DNA of 59,633 bases, filler included, from Circinaria calcarea (Eukaryota), in the NCBI GenBank assembly GCA_051942165.1. It is 9 parts of 9 records of this genome, joined end to end, with 100 filler letters (N's around TTAATTAATTAA, not from the genome) between each part and the next. Parts side by side here need not be neighbours in the genome. Positions count along the whole stretch, not along the records: positions 26,573 to 33,111 come from JAVECS010001560.1; 8 more parts are not named here. One strand, 5' to 3'. Numbering within the stretch: position 1 is the stretch's first letter; each line of letters opens with the position of its first letter. Both the position numbers and the translations under genes were made by a program. Positions 1-59,633 of the stretch are shown here, piece after piece. The notes beneath the pieces were generated by a model that was given only the letters and a program-made list of their open reading frames with translations, made no database searches and was not told where the DNA came from.

Positions 1-341
1 TCTTTGGGGGGAGGGAGGGAGGTAAGTCACGATCATTCGATGTTTATTTGTTTACAGTCGCGCATGTAGTTCGTACTGAATATATGTGTATTCAGCCACG
101 GTAAGGTAGGTAATGTGATTGTATGTACAGTGTTTGTAAGATTTAGTCAGTCCCATGAGGGAGTGAACCGGCAAAAAGAAATAAAGGGAGGATAATAGGA
201 ATAAGTACAACGAATAGACGAACGATACGGAGGAATATATATACATCTGAACACAAGGTAGTGATTATCGCAATACCTCTGACATGAACAATACTTGAAC
301 CTTTACCCAGCTCTCTCCCGTACCAACGACCACCCATCCCA

Positions 342-1698
342 TCAGATAGCATTGACATGATTCGTCACCAAAGTCGTGTGATCCAAAGTACCATAGTAAA
401 TCGTAAATCCATCGTCCGGCGTTTTCCCGGTGCTGAGATTGTCGCCGTACTGCCAGAACATATCGCCCGCCATCCCGGTGCCTTTGGCCGAGAGAGCCGT
501 GTTTTGCCATTTCCCTTCAACACCGGCGTGGTCGGTGGTGGAGCCGTATTCTTCGACGATGCAAGGTTTGTTGGCGGCTTTGCAGGCGGAGGCGTGTTGG
601 GTGATCCAGGTGTTGCCCCAGTCGTTGCTTTCGCCCCCTTTTCGGAGAAAGTAATTAGTAAAACAGAAGATGCTTCCAGAGGGGCGGGGGGTTTAGCGAC
701 TCACATGCGGCAGGGTACAGGTGGTAAGTACCAAAATCGAGCGTGGAGATGGCCAAGTTCTTGACGAAATCAACGCCTTCGCTCCCCTGATACGGGTAGC
801 TGCCGTCACCCCCGGATGCAAACCAGCCTTCATCACCAAGGGCAACCATATGCCTCGAGTCGAGGCTCTTGATGTAAGCCGAGGTTGAGGATGCCCAGTT
901 GGTGATGACGCTTGTTGCGCATCCCGAGCAGCGGGCTTCATTGGCAAGTTCCCATGCGAAGATTGCCGGGCTGTTGGCGTAGCGACTGACGACAGCTTTG
1001 ATGTATGCCCTGTACTGTGCTTGGATGGGCGCAGAAGTGTACCAATCATTGTGCGCGCCACCGTAAAACGTGGAGTAGGCAGCCATGCCGCCATAGTCAC
1101 TCCAGTTGTTGACAAAGTTGATGATGAGCTTGATGCCATGTACCTGTGCTGACGCGACCACGTAGTCCAGGCGTTGTAGACCATTGGCGCCGGTGTTGAT
1201 GACCGGTCTTTGGCCGGCCACGAACGACTGATACCACACAGTTCCACTTCCGGGAGTGGAGGAGACATCATTGAAACCCCAGACACGGAGCACCTTGAGA
1301 CCAGACGTTCGCAAGTGGGACATGACGAGGTCAACATCGGCGTGGTTGGTTAGGAAGCCAATCCAGTAGGCATTGGTACCGGCGAAGTACTTGGTGACGC
1401 CGTCAATGTTGAAGAGCATCCCGTTCTTTGAAGGAAAGGAACCCCGATCCGAACTTGGGGAAGTTGGAGCCGGGGGTGGCGGCTGGACAGAGGTTGGGGC
1501 TGGTTTGACAGAGGTCACCATTGTGGTTGGCGTACCAGAACCGGGAACGCACTGCGAATAATACTGATTCTGAACCGAACAGTAAGAACCCGAAACACAA
1601 GTGGTGGGGCCGGTCCATGACTGGCCTCCACACTGGTCATACAAGGCTTGTTGGGCAGAAGCCGCTGCGACTAAGGAAAGAATGAGAGTGAACTTCAT
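342..1698 (-). CDS. Secreted endo-1,4-beta-mannanase, GH5 subfamily 7, with N-terminal CBM1 and Pro/Ser/Thr linker; one intron (638-704)
   Basis: Signal peptide [18 protein letters not shown]1 ([29 protein letters not shown]); GH5 motifs [16 protein letters not shown]. After the GTGAGT..AAG intron the frame continues [22 protein letters not shown] to TGA at 342-344. Confidence 0.93.
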
Positions 1699-2421
1699 AC
1701 TGATAAGCCCGCAGCTGGGCAAAGGGTCGCAAAGAAAAAGAACGAGTGAAAGAGCGGTGACAGAAGAAAGCGGGCAAGATTGAACATCTTGAGCGTTATA
1801 TGGGAAGAGACAGCTTGGCGCCGGCGGGATGGTAAGCGAGGTGCTGGATGCTCGGTGCAGCAGCTATTATCTAGTCCTGGAGAATATGGTATAGGGATCC
1901 GTCCAAGACATGAGACCGGACATCTCGTTCCCTCAACGCTCCTCATATTAAAGTCCGCCTCCAGAGGACGGAGGCTCGAACGGGAAGTTCGAAGTTAAAC
2001 GAGTTTGAATGCAGCCGGGGTAGCCCTCGGTTGGCGTGGGGGATCTCTGATTGGCCCCAACTGACACTCAGACCCTTGGCGACCTTTCAATCCGAGCAAC
2101 TTGTCCCGATCAGACGGGTACTCCGTACCTGAGCCCTGACGACGGCAATGCGTGCATGACACTCGGCAATCATTGTAGCGGTCGATGACTGGGACGGCGG
2201 TCCAAGATAACCGCGTTGACCCCTCCACGTCTGCAGGCAAGCCGGATGCCTTAATCACCTTTGGAGAGTAAAGGCCGCCGCGGGGCTTCAATTGTCTGGA
2301 TGATGACCGTTTGGTGTGGGTGGTCGCTTGAGACATGGTAGCGCCCTGCAGGGATCTCCTCGCTTGGAGTCGGAGTTGAGAGCGGAGAACTTTGAAGGGC
2401 AGGTCCCCGTTCGGCGTGAAA

Positions 2422-4493
2422 ATGGAGGAGAGCTCTCTGCGGGACCTTTTCCCTTCGAGCTGGAGCGGCGGACTATGGGCCGGACTGTCTTTGGCCATCA
2501 TAGCAACGGCCCTCTTTTGTCTCCACTTCCAACATACCGTTTTCAACAACGAAGACGATCGTCCCGTGCACTTTACCGTTCCCATCCCCGAGCCGTGCAA
2601 GCCAGGATGGGAGGGGAAGGTGCTGGAGAGACCAACTGTAAAGGTGAGTCACCTTCATTTGATAGTACGTGAAGTCCGGAGGTGGAGGATGGATGAATTG
2701 GCAACTGACCGAGGCGATTGATATAGGTCTCCGGTACAAGCGCCATACAATGCTACTGCCCCGCCAATGGTCGATTGCTCGGCCAAGTGAACCCAGCAAC
2801 GCCTGATGGTATTGATCGAGCCATTGCCAAAGCTCGGGAGGCGCAGGCAGAATGGGCAAAGACAACGTGGGGCCAGAGGAGAAAGGTGCTGAGGACGATG
2901 TTGGGGTTGGTTCATACCCCTCGATGTAAAGCGAAGTGACCATCAGGTTCTGACCACGAATATTCAACTAGCTATATTCTCGCGAATCAAGAAACCATTG
3001 CGAGGGTAGCATGCCTTGATTCCGGCAAAACAAAGATCGATGCTAGCTTCGGGGAGATATTGGTTACGGCAGAAAAGTTGAAATGGACAATCCAGCATGG
3101 GGAAAAAGCGTTATTGCCAGAGCGACGGCCTACGAATTTCCTGATGGCGTACAAGTATAATGAAGTCAGGTGGGAGCCGTTGGGGGTAGTTGCTGCCTGT
3201 GTGAGCTGGAAGTAGGTTCTTAAGAGCCTTCAAGCCTATGCGGAGATGGGAGACTGATATGTTGCAGTTATCCAGTAAGCCCACAAATCACTGATGGTCA
3301 ATTGCTCGGCTAACCACGACTATTAACAGTTCCACAACCTCATGGGTCCTATCATTTCCACCATCTTCACCGGCTCTGCTATCATTGTCAAGTCGTCCGA
3401 ACGTACTGCCTGGTCGATGAAATACTTTAGCTCTATTACCCGTGTGGCTCTCGCAGCTTGTGGTCATTCGCCAGAACTCGTCCAAGCCATTGTCTGCTGG
3501 CCCCAAACGGCTAACCACCTGACATCTCATCCGGAAGTTAGCCACATCACCTTCATCGGCTCTCGACTGGTCGCCCATGCCGTTTGCGCGTCCGCTGCCA
3601 AAGCCTTGATACCGGTATGCGTAGAGCTGGGCGGCAAAGATCCAGCGATCATCTTGGACGATGTGAAAACGGTGGATAAGGTGGCTAGCATCCTTATGCG
3701 TGGAGTTTTCCAATCTGCGGGCCAGAATTGCGTCGGTGTCGAACGGGTCATCGCCCTGCCAACTGCTTACAGTAAGCTCGTCCAGGTGCTCAAACCTAGG
3801 ATCCGCAACCTACGTGTTGGCTCCGCTCTTGACGATGAAGACAATGTTGACGTCGGTGCCATGATCTCCTCGGAGTCGTTTGACCGCCTAGAAACCTTGA
3901 TCGCAGACGCCGTCACTGAGGGCGCGAACCTCCTTGTGGGAGGTAAGCGTTATATTCATCCCAAATACCCGCACGGACATTACTTTCAACCAACGCTCCT
4001 AACCGACGTCCTCCCATCCATGCGTATAGCTTCTGAAGAACTTTTTGCTCCCGTCTGCGTTCTCATGCATGCCTCCTCCGTCACTGAAGCTATCAAAATT
4101 GCCAATGATACACCGTACGCACTCGGTGCCAGTGTCTTTGGCACTTCCCGACCAGATCTTGATGCGGTAGTCCACGGAGTGAAGGCAGGCATGGTCAGCG
4201 TGAATGACTTTGCAGTCTACTACGCCGTGCAACTTCCCTTTGGCGGCGTCGGAGGAAGTGGATACGGCAGATTCGCAGGCGAGGAAGGATTGAGGTCGAT
4301 TTGCAACACGAAGAGCGTGTGTCGGGATCGATGGCCGAGTTTGGTGGGAACGAGTATTCCAAAGGCATTGGATTATCCGATCAAGAGCGGGAGGAAAGGA
4401 TGGGAGGTGTGCAAGGGAGTTGTCGCGTTAGGGTATGGGGAGGAGATAGGGGAAAGGATGAAGGGGGTGTGGAAGATTGTGAGGAATGGGTAG
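2422..4493 (+). CDS. MSC7: Msc7-like aldehyde dehydrogenase with N-terminal membrane anchor; 4 introns including a 7-nt micro-exon
   Basis: N-terminal TM segment; WNYPFHN (assembled across a micro-exon), FIGS, ELGGKD, catalytic GQNC, EELFAP, PFGG..SGYGRFAGEEGL. Confidence 0.88.
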
Positions 4494-4878
4494 AAAGATG
4501 TAGAAATAGACAGACAGCAGTTGCATGTAGAGGCTGTAGATGATAAACACGCATTACACGTATTACACGTACGCGAAAAGCATCCGGGTCAGGTGAACCA
4601 GCAGGAAAGAATGGCAACGTCTACAATGGGGTATCATTTTCGCTGCTGCTAACCGTCCAGAAACCAAAAGCGCGTCCCCCATCATTCTCTCGCGCATGAC
4701 AACCCCCATTACAGCTTCTCTCCAACACACGTCGCACGCAACAGACGAACAGACAAACAATCAAACTGGTATCATCGCGCGTTCTCTTCTATTCCCCTCC
4801 CTCCATCAAACAAACACGTCCACGTCCTCAATCCCCATCCGAACGCGTCCGTCTCAGCATCAATGAGAGTGAGAGGGG

Positions 4879-5127
4879 TCAGACGGCGCTCCGGCCGCCC
4901 CTCCTCCGACGCCCGCCGCGTCCGCACGTCAGGCACGAGATGATGATGTCGAACAGGGAGACGATGCCGGCGATGATGGCTTGCAGGACGCTACCGATGC
5001 CGTTGACAATGGCCATGAGGCAGGCGCCGATGGTTTGGAAGACGGATTTGATCTTGGTTTTGAGATGTTAGTTGGAATGGGGAAACGGGGGGATGGGGGA
5101 ACGCACGCATGATAAGACGGCACCCAT
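4879..5127 (-). CDS. Small (64 aa) membrane protein MGAVLSC|IKSVFQTIGACLMAIVNGIGSVLQAIIAGIVSLFDIIISCLTCGRGGRRRRGGRSAV; absent from the ORF track
   Basis: AAAATGG start; 21-nt exon 1; GTGCGT..CTAAC..CAAG intron (5053-5106); open exon 2 with C-ending codons to TGA at 4879. Confidence 0.8.
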
Positions 5128-6548
5128 TTTGAAAGGTGTTAGGTATTTATGAGGATGGCCTGGGAAGCGGGTTTGTGAGGGTGATGGGTTGATTATGTAG
5201 GTGTATGTGGTAAGGGAGATGGGTTTGCGCGTGTAGGGTGAGGGTAGGTGAAGTAGGTTTGGTGTTTGTGTTTGTGTTGAAAGGAGGGAAAGAGAAGTGA
5301 ATGGAAGTAGAGGGTTTAATCCGAGTAGAAATCTGAGAGGTGGTCCGCGCTTTGGGTATAACCGATATTTCCCTACGTCTGGTAAGGGGCGGCAAAAGGT
5401 TCCTGCTCGATTCGAATCAAACTTCCTTTTCCCTTAACTCGTAAACACCATTTGTTTGCTGGGGACGTTTTACTCTGCAATGGTACTGAAGAGATTCCTC
5501 GGCGATTTTGCTCCAAAAACAAAGAGAAACCTCCAACCTTCATATACTGTTTCCCGTTTCCCCCGTTCCAAATCCACACCCTAGAATCTCTCACCAGCCA
5601 CACTTGTTTGAACGCCCATCACATCATTCCCCCCCGTACCCTTTCCCGATCTCCCGATCTTCCAAAGGAAAACCTGGAATGATCCAGGTACGTACCGTAA
5701 GCGGTTTCCGAGACACCTCTTTGCGCCGAGAATATTGACACTTGACGCGCCCCAGCGGGTATTCCGGAAAAGTAAGCCCAGAAAGAGAGAGAGATTGACC
5801 CTTCTAGCGCACCTACTAAGACACCCCTCAAGTGGCTCAAGCATCAATCTAGTAAGGATCATCGCCCATGTCCCCCGTCGCAAACCTTATCCAGGCAATT
5901 GAGGTTGATGATGTGGCTGTGCACAGCCACTGTCGGAGGTTGCCGGCTGGACCCTTGTGGAGAATGGGGGGGATGTGACGGAGCGTTGGACACTGGGGGA
6001 TAAGAGATCAGCAGAGAAAATTGCTTCTTCGAGGACGTCACAGCCACAAATCCCTTGCTTTACTAGGGTGTTAGATGCGCGGGACGTTTTGAAGTGGCTG
6101 GTGAGCGCCAAATCCTACATCGAGATGTGATGTGACAGCAGTACTACTACTACTACTGCTACTACTGCAGTCAAGAGTGACATTGCACTCGATCAGGCAG
6201 AGATCAGAACACGATCAACAGTCGGCTGATACTTTGCCGTGTCCTCCGCTGTGGCTGTGCGGGCATGCCAGTAGCTGCGAACTAGGTACAATATCAAGAG
6301 GAGAATCGTACTCGACTAAAATCGTGTAAGCGAGTACCTACGCACGTCACAACGGCATTAGTAGCGGAATCTTCAGAGAAGCTAGAAATGCACATTTGGT
6401 CTCCGCCATTGTAATCTACCGCATTATCCACTCAGTCAGTTGAAACCCTCTCCCTCCGGCGTGACTCGGTCTACAACCACTACGTTCCTGGCTCAGGCCC
6501 AAATTATCGAAGTATCTATTCGACTTTCCTATTATTCCCCGCCTGAAC

Positions 6549-6648
6549 NNNNNNNNNNNNNNNNNNNNNNNNNNNNNNNNNNNNNNNNNNNNTTAATTAA
6601 TTAANNNNNNNNNNNNNNNNNNNNNNNNNNNNNNNNNNNNNNNNNNNN
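6549..6648. other. Artificial contig linker (N44-TTAATTAATTAA-N44)
   Basis: Identical 100-bp spacer with stops in all six frames. Confidence 0.99.
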
Positions 6649-6903
6649 AATCATACACGCCTGCAAGAACGATTGCGATAGAAATTTGATGTATTTTGTT
6701 ATAAATTCAGGATTTTCCCAATGTAAATTAGTAAATATACTAGTGATTAGCCTATTATTTAACCCTTGCAAGCGGGGAATCGCAGCTTCCATAATCGCTC
6801 CAGAATCGTGCAACCGAACACCTTTTCAAAATCGGCGAAAATCGATTTGGCAAAATCGATTTCGGAAATCGATTCCAATAATCGGGGGTCGCCGAACAGG
6901 CCC
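6649..6903 (-). mobile_element. Possible terminus of a PIF/Harbinger-type DNA element, cut by the contig start
   Basis: Minus strand reads TAA|GGGCCTGTTCGG, resembling Harbinger/Tourist TIRs with a TAA/TTA target. Repeated AATCGATT subterminal motifs and AT-rich interior. Only one end is visible. Confidence 0.35.
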
Positions 6904-7431
6904 TTAACCTATCATTACCAGGTCAATATGACTTGCGTGCACTAATTAACAATCCAACACTCCATCTAAAATCCGTAAGAGTTACATTCCCAAACGGATC
7001 CGCAATACGCAAAGATTTTAGAGGCTAGGGTTTAACAATCCAATCAATCTGGGGGAGGGTGAGTGAATCATGCCTCGAAAGAGCGAGCGCCTAAAAATAT
7101 ACCTGGGTTTTTGTCCCATCAATCCGATTATCTACCACACTTCCCCATATCTTCCAATGTAGGTCACTAGATGAGGTGTTGCGGTCGGTTGAGGCTACTG
7201 TTGTCAGCGCGGCATGATTCAAGCCAACCACCACAAATTATGGATCCTGATAGCATAATTCCCCTCGACGTGCCTAGAAGCAACACGTGGTGTTTAGGCC
7301 GTAGTGCTTAAAGGTAGAACTCGTTTCTTTACGTTCATTATCGCAATACGGGAGGAAGAGTACAGCTGCTTTGCTCGGTTGATGGCATGCTCAGTAACAG
7401 ATCTATTGCCAGCAAATATATAGGCCTAGTT

Positions 7432-8842
7432 TTAGCTCCTTGTCTTGACTACTAGCCCGGTCTTGGCGATCCGAGCAGCACCAATGATAGCCGATGATGC
7501 TAAGAGCATCACACCACACCAAATGATGAGGCCAACCCAATTCTGAGAGCCCCCAAGAATGACTCCAGCAACCGGCCCACCAATGAGTACGCCAAATCCG
7601 ATGAAAGCAAAACTCATACCCAAACGAGTGCCCAAAACCCTCTTATCAAGTGACACGCTAGCTATAACTGGAATAGGTAGAGATACAAATGGTCCAGAGA
7701 AGAAACCATAGAGCGTGGTGAAAGCTATAACAGCGCGGGATGTCTTGATAGCCAGCAGACAGAAAGATAGTATCCCCGTTGCAACACCGAAGAAAACCTG
7801 TGTGTTCATAGGTCCAAAATAGCCAGCGGCATAATTGGGCAGAAGGCGACCAAAGAAGGAGGCCGCATTTAGGATTGCAAGAAGATAGAACGCAAGGCCA
7901 GGCTCAGTACCAGTAACTTGGATAGCATAAAGTTGGATATAGTAGTATAAGACATAGAGACCCAAGAAACCGATGAAAAAGCCAATACAGGAAAGCAGGT
8001 ATGGTACGTCTTTGAAGGCGTGAAGGTCGATCAAAGCACGTCTCGTTGCGGAAGGCGGGTTCCGTAGTTGCATAAGGGCTACTGCAGGCAGCATGGTACC
8101 GAGGATCATAAAACCCATAATACGAACTGTCCAACCGAAGCCAATTCGGGGGGTAAGCTGGTTCAAGAGTATAGGGTAAATGACAGCGCCTAGCCAACGG
8201 TGAGTAGTGTTCATTCAAGGAGGTAATTCTACAAGACTCACCAATACTAGATCCCGTAGTTGCGATGCCAACAGCGAAGGAGTTCTTGGTAGAAAACCAT
8301 TGAGGCACAATTGCGGAAGCTGGCATAAAAACAAAACCAAATCCAACGCCCACTACGATTGCCTGGGCGAGAAAGAATTGCCAATAAGTGTGGCAAAGAC
8401 TTAGCATCATCATGCCGAAGACGCTGACGACAATGCCGATGACGAGGAGGAAACGAATATGACCAGCGTCCCAGATAGGCCCGGTGAAGATTGTCGTAAC
8501 ATAGCAGAGGAGAAACTGAACGGAGCCAATCCAGGAGATATTAGAGGAGGATTCGGAACGGAGGATATCTATCTCGTAAATGGTCTGAAACTGTCCATAC
8601 GTGTTGAGAATACCGAGAACGTTGAAGAAGATCAGCCAGGAACAGATGACTTGCACCCATGCCGCAAGACCTCCGTCTGGGGGAGGTTTGGGTGGCATGG
8701 GAGAAGATGTCGAGTTTCCATCGCGTGGGCTACCATGCTCGAGGGATTGTAGCGGAAGAGTAGATTTCTCGCGCGTCTTCGAGGTCTTTGGTGCAATAGA
8801 AGTATGTGAACGCTCTCGGCTAGACTCTTTTTCGGACATCAT
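7432..8842 (-). CDS. MFS monocarboxylate (MCT-family) transporter; one intron (8190-8241)
   Basis: PPDGGLAAW, ISWIGSVQ, QWFS, GSSIG|GAVIYP, GTRLGM motifs; about 12 hydrophobic segments; two ORFs joined by a GTGAGT..CTAG intron. Confidence 0.92.
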
Positions 8843-9212
8843 CTGAATAACTTTTCAATTTTAGGAGAGAGAGTACTTTAACGGCGTAACGACTTAGAAA
8901 TCTGTAGAAATGGTCCGACAGTGCTCGGGGAGATTTTGGCGAAGAGAAAGGTCGACAAAGGATGAGAAGAAGGCCATTGTGACGTGACGGGTATAGGGAA
9001 ATAAGAAGTGAGCTCTAACTCCGCACATAGGGCTGTGGTCGGAGATCTTCCGAGGTCCGAACGCGGGTAGATAAGGGACTGTCGATCTCTCGGAAAGCCC
9101 ATGCGATGCTACTTCGGCGCTGGAAAAGGATTCGGACCATCCCGAATCAAACATTATTCCCGAATCCAACGACGATCTGTTACGACAGTTAACTGTATCC
9201 ACATAAAATGCG

Positions 9213-9300
9213 CCACCACACTAGTCCACCACGCTAGTCCGCCACGCTAGTCCGCCACGCTAGTTCACCACACTAGTTCATCACACTAGTCCATCACACC
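9213..9300 (+). repeat. 13-bp tandem repeat (consensus CCACCACRCTAGT) x ~6.7 in the divergent MFS/P450 promoter
   Basis: ccaccacactagt/ccaccacgctagt/ccgccacgctagt x2/tcaccacactagt/tcatcacactagt/ccatcacacc. Confidence 0.95.
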
Positions 9301-9751
9301 ATCAGGGTGAAAGGGACGATGTCGCTTATTCATAACATCCGCGCTTCAAGGGACGTTAAGCAGAATGTCGATCCCTTCACCGCTGCGATCCTCTGGTCAG
9401 GATCTCCACTGGGACTCTGCAATGCTATCCTTCCATTGAGGATACGCTGGGACCCAGGTAACTGAGTGAATATGAAAAAGCAAAACCTTGAAGAGATAGG
9501 GGCTGAGGGTAGGTCCGACTCAGACCCGTACTTTCATGCCGAACATGAGATATTCGTGAACCGGGGTCACTGGCCCTCTTGATTGAGTGACGTTTGTGAT
9601 TCGCAAGTGTTAAAGTACGAATATTTATAAGCTCATGTTAAGACTCGTTTGTGGAGCATGCTATGAAGATTGAATAATTCTGCTTCGTTTATGGTAATTC
9701 TACACTCAAATAGTACATCCATCCTATCGATAAACGAACGCAACGTTGAAT

Positions 9752-11528
9752 ATGATGTTAAACAATTTTGCCATGCCTGACGCCTCTCATATGTCTACTA
9801 CCTATCTTACTGCGATTTTGACGATTTCTACATTCGTATGGCTGGCCAAAAATCGCTTCAACAAGGGCCTGAACAAGCTACCAGGTCCCTACCTTGCTTC
9901 TTTAACTAACTGGTGGCGTCTATTCTACGTTCTTGTTGGCCGACGCCAAGATCAAGTTCAGAACCGTCTCCACGAGCAGTACGGAGACGTAGTCCGGTAT
10001 GGCCCTAACATCGTGAGCTTTGCAAACCCGAAGGCGATTAAGGATATATATGGAATTGGTAAACCTTTAACCAAGGTATGCCTGATCCGCAAGTACTTGG
10101 CTGGCTACTTTTCAAGACTAACCAGCCGCTTAGTCGGAATACTATCTCCCTTCGCAAGCCATGAGTCAAGGCCGTGCCATGCCAGCGCTCTTCACCATGC
10201 TCGAAAACAAGCCTCACGCTCAGCTGAAGCGCACCCTTACGAGTGCTTTTAGTGGGTCCTCTATCGTAAGTCTCGAGCCACTTGTCGACCCGGTGATCGT
10301 ACGGTGGGCAGAGCAGACAAAGAAGATCTATGTTGAAACAGGCCAAGTCTGCGACTTTGGTCTCTGGCTACAATTCTTCGCCTTTGATGTGGTCACAAAC
10401 CTTACGTATAGCAAGACGCACGGCTTTGTTGACCAACATAAGGATGTGGACGGGATCGTTGCCTGGCTCGGCTGGATGTTTAGCTACACATCTGTCGTAA
10501 GTGCTCTCTTCGTCTTCGGCGTCAAAGGAGCGATTTTGTTATCCTAATCTCCTCATCTAGGTGGGCCAGATTCCTTTTCTCGATCAGTTGCTCAATAAAA
10601 ATCCCATTCAGCGCTTTCTGGAATGGACGGGTCTCAGCGCACCCTGCTTCCCGACGGTAATCTTTGCCAAAAAGCGCATGGCCGAACGTACCTCCACCGA
10701 CCCGGCCCTTATCCCCACGCAATCAGGCATGCGTCAAGATCTCCTGACGCAACTCATTCAATCCGGCAAGCAACATCCAAAAGTCCTTACGGATAAGATG
10801 ATCCTCACCACAGCAGTCAGCATCGCCTTCGCTGGCTCAGACAATACTGCCGTTACTCTATCCGCCATTTTCTACTATCTTCTCAAAAATCCCCGCACAT
10901 ACCGAAAGCTGCTAGCGGAACTTGATGACGCTGCTGCTCATGGCCGCATACCTACCGATCCATCCACCCTCATCACCTGGGAGCAAAGCCAAGCCCTCAC
11001 CTACTTCAACGCGGTGGTCAAAGAAGCTATGCGCCTGTACCCCTCTGTGGGCGGCATCCTCGAGCGTGTCACCCCGCAAGGCGGCGCGGAGATCATGGGA
11101 AAGTGGTACCCAGGTAGTACTATTGTCGGCTGTAACGCATGGGTAATACACCAGCGGCAAGAGGTATTCGGCAAAGACGCGGCCGACTTTAGGCCGGAGC
11201 GGTGGATCGACGGTGATCCCGATACGATCAAAATGATGAACAACAACTTCTTCGCATTTGGAGCCGGCAGTAGAGCTTGCCTCGGGAGGAATATCAGCCT
11301 GTTGGAAATTGGAAAGGCGGTGCCGGTGTGGCTGCGGATGTTCGATGTGTGTATATCACTTTTTTTATCTTGTGTGTATGGAATGCTGATATCGTGGATG
11401 TGTAGATTACACTTGCGGATCCTGACAAGGAATGGACAATCCACAACTCTTTTGTCGTCAAGCAACACGACTTTAATGTTCGTTTTACAATGAGGCAGTA
11501 TAATCGAAACGAGAAGGAAAAAGCGTAA
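9752..11528 (+). CDS. Cytochrome P450 (pisatin-demethylase-like group); 3 introns (~10076-10133, 10496-10560, 11348-11405); true start may be 9773 or 9791
   Basis: N-terminal TM + LPGP; YGDVVRYGPN; FFAFDV; I-helix AGSDNT; EAMR; PERW; heme motif FGAGSRACLG. Confidence 0.93.
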
Positions 11529-12379
11529 ATTGGCTTATCTTAAAGGCCTTGAATAGAGAGCCTCAAAAGTAGAGCTTATCTCTCGGCTCGAGAGTCATTA
11601 GCCGATTTCATTGTTTGAGTTTGCTTTTTCTCGGAGAAATTCATAGCACTACAAGAAGGGCCGTCGCTGCTTTGCTCCCTCGTGCTCCCTTTTGCTCTCC
11701 CTCATGCTCCCCCACACTCCTTCGGGTGCCAGCTCATCTTCCCTCCATCTAATATCTTCGAGCGACATTGAAACGAAAGCCATCAAACCCCCCCCCCCGG
11801 GGGATATGAGATGCTAATTACAAACCAGGCCCGATTTTCTGGCTCTCACTTCCCATTCCCTTTTCCTTATCCTCTAATCATCATCATTCACTTCCTGATT
11901 CTTTGACCTTCTTCCCCCTTTAACCTCGTGATCCGTTGCGTCCTTTTCATACAAACAGCAACTCACTACCTGGTTTTCCGTTCTTATTCTCTTTCACCAT
12001 CTTTGCTAGCTTCTCGCTTTCTTGATACGTTTTTTCGCGTTTTTTAAATCTCACACAGCTCTTCTCGAACCTACAACTTGTCATATTTCGCTTTCCCACC
12101 CCCAGTAGCCTCGGAGGAAAAGAAAAAAAAGGAAACCGTCTCGCTGAATTCTTTTGGATGGATGCCGAGACGAAACGGATTGGAACAACCTTTCAACGAA
12201 GCGAATATTAACTAATAACAAGGTCCTCGAAAAGGGGCCTGGAGTCTGCTACAGAGATAAATTAATAAGCGCATGTAATATTTCTTAGGATAAATAAGGT
12301 TTTCGGGGCCCTTCTATTCGATAGTTTGGTAAATCTTGGAAAAGGCATCCGCGAAGAATATATTTCGATAGATTTTTTT

Positions 12380-13190
12380 CTTAAAAAAGAAAACCGTTGG
12401 CGCTAGCCCGTATAATCTGAGAACCAGCAAAGCATTTCATAGGAAAATATTGTACGTGGCTGTTCCGCTGGACGGAAAAAAGCCGCCCTGGAGAGAGGGA
12501 GAGGAAGAGAGAGTTTGCTGGAAAGGGAGGGCGGGAATTTGGAACTGCCGTTCGGGATCTTTGTGGTGATGGATGGTTCATGTGCAGCGTTCGTTCATTG
12601 GTCACGAAAATGCAGAGAGAAGTGGATCGTTCTGATAAAAAGACCCGCAAATAATGTATAGTGGTTTGGATTCGACATGTTGAAATTATAAAGTCCTTCG
12701 GACTGGAATGAGTTCTCCTACATGATCCAGTAGCGGTTTGGGTCACACATCCTGAGATCATTAAAGTCTTCGTACTGAAATTGGGTCCGCTGTCTTTGAA
12801 AAGTTTGTATATGATGTTCTTGCCCCAGAACCCGAAGATCCTGGGAAAAGGAACGGGTATCAAAAAGGACATCAATAACCAACACCTTGCATATCCTACC
12901 GTAGTATCGCCCCCCCGTATAGCACCTATTATCCATCCAAGACCTTTGAACGAATCCCAACCGAGTCCTGTCATGACGCCGATAGCAATCTCATGTATCC
13001 AATCGAAATGCGTACCCTAAAAGTCCTTCAGTCAATTTCCCAAGACTCCCCAGTTTCTCGAGCATCGTCCCCTTTCGAGCTTGGCAAAACTCCTAGTGAT
13101 ATGCCGTAATCGTCCTCATCCCACAGATCTCGAGCCTCATCCTCCGCATCACTGTACTCCCATGTACACGGTATCGACCTGCTTCCTTCT
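12380..13190 (-). pseudogene. Unidentified decayed reading frame or transposon relic
   Basis: One minus frame reads protein-like (WEYSDAEDEARDLWDEDDYG...RTRLGFVQRSWMDNRCY) with scattered TGA/TAG stops. No family recognised. Confidence 0.2.
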
Positions 13191-13290
13191 NNNNNNNNNN
13201 NNNNNNNNNNNNNNNNNNNNNNNNNNNNNNNNNNTTAATTAATTAANNNNNNNNNNNNNNNNNNNNNNNNNNNNNNNNNNNNNNNNNNNN
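13191..13290. other. Artificial contig linker
   Basis: N44-TTAATTAATTAA-N44. Confidence 0.99.
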
Positions 13291-13401
13291 AAGATCATAT
13301 CGGAACATATTGGGCGATGAACCGGAGGCCGCGGGATAATAAGAATAAAGCTTATATTTAGCTCACTCTAATAGATAAGAATAAGCCGGATTAGGGCTTA
13401 C

Positions 13402-13844
13402 TGTTATGGCGCCACGTCATATCCTAATTAACTAAGGGCCGGAACGGAGGAGCACAGGGGCCGGGTGCTTCTAGTGCTCCCAGGGCTTGGCAGCAGGAAC
13501 AACAGGAGGAGCATGTGATATGCTCTGGGTACTCCGGGTGCTTTGTTATGGCGCCACGCCATACTCAGGGTCCAGGACCAATACGGACTAGGAAGGTTCA
13601 CTCACGTGACTGAGCAGAGTGAGCAGAGTGGTGCTCCAAGTGCTCGGGATACGCAGGCTACTATATATAGCAGGCTATTTCCGCTCTTTAAAATAGTATG
13701 CTTATAGAACCATAACGAGTTCAATATACTCCTTTTATATTGAGTTTAGGGCAATAATTCAACTATACCTTATATAATCGTGCTGTCACCAATCGGGACC
13801 TATTATATTCCTCAATAGGCCCCAAGGATTGTAGCGCCCTTACA
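13402..13844 (+). mobile_element. Solo or compound LTR (family copy 1)
   Basis: Starts TGTTATGGCGCC (repeated at 13544) and ends CCCTTACA; TATA box; 3' 175 bp shared with 50165-50339; flanks CTTAC/CCCAC could be a RIP-altered 5-bp TSD. Confidence 0.8.
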
Positions 13845-14074
13845 CCCACGTAATTTAATATATTATTCCCACGCACCCTCGGTAATATATTTAAATTAAT
13901 CGGAAAATAAATAATCCGGCGCTAATAAACGTTAACCGCATTATTCGTATAAAATTTAATTTTATATATTGAAAGTAATATAGAGTTATGAAAATGTTAT
14001 AATTCGTGTTTTTTTTCTAATTAATTATTATAGCTAATCTTCTTTTTTTCTTACTTCTTCGCTAGCAGTTCTAC

Positions 14075-14576
14075 TCACTCTATATAGATATAACCTTGCG
14101 ACGTTTGCCAGACGCCTTAACGACGCCCACGCTGCCTCTGCTTCCTGCGCCCCTTTGCGCTTTGGTCGAGTTGATGCCACTAGCTCCTCTATACCTTCCA
14201 CCCTGTTTACTTGCGCTTCTGCCTCCTCCTCCGCCTGCTCAACTGCGTCCTCCTCCGCCTGTCCGACTGCGTCCTCCTTCGTCTACCCGACTGCGTCCTC
14301 CTTCGTCTGCCCGACTGGCTTCTCGCTCGCCTGCCCAACTGCCTCTTTCTCCGCCTACCTGCCTGCGTCCTCGCCCGCTTCCTCTGCCGCCTTCCTTGCC
14401 CGTATTCGCTCTGCCCGATCAGCGAGGAACTTCTTGAACTTGGGAACTGGGTCGTCTGGACGAGAAGAACGAGGAGGAAATATCGACGGGTGCGTCGGTG
14501 ATAAAAAAGGGGGGTGCGTGGCTGATACGGTAGGGTGCGTGGGAGAAGTGAATGGCAAAGTAGGGGTGCGTGGCAA
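14075..14576 (-). pseudogene. RIP-damaged ORF with 24-bp (EEDAVGQ[A/T]) repeats, probably a transposon protein relic
   Basis: Frame KFLADRAERIRARKAAEEAGEDAGR*AEKEAVGQ..TKEDAVG*TKEDAVGQ. The TAG stops sit where sister repeats have CAG; flanks are very AT-rich. Confidence 0.6.
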
Positions 14577-14700
14577 ATATTCGCCGTTATTTTATTATTT
14601 TTATTTAATACGCTAGCGTAACAAATATTCGAATTAACTCGGAACCGGTTATAGAAGAAATTTAATTATTATATATTTCCGCCGTTCTACTTGTTTTATT

Positions 14701-16311
14701 TTAAGAGATGTAGAAGGCATAGCGGCTGAACTCATTATCATCCTGCAAAAAATCCCTTTCTTCCTCGGATAAAGTCATTATAAACTCAATACCGCCATGC
14801 TGTTTGCGCGGAATCACAAAGCACGTTCGATACCTGCGATTGCACATCCCCATTATTGGGCGGAATGCTTCTGGCCTTCCGCCATTAGCAAATACATGCT
14901 CTCCGAAGAAAGCCTCGTTGAATGGTAGCACCATCGGCGATAAAATGCCAACAGATGGCGACTGCGTTGACAAGCGCGAAGCGCGTATCTGTACATGGCG
15001 GTTGTTATACTCTGGGATAGCCCGCAATAAACCATAGGCTTCCAGCAGAGCATTTTCGTGGGCTTCTCTCGTGGCGTTCTTGCGGATCATCTTGGCCACC
15101 CATGGAATGCTCGTCTCTGGAGAGATCAGAGTGCGCAACGGAAGAGTCAATATATGCTCGAAGTTCAGATTGCCGAGATAGTTGGCAGGCAGAAGATGCG
15201 AGAGATCTGGCCGTGCATCGAAGGGGATAGCAAGCGTCGCTGTTTCGCCAAAGTCTGCTTTCTGTTGTGCTCTTACAGCTGTCCAGGCTCTAAGGATGCT
15301 CCTCCAGATGAAAGCACAGAGAATATCGTTCCCGGAAACGTCGGTAACATTGTGTACAGAAGCAAGCTCTCTACGGAGTTCCGTGTACTTAGGCTGTGGC
15401 ATGTAGAAAATGCTGGGCTTCATATCAGACTCCTGGTAATTATTATGGCTTGTGCCAAGCGTAACGTTAGTTTCAGCGCTGTCTTCAAGCTGGGCTTCAT
15501 TTTCGCTTGCCCCGTCACATCCATCAATCCCGACGAGGTGCTGCGAATATGAGGCTTGGTTTTTATCGAAGAAATCAAGCAACTTGGACGGATCTCTCGC
15601 TTCAGCCAAGACAGTGTCTAAGGCAACCCGATCGACGCCTCCTGCGGGAAGTGGCAGAAGCGATTGATTTCCATTTGCCGTCTTGTCCTCGCGCTCGCGC
15701 AAGAGGCTGCTACAGTGGTCCGCCCACAATCTGATCACACTGAGCATTGCAGTCCCATCCGAAGCCGGTGGTGCAATGGACAAAACCAGGAGGCAGCCCC
15801 CGGGAACGAAATTTGCCTGGGCTGCAAATACTTCCGCTCCTGACTCGAAGTCTGGTTCGAACGGTGATGTCCAAAGCAAGGCCTCATCATCGAACACGTC
15901 CAAGGGAAAGCCAGCCTCACGCAGCTCAGCAAATGACATAGACTTTGGGAGCTCATTGAAGCGTAATGGGATTTCAGAAGTCGGAGCGGATCCTCGGCCT
16001 TGATCTATGGAATTATAGCGTATCTCTAGCTGACCGGGTCGCCACCCGGGCGAGTCTCGTGATTGTAAGTACACCCGGCCATTGAGCCACGGTGCCTGGA
16101 GGATCGTCTGGCGTAGACTTTCACAGAGGCAGGTAAATGCATATTTAGGGTCTATATCTTGCTTCAAGCCAAGATATATAATGCTCTGAGGAATGTTGCA
16201 GGGCGCGATGTGGTCCAGAGGGCCGAGCGGGAGGTACAGCTTGTCAGTTTCTGAAGCCATGGCCGGCAAATATCCAGGCCATTCGAAGGAGTCGAAGGAG
16301 TCGGCGGTCAT
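14701..16311 (-). CDS. CoA-dependent acyltransferase-fold (Tri101/BAHD-like) protein, intronless, with non-canonical active site
   Basis: LGPLD, PWLNGRV, AQANFVPGGCLL, SGNDILCAFIWR, FDARP..LP.NYLGN, GRPEAFR motifs; the HxxxDG position reads PPASDG. Confidence 0.85.
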   Translation of the reverse strand: MTADSFDSFEWPGYLPAMASETDKLYLPLGPLDHIAPCNIPQSIIYLGLKQDIDPKYAFTCLCESLRQTILQAPWLNGRVYLQSRDSPGWRPGQLEIRYNSIDQGRGSAPTSEIPLRFNELPKSMSFAELREAGFPLDVFDDEALLWTSPFEPDFESGAEVFAAQANFVPGGCLLVLSIAPPASDGTAMLSVIRLWADHCSSLLREREDKTANGNQSLLPLPAGGVDRVALDTVLAEARDPSKLLDFFDKNQASYSQHLVGIDGCDGASENEAQLEDSAETNVTLGTSHNNYQESDMKPSIFYMPQPKYTELRRELASVHNVTDVSGNDILCAFIWRSILRAWTAVRAQQKADFGETATLAIPFDARPDLSHLLPANYLGNLNFEHILTLPLRTLISPETSIPWVAKMIRKNATREAHENALLEAYGLLRAIPEYNNRHVQIRASRLSTQSPSVGILSPMVLPFNEAFFGEHVFANGGRPEAFRPIMGMCNRRYRTCFVIPRKQHGGIEFIMTLSEEERDFLQDDNEFSRYAFYIS

Positions 16312-16867
16312 CAACCGGTTATCGTAATATTTTGCTCAAGACAGCATGTGGGCTCAATGCGGCCACAACCATTTTAGGCAATGGACCTCTCCTGTGGTAT
16401 TTTCACATTCCGAAGGTCGGATGTTTCTGCATTTAAGAGATCGGCGGGAATTATTAATCGCGGGGTGGGGGACCCTTTGAAGCGCCAGGCTCCTGCAGCG
16501 CACCTTGCTCTTGCTAATCTATCCCTACAGAGATGAAATCTGACCTACTTGTTTTAGCTTCGCAAGTCCTAAGTAAATGAACAAAGAAACGAACTCATTA
16601 CGCCCAACTGCCTGATTAGGCTAATACAAAACACCCTGCCTCCGAAGACCGAGCTAGTATCTAAGGACGAAAATCTCTGAATCCTCCCTCGTCGGCGAGG
16701 TATTTGACATGGGAGTAAAACTGCTCCAGGCGTAACACTGTATATCACGCGGAATTTTATTCTGATTCTACTAGATTATTATACCTTCGCATATGCTGGT
16801 TCTAGTCACCGTGATAGTTAATGCTAAAGGCATATTTGCCGATATTCAGAGACGGCAAATCCTTTCT

Positions 16868-17798
16868 TCAGAAGTCATACAATGCTTGCAGCTGCTTTCC
16901 CTTTTCAGCCGCATCCTTTGCCATTGAGATTATGGTCAAAACTTCCGACCTCTTGAACGGTATATCATGACCTCCATCGTGCCGATACAGTTGGGTTAAC
17001 GAAGGAGTATACAGTCCCTCTGCCACACGCGACTGTTCTGCCATAGCATATACATCCTTCTCCCCCGAAACGTGCACAGTGGGGATACGGATACGCTCCT
17101 TGTATATTTGCGGATGTAACAGGCGTGGAACATTCCCTGCCCGCGCCTCAAACGAGAGGAAGTCGAGACGTGTGTTTGGCAGAATGTTTCCGACGCTTGA
17201 GTGCATCGACAAAACGACTTTCAGGTATTCGGCGAAGACGCGCTCGTCATCCGAATCTAGCAGCGAAACAAAGTCGCCATCTGGGAACTCTGTGCGGAAA
17301 TCTGAGTGGTCGTCATCAAGGATGCGGTCGACAAGGCTCTCATAACAATGGTCGTCGGCTGAGGCGATGAAAATAGGCGAAAAGAATAAGGCGAAGCAGA
17401 AAGGCGGCTTGGTGTCTGGGTTTTTGCGTTGCTGGTCAAGGATATAGCTCACGGCCACTGCAGATCCAAGGCTGAACCCCAGAACGCCGTCGAAAGGGCC
17501 TTTTTGCTTAATAAAGATGTCTATCCGATGAAGCGCCTCTCGCATTTCCTGCGGAGAAAAACCCGTGGCGTAAGACTGAAAAGGCCCAGGTTCCCAAGCT
17601 GGAACCGCTGTGAAAAGTCAGGCTCGGAGATGTGTCTGTGCATAGGTGTGAGAGCATACCGGGTCCTCTTCCACACGGTATTGCTCCGTCAAAAAATACA
17701 AATTGATAGCCTGCGCCAAAGCTCTTGATAAATGGTGCCAATTGGGCCTTCAGCATGGCGCCGGACGCGCCCAGTCCGTGCAGAGCTAGAATCTTCAT
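16868..17798 (-). CDS. FSH1/LovG-type serine hydrolase (trans-acting esterase); one intron (17608-17659)
   Basis: MKILALHGLG; GPFDGVLGFSLG nucleophile elbow; IPTVHVSGEKD; HDGGHDIP (Ser-Asp-His triad). Confidence 0.92.
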
Positions 17799-18250
17799 AA
17801 TGCCTAGTACGATACTCTATAGAAGAATGATGTTGACGATAAGAGATCCGAGAAATACAGATGATCGTGAACGACTGACGATCCTAAAATGTGGGCGCTA
17901 GGTCACCCAGCACTCTGCGAGAACCGTTGTACCTACAGAGCCGAGCAAGGAATGCATGATGCCTCTTCCATTGGGCTGCTCCGGAACTTCAGCTCGGATT
18001 TTTCCTAATCTGGCAGTCGAATTTTCCCTTCTGAATCTTACCCGCTAATTTGATTTAGTGTAACAGTAATCATCGGCTCGCTTAAAGGCCTCCTTAAAAC
18101 CGCCGTGGCTTTTGATTGCTCTTTATTAAATCCAGATCATGTTAGAGCGGCACGCTGCTGCAGATTATTTTGTGAAAAACTAATCGCTCAATTCTAAGCA
18201 TTGCAATATAATTCAGCCTCTGAAGATTGCTACGAATAACCTTCCGCATT

Positions 18251-19831
18251 ATGGGAATCTCGTATGGCATGGTAGCTGGAGTGCTTCTCTTATGCTATAT
18301 AGTATGGAGAATCTCTTCCAACTCGGGCCCACGTCTTCCCAAAGGTCTCCCGATCATTGGTGCACGCAAAGGCGACTGGTTTCCCTTTTGGCAGGCGACA
18401 CTGCGAAACTCGCTCGACGTAAAGAAGGCAGCACTGGATGGATACAAGCAATACCCTAACGAGGCGGCAATTCTACCTGTCGCCGGTCCTGGAGGAGCCA
18501 GCTTCATCGTCTTGCCTGCCTCCGAGACCCAATTCGTCACCGAGCAGCCAGACTCAGTCCTCAATCTCCGCGCCGTTATTATCAAGGGACTTCTCTACAG
18601 ATACACAGTAGCGGACCAATTCATCGTTTCTAATGCGGCACATCAACATATCATCACAACCATACTGACAAATCAAATTGGCAATATGTTGTCTGCGTTG
18701 AACAACGAGACGGCATTCTGCTTCGAGCAGATTTGGGGCACCGACACCGAGACCTTCCGCGATGTAGGTGTATGGGACACTCTGGGTCGCGTTGTGGGCG
18801 GCGTCACGAACCGTGCCTTTGTTGGGCTTCCCTATTCCCGCGATCCGGTGCTGCTCACCGCTGGCCTTAACTTCGCTCGATGTCTACCTCTGAGCGCAAG
18901 ATTCTTAAGTTTCGTATGGGAGCCTTTGCGCCCATTGGCTTCGCCACTCTTCACCTTGCCGAATCGTATCTTCGAGCGCCGCTTCACCAATATTCTACTA
19001 CCGGAGATCAATCGTCGTCTTCGGCGTCGCTTTGACCATATGAATAATAACAAGGAGAATTATGTTGCCGACAAGAATGACTTCTTGCAGTGGAGCATTG
19101 AGCAAGCTATTGCGAGCGGTGATCCGCGTATGTGGAAGCCCAGAACACTAGCAGGCCGAGTTCTTCTGCTGAACCTAGTGTCTATCCATACCTCATCCCT
19201 GACAGTTACAAATCTCGTCCTGGACCTCATCTCGTCGAAGGCTGAGACTCTCGATGAACTTCGCAATGAGATCACTAGCGTCTTAGCGGAGACGCAGGGT
19301 ATTTGGACCAAGACCGCAATGTACAAGATGGAGAAACTTGATTCTGTATTCCGTGAGAGCGCACGTCTCAACACACTGACAGCAATTGCTCTGCGGCGGG
19401 TGGTTATAGCTAAGAACGGGATAACGAGTCCTTCAGGAGTTCATATTCCCTGCGGTAATTTCTGTGCAGTACCCAGCCTCGCGGTGTTGACAGACGCTAA
19501 GAAATACTCATCGCCGGAAAGCTTTGACCCGTTCCGGTTCGTCGATCTACGACGAGAGGTCAACAGCGGCGAGAGGCTTCCGGATCACGTGGAGCGATCA
19601 CGCATGTCATTTCCCGCTACCAGCAACGATTATCTAGCATTCGGCAATGGACGGCAAGCCTGTCCTGGTCGCTTCTTCGCTACTGCTGAGCTGAAGCTTA
19701 TGTTGGCTTATGTTTTATTGCATTATAACTTTGAGATGCTGCCGAAGCGGCCGTCCGATTCTTGGGTGGGGATTTTGCGCATTCCCTCGCCCAGCGCCAA
19801 AATACGAGTAAAGCGGAGGAAGGCATCGGAA
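18251..19831 (+). CDS. Cytochrome P450 (ent-kaurene-oxidase/PaxP-like group), intronless; stop codon beyond the contig end
   Basis: TM anchor; NRAFVGLP; SIHTSS I-helix; KLDSVFRESAR; FDPFRF; FGNGRQACPGRFFA. Confidence 0.93.
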
Positions 19832-19931
19832 NNNNNNNNNNNNNNNNNNNNNNNNNNNNNNNNNNNNNNNNNNNNTTAATTAATTAANNNNNNNNNNNNN
19901 NNNNNNNNNNNNNNNNNNNNNNNNNNNNNNN
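19832..19931. other. Artificial contig linker
   Basis: N44-TTAATTAATTAA-N44. Confidence 0.99.
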
Positions 19932-19932
19932 C

Positions 19933-21496
19933 ATGGCGGCGCCTTCAGATCAACGCCGTACACGCTCAAAGTCAATGTTGAGCTTTGGCAGCGTCAGAAG
20001 TCGCAAGAGTAGTGGTGGCTCCGTCACCAAAATCGATTTGACAGAGACTGCCAAAGAGAAATCGTCCAGGAAGATGACATCCAAAGCGGATCCGACAATG
20101 GCGATGAACGAGGCTCAACCAGGTAATGGGGCCTACCAGCTCTACGGTTTTCTTTCCATACCAGTGAACACAAGCTGATATTGCAATTGAATAGCTGCCC
20201 AGGCTCTTGATCAGTCGACCCTTGAGTGCCTTCGATCAATCCAGCACCGTGATATCCATGGCAACATCATAAGTACACTCAGCCTAGCGTCTACTTCGCA
20301 TTGCAAATATGCTAACACATTACAGCTGATCCAGACCGTTCCAACCCTACACGTCCACGGTTAGAACGACCGTTAGACACGATAAGATCATTTGAGGCGG
20401 CAATAGATGGAAGCTACAGCAAACGGTTCTCAACCCGAGTTGGTTAGTACCAAGGGAACTCAAAATCCTAGAGAGAGACTGATTGAACCGTTTTAAATAG
20501 ACTCGACGGATTCGTACAATATGCAAAGCCGTCGAAGCAGCTATCTTCAAGGTAAATCATCATTTCCGGGTCCTGAGTATCATAACCTTTCACAATCCTC
20601 TTACCACTCTTTCGGAGTTCTCATAAGTCTGGGCAATCGTTCCCCTCACTTCAAACAAGATTACTGTAAATCCACATTCAGACTCATAGGCCGCGTAATG
20701 CGCTATTGTCATACAGGGTTCTTGGCGATCCTACGGTGCCAAGTTGCGTTCTTATCGTTTTTGTGGGGCTGCTTACATCATGTTGCTTACCACCATCATA
20801 GGTTACAATAACGGAAACCCTCACCATCGACTCCCTGCCGAAGGTGGTGGTGGTGGTGGATACTACCGTAACCGTGCATCATTTGTTCGGCCGGATAGTT
20901 ACATCGATAGCAACTCAAGCCCACCTGCGCTACATTACCAAGGGAATCGTTTCGGACCACGTAACCAGTCCGATCCGGCCTTGTATGGTAGCAAAGGTCA
21001 AGGCGTGTATCCTTCGCATGGATATCAGCAGTCATATGATACTGTAACCTCCGGTTCAGGGAGCCACGGCACCGGCACAGATCAGTGGGGTAACTCGACC
21101 GATCCAAGTAGTGAGAATAGCTCCATCGATAAGATAAATCAAGTGCCAAAAGGAGATTCCGGCGAAACATATGGATTCAATGGCTTCGGAGGAGCTCCGC
21201 AGTTCCAAGGACCTATACTTGAAGAACATGGTAATGACGGCCCTACCTATGGACAACCGGGTTATGCACAATCACACAGCGTACCTCGCGCTGGCCATGG
21301 TTATCAAGGTAACGGTATCCCACCAACGCCGCCGCCGCATGTCCACACTCGGGACAGTGCGCCTCGAGTTCCCATTAAGCTAGGAAGTTCTGCTGGAAGT
21401 CCAGATTACACCCCCGACATTTCTCCCGTGAAGGGGAAAGATATGGGTGAAAAGCGCAGCAGTTGGCTCAAAAGACGTTTCAGTAAGAAGTATTGA
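19933..21496 (+). CDS. DUF2406 family protein (4 introns; may be 5'-incomplete)
   Basis: Spliced frame gives ADPTMAMNEAQP..HRDIHGNIITDPDRSNPTRPRLERPLDTIRSFEAAIDG, a low-complexity C-terminus and the ending WLKRRFSK. Confidence 0.8.
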
Positions 21497-22032
21497 GAAT
21501 TACGCGCTTTCGGAGCGTTAGGAGTTCAGAAACGATCGCCCAGAAGTAGCATCACGAAAACGAAAAGGATTGTCCGGCATTCCAGGAGTCTTGTACATAA
21601 CGCTACGCATTGGAACGAAGCTTTCATGATAATAACCGGCGGGGAGGCGTGTGTGGCATATGATCTGTTGGCAGAAGGGCTTGGGTAATGGTAGTGGGTG
21701 TGGAGGAAATTGGAAGGTCTCCAGCCCACCTTGCATATTTCGTATACATCGAGCCTCAAAGACTTTCAGGTTCCTGAGATGTCTATGGGAACGCTCGCTA
21801 GCTATCCATGCAGAAGAACTGGCTACTGCAAATCTTATCGTCTTGAGAGCTTATTAGAATCTTCATATATGCATAAACGATTGCATAGGAATGCTAGCGA
21901 GCGAATCCCACCCTGTAGCCAATTATCTTCTAGTCAGCGTTTATCGCTTTGACTGCTTTATTCTAATTTGATGTGCGGAGGTGAGCAGTTGATGCACGTT
22001 AAATTGGCTTTGAAATGTTCATGGGCAATGAA

Positions 22033-22500
22033 TTACTGCCCCTTCTTGGCCTTCTCTTCTGCTGCAAGCCTCTCAGTCTGGTCTTCCCTCATAGCTACAA
22101 TAACATAAGCCACGAGCACAACATTCGCCATGATGGCTGCCGTGGCTCCGGCCAGAGTAGAACTGCCTGATCAAAAGATTAGGACGCGGGCGTTGCAACC
22201 TCTCACCACATGGGATCAGACCATACCACGAAATATCGAGTGCAGGGTGAGGTAGTATGTACCAATTGGCGCTCCCATCATGGCTGCTGTGAATCCTAAA
22301 AGTTTGTAGATGACGGCACTGTACCGGAAGACTTAGATATACGAAAGGCATCGACGACAGGGATATCGTGCTTGATTGACCACTCACGCGGGTACTGCTG
22401 GTGCAACATCCGACCTGCCTGATGCTCTCGGCGTGAGAGCACTTTGATCATCTTGTTCTAGAATGGTCTTCTCGTTCGGAACGATTCTCCTTGAAGTCAT
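22033..22500 (-). CDS. VMA21: V-ATPase assembly factor Vma21; introns 22319-22387 and 22167-22226; not in ORF track
   Basis: MTSRRIV..APAVPA|AVIYKLLGFTAAMMGAPIGTYY..AAIMANVVLVAYVIVAMRED..KKGQ*: two TM helices and a C-terminal KKxx signal. Confidence 0.92.
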
Positions 22501-22610
22501 CTTGAGGGCCGTCGCATGGGATCAGCTTGCCATGCTTTAGTGGTCGAGGAAAGGGGGGGGCCGGGATGCAGATCCTTATCGATGAAAAAAATGCGCGACG
22601 TTTTTCGCTC

Positions 22611-22616
22611 ACGCGT
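22611..22616. promoter_or_regulatory. MCB-like element (ACGCGT) in the VMA21/FUN30 divergent promoter
   Basis: ACGCGT plus a nearby CGCGA, about 280 bp upstream of the Fun30 ATG; a single hexamer is weak evidence. Confidence 0.35.
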
Positions 22617-22888
22617 TTAGAGTGGTTTGGGGTACTCCGTACGTGCTCCTCCATAACTACCTTCAACAAAGCAATTTCCCTAACCTTATTGCTTTGCGTC
22701 CCTCGGTCAGATTTCGTCGCTGACTCATGTGGAATTAACGGAATCGCCTCTCGACGCCTACATCACTCTACTTTCCTTCCGATTGGTTACATCACCTGGT
22801 AGAAAAAGGCCCTCTGCGGGCTGGGTGGAAGCTTTCGCTCTCTGCCCTCCAAAGCTTAGGAGAACTCGACCAAGGCCGACACAAGAGC

Positions 22889-25800
22889 ATGGATTCAGTC
22901 AAGGATACACCTGTGAAGAGGAGGAGGACTGAGACGGGCTTTGTGGCAGCCAGTCAAACATACGATTCGCAGGAGGACAGTGGGGATGACCTATTCAAAG
23001 ACTATGAAACTATTGCGACCCTTCAATTGCCTAGAGGTGAAGCCACGCCGGGAGCGCAGGATATCCTCTCGTCACCAATGCCACACGTAACGCAACCCAC
23101 TCAACTGATTGACAGAAACATCGGAAAGTCCGATAATACAAGTGTCACGCCTTCAGTGGTTCAGGTTGCAGCTTCATCACCAATACGTAGTCCTCCGCCA
23201 TCTTCAGCTAGTGCAAGGAAGCCAGGTGGAATTCTCGCGAATGTAATGGCACCACCTGGAACGGCATTTCGATTACCGGTGGGCGTAACAAAGCCACCTC
23301 AAAAGCGGACAGTTATAAATTTAAGTGACGATGAAGGACCAAAATATCAAGGAAGCTCATCTGAGGAAGATTCGCAAAGGAGTCGCAGGATCAACATTAA
23401 ACCCTCTACTTTCATTCAGCGGGCGCAGAAGGCCATGGGTGCCGATTATACCAAGAGTACAACGACACCACAAGTGGCCAACGGTCTTACCCGGTTTCAA
23501 GAACTCACAGCGAATTCATTTTACAAACCGATGGAAGGGGACAAGCCTAAGAAGCTTCCGTCATCGCTGTCAGGCTCGGTCTTCGATTCAAGGAACCGCG
23601 ATGAGAGCAATACGACATCAAGGATTTCCTCATCCGTCAATCGATCTGCCGATGTCATGGCCAACGCATACGGGACCTCCAGCCGTCCACCAAGGCAAGC
23701 CTTTCAAACGGGTCCAGCGAAAGCTATGCCCGTAGAGGATATTTCTCTTGATGATATAGCAGACTATCAGCAGCGTAAGAAGATTGAAAGGATGCGAGCC
23801 ATCGTTCCCAAGTACTCGGTCAAAATGTGTAATGATGCGTTGGTAAAAAGGCGAGGACACGAGGAAGATGCTCTGGAACTCTTAACTTCTGAAGAAGAGC
23901 ATCGTCAGGAGATAGATCTCACGTTATCGGACCAGGAGCGTTCATCTGGTAGCGCCCCTCCGAAACGCAAAGCGCCGGTTAAACAGCAGATCAAAGCTCC
24001 AATTCGGACAATCCAAGAAAAGTGGACCGCGGCCCAGAGTATTCCGCGGAACACTCAAACTGCTGTATCGTCTCCGCCTCCTGAGCCCCTGAAGCAAAGA
24101 CGGCGGCTTGTCAAAGGGCGAAAACGACTATCCTCTCCGGTAGCTGAACCGCAGAAGGTGCCAAGCCCTCCTCGTCGCACGGCAACTCCTCTGTCTGTCG
24201 ATGACTCTGACTCGGGAGTCGACTTGGAAGCTGAAACTACTAGTGGGTTGGATGGAAGACTATTGACATTCTTCAACTCCTGTTCTGTTTCGGATCTTGC
24301 TGATATTGCCGAAATAACCGAGGAGGTGGCTTCTGTATTGCTTTCGCAAAAACCATTCCGCGGCCTGGATGATGTGAGGCGTGTCTCGAGCGAAACGAAG
24401 CCAGGCAAGCGACCAGGTGTAAGAAAAGCTATTGGAGAGAAGATTGTCGATAAATGTCTAGAGATGTGGAGCGGTTACGAGGCTATAGACGAACTCGTCC
24501 GACAATGCGAGGCTATAGGAAAGCCAGTAGCCGAGGAGATGAGGAAATGGGGTGTCGATGTCTTTGGTGCATCTAAAGATGGCGAGCTAGACCTTGTCGA
24601 CTTTCACGATATGAAGAGCGAGGATCATGGTGAGAATTCCTCAATGCGAGACTCTGGAATCGGTACGCCGACGAGCACCGTCGTATCAGCCGATGAGGAC
24701 GCCGATATGGTTATTAAGAGGAGTTCAGAATATCGAGGGAGATCAAAGCAGGTATTCTTTCCCCAACCTTCCATCATGGGCGAGGGCGTCGTCTTAAAGG
24801 ATTACCAAATCGTTGGAATTAACTGGTTGTCTTTACTTTACGAGAAGCAACTCAGTTGCATCCTTGCAGACGACATGGGCTTAGGAAAGACATGTCAAGT
24901 AATTGCCTTCCTTGCCCATCTGTTACAAAAGGGTGTCAAAGGGCCACATCTTGTAGTAGTACCAGGTTCGACGTTGGAAAATTGGCTACGAGAATTTAGG
25001 CTCTTCTGTCCAAAACTGTTTGTTATGCCCTATTATGGTAAGCTCATGATTGAAAGTCGAGTGTGTATGCAGTCTTGCTAAATTACTATAGCTGGCCAGA
25101 ATGAGCGGATTGGGGTTCGCGAACAGATTGAGGATAATATAGATTCAGTTAATGTCATTGTCACGACTTACGGCATAGCGAAGACCAAAGATGACACGAA
25201 GTTTTTACGACGCTTGCGACCTTGTGTAAGTTTGAGCAAACACTTGTATTCTCTGGTGACTTAGTCATACTAAGTCAATATCATAGGTCTGCGTATATGA
25301 TGAAGGTCATATCTTGAAGAATAGCAAATCCGCCGGTTACGAACAACTTATGAAAATACCTGCTACTTTCCGACTCCTGCTAACCGGAACACCTCTGCAG
25401 AACAACCTGAAGGAATTGGCTTCACTGCTGGGCTTTATCCTACCTTCTGTTTTCAAAGAGCATGCAGAAAATCTAGAATATATTTTTAATCATAAAGCGA
25501 AGACGACAGACGAGACACATGAAGCACTTCTCTCGGCGCAACGGATCGCACGTGCTAGGTCAATGATGACACCGTTTGTTTTGCGGAGAAAGAAGCACCA
25601 GGTCCTGAAACATCTCCCTGCGAAGATGAGAAGAGTCGAGTACTGCAATCTATCAGCATCGCAGCAAGAGATTTACGAAGGAAAGAAAGCGGAAGTTCGA
25701 CGTATCATGGAAGATCGAGCGGCCGGAAAGAAAACTGGTAGCCAGAACAGCAACGTTTTGATGAAGCTCCGCCAGGCGTCAATCCATCCTCTCCTGTTTC

Positions 25801-26472
25801 GTCGTCTATTTGACGACAAAACCTTATCCAGGATGTCCCGGGCGTGTCTGAAGGAAGAGAAATTCCGAGACTCCAATGTCGACCGGGTCTACGAAGACAT
25901 GAGCATCATGACCGACTTCGAGCTCCACCGCTTCTGCGACAACTACCCGACCACGATGGCCAAATTCCGCCTCCCCGGTGAACCGTGGATGGACTCGGGT
26001 AAGGTCAGTAAATTGGCCGAACTTCTCGGCGCCTTCAAGGCCGCCGGCGACCGTGTCCTCATCTTTTCCCAGTTCGTCATGGTCATGGACATCCTCGAGG
26101 CCGTCATGGAGACGTTGGGCATGCGCTTCTTCCGCCTCGACGGTTCCACCAAGATCGAGGAGCGCCAGGACATGATCGATCAGTTCTACGCCGAAGACGA
26201 CATTACGGTATTCTTGCTGTCGACCAAGGCCGGTGGCGCGGGCATCAACCTCGCCTGCGCGAACAAGGTCGTCATTTTCGATTCCAGCTTTAACCCGCAG
26301 GACGATATCCAGGCCGAGAACCGGGCGCATCGCGTGGGGCAGACGAGGCCGGTCGAGGTCATTCGCTTGGTGAGTCGGGGTACAATTGAGGAGGCGATGC
26401 TTTCGCTGGGCGAGTCCAAGTTGGCACTCGATGAGATGGTGGCGGGGGAGGGTGCGGTTGGGAGTGCTGTCT
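22889..26472 (+). CDS. FUN30: SNF2-family chromatin remodeller Fun30/Fft/SMARCAD1; introns ~25038-25091 and ~25226-25286; 3'-truncated
   Basis: [60 protein letters not shown]. Confidence 0.9.
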
Positions 26473-26572
26473 NNNNNNNNNNNNNNNNNNNNNNNNNNNN
26501 NNNNNNNNNNNNNNNNTTAATTAATTAANNNNNNNNNNNNNNNNNNNNNNNNNNNNNNNNNNNNNNNNNNNN
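26473..26572. other. Artificial contig linker
   Basis: N44-TTAATTAATTAA-N44. Confidence 0.99.
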
Positions 26573-27137
26573 TTGCAATATACCATCCCAGAATGGTGAT
26601 GGGCTGCGCCCTGGAAAAAGATAATCGACGCCCCATGTTGAAGAGTAGGGCGATGTTAGCGACAATTGCAAATATCAAGGACACGACATTGACAGCAAGC
26701 AACCTGTAATCCATTTCTCAGTATCTAATGTTGATCTGAGAGGTGCTTCACATACCAAATTGGATCTGGAACGTCGATTCCATGCGCCTCCGTACCTTCC
26801 AAGGGGATTATCAATCTCCAATGCTCAGAGATAGCACATATGTTGAGAGCACTTGCCATAGGGCCGAAAGTACCCTATTATCCCTCGTCAGCACTATCCT
26901 GAAAACATAAAAGTGAGTCGATACCTTACGGCCAGTAACGGAAATATCGTTTTGAGGAAGAACCATCGACTGCAAATGCCGATTAGAAGGTAACTCGTCC
27001 TCTTCAGTGGACATAGCGAACCTAGGGTTCAAGAACTCGTCTGTCTCCTCACCGTCTTCATCTTGGGCCCCAATACCAGTCTCCCGGTTCACGGTGTCGG
27101 CATCGACATCAATGGCTCCATCAAGGGGGTCGTTCAT
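26573..27137 (-). CDS. N-terminal part of a fungal tandem-pore (TOK-type) K+ channel; 3'-truncated
   Basis: Spliced: RWFFLKTIFPLLA|GTFGPMASALNICA..WR..PDPIW|LLAVNVVSLIFAIVANIALLFNM..RAQPITILGWY. Pore domains lie beyond the contig. Confidence 0.75.
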
Positions 27138-28228
27138 CCTGACTGCTATGGGGCTGAGGACGTGACTGAGGTCGTTATGGCTGGTGGGAAATTCACTAAC
27201 GACTCATTGAGAACAGCAGGTAGAGCAACGGTTCGTAAACAAGAGTGTTTGAGTATCGCAAGGAGAGAATGGTCAGTCGTACTATGGAGGGGGTTTTGCG
27301 ATCATCCCTTCTCCGCATGGGCTAGAGAAACCAAGCTTTTTCTAGTGAAGTTTCGAGCTTCACAAATTCTTACCAGTCCGTACAGAGTACAGATAGCTTG
27401 GGCTAGAATCTTTCACTAATATACGTATCATACAGGGTTAAATACAAGAGCTTGACCTGATTTCTCGATCGCGCTTCGATATATTTTCAGAACCTTTGCC
27501 ATAAACACCACATAGAGAAAAGACTGGTGTCTTCGCGAAGATATCATGCGGTTAAGAAAGAACTATCAGCTGTATCAGAAATATGTTTCTGCCGCTAAAT
27601 ATACTATACCCTGCCAGTAATAAAAGCTGCGCTTTACAAGGACCCATGAATGCCACCAAGGATTCTAGCCCGAGCTGTCTGGGATAAACACGGCACTTGC
27701 GACCCAACAGTAAACGCTCTCGCATATTGTGGTCGCAGGCATAATGCCGATCCCGATCAATCCTGGTATTCCCAACAAAGGCTGTATAAATTCCCCGAAA
27801 GAATGAAATGTAACGAGAGTATCCTCCGACGTATGTTCCAGCTGTCTGTTTGAAACCCAGCTGTCGTTTGGGCCTTCCATGATTATTGCAGATGAACCAC
27901 GCCAACATTTATTATGCCTGCGACCACAGTAAATGTTGGCTGCCCTGATACATACTGGTCATAGCTCAGGGCCTAAGCCTCACCCTTTATAGAATAGCTC
28001 CGCTCTAAATGAACTCTAAAACGAAGCTTAAGATGATAGGGGTCCGCCACCATGGCACGTGCCTGGCAGTAACGTCGGTGAGAAAACGATTGTTTTCGAT
28101 CTTCGATCATATCTACCTATCTTGTGTACCTATTTCGCTTTGTTATGGTGATTTATATGGTAGCTTTACTGATACAACTTCTATATTAACGCTCCTGGCA
28201 TTTTAGACCAAGGTTTCCAAACAACGTA

Positions 28229-30294
28229 TTACCACGCACCCCCACCGCCGCCCGTAGCAAAAGGACTTCTTTGTCTCAGCCTCTGGCCATACTTCCACAG
28301 CAATACAGGGGCCGGTAGACCCAAGAATATGGTCATGACACTACTATCCCTAGCCATAGTCCAATGCCGAATACATGTAAGGCGCAGCTAGGGGAAAGCC
28401 AAAGCCTGCCAAACTTCGCAGAAATGTCGCTGCACCGATTGCTGAGGCGGCATATCGGGTGTAAGCATCGACGATATATGTCTGAATGCACTGGAATCCA
28501 ATTATTCCACTGGCTGCAAATATCGTAGCTCCGATGTTCGGGACAATCCAATGAGTTTGCTCTTGCGCGGACCAGCCGTAGATGAAGAGCCCGATTGGCG
28601 CCAGGAAACTACCAGGAACCATAATAGGAACACGAAATTCAGTTTTGCCAACATTATTGTTCTTTCGAGACAGCCGCTTGCATACCCGATCGTTGAGGGG
28701 TGCACATATCTGAGTTCCCAGGAAGAAACCTAGGCCAAGACTGATGTAGTTTAAGCTGCCGATGCCTATAGACTCATGATATCGCTCCGCCCACAAAAGA
28801 GGGAACGTGGAGAGGACCAAGTATATGAGTCCGTACAGATAGGCCATGTAGACTGCAAGTGCTTGCACTATCGGCTGTGTTCCCAGACGTATAAATGGGC
28901 ACTTGAAGCTTCTTTTCAGTATATTTGCCGCGCTTCTTTCAGGATGTTCGAACTCAGTCTTCAGTTTCTTATTACCGGTCTCCTTTCCTAGTTTCTCGGC
29001 TCTATAGTGGAGAAGCTTGGGTGGGTAAGTTTCACGAAGGAAGAATAATCCAAAGACTTGAATGACTGCGTCGGCAATCGAAACACTCCAGAACGCCCAT
29101 CTCCATGTAGTGCGTTACGTGATGAATCCACCAGCTATAGGACCGATGGCTAATAGAAATGTTAGTATCTAAACTAAAAATAGAATTGAAGAAGGGGGGG
29201 GGGGTGCTGTTGTTTCGATCATATTCCTTACTTGGACCAAGTAGAGGGGCCAGACTGTAAACTGAAACCGCAAGCCCGCGTTGTGTTGGCCGCCAAACAT
29301 CCGAAATGACCCCTCCACCAAACTCATTACCGTCAGTCACTACTTTCAAAGGTGTGGGGAAGGAGGGCTTCTCACAGCTAGTGGAGCACTTCCCCCAAGG
29401 CCGGACAAGAACCGAAATGCTATCTGTCAAGAATAGGGGTTCTACACTACGTGGAGGAACTAGTATTCGGAGCGGTTAAACTAACCACCGAACGCGCACA
29501 TAGCAGAGGTTTTCTGCTATGCAGTTCCATAGTGAAGTCCATACATATAGAGTGGTAGTTACCATAGCCAATACAGCCTATTTCACCTTGTATTACCATC
29601 CGTTATTTCACACTATCATCCCCCCCTTCTTACTAAACCCACAGGCGATGTTGAAGACGAGGAGGAATAGATTCGACAATTGTAGAACAGGCACACGCCC
29701 ATAAATTTCGGAAAGGGGCCCGATAATCAATGGGCCAACAGCATAGCCCAAGACGAAGACGCTTAGCACGGGTTGCTGTTCCACCTCATCGGTAATGCCA
29801 AAGTCACGCGAAATCGAAGATATGGCAGGAGCCACCATTGAGGATGATACCGGCGAAATGAATGTAGACGACGAGACTACGACCACCGTCGCCGCCGACT
29901 TCGTTTTCATTGTCCAATCAAAGGGGCTTTCGGGATCATCCGGTCCATTCCATATCACCAGATTAGGATCCTTAGGTGGTTATAAAGACTTCTTCTTTTC
30001 CAAGGGAGTATCTCCTGCCTCTAAATCCCTCTCATCCGGCACTCTTATTCGCACCTCACTTTGCACTGCTGTACTCTCCTTTCTTGCTTCTTCGTCATCT
30101 TCGGATTGAAGCTCTTCGAAAGTCCCCTCATCATCATGGAACCTTGACTCAATCTCTTGATGATATACCGAAGTATCGTCCAGATGTTGTCCAGTATGTA
30201 CACGGGTGAGAGCTGGTTCAGCTAATCGGCTACCATTGGAGCGGGCAAAGTTAGCTCAAGTGGGCCTTGGGGGTGCAGAAGCTGAAGGGCGTAT
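28229..30294 (-). pseudogene. DHA1-family MFS drug:H+ antiporter pseudogene
   Basis: WNGPDDPESPFDW, GPLSEIYGR, WRWAFW, RETY motifs. Stops at 29980 (TAA), 29115 (TAA) and 28350 (TGG>TAG); 3' frameshift; apparent ATG>ATA start; LTR insertion. Confidence 0.88.
29425..29612. mobile_element. 188-bp solo LTR with perfect 5-bp TSD (CTATC) inside the MFS pseudogene
   Basis: CTATC|TGTCAAG...ATTTCACA|CTATC. Removing it plus one TSD copy restores GMIAFRFLSGLGGSAPLA. Confidence 0.88.
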
Positions 30295-31105
30295 GAGCGT
30301 AAGTTCGTATTAAGGCTAGGAATCCTACCTTAGCGATCTAGGTTGCCTCAAAGTCCTGAGATATTACCTTTGACATTCCCTTGGCAACAAAATAAACAAA
30401 AAGGAGGACGGTCTCGGGTACTGCAAAGGTACATTCATACATGCGCACGTCGGCCTCTATCTTATAAAACCGTGACGACTTGACAATGATAAATCCAAAG
30501 TTGATCACCAACGAATTTCGCGAAGGCGATATACATATTTGCACCTCGGCTTCAAAGACCTTAACACCGGGGATGAGAAGAAAGTCGATGACGTCAAAAA
30601 TTAACGACGATCCTCAATCGGCATTAGCTCACACCTAATCGCTCCTATTAATTAGAGTAATACCTGAAGTTAAGAGCGTTTCTACATTGATTTATTGTGA
30701 CTATGTAAGAGTTGCACACCATCTTCCAAGTAGAACACCAGTACAGCAACGTCCGCAGCGAAGAGCTGCAAATCAAATTGCGATTAATATTGCTAGAAAT
30801 GCTAGTCACAACACTACTGATGAGTAAAAAACTCATCGCTAGATACTTTCTAGATTAAAGTAGGATGATTCAGCTGTAAAGTGTATCCCGTTCTTTGTAC
30901 CATGTTTGTCATTCCTGATTGCAAATCCTTACGGGATGCTTGGTAATTCACCAAGACTTTAGCGAGACTCAAGAGAGCATATAGAGGCACGAGAGGACCT
31001 TCCGGAGGATATAAGAAGGAAAACACGGAGAAAAAGTCGACATACGCTTTGAGGAGACATAACTTGAGAAAGACACATACGCATATATTTGTAGCCTACA
31101 CTCAT

Positions 31106-31844
31106 ATGGCCGATCCATCGTCCTACAAATTTCCCTCACCTTTAGAAGGCTTCGAAAAGCTGCCACCATTACCTGAGTCAGTGAGCCGGGGCATTTACAT
31201 TTGAAACTTCAACGCTGATTGGATTTAGTGAGATCGTGACCACTGACCCGGGACAAAAGAGCTATGTAAACCCGGAAACTGGCATACGAGGTCAGGCATA
31301 CAAGAGATTCACAGACCCGATTGCGAATGGTGACAAGAACGGATTTGACATTCATATCTACTTCAACCAGGCAAGAGATCCACCAGTTGTTTACCAGTGT
31401 GATTATTGACGACGGAAATCTAGGGCAATCAAGAACAGATAAAGTTCGCAAGAGAACTTTGGGAGCGTATTCGTCGGGAGTGTAGGTACCTTCTCCCTAG
31501 AACATATTTATTCCAATTTCTCACCATTCCAAGTCCCAGAGCTCCGTATCTATAAGCTATGGGAACAACCGATCGGTCCACACATCACAGGAATGTTTGA
31601 GGTAGACCTCTTTACCCCAGACCAATTCGGGGCTTTTATTCCATGGCTTGTCATCAACCGAGGACCGCTGAGCGTGTTGGTACATCCCAATACAGGTGAC
31701 GAGGAAAGAGATCATACGCAAAGAGCAACGTGGATGGGTGAAAGACTGCCGTTAGATCTGACACCCTTAAGGAAAATGATGAAGATGAGATCGAAGGTCG
31801 AGAAGCTGAAGGCGGACCAGGACGCACAAGGCTCGGGGGAATGA
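31106..31844 (+). CDS. DOPA 4,5-dioxygenase family protein; 3 introns, one probably GC-AG
   Basis: FPSPLEGFE.LPPLP, FDIHIYF, RIRREFPELRIY, PIGPH, MFEV, WLVINRGPLSVLVHPNTG..DHTQRATWMG. Confidence 0.9.
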
Positions 31845-32625
31845 AGGAGTGTTCTATGAAATTGACGCTTCACTTCTCCTGTGCTAAATTATCAGAAGCT
31901 TCATCAAACACTGATAGAAATTTGACCGTTTCATCTGTGAGAATATAACCTATGCCACCTATTTCAGATGTCGGATCTTGTGGTTAAGGAAGCCATAATA
32001 GGAGAGTAAGGCTCTACAGACTTAAGTAATGTCCAATGATCTCGTAGAAACCATGTAGAAACTGAGCGTCAAGTACTGTGGTAGCAAGCATAATAGATGT
32101 TAGCGCGAGTTTCGACCCACGCCGGTTCACTCAGCAAGGCTGTGTAAATTCTTAGAAAAGGAAGGTGTAATATGGAGGGTATCCTGCGGTGTATATACCA
32201 AATTTCTGCGTGAAATTAAATTGTCACTTGGGCCTCAAATAGTTATTACCTGGGAACCACGCTAACACCTATTGTGCCTGCGACCATAGCAAGTATGTCG
32301 GCCAGCACGCATTCGGTCTTGGCAAGCCCTGTACCATAAGGCAGGTAGCCCGAGTTGGGGAGATTAGCCCGCGCTTACTCTATGGAGCACTATCTGAACG
32401 CCTCTCCTTTCAGCTGGGGCTGGAGGCTGGGGGCCGCAACCCCCAGGTAAAAAGATGGTAGACTAGCTACTCTTCTCTTAATCTTACATGCAGGGTAAGA
32501 CGTAAGACTTTTCCCAGATCTCAATCTCACCCGCAATAGAGCAGAGCCTAGTCCGAATACTTCCAGCTTCCAGTTTGTCAACTCGCTTTTTATGACTGTC
32601 TGAAGTACGATCCTCCTCTACGGTC

Positions 32626-33111
32626 ATGTCGCTGTTTGTCCACGATACTCGACGTGGACGCAGTAAGTCTCCTGGCCGTGAACGATCGCGCTCTCGATCT
32701 GCCAGACCGTCGTCTCCACCTCAGCCAGTGCGATCTTCGAAGACCAAGAAATACTACGAAGAAGACTCGAGCGAGGAAAGCAGTGACGGCGGCAGAAAGC
32801 CTCGTTCTTCAAGGCATAGACACGAAGGACCAAGATATGCATTAGCTGAGCCCAAGCATAGGCGTACTTCCTCACCAGTCAAACATTCCACGACTCTTAC
32901 CCGTCAGGATAAACACAGTGATCCGCGACATGAATACGACCATCGAGAGGGCAGACGCGCCAGCCATGTGGAGCCTGCTCGACATGAGCAGGAGAGGCCA
33001 ATTGAGTATACACGGCATTCGAGCTACAGCAGGGCGGACGAGCAGCCTCACGTAACGGCTACCGCAGCTCCTACCTATGCACCCCCGGGCCAATACAAAT
33101 GGGAGTATGAC
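32626..33111 (+). CDS. N-terminus of a large Arg/Ser-rich protein, probably annexin ANXC4-like; 3'-truncated
   Basis: MSLFVHDTRRGRSKSPGRERSRSR resembles fungal annexin C4 N-termini (from recall); annexin repeats are not in the window. Confidence 0.5.
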
Positions 33112-33211
33112 NNNNNNNNNNNNNNNNNNNNNNNNNNNNNNNNNNNNNNNNNNNNTTAATTAATTAANNNNNNNNNNNNNNNNNNNNNNNNNNNNNNNNN
33201 NNNNNNNNNNN
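33112..33211. other. Artificial contig linker
   Basis: N44-TTAATTAATTAA-N44. Confidence 0.99.
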
Positions 33212-35572
33212 AAGAATCACTGTTCGGTGGTGTACAATGACACCCTCTACGCCTATCAGTCAGACTCATTCCAGTCACTTCCACTCCGGAACGGATCTCA
33301 ATGGTCGGTGCTGCCCATGGGAGTCTCTGCAGACGGCGCCAGGTGTGTTCAGGCTCCCATGAACGGACTTGACGCTTTGTTCGTGGTCGGCGGCTCAACG
33401 AACGCGTCGACACAGGATTACCCCGGGCTCCAGGTGTACACCTTCGCCGATAAGACATGGCGGAACTGGTCACCTCAAATCTCTGTTACTCGAAACCGAT
33501 TGATGCACGGAGCGGCGTACTTGCAGTCGACGTCTTCGATCTTGATATACGCCGGCTTTCAGGATAACAGTTACCTTAGCACTTCAGCCACGTTTACAAT
33601 CTCTACGAACGATCCCAATTTCGTGAGATCTTTCTCGTCTGATGCACCATCGGTGATTCAGCCGATATTACTACCATGGAACTCGAGTCACGCTGTACTC
33701 CTTGGAGGTAACACGGAGAACAGAGAGGTCTGGGTCTTCAGCGAGGCTGATGGATGGAATCACTTGGACGTCAAATTACCAAACGGTCTTCAAGATATCA
33801 GCAGGGTGCAAGCTGCCCTTTTGAACAGAGAAGACGGAAGCAAAATACTTGAAATCTTTGATGAGGGCGCTTCGCCAAACACTGTAACCACTTTACTACT
33901 CCGGGGCCCTGATGGCCAGCCGGCTGCAAGTCAAGGATCCTCGTCTTCAACGTCGTCATCGCCACCTGCCGCAGAAAGACGACGGTCAAGGCCCGGGTCA
34001 CGGAGAGACATCCAAGCTAGCACTTTGCCGGCATACAACAGTACGTTTGCACCTCTGGTTACCAGGAACGGATTTTCGCTCGCTCAAGATCCTTCTGGCT
34101 TAGTAGTCATAACTGGTGGCAACAACCAAGTTCCCATATCTCTCTTCAATCAAACTGAGAACGGATGGCTGGATGCAGTTCAGTTTTTCAACACACCCCC
34201 AACGGCCGTTTCAGCACCCAACCCTACCACGGCATCTCCGACCGAGAGTCTTACAGCGATTCCTTCCTCATCATCGTCATCGCCGCCTTTGCCTGATCCT
34301 AATGCGGGAAGGAACAACTCTCTCTTGATTGTCGGCGCTACATTAGGAGGTGTCTTTGGGTTTGCAGCTATACTGCTGGCTGTACTATTGTTATTACGGT
34401 ACTTGAAGCAAAGACAAAAAACGGCGCGCAAACAACGCGCGGGCGAACTGCCGCTGGAAAGCAAGCATCGAATGGACTTCGCCGACCAAGGCGCAGAGTT
34501 CATGTCGAGCGCAGGTGGTTCCTTCGGCAGAAGTAATCATAGAGCCTCAAACTCCGGGCAGACAGCTACGTCTACTTTTTTAACAAAAGGTTCTAACCGG
34601 ACGAAGCGAGGCTTCTTCCATAAAGCAGGTGACAGCAACGGAAGTACAAAGTCCCTGTTCAGTCGTGATAAATCCCCCATTATATCTTCGCCACATCCTT
34701 TCACCTCGCCTCGCCCAGATCGACCACTGCTAGCCGTCTCCCCTGTTCGGCTGGATGGACTCACATTAGGTGTCCCTTCACCGGAGCCGCGCACTGAGCC
34801 AAGAACAGACGAAGGTTGGAGCAGGTACTTTGCGAATAACAACAATGCCACGGACCTTAGTAACATGCCTTCTGGCTACACCCGCTATGATCACCACTCC
34901 ACGCCGAGCACATACACCTCCTCGAGCCATTCTAACTACACGAGCTCTCGCATTCCGTCATCTCACCCTCACCAATCCGCAGAAGTAGCCCCGCTCAACC
35001 TTGGCGCGAATCAATGTCCCTCTTCTGAGCATCGACACGGGGACCCTACTCACCTATGCCCTTTTCCACACATCGGTGCTTCCCACAGCCACACAAGGCA
35101 GCTCGTACCGTCCACGCCTTCAACCCTGTTCACCCATCTCCCAGACGACGATGATCTCGACGAAAGCTCCGGCCATGAGTCTTGGACACCCGTCGGTACG
35201 AGCGACAGGGGCAGTACCTGGGGAGATCGGCCGGCTAGCAGTGCGTATGGCGAGAGCGTCGCCTACGCGCACCCAGGGGAAAAGGTGCGAATTCCGAACT
35301 TCCCCGGTGTTCCTTCTTCGCGTGCCAGTCAGAAGACGGTGATACACCGTGGCGAGGAAAGGGGCATGAGAAGGACTGCCTCGAAGGATTTTGTGGGCGG
35401 TCTCCCACGGCCAAGTGAGAGGCCGAAGCTTGATGGTGGCAGTCGGCAGCCGGGATTCAGCGATGAAGATCAGAGGTCGATACCCTTTCCAAGGCGCGTG
35501 CATGACACTGGGGGCCTACAGAGGGTCGAGAGATCCGCTGAAGATATGAGTTGGCTGAACTTGGGGAAGTAA
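33212..35572 (+). CDS. Single-pass membrane protein with Kelch/galactose-oxidase-like ectodomain and disordered cytoplasmic tail; 5'-truncated
   Basis: Repeated hhhGG blades (LFVVGG, ILIYAG, VLLGG, VVITGG); Ser/Thr/Pro stalk; TM LIVGATLGGVFGFAAILLAVLLLL; ends DMSWLNLG. Confidence 0.75.
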   Translation, partial: KNHCSVVYNDTLYAYQSDSFQSLPLRNGSQWSVLPMGVSADGARCVQAPMNGLDALFVVGGSTNASTQDYPGLQVYTFADKTWRNWSPQISVTRNRLMHGAAYLQSTSSILIYAGFQDNSYLSTSATFTISTNDPNFVRSFSSDAPSVIQPILLPWNSSHAVLLGGNTENREVWVFSEADGWNHLDVKLPNGLQDISRVQAALLNREDGSKILEIFDEGASPNTVTTLLLRGPDGQPAASQGSSSSTSSSPPAAERRRSRPGSRRDIQASTLPAYNSTFAPLVTRNGFSLAQDPSGLVVITGGNNQVPISLFNQTENGWLDAVQFFNTPPTAVSAPNPTTASPTESLTAIPSSSSSSPPLPDPNAGRNNSLLIVGATLGGVFGFAAILLAVLLLLRYLKQRQKTARKQRAGELPLESKHRMDFADQGAEFMSSAGGSFGRSNHRASNSGQTATSTFLTKGSNRTKRGFFHKAGDSNGSTKSLFSRDKSPIISSPHPFTSPRPDRPLLAVSPVRLDGLTLGVPSPEPRTEPRTDEGWSRYFANNNNATDLSNMPSGYTRYDHHSTPSTYTSSSHSNYTSSRIPSSHPHQSAEVAPLNLGANQCPSSEHRHGDPTHLCPFPHIGASHSHTRQLVPSTPSTLFTHLPDDDDLDESSGHESWTPVGTSDRGSTWGDRPASSAYGESVAYAHPGEKVRIPNFPGVPSSRASQKTVIHRGEERGMRRTASKDFVGGLPRPSERPKLDGGSRQPGFSDEDQRSIPFPRRVHDTGGLQRVERSAEDMSWLNLGK

Positions 35573-36704
35573 TGGACATGGAAGGAGGTGGTGCATACTG
35601 CGGCATAGGGGTATGATTCGGTACGAGCGTTTGTATTTTGTAGCGTTGCGATGCTTTTTCTTTTCTCCACAGGACGAATCGTCCTCGAGGCATGCTCACG
35701 ATGCCGCTCATGATGCATTTTAGGGTTCAGCGGGCGGCGCACTCATTCTGATATTCCCACACGGTGACCTTGCATTTGCAAAGCGGCTTTTGGCTTTGGC
35801 GCGACTACGGGAGGACAAAGGGGTCCGGTGGGGGGATGTGTCATACGAGACGCGATAGTGTATATTTTGGTAGATGATAGATGGTAGATGAAGACGAATT
35901 TAAATGTTCCCTTCACTTGGGGAACCATGTGTGCAAAAAGCCGAGCACGCGGTGGATTCGCAAAGCTGTGGAGTTGTCTCAATCAAAGGCACAAGTTCGA
36001 CCTCCTTCCGAGCTGGAAAACAAGGTAATCACCCTTCACCTTCTTCCCCGCATACCATCGGAAAGCAGTTGACCAGAGCATGGGGATTATCGGTTCTGCA
36101 CGTTTCAATTGCGCCGGCTGATCCCCCGAGTACGGCAGACTACTAGGGCGCTGCATGACATTCGCAGATGATCTGTTGGCCAACATCCTTTCGATGTCAC
36201 AATAATGGTGATGATGTCGAAATGCCATCTGCTAAGTTCCCACTATGCATGGGCTTCTCTATCAGAAGATTGGCTATTCGGAACCACATCCTGGCTGCAT
36301 TCAGCATCGATGATGGCCAAATCACAGGAGCAGCATAGAGTTCCTCTCCTCAGTCCTTCCTGTTCTTACGCATTCACTGGATGCAAGTCTTCCGATCCAT
36401 GTTTCCACTCAGAGGACCTTCCATCTTTGCCCGCTTGACTTTGCATGCAGATGTTTGCTATGCAGCGTTCAAAAGCCTGCAGTGGCACTTGGACGCAGTC
36501 TTGCGCCATCGTACAGATCCCCAATATCAAGCTGCTTCCAGATAATGTCATCCTCGAGACTGTCAAAGCTTATATCTTTACCTCTGCGCACATTTCTTGT
36601 TAATCCGGGGTCCTTTGATATCTATTTCCATGATCTGACGTTATAGATATCCATCCATCGTTTACATATTCTACCCTGTACTGCTGCTAGTACGGAGTCT
36701 CCAA

Positions 36705-38671
36705 ATGTATTTATCTATCCTACTATGTATTTCAGCGGCTTCTGCAACTCTAGCCGGAGAGTCTCGGGAACATGAGCCCGTCTCGGTTCATACCCCTATC
36801 TACCGAGGGCGTTCCTACCCGCTCAGACGAGACGCTGTTGTGCCAAATGAGGAGCGGGCAGCTGCTGTAAAAGAAGCATTCACACATGCTTGGACAGGTT
36901 ACAAGACCTATGCATTCCCAAACGATGAATTACTTCCCGTTTCCAATACGTTTGGTAATTCGAGGTAAGTGCCCATGGCGTTCAATCTTTAAAAATGCAG
37001 CTGAAAGGTCAAAGAAACGGTTGGGGGGCAAGCGCTGTGGATGCATTTAGTACCGCTTTGGTGATGCAGATCCCAGAGATAGTGGATGAGATTTTGGATT
37101 ATATCCCAACGATCAATTTTGCCAATACTACAACCGATGTCAGTCTCTTCGAGACAACGGTAAGTTAGCGTCCTGATGCTCCGGTGCTCTTGTCGGTGCT
37201 GCTACTGACCCTACGAAGATTCGCTACCTTGCTGGGATGCTCTCTGGATATGACCTGTTAAAAGGTCCACTTTCTAATCTCAACTCAAATGTAAGTTAGC
37301 AATCGATCGTAGCAAAGCTAGAGCTGAGCCTTTGGTAGGCAACAAACGTTGACGCCCTCCTCACGCAATCAACGAATCTCGCAAACGTTTTGAAGTTTGC
37401 CTTTAATACGCCCACCGGCATCCCTTATAACGGGCTGAACGTTACCAACCAGACCACAATCGGTGATGCAACGAACGGACTTGCCGGCATGGGCACTCTT
37501 GTTCTGGAGTGGACCCATCTTTCTGATCTCACCGGTGATTCCCAGTATGCGAGCCTCAGCCAGAAGGCGGAATCTTACCTTTTGAATCCTCGGCCTGCTT
37601 CATCCGAGCCGTTCCCTGGTCTTGTTGGCTCTAATATTGACATTGACACCGGGATGTTTTTAGATGCAAGGGGGGCCTGAACTGGTGGGACTGATTCGTT
37701 CTACGAGTATCTGATCAAGATGTACATTTATGATCCGAGCCGATTTGGATCATACAAAGACAGGTACGCAAGCATAGTCCTTCCGAATATTAAACTTCTA
37801 AAGGCTTTTGGGAGACTTTAAGCCTCTCCCTATTTTTTCAAGAATCGAGAGCTCCCTGCTTACAAGCGTTGCTTTAGATGGGTGCTCGCCGCCGATTCCA
37901 GCATCGCAAACCTGACTAGCCATCCGTCCTCTCGCCCGGATTTGACCTTCCTCGCCGATTATAATGGCACCAACCTTATATATGCATCCCAGCATCTCGC
38001 CTGCTTCGACGGCGGCAACTTCCTCCTCGGCGGCCAGGTTCTCGGCCGCCAAGACTATATCGACTTCGGACTTGCCTTGGTCAACGGCTGCCATGACACC
38101 TATGCATCGACGGCCACGCACATCGGGCCCGAATCGTTTGCGTGGGACGACTCTGCGGTCCCATCCGAGCAGACCGCATTCTACAACGCGTCTGGTTTCT
38201 GCCTGACCAACCCGGCTTACATCCTGCGGCCGGAAGTGATTGAAAGCTACTACTACGCCTACCGCATCACCGGTAATGCCACATACCAAGACTGGGCGTG
38301 GGATGCGTTTGTCGCCATCAATGCGACGACCAGGACCGAGAGCGGATTCAGCAGTATTAGCAACGTGAACGCTGCGGACGGGGGCACGAAGACGGATCTT
38401 CAGGAGAGTTTCCTCTTCGCCGAAGTGCTAAAGTACAGTTATTTGATCCACGCGCCGGTAAGCTTTCTCTTCCTTGTAACTCATGATCATTATGCCTGAG
38501 GGGCGGCTTTATACGGAAGACTGATGTGGCGACTCTCAGGACGACGTCTGGCAGGTCGAGCATGACGGGGTGAACTCGTGGGTCTTTAACACGGAAGCTC
38601 ATCCGTTCAAGGTCGCGGGGATGCCTATCCGGGCCTCGGGGGCAGGTCGCGGACCCTCCGAAGGAGGTTAG
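36705..38671 (+). CDS. Secreted GH47 class I alpha-1,2-mannosidase (5 introns) with one in-frame TGA at 37678-37680; possible recent pseudogene
   Basis: [80 protein letters not shown]. Confidence 0.88.
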
Positions 38672-38977
38672 TACTTGAGGGTTGGGAAACGGAAGGGAGA
38701 AGGGGAAAGCCGTTGCCGGAGGGGAGGAGGAATGTCGAGGCCAACGTCGGGAATTAGGGGGAGTTTGGCGAATAGCTAACTAAACGATATCTACAAGGCT
38801 ATAATACCATATAGGATTTACCTATCCATTTCAATGAATAATCCGTATTAACAGGCCCTGTTTAAAAATATTTCAGCGGGGAGCTTGGCAAGCCTTTCCA
38901 TATAGCGATATTAAACTGTAGAAATTCTGGAAAAACAGTGGGGGAGGGGGATGGGAGAACAAACGGTTAGAAATGGC

Positions 38978-39497
38978 GGAAATATGCAATTTCATACCCC
39001 AGCCCCAAATTCTAGTGATTAACCTTCTGTTAGTGCAAGGTGACTATTATTAAAATCACTACGGAAGATCGCTGTCATTGCCGTAAAGACCTATTATCGC
39101 AGAGGTCACTGTCGCAGAGGTCACTGTCGCAGAGGTCACTGTCGCAGAGGTCACTGTCGCAGAGGTCACTGTCGCAGAGGTCACTGTCGCAGAGGTCACT
39201 GTCGCCAGTGGCATTGCATAATAGCATTGCGATAGTGGCATTACGACACACTGGCATTGCGACACACTGGCATTGCGATATAAATGCGAGAGCGACACAG
39301 TGCGACAGCGACCCACTGAAAACCGCGATAGGGAACTTAGCCTATTAACCTCCGGCCGGGTTCTTAGGCTAATACCCTCCTGACAGTAGTGTGTTCTTCG
39401 GGGTACCCCCTGAAATTTGGGGGTGGGGTATGAAATTGCAACTTAGGGTATGAAATTGCATATTTCAAACTCTTGGGGTATGAAATTGCATTTTTCC
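38978..39497. mobile_element. ~520-bp non-autonomous DNA element (MITE, Mutator-like termini)
   Basis: 23-bp TIRs GGAAATATGCAATTTCATACCCC / GGGGTATGAAATTGCATTTTTCC (1 mismatch); TIR core tripled at the right end; no TSD found. Confidence 0.7.
39097..39201 (+). repeat. Perfect 15-bp minisatellite (TCGCAGAGGTCACTG) x7
   Basis: Seven identical units followed by degenerate TGGCATTGCGA repeats. Confidence 0.97.
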
Positions 39498-39747
39498 GAG
39501 ATAAACTTTCCGGAGTTTTATTGCGAGAACCACCCCCCCCTCCTTTTTAAATCTTGAGGAGCTCTAATTACTGTACCACAACCTCGAGATTCTAAAAAGC
39601 GAATATCAAAAAATGCGTAGGATATGTACTTGATAAGATAGCAATACCCAATATACTATAGATCCTTCCAACTCCCAGCCTTTCCAAACCCTTCTCCTCC
39701 TTCAATCTTCCAATCAGTCACCTCTAGCCCCCCTCTCCCCAATCACT

Positions 39748-39847
39748 NNNNNNNNNNNNNNNNNNNNNNNNNNNNNNNNNNNNNNNNNNNNTTAATTAAT
39801 TAANNNNNNNNNNNNNNNNNNNNNNNNNNNNNNNNNNNNNNNNNNNN
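39748..39847. other. Artificial contig linker
   Basis: N44-TTAATTAATTAA-N44. Confidence 0.99.
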
Positions 39848-40450
39848 ACCCATGGGAGATGACTTGGTTGGTGGGCGGCCACCGGGGGATGCGCCTTGCG
39901 AGGCTGAGGCCTGAGGGGGCTGAAGAGTGGGGATCAGATTTGCGCGAGTGTAGGTGGCAACATGGAATATGGAGTAGACCGCGAAAGGCAGAAGAGCTAA
40001 CGGGACCTGGCGGGAGAAGATCCAGACGAGTGCCATAACTGTTGTCACCGAAGTGTGAGGATGTGATCTCTCTTCGGAGGACATGGGTATTCACCTAGGT
40101 ATTGAACATTTTCATCACCTGCCAAAGCCAACGCACCTCCCTGCTGACGGCTGCCGGCGCGTGCTCTGGCGCGGTAAGCCTTGTAGACGACGATACCATA
40201 GGTTGCTGCGGCAGCGACGAAAGCAGTGCGATAGGAGAATCGGGCCCAGCGCGAATAAAAGTTGAAAGTCAGGTAGGAGAGACTGTAGCGGAAAGCGCAG
40301 AATATCAGTGTGAGGTGGCCGACGAACCAGCCGAATCTATCTTGGTCAGTCAATTGCTTATAATCTCTCAATCCCGACTTACTGTAAGGTCTGCGCAAGG
40401 TGCATAAGGCGTTGCGTCAGCGGCATTGAAGCCGGTGGTGGAGGTGCCAT
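39848..40450 (-). CDS. POM33: Pom33/Tts1/TMEM33 ER and nuclear-pore membrane protein; 2 introns; 3'-truncated
   Basis: MAPPPP..LAQTLQ|FGWFVGH..TYGIVVYK..DENVQYL|VMALVW..LLPFAVYSIFHVATYTR. Confidence 0.88.
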
Positions 40451-41212
40451 TGTGAAGGCAGTCAATGTCCTTTGTTGTGATAAGTGATTAATTTCTTGCG
40501 TATTCGGTCAATGTGGGTAATCTGTCTGATCGGGATCTGAAGCAATAGGGAACGGATAGGAGACGGTGGAGGAAGGGAAGTTCTGAAGACAGAGAAATCA
40601 AGTGTCGTGTGTGGGCACGGCCGGAAACTGGGCAAAAAGATGACGCAGCCGGGAATTTATGGAGGAAGCAGCCACACAAAGGCTACCACGGCTTCTATTC
40701 ACACGAAGAGCCTCACAATTATCACATGTTCAATAGAGGCAAACGGTCAATTGCAAAGGGCCACCTCAACAATGTGCTGTTAGAGGCCGTGTACAACACA
40801 GCAGTCATTACAGTCGGCCACAAATACAGTTTGACGATTAAGGCTTAAGCCCTACAGCCCACAATCAGATAGTCATCCTTTACGCATGTCCGGTCATATC
40901 AGGAGCCCGTTGAAATTAGTAATGCTGGATAGTTCTCTTTAAACGTACATACATAGGGGAAGTTCAAGCCTCGCCATACGTGAGACGTAATCCGCTGAGA
41001 GCTCGAATCGAATAATTGAGGAAGAACTGTTTAGACCAATGCCAATCTCCGCAAGCAAGGATATGACAGAGCTTAACAGTATGTCATCCAGACAGCGGGC
41101 CTACCGAAACTAAAGCGAGAAGAACAAAATAACACAGGGATATCAAATGGTGATATGGTCAAGGTCGAAAACCTCCCTCGTTTCGAGTGGTGCAGAGTAA
41201 GACTCGCCTGCC

Positions 41213-43027
41213 TTAGCGAAGCGAGAACCCCTTTCTCTTGCCCTCTTTTTCTATCGGCCGTCCACTCTCAACGCGCGACTTTTTCTCCTCCAACTCCAGA
41301 CGCTGTCTCTCCAACTGGTCTTTCATCTCGCGGTGTCTTGCGTAGAGCTCCTCCTCGCTCTGCTTCAGTTTACTCTCTTTCTCGGCGACTTTCTGTTGGA
41401 AGACCATTTTCATCTCCGACTCCATTTTCTGCAGCTTTTGCTCATGAAGCGTACGCTCCTCTTCCTGCTTAACAGCAGGGTTGATCTCCTTGAAGACACT
41501 TTGGTCTTGAGCGACGCCCATTGATGCCAGTTTATCTGATCGATAGTTTTCGTAGAGGGCATTGTTGGTATGCTCTTTGAGCTCCTCCATGTGTGTGCGG
41601 ATTAACATCTGTCTTAGCTTGACAAAGTCACAGTGATCCTCATTATCCACTTCAATCACTCCCCATGGATAACGACGTCCGCGAACTTTGCGACCTTCCG
41701 GGCTAGTAACTTCCGAGTTTGCACCCACGACAGCGAAAGGAACCTTGGACATGATCTCCTGGTTTTCCGCGATCGTTTCTTCGTCGTCGAGTTCATATCG
41801 AGGTCCTTCAAAGATTTGGATTGAATGGTGATGGATATCGGCCAAGATCTGACTAGGTCAGCATAGCTTCTATTCTCAATCGGGAATACTCACTCTCTCC
41901 TTGAACATGAAAATCTCTTCATCGGTCAAAGTATCTGCCTTGGCAATGACGGGTATCAAATTGACCTTGGTGTGCAGTCGACGCATAACTTCGATATCAA
42001 GTGGCTTGAGTGCGTGGCCTGTAGGCTGAATGAAGTAAACGCAAGCGTGTACACGGTTGTCCACGACGTTCATTCGGTTGACCTTGGTTTCAGCCTCAAG
42101 GTAGGCGTCGAAACGCTGCTCAATGTGTTCCACAATCGGACGCCACGAGTCATCATTGTTCACGAAGTCACCGAACCCCGGGGTATCCACCACTGTTAAG
42201 CGTAGCCGAACACCGTTTTCCTCGATGTCTGCACTGAATGACTGAATCGACACGGTTTTTGGGATGATATCCAGACTCGGTCCCTTGCGCTCCTTGGGAG
42301 GATACAGAGAGGTGTTGAAGAGGGTGTCGACAAGGGTTGATTTTCCAAGGCCAGATTCACCTGACAAGGTCAGCACGTTGAGCATAGCCGTCTTAGCGCA
42401 TATCATACCAACGACCATAACGTTGAAATTGAATCCTTTTCGTACACTCTTCCGATGCCATTGGTTTGGTAGATTCGCAAATCCAACGTAGCCCGTAAGC
42501 TTCCTCCGGACGACATTTCTCATATCACTTGCGGCTTGCGCTGCAGCCTTTGGATCCTTTGAGCTGACTGTCTGAGCTGAGCTCTGGCCATTAGCTCCCA
42601 TTGGGTTGCTACGCTCTACATATGGCGATACAGGCTTGCCGTTGGGAACAGGAGGACCCTGTAGAACTTGCGGCGCTGGCGAACCACGATTGGGTGCGGG
42701 TGGTAAAGGGCCGTTGGTAGCTGTAGAAGATGGAAATATGTCAGCCATTTTTAAACCTTGACGATTGACTTCATGGTTGATAGGGTGGGTGCAATGTCGG
42801 TTGACACGTTGGGTTCGTGATTCTCCTTGCTCTTAAAGGCTCTGGGTTTGAGAATAGCGCCGTTTGGCGATAGATCAACGTTGATCAATCTCATCAACTA
42901 TGGCGGGGTGAAACAAATGGTCGTCTTTCACTTCTTGTTGGATAATCCAGACTGTCACCGGTGTCCTTGGTGTCCATAGACAGGTACGGGTGTGTAGAGA
43001 ATACAGTGGTAAGAGGTGCTTACCCAT
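41213..43027 (-). CDS. CDC3: Septin Cdc3/AspB; first coding exon probably only ATGG (43024-43027)
   Basis: [47 protein letters not shown], coiled coil, KRKGFSLR*. Confidence 0.93.
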
Positions 43028-44056
43028 GGTAGCGAATGTAAAATATGTACTTTGACCAGGCCACCGAGTCTGTATAAACGTCGTTGCCCTGTTAGCCACT
43101 GAAGACGATCGGGGGGAAGAAGGAACAGAATTTAGAGCAAGAGAATCAATCGCTCTCTAGGACGCGAATGGCCGTACCATGGAAACTTACCTTCAACGGT
43201 GAAGCACACTAGGCAACACAACGAGCGGACCTGATTAGGCTTAGAAAGGGGGAAAACGACCTGCTCACACAGTGTTTAGAACTGAGGGCCAAGAGGATTA
43301 GGTGTGGAGTGTTGGTGAAAGGGGTTCTTGTGTGGGTAAGAGCTGCGCAGGGAGCGGGAGTTTGCTGGCTCTCTGGGTAGCTCTTGACGCGCGGTGGTCG
43401 TCTCTCTTCTGTTAGAGCTGTCGCTTACCGGTATCGAAAATGTCTGTATGCGTGTGCGACGATACTCGGTGCCCGTTGTGACGGATTGGTAGAGTTGTCA
43501 GTCTACGTCCTCGATCTCCGCGAGAAATTACAAGAACTTGGACGAGCAGGGGTGAAATGAAGAGCCAATGGCCACAACCCTACTAGCCTTCAACGGCTAC
43601 ACCCTCGGCCTAATGTGAATATCGACATGTACCGTTCAATGCATGGGTAAGGCAAGGGTAACGGCCAACATACATTGATCGGTGTCATTCGTCCAATCGG
43701 TGCGACGATATCTTTCCATGTCCACTCTCCCAAAAAGGGCGTAGGTGGACGAAGTGGCCTACGTTGTTGCCTCTGCACTCCCAGCCTATCCCCTTCGACC
43801 ACATCATTGACGACGAAAGCCTCCCCCTAAATTAAAGCAAGGGGGGGGAAGTCGTTGAGCTCTAATCAAACGCAAGTGCTGAGAAGATTTCATTCGTTTC
43901 AAGTCTATCGTGATCTATCATTAAACCTTCCGGCATGCAGGAGCACGCCCGAAATCTGTAGTTTTCGTCTTCAAAGTTGGGCACCAAAGCAATGGATGGC
44001 AATACTCGAATCTATGCCCCGCCTTCAACCCATTCCCGCATGCATGCTTTCCATCT

Positions 44057-46381
44057 CTAGTCCACTGCGTCCTCGACCTTGTCCGGCTTTACACTCTCAG
44101 CATCTTTCATCTCCGCGTCTTCGCCGCTCCCGTTCGCTGCCGTTCCGTTGGCTTTCTCGCTCTTTGCCTCTGCAGCCTTCTTGGCTTCGTCATCGGCTTT
44201 TCTCCTCGCCTCCAATTCAGCCTTCCTCTTGGCTGCCTTCTCCTCTTCTGCTTTTACGACAGCCTGGCGCTCTTCCTCAACCTTGTCAAGGTATCTCGCT
44301 ATGATGGGCCCCGCAACAAAGCGGATCTCATCCATCTTAGCAACATAAGTCGCTTTGGTGGCATCATCACCCTCATCATAAAGCCAGTCCTGCAAAATTG
44401 TTAGTTGGGTGCACTAATATAGCCGAGGAACGTTTCATACCGCAGTTTCCTCTAGCTTCGCCTTCAGTTTCTCCTTCTCCTCTTCACTTGCAAATTCCGC
44501 ATACTTCTCATCAATCTTGCCTCGTAGCTCGTAAATGTAACTCTCAAGCTCATTCTTCTTGTCTTCGGTATCGAGAACCAGCTTGTCCTCCATGAACATG
44601 AGGCTTTCTTTCTCGGCCGCAGCATCCTTTGATGCTTGGTCTAACGAAGAAGTCCCCGAGGCAATTGGTAATTCGCCCTTGCGAACTTGCTTCTTGACTT
44701 TCCTAGTCTTTGGTTTGGCCTCTGCGCCACTGGTAGGAGGATCTGTGTCCATTGCCTGGTCAGACACCCGAGTTAGTGCTGAGTGTCCCGACAACTTTCT
44801 CTTCACACCAGTTCGAAGGTCATGCATCATTGTCTTAAATCGCGAGCGGGGCCCAGAGGCAACGATCTCTTCGTCCCCCGTCAAGATGTTTGGCTTGAAA
44901 CGTGATGACTCAGACGTGGGCATGGTGGAAGATGGAGTTGAACTTACATCACCGTCTTTCTTCTCTACCTCCTTTTCCTCCGGTATAGGTTCCTCGACCT
45001 CAACGTCCTCGATATAGTATCCAGATTCTACTGCCAGGATCCCATTTACATTGAGCCGAGCCTTAAGCTTACAGATCATGAAGTCGTTCTTTGCGTCAGG
45101 CTTGACACCTTTGACCGAGAAGCGCCCGATCCAAGGGTTCATCTTGCCAGGCAGCATCTCAGGTTTGGCGTATCTTGCTTCTAGATCGAACGGTTGCTTG
45201 CGATAGAAGGTGAGAATCTTTGTTGATGGCATGACATTACCCTTGTTGAAGACAGTCAAGCTCGTATCCTCGTCCGGTATATCAGGCGACTGTTCCCAGT
45301 TGAACTCGATAGGGTAATTCACAATGTCGTGGATGGAGAAGTCGCGGACACGAAAGACTGGTGAAAGGATGGCGCAGCTGAAGGCACAACCACGTGCGAC
45401 AGCTTCGTCTTGGTTTAGGGTAAAAGAGAGTGTCTTGTTGAAAAACTTGCTGATACGATCTTTCAACGAAGGAACTCGGGTGCATCCGCCGATCATTTCT
45501 ATCGCGTCAATGTCTTCAGCCTTGAGCTTCGCCTCAGCCAAAGCTTGCTCAAGCGGTATGGTAACTCGATCGAGCAGCGGTTGCAGGAGAGCTTCGAGTT
45601 CGTCTCGCTTCATCATGCCGGACACGTCAACATCGTTCATCAAAGATTCAATACTGATGGGTGCTTGAGCGTTCGCCGACAAGACCTTTTTCATCTTTTC
45701 CGCAGCTGCGGTGACCCTGACCAGAGCTTTGGGATTTGAGTAAATGTCGATCTTGTATTTATCCTTGAACTCCTTGGCGAAGTGGTCCACGATAGCTTTA
45801 TCGAAATTCCGTCCGCCAAAATGTCTGTCGTAGGTAGTGGACCGTACTGCCAGTTCGCCCTTTTTGAATTCAACAATCGAGCATGAGTATGAACTGTGAC
45901 CAATGTCTACGAAACACACGCGTCTCGGCTTCTCTTCTGCCGTCGGCAGGTCGAGCTTGGTGATGCCGTAACCAAGTGCAGTAGCAGTTGTGTCATTGAT
46001 AAGCCTTAGCAGCTTCAGTCCTGCTATTTCTGCAGCATCAACTAGACTCCTGCGTTGATGGTCCGTAAACCATGGCGGAACGCTTATGACGATATCGGAG
46101 ACAGGTAGCTTGAGCTCTGCAGATGCTGTGGCCTTGATCTTGCTTAGAAACATGGACACCAGCTGGGTTGCTGTAAAAGTCTCCTTCTTCCCCAGGTAGG
46201 TAACCTCTGCGCCAACCTGCCCGTTAACATCGACAAGAGGAGCCGATACGTAATCCTGTTCGATTTGTACGTCGGGGTCATTGAGAGAACGGCCCGCCAG
46301 ACGTTTGAGAGATCCGACGGTGTTTTTCAGGTTCGAAATCTCCTGCGTCTTTGCTGGCTCGCCTAGATACCTGCTCTTGGG
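44057..46381 (-). CDS. SSE1: Hsp110-family chaperone (Hsp88/Sse1); 5'-truncated; introns 44756-44947 and ~44391-44441
   Basis: TLNQDEAVARGCAFSCAILSPVFRVRDF, DTEDKKNELESYIY, DWLYDEGDD. Confidence 0.93.
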
Positions 46382-46481
46382 NNNNNNNNNNNNNNNNNNN
46401 NNNNNNNNNNNNNNNNNNNNNNNNNTTAATTAATTAANNNNNNNNNNNNNNNNNNNNNNNNNNNNNNNNNNNNNNNNNNNN
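46382..46481. other. Artificial contig linker
   Basis: N44-TTAATTAATTAA-N44. Confidence 0.99.
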
Positions 46482-47154
46482 TGTTTTCGGAGTTTGTATG
46501 AACGGGGTTGGTGAGGGATGGGTAGGCGGTTATACTTCCTGGTGTTAATCCAGACTTTGCGAAACTGGATGCGAGTATGGGCTCTGATACGGAAGTGGGC
46601 TGAGTGAGTGGAAGGGGGAGGGAATCGATGTCTCATTCTACGTTTTTCCCCATACCGGACCCCTTTATATCCCCTCTTCCATCACTCCTTCCGTAGTCTT
46701 AACATGACGCCCAGTTTTAACTTCTCCAGGAGCAACTTTTCTCTCTGCTGGAAAAGTTTACACCTTACATCTAGAATATCCAAACGGTGATGGGTATGCT
46801 TCCTTGGACGCGGGGGTCTAGGTGTGTGAGGGATGAGTGATGGGATAGGGGCAGGGACGGGGGTATATGCGTAAGCATAGGAAGAAAGGCACTGGAGTAT
46901 CGAGTGGTTCTCGTCCTTTTTTTCTAGCTGGATAGGATTAATGTGTCCATAGAAGGCTTCGAGATGTTATCTAGGATATATGTTGTCCACCTGTTACTTG
47001 CTTGCTAGTATTGCCAACCTCCTCCTTGCTATACTGAGATATAGTAGCTGCCGTGGCATCACTAGAAAGTATTTGCCTTGTAAGTGGACCGTAGTCAGCT
47101 GGGATGAGACCTCAAGGGACGTAACACTTGTGCTCGGTTTTCCAATAACGAGGT

Positions 47155-48068
47155 TTACGTCGACTTCTTGATGACATCCAACCCCGTTCCCTTTAAGAGG
47201 AATGACTCCTGTGTTCCAGGTGTTAGCAAGCCATCTTGAAGATATCTTGAGTACGCCCGAGGATACAACTCACAGGAAACAAGGACGCCGTGTACCGCAC
47301 GATAGACGCATATCCACCCCTCCATATCTGCCAATTCGCTCCTTTCAAGAGATCACCCACAACCTTCTCGGCGTATACGAAAGCCTCCATTCGGGGCGTT
47401 CTATCCTCACCTTTGCCTCGCGCAGCAATTTCCTTTTCGATACTCAGGTACCGAGAGGTCAGCGGGAGTTTGAAATTCACGCCATTCGTGAGGTTGTTGG
47501 GCCCCGGTTACATACGACAGTTACAGCCTTGACGCCAAAGGGTGCTAGTTCTTGGCGGGGAGTTTCGATGATCATTGTTACGGCTGCTTTCGAGCCTGAG
47601 TAAACATATCATCTGGTGTCCTCTGAGATCTTTCCAGCCCAGGTGATGGTACTGCGGTACCTATGGAACTGACATTTGCAATGGTGCCCTTGGCCGCATT
47701 CATGAGGGGTACAAAGGCTTGCGTAACGTGTATCATCCCCCAGACGTTAATATCGAACATGCTCTTTACCGTCTTAATATCAAAGTACAAAGTGGGCATG
47801 ATGATGGTTTGTCCGGCATTGTTGATAAGGTAATCGAGCGTTCCGCCTGTCTGTTGCCTCACCAGCTCAACAGCCGCCTGGACGCTCGGCATAGACGTGG
47901 GATCAAGGGTGAGAATGGTGACGGTGGAAACTTCTCCAGATGCGGCATCTTGGAGGCATTGCGGGCAGTGGCAAAGACGTGCAGATTTCGCTTTTGGAAT
48001 GCTTCAACGAGGGCGGAGCCAATGCCACCGGCACTACAGCCAGTAACAAGGGCTGTTTTGAGAGCCAT
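47155..48068 (-). pseudogene. Ayr1-like short-chain dehydrogenase/reductase pseudogene
   Basis: TGCSAGGIG, LINNAG, YSGSKAA motifs fall in different frames; 1-bp frameshift near 47928 and another near 47490. Confidence 0.82.
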
Positions 48069-49384
48069 GATAGTGACGCAGTATGGAGAGTACACCAAGG
48101 CAGAATGGAAAGAAAGGGCAACTACAGCGACGCTGAGTTGGACTCGAGGTGCGGTATTAGGCCGAGACGAGTGATAGTTTGTGAGAGGGGAAAAAGATGA
48201 GCTTAGGGTTGATGGTAGTGAAGGAGATGATTCCCAACCGGTACAGCCGAGCTTACGGAGGGCTTCTTCCGATTGCAAGCAGCTTCAGAGGACTATTTTA
48301 ACGGAGTGACAGCCCACCTGCTGCTACGCCTCTCCTGGTGTTCACCAGTTAAAGCTGTAATCCATGATTGACTCCCACTCCTGCAATGTAACTCCGGTCG
48401 TGTGTGTACCGTATTGTATTACCGTACGCTTCAAGGTCGAATCTCCCGCGTCGCCGTTCGCCCGCCATCGAGGGAGCCTGGTCTGCTGTGTCACAATGAA
48501 TGCCCTGCAGCCTGCAGCGCCAAGGTACACAAAGAAAGGTAGGATTTCAAACTAATTTCCAAATGTGGCCCAGCAAGCAGCTGGTCAGTTGGTTACCGCG
48601 TCGGAAACAGCTCCATCCCTGATAGTTTGCTTCGCCTTGCCTAATCCAAGCCGACGAGATCAGCTCCCCATCCAGGTACCGGCGTGTGTTGGATTGGGAG
48701 CATGTGAGTTCACTGGGCAGAAGGAGTTCTGTTCCTTGTAAGCTTTTCGCTGTACGATATGCAGAGAGAAGCTCCAGGGTACACCTCCAAGCATACATAT
48801 ACCTGCAGAATACAGCTTACTAGCTCGTGCTTCTGCCTTTCTCAGTCTGATTTGAGTATTGTTCTGGTGCAACTTACTACGTACCTCATCCTCGGTTACC
48901 ACGATTTATTTCTCCATGCCATGCAGCTCTTGCGCCTTGTATTCTCAGAAACATCAACGGGCATTATCTGCAAGTACAGGCAGTGGCTTAAGCCGTGCCG
49001 CTTGGATTGCATGCATTTGCGTGTGACCCGAGGTAGGTAGTCACTCGGGTGGTTTATAGTAACTCGCTGTGATGTTACCCTGCATTTCGCGCATACCTTT
49101 CGACGTTTACTCCTCGGATGAATACTGAAAAGAATCTCCTTGCCAAGCAGGGCAACGGCAGGTGCCATGTTCCTCGCCTGGGGTGAATACTTGGGCTTTG
49201 GTCTTAAATGCCAAGGGTTCTATCTGGCTTCTGTTCTTTCCTCTAGTCCATCCCACTTTCCTATTATTACCAAGACTCAATTTTCCCTGAACGGAAAACA
49301 CTTCTGAAGTCCTCTAAAACGAAAAGAATTTCCGGGGCAGCCAGAAACGAAAATGCCCTACGCCATCGCCTGCTATGACTCTGC

Positions 49385-49901
49385 GATGACAACAGCACTA
49401 CGGAATATTGTCGAACTAGGGGCCCTTGTATCAGGCGTCACAGTTAGCGTATCCAAAAAGGCCGGGACCCCCGCCAATTCTGTGAACCCGGCATGGCGCA
49501 CTGCACTTTTCGATGCGGTGCTCGGCACATAAGTTTCCTTTCCACGGCTCACCCACTTGTCTTTCTCTCAAGCTCTCTCATATATCACCAGATTATCTAC
49601 TGATGTGCACGCTAAACGTAGATTCTGGAGCAACACGGACTGGAACCTGAACCTCGCCAACCAGCAGCTAATGGCCAACGTCCTCGTTCCGCAGCTGGAG
49701 CTCTTGACTCCCGGTGGCGGTGCATACGTTAACGAGGGCGATTTCCGGCAACCGAACTTTCAAGACGTGTTTTATGGAAGCAATTACCAGGCCTTGAATG
49801 CGATCAAGAACAAGTATGACCCCGATCATATATTTTACGCCCTCACAGCCGTCGGGAGCGAGTACTGGACCGAGCAAGCCGATGGAAGGCTGTGTAGATA
49901 G
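49385..49901 (+). pseudogene. C-terminal fragment of a FAD-linked oxidoreductase (BBE domain)
   Basis: NSVNPAWR..LTPGGGAYVNEGD..FYGSNY..IKNKYDP..FYALTAVGSE.W..DGRLC. The donor is mutated to ATAAGT (49529) and no N-terminal FAD domain is seen upstream. Confidence 0.8.
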
Positions 49902-49940
49902 GACTTAGCGGTTAGTATAAAGTGTAAATATCCTCCTTTT

Positions 49941-50339
49941 TGTTATGACGCCACTACCATATTAGGGGGGAGGTTAGCTCCGGAACGGGGTAACCTTGGA
50001 CCGGATAATCAGTAGCTCATTGTTATGGCGCCAGCACAATGACATGTACTAGGACCCAATCGGGACTAGTGTCGGAGCGGAGTAACCCTACGCCGCTTGC
50101 TCAGTATGCTCAGTGTGCTCAGTAGATGAGCAGAGGTGAGCAGGATGAGCAAACATATATATAAGCAGGCTATTCCCGCTCTTTAAAATAGTATGCTTAT
50201 AGAACCACAACGAGTTCAATATACTCCTTTTACATTGAGCCTAGGGCAATAGTTTGACTACACCCTATGTAACCGTGCTATCACCAATTGGAACCTATCA
50301 TATTCCTCAATAGGCCCCAAGGATTGCAGTGCCCTTATA
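49941..50339 (+). mobile_element. Solo or compound LTR (family copy 2)
   Basis: TGTTATGACGCC at 49941 and TGTTATGGCGCC at 50021; TATA box; 3' 175 bp match 13670-13844; terminal CA is TA here. Confidence 0.8.
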
Positions 50340-53007
50340 TATTATTAAAAAATTCTCATATAACGTTTCGCGAGGAAAACCTTTCTCGCTAAGCCAACAG
50401 CTTGTGAGCTTAGTGTATAGTTCTCCCGTAGGGTTCGTAGGGGTTCTCGGGTAAAGCCCATATAATTATAATAAAATTTATTTATTTATTTATTTATTTT
50501 ATCGATGTTATATAGTGACGCCGTAGCTGAATACTTATTATCTGTTCACCCGTTCATGGTGATAAAATAGGTATGAAAGGGAATGCTGTTTCGGGGGCTG
50601 GAGAAACCTGGTGATTACTCCGAATGATATTTAGGGGACACTTTTGATAAGGCAGCCCGACGCCCGTTACTTTGCTTGGATTAATAAGCAATGGATTCTG
50701 CTCGCATACCCGGCCTTGAACGGAGCTAGGATTGGTCACATCCCGAGCAACAGTGCGGAATTAAGCTCTGCAGGTGGCTTACCTCCACTCAAAGCCACAG
50801 AGTTAGCAGTAAATGCCCCGGGCTTAACGATTCCGAACAATCACTGCCAGACAGCCTGGTTTTGGCGATAAGCAGAGACATGTGGGTGATTTTGTTCGAA
50901 ATATTGACAGCTATGTGTAGCATCATTGCAACCTTTCCTTCTTTATACACGGATATAACGGTTTTATTCCCATTCAAGCGGAAGCGCGACGCCAAAGGAA
51001 GCAGGAACGTCGGCCAGAAAGTGCCAAGTCATTTGATAGCCTAGAGGAAAGTCGCGAATGGCAATATCAATGCTGGCGAGGGGAAAGAAGCCCGGAATTT
51101 CTGTCCGGGCTGGGATGTGGATGGCACCTCCCTGGATCCCCTTTGTTCCCCTCCCAGTCCCCTATTAATGGCAAGGTGAGGCTTGAACTTATGTCTGGAA
51201 CAGGAGGAGCTGGGTGTGGTGGCATTCACCTCTGTGCTTCCAGCCAGCATTGGCTATCTGAGCCGTCTGATGTGCAGCCCGTTTTCCTGTTACCTGTTGC
51301 CCATATTGTGAGCATCAATCATAATTGTCTGCGCCCTGTTGCCCTCTGGCGTATCTGACTCGGAGCTGACCGACGTTCCAGAGCAGATCATTGTGCATCG
51401 GAACCCTCTCCATCCGTCCCAAGACCCAAGCATAAAGGATCATGATTGTCCCAACCGTTGCTACTGGCTCATCCCCCATTGTAGGACAGAGCCCAGAGAT
51501 CATATCTTTCAACTGGCCAGACAAGAAAGCCGACAAGCACCTTGAGGGGAAACTTGGCGAACCTGCAGAAAAGGAAAAGGACACCTACCTGTCTTTCTTC
51601 AAGCGAGTCTTCGATGAACAGCTTGCGGCTTTCGGGAAATCGGTCATGGGCGTGCCAGACAGGGACGAGGAGGATCAAACGTTCATTTGCAGCACGACCA
51701 TTCACTTCAGGAGAAAGCTCGAGGATGAAGGGAGTAATAACCACTGTATACTAATTATCATTCGTGGGAAATACAAGTTGATATACTCTGATTCCAATAA
51801 ATTTGGCTAGATAAGTCCTAGCTATAGGAAGGAAGATAAGCTTGCGTATTCTGTCTTTGTTTTTCATATAATTAGGACCTACCTAGGTGGAGAGCGACCA
51901 GCGAAATAGAATACCTCCAACTTTACCCCGTGGTCGAGGGGCACCTATATAATCACCGTATTGCCGTCCATTCTAGCTGCTGTTATGTAAAGTGGCGTCG
52001 TACTGCCAAAATCTCCCTCGCGTTTACCTTGGGGCATGTTGTCAGAACGGCGCTTTACACGAGCAGCTGCGACATCGTTCATTCCCGCAAGACAGGCCAT
52101 GCGCAATACCGGTGCACGAGAACCGCGCCCGACCGTCGAACTAAAGGCAAGGTTGGTTTGAGATGCTTGTTTTGGCAGTCTGTTCTGCCAGGAGCAAACC
52201 CATTTGAGTGGTTTGATTAGAAATAGCCGCAGCAAAGGTGCTGTAACAAAGCTTTATTTCTCCGGAGATCTGTTCCGTAGAATGTCTCGTCTCGCGAAGT
52301 ATCTCTGGCATACTCCTAACTGCTGTAATACGTCCCATAGATTTGTATGAAAGTGGGCGAGGCTGTGTCACACCGCTTGGTGGCCTAGCTGTCGACACAG
52401 CGTCCCGATGGAGTATTTCGCCATACCACAGATTACTCGAGCAAACTTTGCATACCTTTACTGTCTGTCAAGTCGGCCTGAATAAAGCGGTACTCGCCTT
52501 TTGAAAGGAAGGAAAAGGAAAATAGGCATATCTTCTACGAAATACTTATAGTCTGGCCAAGCAAATCCCTGCAGTCATCTACTACTAGGGAGAGCGTAGT
52601 ATATAGCACAGTTGTATTGACACCGACTTTGGAAATTCTATAGCCCAATACCGTGGAGTTGTGGTACGAGCCTGTCTCGCCGGACGCTCCCTTTGATCAA
52701 GACTACTTCGAGTTGATGCATCTCTGATATCACGAATGTTTCTAAGGAGGTTTACTGCATCACTAAACTTTGCTTCTTCGAGGGACTTGAGTAATCGTTC
52801 ACCAGTGCCACAAGGACAAATGGAGGACCCCTTTGTAGTTGTTGAGGAATTCATTTTACAGACAATCCATCCCTCATAACGAAAGCTAGATAGCAACAAG
52901 TTCAGAGATGGAAAGAAGTGGAGACGTTATTGTACTTCCTTGCGCAAGCCATCGTAACCGGAACCGCCGATAGAAGACATTGGTTTTGGGCCTATCGGCA
53001 CATCGAG

Positions 53008-53107
53008 NNNNNNNNNNNNNNNNNNNNNNNNNNNNNNNNNNNNNNNNNNNNTTAATTAATTAANNNNNNNNNNNNNNNNNNNNNNNNNNNNNNNNNNNNN
53101 NNNNNNN
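53008..53107. other. Artificial contig linker
   Basis: N44-TTAATTAATTAA-N44. Confidence 0.99.
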
Positions 53108-53171
53108 GTGTATGCCTCGCCACTCGCAAGGAGACTCCCGAGCGAGGTCGGACTATCGTATCCCGGCAGCA
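53108..53171 (+). repeat. 64-bp exact direct repeat of 54040-54103
   Basis: Identical sequence GTGTATGCC...CCCGGCAGCA; the copy is cut by the contig start. Confidence 0.95.
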
Positions 53172-53927
53172 CCCTTGCACGTTCAGCCCCTCCGCCTTAA
53201 CTCGTAAATTCGTAAATTCATCATAAAAACAAAACAAATTTACACCCCAGCACAGATTATAAACCATAAAATTTCCCACGCTTTATAAATAAATCGAATA
53301 AGAAAATCCCAACCCAACCCTTATTTATAAATTGTACGGATAATTAATGGCCGGTAACCGGATTTCCATTCACGTTTATTTAAAAAGCCGGAAGCCGGAA
53401 GCCGGAAGCTCGGAGATGTAATATTTATTGGGGTTTGGATTTATGGGGTGATACGATGGAGGATGGAGGATTAACTTGGTTTAATTTAGTGCAGAGCAAA
53501 GGACTTAGTGGCGGTGATGTAAGATTACAAGGACTTGAGAAGGAGATACAGTAAGATTAGTGACGGACAGAAGGCGGTAGGCGGTGGGGACTTGGAAGTG
53601 AGCAGGAGCAGAAATCAACGAGGACATATAGGGTTGGAAGGGGTGATGATATCGAGAGGTGGAGGTGTGAAGGCGTGAAATCCAGAATCCGTGGCTGAAA
53701 TTATTTTGATAAAGAAGGTGATGGGGTAAAGTTGCTGTTTTAGGAGAACGGAAAGCTTGTAGTTTAGATGCGTAGGTACATCGTCTTGGCGTTTCGTGTG
53801 GTGTTGAGCTAGTACAAATCATTCAAGAAAGCACGAAAACAAGTAGTACAGCGTGTATTGTAAACCATCCAAGACGATCGAACGTTAATCATTATAAAGA
53901 AACTACATCATCACCGTCATATCGCTC

Positions 53928-54670
53928 CTACCCATCTCGACTGTCTCCATCCCTTGAGATATCCAAAATACAGGACCCATCCGGCGGAAGTGACAAGATT
54001 ATTGTATCTGCGATCGATTCAGAAGCACTGTCATCTGTCGTGTATGCCTCGCCACTCGCAAGGAGACTCCCGAGCGAGGTCGGACTATCGTATCCCGGCA
54101 GCATCTTGGAGATGACAGAGACTGGTAGAATTACTCCAAGGCTCTCCAGGGTAGCTTGGAGTTGTTCGAAGGCCGTTTGCTTTAACTGCTCCTCTCCTTC
54201 GTTTGTAAGGATGATACTCTGTTCGTGCGCGGCAAGGCTTTCGATGGTCAAGGGAGTGGCGGCGGGAAGTAGGTTGTCTTGGTTGGGAGCTCGAACGACA
54301 TCATCGGCGGTATAGCGAGCCGAATCGTCTGTAAGACTGCTCGGGGCGTTGTGGGTTTGGTCGGTGAAAAAGGAGGAGCCTCGCGAATCTGCCGGTAGTC
54401 TACGTAGTAGAGATCAGCGAAAGAATAATGGCAATAACAAAACTAACAGGTATATGGCTGAGTCTCCTCTTCCAAGAGAAATACTCCAAGACCAAAGAGA
54501 GAGTCCATAGGGTTGGGTGTGGGAGACAAACGACAGAGCTGCGGGGGAAGGCTGTTTAGGGCAACCGCCTCCCGACCGGGAGTCTCTACTTACACTTCAG
54601 AAACCGGGGTGACGCCGGATGGAACATGACTGTCTATCGGTACTTTGGTTCTCGCGTTTTGGAAAGACAT
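53928..54670 (-). CDS. Hypothetical 182-aa protein, paralogue A (intron 54400-54593)
   Basis: 77-nt exon 1 (MSFQNART..), GTAAGT..GCTGAT..TAG phase-2 intron, open exon 2; similar to 56165-56879. Confidence 0.62.
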
Positions 54671-56164
54671 CTTGGATGAAAGTAAAGGGAAACTGGTATG
54701 AAATGGTCGATGGTTCAGTATGTCGGAGGGCAGAGAGGGATCGGAGAAGAGCTAAGAGAAGATGCAACATGGGCAGAGAAGTACAGAGGACGAGAAGAAC
54801 TGAGCATGCTTCAGAGGAGCAGCAAGCGTGTAAAGTAAGCCGGGACAAATGGGGATAGAAAGGCAGATATCCTGTTCGCCCCCGAGAGCGTTCCCACCGA
54901 CCAGGTATACTCTTACCCTTTAGCCGGTGCTTCTACTTAACCTGCTCAACACGGCAGAAGGTTGTTTGGACGAGTCTATGACCTTGCGACCGGAGGTGGA
55001 GGGGTCTCTCCTTGTAGCCTCTTGGTCGGAAGTCCTCTCATGTTGATATCGCGTATGCAACAGTTCTGACGCTAGCACCTTACCATGATATCGTGAACCA
55101 CTTCCGCAATGCGAAGCAGCCAGCGAGCTGACAGTAATCATTTCATCATACGTATCGGCATGATACCCATGGAGTGGGCGATTTACCACAAGCCTTGCCT
55201 TTAGCCCTTGAATGAGAGTGATACGGTTTTTTGAAAAGCCGTACTATGGTATGTTGTCTGTGGACTGATTGATTAGATGCGTTGGTCTGATTGGCCAATA
55301 TCATGACTTTAAAGTTCGACATCGTGGGCTGCATGGATGATGTCACCTCTGAGGATCCGCCGACCAACATAAAAGTTGAGTTATATACATGAATTAACCA
55401 CCATAATGAGTATTTAATGCCTTTACCATCTGTAGCAACTAATTACTTGCATCTAGAAGACATTTCTGCCATACGTGCACATATTTCCTCCATAGTAATC
55501 TAATCCACTATGCTATTTGCTATTTAAAATCTATGTCGGCGGAACCTCGGAGGTGCCAATCATCCATGCCGCCCCTGTGCCTAGTAACTCTCGCTTGCCA
55601 TATGCAGTGCCACCCATGTCGGATCGGATCGGAAAAACACCTCTACGGCGGCGACATACTGATAATCCATGTGGTAAATCCCTCAGACAATACCATAGGT
55701 TATAGGATAAAGCCAAGGTTAAGTAGCTAGGGCGTTGTTCCAATTAGTCCGCCGTAGTCTTTCTCCAGCGCATCCATTGTGAAAATCATTTCCGCCCGAG
55801 ATTTGCTTACTGGCTCGACATGTAGAGGGCTCTTCAATCAAGGAGCCAACTTCATTGCATCTCCTGTTATTGAGAACTCACGAGGGAGAAGTCTACTTGG
55901 AAAAGGCTGTAAGCCTTCACGGCCCTTTAGACATAGCCGGTGCCCGGTCTATATAGTTACTACTACAAAGCTCTCATGGGGCACGATATAACAAAAGTCT
56001 GCCAGGTGAATCTTCATGGGAATAAGTAGTGATGTAGACGGCATTAAATTCAGAGCGAGGAGTAATTCGCATACGGATCCAGACATGCGATGACTAAGGC
56101 AGAGCAGACACTTGTCATGGCTTTTGCCGTTTGCTTCTTCCTGCTACTTTTGCTAAGCTTCTAG

Positions 56165-56879
56165 CTACAATGCAATCATAGACACCCTGCTGCCCTCTTC
56201 CCAATCCCCAGAAGTCTCTCCAACCCGGCTGTCATCCACATGCTGGCGTTTTGGCATGGCTCCGGCCGCAAAGGGGCAATCGAGATCGGTCTTGAACCTT
56301 TCCATCGGCGTCTTGCCATCGTATATCTCCCCCATCTTAACGATAGTACACTCGGGTAGGACAATTTCAAGACTCTGCAAGGTGGCCTTGAGGTCTTCTA
56401 CCCGTCGCTGAAACAATCCGCGCTCTTCCTCAAGGTAAACCGGGACTTTGTCTGCGATATCGTGCCGTTTGTTGTTGCGGGTGAGGCTCTCATCTGTGAG
56501 AGGGGTGGAAGAGGAAGGTGGGATGCCTTGGTTGATTTTGACATAATGATGGCTAAAGGGATGATCGAGATGGATATCTGTACTGACGGGCATAGCCCCA
56601 GTTTCGTAGGTCGAGTGATGGCTATCTTGAGAGCCTGGCCCTTTGACATATTTACTATATTCACGATAATCAGCAACGACACTCCGACAAACCACCCTTC
56701 CGAACAACAAGGAAATTGACCCAAGCACGAAAGGGAAAGATAATGACGTTTAAGTTGGGTTTGCTCGGTTGAGAGATTGGCTAGAAAAAGGGGGTAACCT
56801 ACCTTTCATGTCGATGGCTTCTCGACGTTAACCCATCACTCATGGCACTCGTGTCATGGGAAGTATATTGGTCAGGCAT
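56165..56879 (-). CDS. Hypothetical 188-aa protein, paralogue B (intron 56655-56802)
   Basis: 77-nt exon 1 (MPDQYTSH..), GTAGGT..GCTGAT..TAG phase-2 intron, open exon 2; similar to 53928-54670. Confidence 0.62.
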
Positions 56880-59348
56880 TGCGGTAGAGAGAGAAGTCTT
56901 ACGGGTTAGAGTCTAAGCTCCTTGAGGATGGGATATCGTAACCGTTGAAGTAGAACTTATGTGAGGATGGGTCCGACTTATTAAATAGAGACAGAAGGAA
57001 GGACTAGGAGCATAGAATGAGAGGACTTCAGGCTTTGAACTAGCATCTTTACACATCTTGGCAAAAAATTGGAAAGAGAGAGTGAAAGTAGCACCGTGTA
57101 ACTTTCGGATGGGCAGAAAGGAGTAATGCCCGAATTGAGATTGTACGCCAGATCAAACCCGAGCAAGATGTCAACCCTGAGCAAGGTGAGAGCGTGTCAA
57201 GGAGAATGCTGACAATTAATCGCATTCGTTAAGATAGCCGGTATCAAACCTTAGATAGGTACGTGGAACGCACGTTCTCTACCTTACTCGGTAGGGCCGA
57301 GAACGTGAGATGGATAACTCTGCGGAACTGAGCCAAAATGGTGCGAGGACTTCATCGACTGGAGCCGAAGCTCGGAGTTCATGATGCGCAGTCGTATCGA
57401 GGGCGTACATCTACCGGAAGATGCTGCACCTCAGCCGTTGAACCGTCCGAGGTGCATAGGCAGGACAGCGGCGTTCCGATGAACTTTATCGATTGAAGAA
57501 GACTATTTGCCATGTATCTCGACACAAGGGTCTGAGGGGACCACGCTCCTCGCACACCCATTCCGTATACTCAATTGGACAGAAGCAGAGGAACTGAATT
57601 GTCTACTTCTTGCCCCTGCTCTAGCGCAGCCCTAGCGGCTAGAATATCTTCGCTTCGAAATCGGCTCGATCGACGATAATCGCATATAATAGTAGTCTGA
57701 TGCTGTAAATCGAGAGGTTCGCAGGCATCTTTTTGATCTATGAGTCCTTGGGCTGTCTGCTGGGTCATGCTCATCCTTAAGTGGCTCATCACTTCCTCCG
57801 CTACCTTGGCTATTAATGACAGGGTTTGAAACCCTGGAAAATACCGCAGCCATCATCCATAATCGACTGGGGACGATTTCAGCATGCGGGTCTGAAAAGG
57901 TGCGACTGCTGACAGAGATCAGCCAGATTGCTCTACATACCACAGGCTTGATTGTCCGCAGGTCGGGATCAAGTCCAGAATTGGACGTGCAGCGACGAGG
58001 CTGCCTTGTGTTATCTAGAATTGTCTATTGATGCCATCCAAGTGTTTCTCGGCAAGGCGATTCAAGGTAAGATGGCACCGCTATCCTTCCGTCAATTTGG
58101 TCGGCCCTTGATATGGGAAGATGGTCGAACAATGAGTGATTACAGGCCGTTGGGGGGGAGTCCATGCAGCTTTTCCAATCACTACATCAGCATTCCATGT
58201 ATAAGGCTCGTCAATCACACCAGCAGATCTGCATGAATGACATTGTAGCAGCACGGGGACGCGTCCACAATGACTTATGAGACGAATAAAATCCCAGGAA
58301 GAAATGCAGACACTTGATCGTGGGAAAGTATCATTTCGCGCCTCGTCAGCTTTGGGTAGTACTGCCGACGGTTACACGTGAATTCCCTTTTCGGTGAGAA
58401 CCCCCGTGGCTGCAGCATTGAGATTCAAGAGCGGGGCGTACCATAAGGAGAGGAATACCGAAAGGGCCGTTATGACTCGGCGTGCGTTGAACCTACAAAA
58501 GGACCATGCGCATGGATGCGATCTTGGCCATCCATGTTGTGAGGTCCATCGCAGTATGCAGTGCGTGAATGGGATACGTTGGGGCAAATATCCACCACCT
58601 GTTGAGAACACTCGAGGCCTTGGCCTTACTGGGTAACTTGAAGGATCCGAAGCTCATCCTATTTGACGGTTAGTATGGTAGGGCCTAACACTGGACAACA
58701 ACAACTTCTGGAGCTCCCGCCACTTCTATATTTCCAAGGGGAATCCATCATAGTGAGATGTTTAGAAATTCCTCCCGTTGGATGAGAATGGGACCTTTAG
58801 ATATTCCATGGCTTATGAGGCACGAGAATGAGGAGCGCCCTCCAACCTGTACTCCGTACCACCCAACAAAATACGCCGTTACATGTATCAGATTAAGAAT
58901 TCAAGATGTTGTTGCTGTAACCCCAGCAGCTGGCTCGTGCTGCCCCGGCCCCGACCAATCCAAGGCGTCTTGTAGCCACAAGTTAGATAGGGCATAGTCC
59001 GAGAGCAGCACTTTATTAGTATTAAGGGATGGGGACTACCTGCCTTACGAAAGTACACCCCGTTATCTAACAATACGACATTGCGCCGCCGGTGGAGTTA
59101 GCCGCCAAGTTTGATGCGCAACATGGCTTCCACTCATCACAGCCTTGGAGCTCTCGGCGGGGCGCATTCACCCCCTCCCTAATGTACTTTTCTTCCCACA
59201 ACTTTCGCCGCCGATGAACGCAGTCTCATCAATATACTTTGCACGAGTCCGTCTCCGAGAGCTCCTGCTCTAGCCAATCGCAAACCAATTAGCAATTCTT
59301 CTTGAGTGGTCGGGGGGGGGGCCAAGGTACCCGCCCGGGAGAAGAATA

Positions 59349-59633
59349 ATGACTCTAAATTGGGACAATGTGGAGGAAGAGGTCCGGAAGCTCTATCTCA
59401 CCGAGAAACGATCCTTGGGGAATGTGAGAAATTACATGGAATGCAAGTATGGTTTTGTGGCCTCGTAAGTCAAGACGCATCAGACTGGCGGGCGGAAGGT
59501 TGACGGCTGCAGTATACGTTCCTACAGATCAAAGCTAGATGAATGGGGCTGCCGGAGACGTGACTCCAAGACGCCAACAAAGGCATCACGAAAACGCAAG
59601 GTCGTCTGCAACAATGTCGACAGCTTGGCGACA
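59349..59633 (+). CDS. Clr5-domain protein N-terminus (intron ~59465-59511); 3'-truncated
   Basis: MTLNWDNVEEEVRKLYLTEKRSLGNVRNYMECKYGFVAS|IRSYRSKLDEWG matches the Clr5 pattern W..I.rLY....sL..v...M...gF.AS...Y...l..WG. Confidence 0.8.

What the first reader, a model, noticed from the sequence alone, without database searches (positions are those of the whole stretch)
15754..15774. Intact acyltransferase-fold gene that has lost its catalytic histidine
Seen: the HxxxDG site reads S-I-A-P-P-A-S-D-G with codon CCA at the His position. CCA is two substitutions from CAY, so a single error or RIP hit does not explain it. The DFG motif reads FFG. The 536-codon frame is uninterrupted and the scaffold motifs are kept. 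Established: this His is the general base in BAHD/Tri101/CAT-fold enzymes. Inference: a pseudo-enzyme or repurposed enzyme, such as a cyclase, product carrier or PKS/esterase partner, within a polyketide pathway. This is the best candidate here for undescribed biochemistry.
Basis: partly seen in the sequence, partly recalled or inferred. Interest (0 to 1): 0.72.

Follow-up and report, generated by a model that had tools for sequence, protein, structure and literature searches.

The report
Histidine-less acyltransferase clade in fungal clusters
This intact fungal gene belongs to a conserved family of acyltransferase-shaped proteins that have all lost the usual catalytic histidine and share a new fixed glutamate, and it likely does different chemistry, such as closing a ring, in what is probably an unstudied polyketide pathway.

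Summary
Observation confirmed: the HxxxD histidine site of this intact 536-codon Tri101/BAHD-fold gene is Pro181 (CCA). The loss is not private. 61 of 188 homologues lack the His (Pro/Ser/Ala/Cys/Gly) and form one clade (support 100/100), nested among His-bearing relatives; dN/dS is 0.20-0.31. The clade also lost the Ser/Thr of the TSW oxyanion segment (0 of 61 versus 120 of 127) and fixed Asn383 and Glu385 (61 of 61 versus 9 and 1 of 127) on a strand inferred to line the pocket. It sits beside an FSH1 hydrolase and a P450 in 15 named genomes. A unique 141-bp overlap links this contig to one holding a highly reducing PKS, ABC transporter, FMO, two P450s, SDR and regulator; two other loci and A. 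flavus AF70 corroborate this. Best reading (0.45): a repurposed, non-acylating Glu-based cyclase or isomerase. Rivals: non-catalytic PKS/thioesterase accessory (0.27), acyltransferase with a relocated base (0.22). Nearest precedent: plant EPS1. Product and reaction are unknown. The FFG motif is not informative.

The parts
14701..16311 (-). His-less Tri101/BAHD-fold gene, 536 aa (a 519-aa form from Met18 is common among relatives)
   Evidence: (PF02458, PF22664)
15754..15774 (-). HxxxDG site reading APPASDG; Pro181 (15769-15771) replaces the catalytic His; Asp185 invariant
15157..15165 (-). Asn383-Phe384-Glu385 after the YLGN motif; Asn and Glu invariant in the His-less clade; candidate new pocket residues (inferred)
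   Evidence: EPS1 passages
14935..14943 (-). Leu457-Ser458-Pro459, aligned with HCT Thr-Ser-Trp (oxyanion segment); Ser/Thr lost in the clade
   Evidence: for the role of HCT Trp371
16183..16197 (-). NIPQS (39-43), a clade-specific conserved segment
14902..14910 (-). FFG at the DFG position (CFG in most of the clade); not diagnostic
16868..17798 (-). FSH1 serine hydrolase gene, intron about 17608-17659; GFSLG Ser, Asp and GGH His kept
18251..19831 (+). Cytochrome P450, divergent from FSH1; its last codons continue on G000:C5098
13291..13431 (+). 141-bp contig start identical to the end of G000:C69, which holds HR-PKS, ABC transporter, FMO, two P450s, SDR and a Zn2Cys6-like regulator
13540..14600 (.). 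Dispersed-repeat (transposon-like) stretch between the overlap and the gene
   Evidence: 55 further matches in the assembly at 75-97% identity

Best explanation
The gene encodes an intact, purifyingly selected Tri101/BAHD-fold protein of a His-less clade, which likely no longer transfers acyl groups and likely uses its new invariant Glu385 and Asn383 as a rebuilt acid/base site to cyclise or isomerise an oxidised polyketide. Shown: loss of the His and of the oxyanion Ser/Thr on one branch, gain of Asn383/Glu385 on the same branch, and linkage to FSH1 and a P450. Inferred: the HR-PKS on contig C69 makes the chain; FSH1 releases it, taking over the job that His-bearing carrier-protein-linked relatives would do by acyl transfer; the FMO and P450s oxidise it (for example to an epoxide or alcohol); this protein then steers ring closure (epoxide opening, lactone or oxa-Michael type) in the old acceptor pocket, widened by a small residue at the His site.
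For: Clade-wide loss with one origin: 61 of 188 sequences, FastTree 100 with motif columns removed; IQ-TREE 100/100 on a 50-sequence subset. Second catalytic feature lost too: Ser/Thr at 457 in 120 of 127 His-bearing, 0 of 61 His-less, aligned to HCT TSW. New polar invariants: Asn383 and Glu385 in 61 of 61 versus 9 and 1 of 127. They fall at +2 and +4 after the YFGN-type Asn; in EPS1 the stretch N302-T306 is in the active-site model, V303 points away and T306 contacts the ligand (PMC11605079 passages; my mapping to EPS1 is by motif, inferred). dN/dS 0.20-0.31 in 7 of 10 pairs, 3 saturated. Structural Asp185 and Arg367 invariant; model pLDDT 81.9. Cluster has FMO, three P450s, SDR and an intact-motif FSH1. 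EPS1 shows that a His-less BAHD with an altered oxyanion Trp can be a lyase.
Against: No substrate, product or activity is known. The His site accepts five residues (P 23, S 20, A 16, C 1, G 1), whereas EPS1 fixes Ser, which also fits a non-catalytic protein. Invariant pocket residues could serve binding only. The nearest His-bearing relatives had already lost the oxyanion Trp, so that part is not clade-specific, and several carry His at 385, so 385 may be an older second catalytic site. dN/dS of the gene (0.22-0.27 at dS about 1.2) is higher than that of the P450 (0.09) and FSH1 (0.14-0.16) at similar dS. In L005 no PKS lies within 6.5 kb beyond the P450 or 4 kb beyond this gene.
Confidence: 0.45

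Rival explanations
1. A non-catalytic accessory: the protein binds the ACP-tethered or released chain, or docks on the PKS, FSH1 or P450, and sets chain length, folding or hand-over, like plant CER2/GL2 on KCS6, the LovB CON domain, or the glycopeptide X domain.
For: Both canonical catalytic features are lost and the His site is variable. GL2 is a BAHD-fold protein acting non-catalytically on CER6 (PMC12674111 passages). LovB ends in a CON domain and works with the releasing thioesterase LovG (PMC7870829 passages); that CON has an altered His motif and that LovG is FSH1-type are recalled, not checked. Close His-bearing relatives are fused behind A-T domains (6 of 15 proteins scanned), so the lineage likely handles carrier proteins. 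In L010/L013 this gene and FSH1 are both degenerate.
Against: A pure scaffold gives no clear reason to fix two new polar residues at inferred pocket positions in 61 of 61 sequences. GL2/CER2 keep HxxxD, so they are not a close match. The PKS here already has its own ER domain.
Confidence: 0.27
2. Still an acyl transferase, with the base relocated (Glu385 or His34) or supplied by the substrate, forming an ester or lactone from the PKS-bound chain.
For: Fold and scaffold are intact. Glu385 is invariant and His34 is kept in 58 of 61. Fungal HXXXD transferases in PKS clusters are thought to move PKS acyl chains (XhL1, PMC13736955 passage); the own-genome His-bearing paralogue lies in an HR-PKS cluster. 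Some condensation-family enzymes tolerate His loss (recalled).
Against: His is the established general base (PMC13205910 passages). The oxyanion Ser/Thr was lost on the same branch. His34 also occurs in 41 of 127 His-bearing relatives, so it is not a compensating gain. An FSH1 hydrolase with intact motifs is already at hand for release.
Confidence: 0.22
3. A decaying acyltransferase or an assembly error.
For: One relative (L010/L013, the same sequence) is broken by stops and frameshifts; the gene lies beside repeats.
Against: 61 sequences from several ascomycete classes share the loss; dN/dS 0.20-0.31; several different codons at the site; RNA contigs in relatives.
Confidence: 0.03

Closest known systems
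Trichothecene 3-O-acetyltransferase Tri101 (Fusarium; PDB 2RKV, 2ZBA)
   Same: Best structural match (Z 35.0, rmsd 2.6, 381 aligned, 22% identity); same Pfam families.
   Different: Tri101 keeps HxxxD His and SSW; this clade has Pro/Ser/Ala and LSP, plus invariant Asn383/Glu385; it lies in a PKS cluster.
Arabidopsis EPS1, isochorismoyl-glutamate pyruvoyl-glutamate lyase (PDB 6WAO, 6WCS)
   Same: BAHD fold (Z 30.4, rmsd 3.2, 377 aligned), His lost, oxyanion Trp position changed, monophyletic clade derived from HXXXD ancestors.
   Different: Plant, independent origin, 16% identity, strict Ser at the His site, Arg-lined pocket for a chorismate-derived substrate. It is an analogue, not an orthologue.
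CER2/GL2 non-catalytic BAHD partners of KCS6/CER6 (PDB 9KQG, 9UU3)
   Same: BAHD fold used without acyl transfer beside an acyl-chain synthase.
   Different: They keep HxxxD; partner is a membrane elongase; no binding was shown or tested for this protein.
Lovastatin LovB CON domain with LovG and LovA
   Same: HR-PKS with a CAT-fold domain, a releasing thioesterase and a P450 (the altered His motif of CON and the FSH1 membership of LovG are recalled).
   Different: CON is an NRPS condensation domain fused in cis; this is a free Tri101-type protein; this PKS has its own ER and the cluster has an FMO.
Terminal transferase domain of CrmA-type ICS-A-T-transferase enzymes
   Same: Proteins with this domain order score E 1e-57 against the clade profile; CrmA has that order (PMC9381783 passage).
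   Different: Those domains keep the His and are fused; identity to CrmA itself was not tested.

Membership tests
BAHD/Tri101 transferase fold (PF02458, PF22664) | Two-lobed CAT-like fold and profile match | tested here: met
   Pfam 55.4 and 36.7 bits, above cut-offs; Foldseek E 6e-26 and Z 35.0 to Tri101
Canonical BAHD/Tri101 acyltransferase | Catalytic His of HxxxD | tested here: not met
   Pro181; 0 of 61 clade members have His
Canonical BAHD/Tri101 acyltransferase | Structural Asp of HxxxD and partner Arg of DxR | tested here: met
   Asp185 and Arg367 in 61 of 61
Canonical BAHD/Tri101 acyltransferase | (T/S)-S-W oxyanion segment | tested here: not met
   L-S-P; Ser/Thr in 0 of 61, Trp in 0 of 61
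Canonical BAHD/Tri101 acyltransferase | DFGWG motif | tested here: inconclusive
   FFG/CFG, but Asp is present in only 40 of 127 His-bearing fungal relatives
Canonical BAHD/Tri101 acyltransferase | Acyl transfer from a thioester | not testable with these tools
   needs an assay
EPS1-type lyase | Strict Ser at the His site | tested here: not met
   P 23, S 20, A 16, C 1, G 1
EPS1-type lyase | Arg44/Arg395/Thr306 substrate pocket | tested here: inconclusive
   No residue-level alignment to EPS1 was obtained; by motif Thr306 maps to Glu385 (inferred)
CER2/GL2- or X-domain-type non-catalytic partner | Stable complex with the partner enzyme | not tested
HR-PKS gene cluster member | Physical linkage to an HR-PKS and its tailoring genes | tested here: met
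   Unique 141-bp overlap with C69; C69 P450 and regulator orthologues beside His-less copies in L009 and L010/L013; AF70 cluster with a PKS-like gene. The join is an overlap, not a spanning read.

The most novel reading that the evidence does not exclude
A fungal clade of BAHD/Tri101-fold proteins, spread across several ascomycete classes, has turned from acyl transfer into a Glu/Asn-based polyketide cyclase or pericyclase after an FSH1 thioesterase took over chain release: a new class of ring-forming enzyme in an uncharacterised, widespread HR-PKS cluster, hidden in databases as 'transferase family protein'.
Probability: 0.3. Interest if true: 0.78.

Novelty: new variant of a known kind. Interest (0 to 1): 0.6.

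Why it matters
Fungal proteins of this fold are annotated as acyltransferases by default, so the products of these clusters would be mispredicted. A His-less clade with coordinated loss of two catalytic features and gain of two invariant pocket residues is a clean, testable case of enzyme repurposing, parallel to plant EPS1. If it is a cyclase it adds a ring-forming enzyme class; if it is an accessory it offers a free-standing model for the old question of what non-canonical condensation-fold domains (such as LovB CON) do beside HR-PKSs. The cluster occurs in culturable Aspergillus, Penicillium, Hypoxylon and Xylaria relatives, so a knock-out is within reach.

Tried and rejected
Sequencing error, RIP or hidden intron: rejected. 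Linkage to the MFS and P450 at 7432-11493: not supported, since the window is a string of about 6.5-kb contigs joined by N linkers. FFG as evidence: rejected. NRPS backbone: ACLA_061190 (A-T-C-A-T-C) lies five locus tags from the A. clavatus P450 and NR-PKS ACLA_061390 thirteen from the transferase (tags inferred from ACLA_061250); neither was shown to belong, and the HR-PKS reading has better support. Naming the product: no match. Paper searches for locus tags and accessions and for His-less fungal acyltransferases found no description of this clade; one search found only the AF70 mention. The library lacks most subscription chemistry journals, so prior characterisation is possible (my estimate 20-25%). 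Atlas searches gave only generic names. Earlier scan notes: none found. The records behind metagenome loci could not be extended. The LovB reconstitution paper was not held. Contig depths were not used to rank expression; those runs are relatives at 90-99% identity and DNA carry-over was not controlled, though the FSH1 intron is spliced in all 3 RNA runs. 19 of 52 His-less hits showed no FSH1 or P450 partner by the contig-length proxy (7 on contigs under 5 kb); the partner lists were incomplete, so this is not absence.

Full report
Observation. The minus-strand ORF 14701-16311 has 536 codons and no stop. It matches Pfam Transferase and TRI-like_N. Coordinates 15754-15774 encode APPASDG, with Pro181 (CCA) in the column of the Tri101 His. 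The AlphaFold model (pLDDT 81.9) is closest to Tri101 (Z 35.0, rmsd 2.6, 381 aligned).

The loss is a clade trait. Among 80 hits plus the query, the His column held H 24, P 20, S 17, A 15, C 1 and 4 gaps; the 51 best hits are all His-less, and His first appears at 41% identity. After adding the representative search and 8 cluster members, I kept 188 of 231 sequences with at least 330 profile columns covered; 43 fragments were dropped. Of these 61 lack His. With the motif columns removed they form one branch (FastTree 100, one change against a shuffled mean of 52), confirmed by IQ-TREE on 20 plus 30 sequences (100/100; a long-branch warning concerned two outgroup rows). Tri101, HCT and the outer relatives have His, so loss is the derived state. 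Named members come from Aspergillus, Penicillium, dermatophytes, Xylariales, Hyaloscypha, Pleosporales and lichen assemblies. Pairwise dN/dS is 0.20-0.31 in 7 of 10 pairs, with 3 saturated. RNA contigs of relatives cover all three genes of the contig in 3 of 3 RNA runs (2 studies), with the FSH1 intron spliced; contigs show presence, not level.

The pocket changed on the same branch. HCT Thr-Ser-Trp aligns with Leu457-Ser458-Pro459. Ser/Thr at 457 is in 120 of 127 His-bearing and 0 of 61 His-less sequences; Trp was already gone in the nearest His-bearing relatives. Asn383 and Glu385 are in 61 of 61, against 9 and 1 of 127; NIPQS 39-43 is also clade-specific. These lie at +2 and +4 after the YFGN-type Asn. 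In EPS1 the matching stretch is part of the active-site model and Thr306 touches the ligand (PMC11605079, passages). That Glu385 faces the pocket is therefore inferred; I could not measure it. His34 is kept in 58 of 61 but also in 41 of 127 His-bearing relatives, so a substitute His is not excluded. The DFG change is not informative.

Neighbourhood. The window is a string of separate contigs. The gene's contig (13291-19831, G000:C1558) holds repeats, this gene, an FSH1 hydrolase and a P450, with catalytic motifs kept. Accessions or locus tags of orthologues lie within 1-3 of an FSH1 or P450 orthologue in 15 named genomes, for example A. clavatus EAW12163-5, A. alliaceus KAE8384255-7, A. flavus AF70 KOC07350-2 and Hyaloscypha KAH8756462-4; in Apiospora phragmitis they are 7 apart; for 13 other named genomes I had only a shared contig length (7) or nothing (6). 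By the contig-length proxy 33 of 52 His-less and 0 of 24 His-bearing hits share a contig with these partners. The first 141 bases of the contig equal the last 141 of G000:C69, with no other match in the assembly. The same kind of overlap at the other end continues the P450 reading frame into C5098 as in its homologues, which supports such overlaps as true adjacency. C69 carries an HR-PKS (KS-AT-DH-cMT-ER-KR-ACP), ABC transporter, FMO, two P450s, SDR and a Zn2Cys6-like regulator (gene models not built, regulator called by motif, no Pfam hit). Orthologues of one C69 P450 (59% and 79%) lie beside His-less copies in L010/L013 and L009, and of the regulator in L010/L013; the other six related loci showed no C69 gene, and L005 has a HET gene beyond the P450. 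In AF70, whose FSH1 is AFLA70_220g001871, the strain-specific cluster has three P450s (PMC6028093, passage), and its S1 table gives 001811 phosphopantetheine-binding, transferase, zinc and oxidoreductase terms, which I read as a reducing PKS, plus two oxidoreductases and a zinc-binding gene.

Mechanism. Near His-bearing relatives include terminal domains of A-T and ICS-A-T enzymes (CrmA order per PMC9381783 passage), and the genome's own His-bearing paralogue sits in another HR-PKS cluster. The ancestor therefore likely moved acyl chains off carrier proteins. I infer that FSH1 took over release and freed this protein to change. Loss of base and oxyanion group argues against ordinary acyl transfer; two new invariant polar residues argue for chemistry or tight ligand binding over a bare scaffold. 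With an FMO and three P450s and no recognised cyclase among the ORFs scanned, a Glu-based cyclase or isomerase is my best reading (0.45), ahead of a non-catalytic accessory (0.27; GL2, PMC12674111 passages; LovB/LovG, PMC7870829 passages, with the CON motif recalled) and a transferase with relocated base (0.22; XhL1, PMC13736955 passage). No binding test could be run.

Comparison and novelty. It has the Tri101/BAHD fold but fails two defining catalytic features of the acyltransferases (role of His per PMC13205910 passages), so it should not be filed as one. It works most like EPS1 in evolutionary pattern, without being an EPS1. Seven searches of the held library found no description of this clade or its product; subscription journals are mostly missing. 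Papers were seen as listings and keyword passages, plus supplement rows for PMC6028093 and PMC5635595; none was read whole. Verdict: real, conserved, a new variant of a known kind, with a direct test at hand; interest 0.6.

Noticed in passing
window 6549-6648, 13191-13290, 19832-19931 and five more: The window is a string of about 6.5-kb contigs joined by N44-TTAATTAATTAA-N44 linkers; neighbours across linkers are unrelated, but 141-bp end overlaps in the assembly can recover true neighbours.
   Followed up: yes
G000:C69 1794-27121 (L019-L021): HR-PKS cluster (PKS with cMT and ER, ABC transporter, FMO with a long hydrophobic C-terminal part, two P450s, SDR, regulator) of unknown product; likely the rest of this gene's cluster.
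   Followed up: partly
G000:C25 3135-26000 (L014-L016): A second HR-PKS cluster with SDRs, P450s and a His-bearing paralogue (32% identity); its PKS is 41-60% identical to the C69 PKS over aligned stretches.
   Followed up: partly
L010/L013 10001-12384: His-less orthologue broken by stops and frameshifts, next to a degenerate FSH1, with the P450 and regulator orthologues upstream: a decaying copy of the cluster.
   Followed up: partly
P0397, P0398, P0402, P0403, P0404, P0422: His-bearing relatives fused behind A-T or isocyanide synthase-A-T domains (CrmA-like order).
   Followed up: partly
P0358 and sister group P0349, P0056, P0058, P0061, P0365: P0358 is the earliest-branching His-less member (Gly at the site, Asn/Glu present); several sister proteins have both the canonical His and a His at position 385, possible intermediates.
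   Followed up: no
window 7432-11493: MFS transporter and a P450 on a separate contig; no link to this cluster shown.
   Followed up: no
L013 4828-6276: 483-codon open frame with no Pfam match, abutting the broken cluster's P450.
   Followed up: no
window 655-1698, 3342-4493, 22889-26528, 33317-35572, 41213-42748, 44435-46153: Ordinary genes on other contigs: GH5 with CBM1, aldehyde dehydrogenase, SNF2 helicase, kelch protein, septin, Hsp70.
   Followed up: no

Follow-up and report, generated by a model that had tools for sequence, protein, structure and literature searches.

A 188-bp element that interrupts a multidrug-transporter homolog is probably an ordinary insertion of the solo-LTR type into what is now a pseudogene, and the GT and AG dinucleotides at its borders are most simply taken as incidental. 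Nothing indicates that the element is used as an intron now or was used as one earlier. Its borders read GT..AG because the target site happened to have the form G-N-N-N-G and the element ends in TG..CA. All positions refer to the window, i.e., the whole 59.6-kb stretch of DNA that was analyzed, and the features discussed are collected in Table 1.

TABLE 1 Coordinates of the insertion, the candidate interval, the host gene, and the linkers within the window
Feature	Position	Strand	Basis
Inserted element, 188 bp, TG..CA ends, likely solo LTR	29425..29612	. (ends same on both strands)	Sequence
Upstream copy of target-site duplication, GATAG on the minus strand; last G is the G of the candidate GT	29613..29617	-	Sequence and homolog alignment
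Downstream copy of target-site duplication, GATAG; first G is the G of the candidate AG	29420..29424	-	Sequence and homolog alignment
Candidate GT..AG interval, 190 nt, GTGTGA...TTGACAG	29424..29613	-	Sequence; removal in frame on paper
Host gene, MFS (DHA1-type) multidrug-transporter homolog, now called a pseudogene	28247..30303	-	PF07690; homologs; tblastn
In-frame TGA, N-terminal region of host gene	30256..30258	-	
In-frame TAA, EKKKSL-stop-PPKDPNLV	29980..29982	-	
In-frame TAA, GGFIT-stop-RTTWRW	29115..29117	-	
Three in-frame TAG, DYG-stop-G-stop-stop (one at 28350-28352, two in 28341-28346)	28341..28352	-	
Natural host intron, 53 nt, donor GTGAGA, CTGAC branch 10 nt from terminal AG	29323..29375	-	Exon ends by homolog alignment
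Natural host intron, 82 nt, donor GTAAGG, CTAAC branch 12 nt from terminal AG	29150..29231	-	Exon ends by homolog alignment
Artificial linkers	6549-6648, 13191-13290, 19832-19931, 26473-26572, 33112-33211, 39748-39847, 46382-46481, 53008-53107		

Insertion site and target-site duplication

Across the site, the minus strand reads ...AAG GGG GGG ATG ATA G/TGTGAAATAACGG...CCCTATTCTTGACA/GATAG CA TTT CGG TTC... (slashes mark the borders of the element). The element itself runs from TGTGAAAT to TTCTTGACA, i.e., it has TG..CA termini. The GATAG repeat on its two sides is perfect (5/5) and exactly 5 bp long, with different bases before the two copies (T versus A) and after them (T versus C). When six homologs were compared with the region by tblastn, the same residue closed one alignment at about position 29614 and opened the next at 29423 in every case, and the single isoleucine of each homolog matched both ATA copies, the proteins being collinear through the site. 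Because all six homologs place the same residue on both sides, the 193 extra bases represent a real insertion with a duplicated target. The element is therefore a clean insertion with a target-site duplication. The earlier note had described just such an insertion, with TG..CA ends and flanking duplications, at 29420..29617; its coordinates and letters are correct to the base, and the perfect GATAG copies and the uninterrupted homologs agree with its description.

A homolog search with the longest open piece of the host gene returned 1,466 proteins at an E value of ≤0.001 among 2,943 candidates, and the motif counts given here rest on the 120 of these matches that were listed. The motif F[RK][FL]..G directly follows the insertion site in 114 of the 120. 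The commonest forms among them, KGEMIA/FRFLSG (14 proteins) and KGQMIA/FRFLSG (13 proteins), agree with the reading of the window before the insertion, ...KKGGMIAFRFLSG. The best named matches among those listed belong to lichen-forming ascomycetes, with 73 to 78% identity.

Were there no insertion, the extra sequence would have to be an assembly artefact, or else an unusually long native loop or intron that contains a direct repeat by chance. The window is stitched together from pieces with artificial linkers, which calls for caution about the assembly, but the nearest linker is ~2.8 kb from the element. Neither an artefact nor a chance repeat accords with six of six homologs running collinearly across the site with exactly one residue duplicated, or with a perfect duplication that adjoins TG and CA ends, and we find this explanation scarcely credible.

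The eight linkers look artificial, each consisting of 44 N, TTAATTAATTAA, and another 44 N, and they recur at a spacing of ~6.64 kb. The window seems to be composed of nine pieces joined by a six-frame-stop spacer, so that genes on different pieces need not be neighbors. The true genomic context of the insertion is limited to positions 26573 to 33111.

The interrupted transporter gene

The host gene is called a pseudogene because six in-frame stops lie outside the element (at 30256, 29980, 29115, 28350, 28344, and 28341), its frame is shifted, and no evident start codon was found for it. The earlier note had cautioned that the gene contains other stops, a caveat that these six codons confirm. 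The first TAG of the cluster of three replaces a conserved Trp, and the frameshift falls after this cluster and before position 28324. Together, the insertion and the stops show that the transporter homolog in this region is nonfunctional.

RIP is not an obvious source of the stops in the host gene, for which both RIP-type indices are normal (0.85 and 1.18).

The gene content of the window is otherwise typical of an ascomycete. It includes a GH5 cellulase with CBM1, an aldehyde dehydrogenase, a P450, an FSH1 hydrolase, an acyltransferase of the trichothecene-3-O-acetyltransferase type, an SNF2 helicase, a DOPA dioxygenase, a GH47 protein, a septin, an SDR, and a BBE oxidase. A second MFS gene is located at 7435-8854.

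Nature of the 188-bp element

A retroviral-type integrase classically leaves TG..CA ends and a 5-bp duplication where it integrates an element, and with a length of 188 bp these features form the textbook signature of a solo LTR. The element combines TG..CA ends with a duplication in the 4- to 6-bp range at a site that is uninterrupted in relatives, and other element types do not explain it, as it has no long inverted repeats, no poly-A, and no tRNA-derived head. These structural features make it likely that the element is a solo LTR. It resembles ordinary Ty1/copia or Ty3/gypsy solo LTRs in its termini, its 5-bp duplication, its length of no more than a few hundred bases, and its noncoding nature; in the window, neither a partner copy nor an internal gag-pol region was found with it.

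The GC content of the element is 43%. Its longest perfect terminal inverted run is 3 nt, and a repeat search reported no terminal inverted repeat and no internal direct repeat of >8 nt within it. Neither a poly-A tail nor coding capacity was found in the 188 bp. An ungapped comparison of the first 40 nt with the reverse complement of the last 40 nt gave 19 matches of 40, where ~10 are expected.

The main rival to a solo LTR is a short non-autonomous element of another integrase-type family, i.e., one that has TGT..ACA ends and generates 5-bp duplications. A Ginger-like DNA transposon, with its integrase-related transposase, could for instance have given rise to a miniature derivative of this kind. 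A DNA transposon type whose transposase is related to retroviral integrases is mentioned in PMC12130899. The TGT..ACA ends suit such an origin, the number of terminal inverted matches is above chance and could reflect a degenerate inverted-repeat element, and neither an LTR-retrotransposon gene nor a second LTR lies nearby. Against this stand the 3-nt limit of the perfect inverted run, the negative repeat search, and the combination of length, TG..CA ends, and 5-bp duplication that is expected of a solo LTR. We therefore regard a non-LTR element as unlikely and retain the solo LTR as the preferred assignment.

Three further candidates were rejected. For a SINE or another tRNA-derived origin, we found no matches to Rfam families at E values up to 1 in the region 29100-29950 and no tRNAs in the window. 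A structured RNA was rejected on the basis of folding, the 190-nt interval folding no better than shuffled sequences (z = -1.19). A complete miniature LTR element was rejected for want of an internal direct repeat of >8 nt.

By the usual index thresholds, the dinucleotide composition of the element is RIP-like, unlike that of the rest of the window (TpA/ApT = 1.5; [CpA + TpG]/[ApC + GpT] = 0.83). Both indices were as extreme in only 0.4% of 1,208 control windows of 188 nt. This composition fits a repeated element.

A blastn search of the 59.6-kb window with a word size of 7 matched the element alone and revealed no second copy. No reverse transcriptase, integrase, or gag domain was found in the 146 ORFs of ≥90 amino acids in the window. 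Public collections were scanned with a pattern composed of the two 11-nt termini of the element separated by a gap of 151 to 181 nt. The pattern matched two metagenome loci, one locus on a genome contig of a bacterial MAG, and no viral contig locus. All three loci were rejected as copies of the element; they match it only at the 11-nt ends, as chance would allow for 22 specified bases. The plasmid collection, which is not relevant to an element of this kind, yielded no matches.

A dispersed repeat of ~182 nt is present at 13662-13842 and 50156-50337, with 89.6% identity between the copies and differences that are mostly transitions. It has no clear TG..CA ends and represents another short repeat family in the genome.

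The candidate GT..AG interval

On the sense strand, the candidate GT occupies positions 29613-29612 and the candidate AG occupies positions 29425-29424. Like a U2-type intron, the 190 nt that they bound have GT and AG as their 5' and 3' terminal dinucleotides (GTGTGA...GACAG). Joining position 29614 to position 29423 gives GGMIIAFRFLSGLGGSAPLA (also as GGMIIAFRFLSG), which is an open frame; removal of the interval in silico yields M-I-I-A-F-R, in frame, with a gain of 3 nt and of one Ile. Without splicing, the reading frame ends immediately (GGMIV-stop, with the TGA at 29610-29608). Ten donor/acceptor pairs at and near the borders were tried, and the proposed pair alone left the frame open. 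The arithmetic of the earlier note, which had a GT..AG interval of 190 nt, a 3-nt gain, and one extra Ile, is confirmed by the translated join. The frame of the 3-nt gain follows automatically, because the duplication is 5 bp long.

Such borders are easily come by. GNNNG accounts for 99 of the 1,709 sense-strand 5-mers of the host gene (5.8%) and for 6.3% of the 5-mers of the window, and the GT..AG coincidence is cheap because ~6% of 5-mers have this form. The GT..AG borders look like no more than chance would give, i.e., a one-in-sixteen by-product of the target site.

Splice signals and the intron reading

The earlier note went beyond the arithmetic and proposed that the solo LTR and the two duplication Gs form, or once formed, a GT..AG intron of 190 nt that is removed by splicing. 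In that case, the insertion would have been nearly harmless, costing one extra Ile, and would illustrate a route to intron gain. In favor of this proposal, GT and AG fall at the exact borders and the join is in frame. The candidate donor (ATA/GTGTGA) keeps the +1, +2, and +5 positions, and a similar donor, GTGTGT, may serve the P450 of the window. The insertion could also have been tolerated as an intron before the host gene died. Precedents exist in print: an acceptor composed of an LTR terminal A and a duplication G has been demonstrated experimentally (PMC6238269), and solo-LTR introners have been reported (PMC12130899).

The internal signals of the interval argue against splicing. The fungal branch consensus is CTRAY, and splicing generally favors the first AG that follows the branch. 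The only YTRAY motifs in the interval are TTAAC, 52 nt from its 3' end, and TTGAC, 3 nt from its 3' end, and none was found in the range of 10 to 45 nt from the proposed acceptor. Three AGs (at 29460, 29447, and 29442) fall between TTAAC and the proposed acceptor, and their use as acceptors leads to stops or to the wrong frame. The interval thus has no branch motif at ~10 to 40 nt from the proposed AG without an intervening AG, as a U2-type intron would have. Both natural introns of the host gene have a perfect CTRAC 10 to 12 nt from the AG, and the candidate interval exceeds them in length by a factor of 2.3 to 3.6. The earlier note had itself conceded that the signals are poor, with a weak GTGTGA donor and a distant TTAAC, and we agree.

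The setting of the interval points the same way. Its local join is open, but elsewhere the gene is broken by a frameshift and six further stops, and in a pseudogene nothing can select for splicing. Only 1 of the 10 border pairs was productive, the GNNNG coincidence costs ~6%, and no other copy of the element was found in the window or among metagenome, genome, and viral contigs. Weighing both sides, we consider it very unlikely that the interval is or was an intron.

In the P450 of the window, CTGAT and GTGTAG come after the GTGTGT at 11347 on the plus strand, the three motifs lying within 59 nt (11347-11405), and the Pfam P450 alignment of the ORF at 10561-11490 ends approximately at the candidate GTGTGT donor. 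A role of GTGTGT as the P450 donor, remarked on in passing in the earlier note, is plausible.

Proposed origin of the interrupted gene

We suggest that, in a lichen-type ascomycete, an LTR retrotransposon (or, less probably, another element that a retroviral-type integrase mobilizes) entered an MFS multidrug-transporter gene within the first coding exon. The point of entry lies between the Ile and Ala codons of the conserved ...GMIAFRFLSG..., where the 5-bp target GATAG was duplicated. We infer that recombination between the two LTRs of the element then left a single 188-bp solo LTR. The insert places a TGA two codons into the element and so truncates the protein, and the gene, with its six further stops and frameshift, is now a pseudogene. 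The GT..AG borders on the sense strand would be the by-product expected for ~6% of such insertions.

Relation to known LTR-derived introns

The closest parallel is the Arabidopsis gene CMT1 (PMC6238269). The Evelknievel LTR retroelement lies in exon 13 of this gene, is flanked by the 5-bp duplication GGCTG, and is removed by splicing in three ways. In the splice variant SV2, the acceptor AG consists of the terminal A of the LTR and the first G of the downstream duplication, a GC in the upstream duplication serves as the donor, and the frame is restored; SV2 made up 25% of the events by RT-PCR. Both cases involve an LTR element in a coding exon and a 5-bp duplication that starts and ends in G, and the SV2 acceptor is built exactly as the acceptor proposed here. 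The cases differ in that Evelknievel is a full-length element whose splicing was shown by RT-PCR, whereas the element described here is a 188-bp remnant known from its sequence. Furthermore, the SV2 donor is a noncanonical GC inside the duplication rather than a duplication G followed by an LTR T, and CMT1 is otherwise intact whereas the present host is a dead gene.

Splice-site recruitment from target-site duplications is also a feature of introners and introner-like elements. Donors that span the border between duplication and element occur in dinoflagellate introner-like elements (bioRxiv 10.1101/2020.10.14.339549), and according to a review, the source of splice signals may be the element, the duplication, or the exon (PMC11282704). 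In an introner survey (PMC12130899), LTR retrotransposons represent ~12% of the confidently classified introner families, and solo LTRs are credited with producing functional introns in switchgrass. Its supplementary file 8 tabulates LTR families (LTR/Copia and LTR/Gypsy) with the modes "co-opt both" and "carry 5' co-opt 3'"; among the rows of this file that were examined, there was no fungal or lichen LTR introner. The present element shares with introners, as these sources portray them, the recruitment of candidate splice sites from the duplication. The difference is that introners exist as many similar copies that are introns in expressed genes, whereas the present element was found once, within a pseudogene, and its internal signals are poor. 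Several intron-forming copies would be expected of an introner, and the element is single-copy within the 59.6-kb window.

The earlier note had drawn a general rule from the site, namely, that an LTR with TG..CA ends that lands on GnnnG leaves a GT..AG interval and a 3-nt scar. The arithmetic of the rule is sound, and genomes could be scanned for it, but the principle is not new, as PMC6238269, bioRxiv 10.1101/2020.10.14.339549, and PMC12130899 indicate. The recruitment of splice sites from target-site duplications, LTR elements and solo LTRs included, is already documented, and the TG..CA-on-GnnnG rule follows from the published findings as a minor corollary. We did not find the exact rule spelled out in the literature searched.

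A more far-reaching version would place the 188-bp element in an LTR family with introner activity in this lichen-type fungus. GnnnG copies in intact genes would be spliced at the borders formed by duplication G and LTR T and by LTR A and duplication G, each leaving a one-codon scar, and the copy described here would be a decayed example. We judge this extremely unlikely. If true, a simple sequence rule would make LTR-driven intron gain predictable in an ascomycete. New knowledge would come only from showing that the element family makes working introns in a fungus. As found, the site has little wider significance, being a further case of a decayed gene scarred by a retroelement.

Other repeats in the window

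A perfect direct repeat of 64 nt is present at 53108-53171 and 54040-54103, i.e., 932 nt apart. Its first copy starts directly at a linker, and the repeat may therefore be longer or may reflect the cutting of the pieces. Two tandem repeats were also detected: a 15-nt unit in ~9 copies, 5 of them perfect, at 39082-39220 and a degenerate 24-nt unit at 14195-14386.
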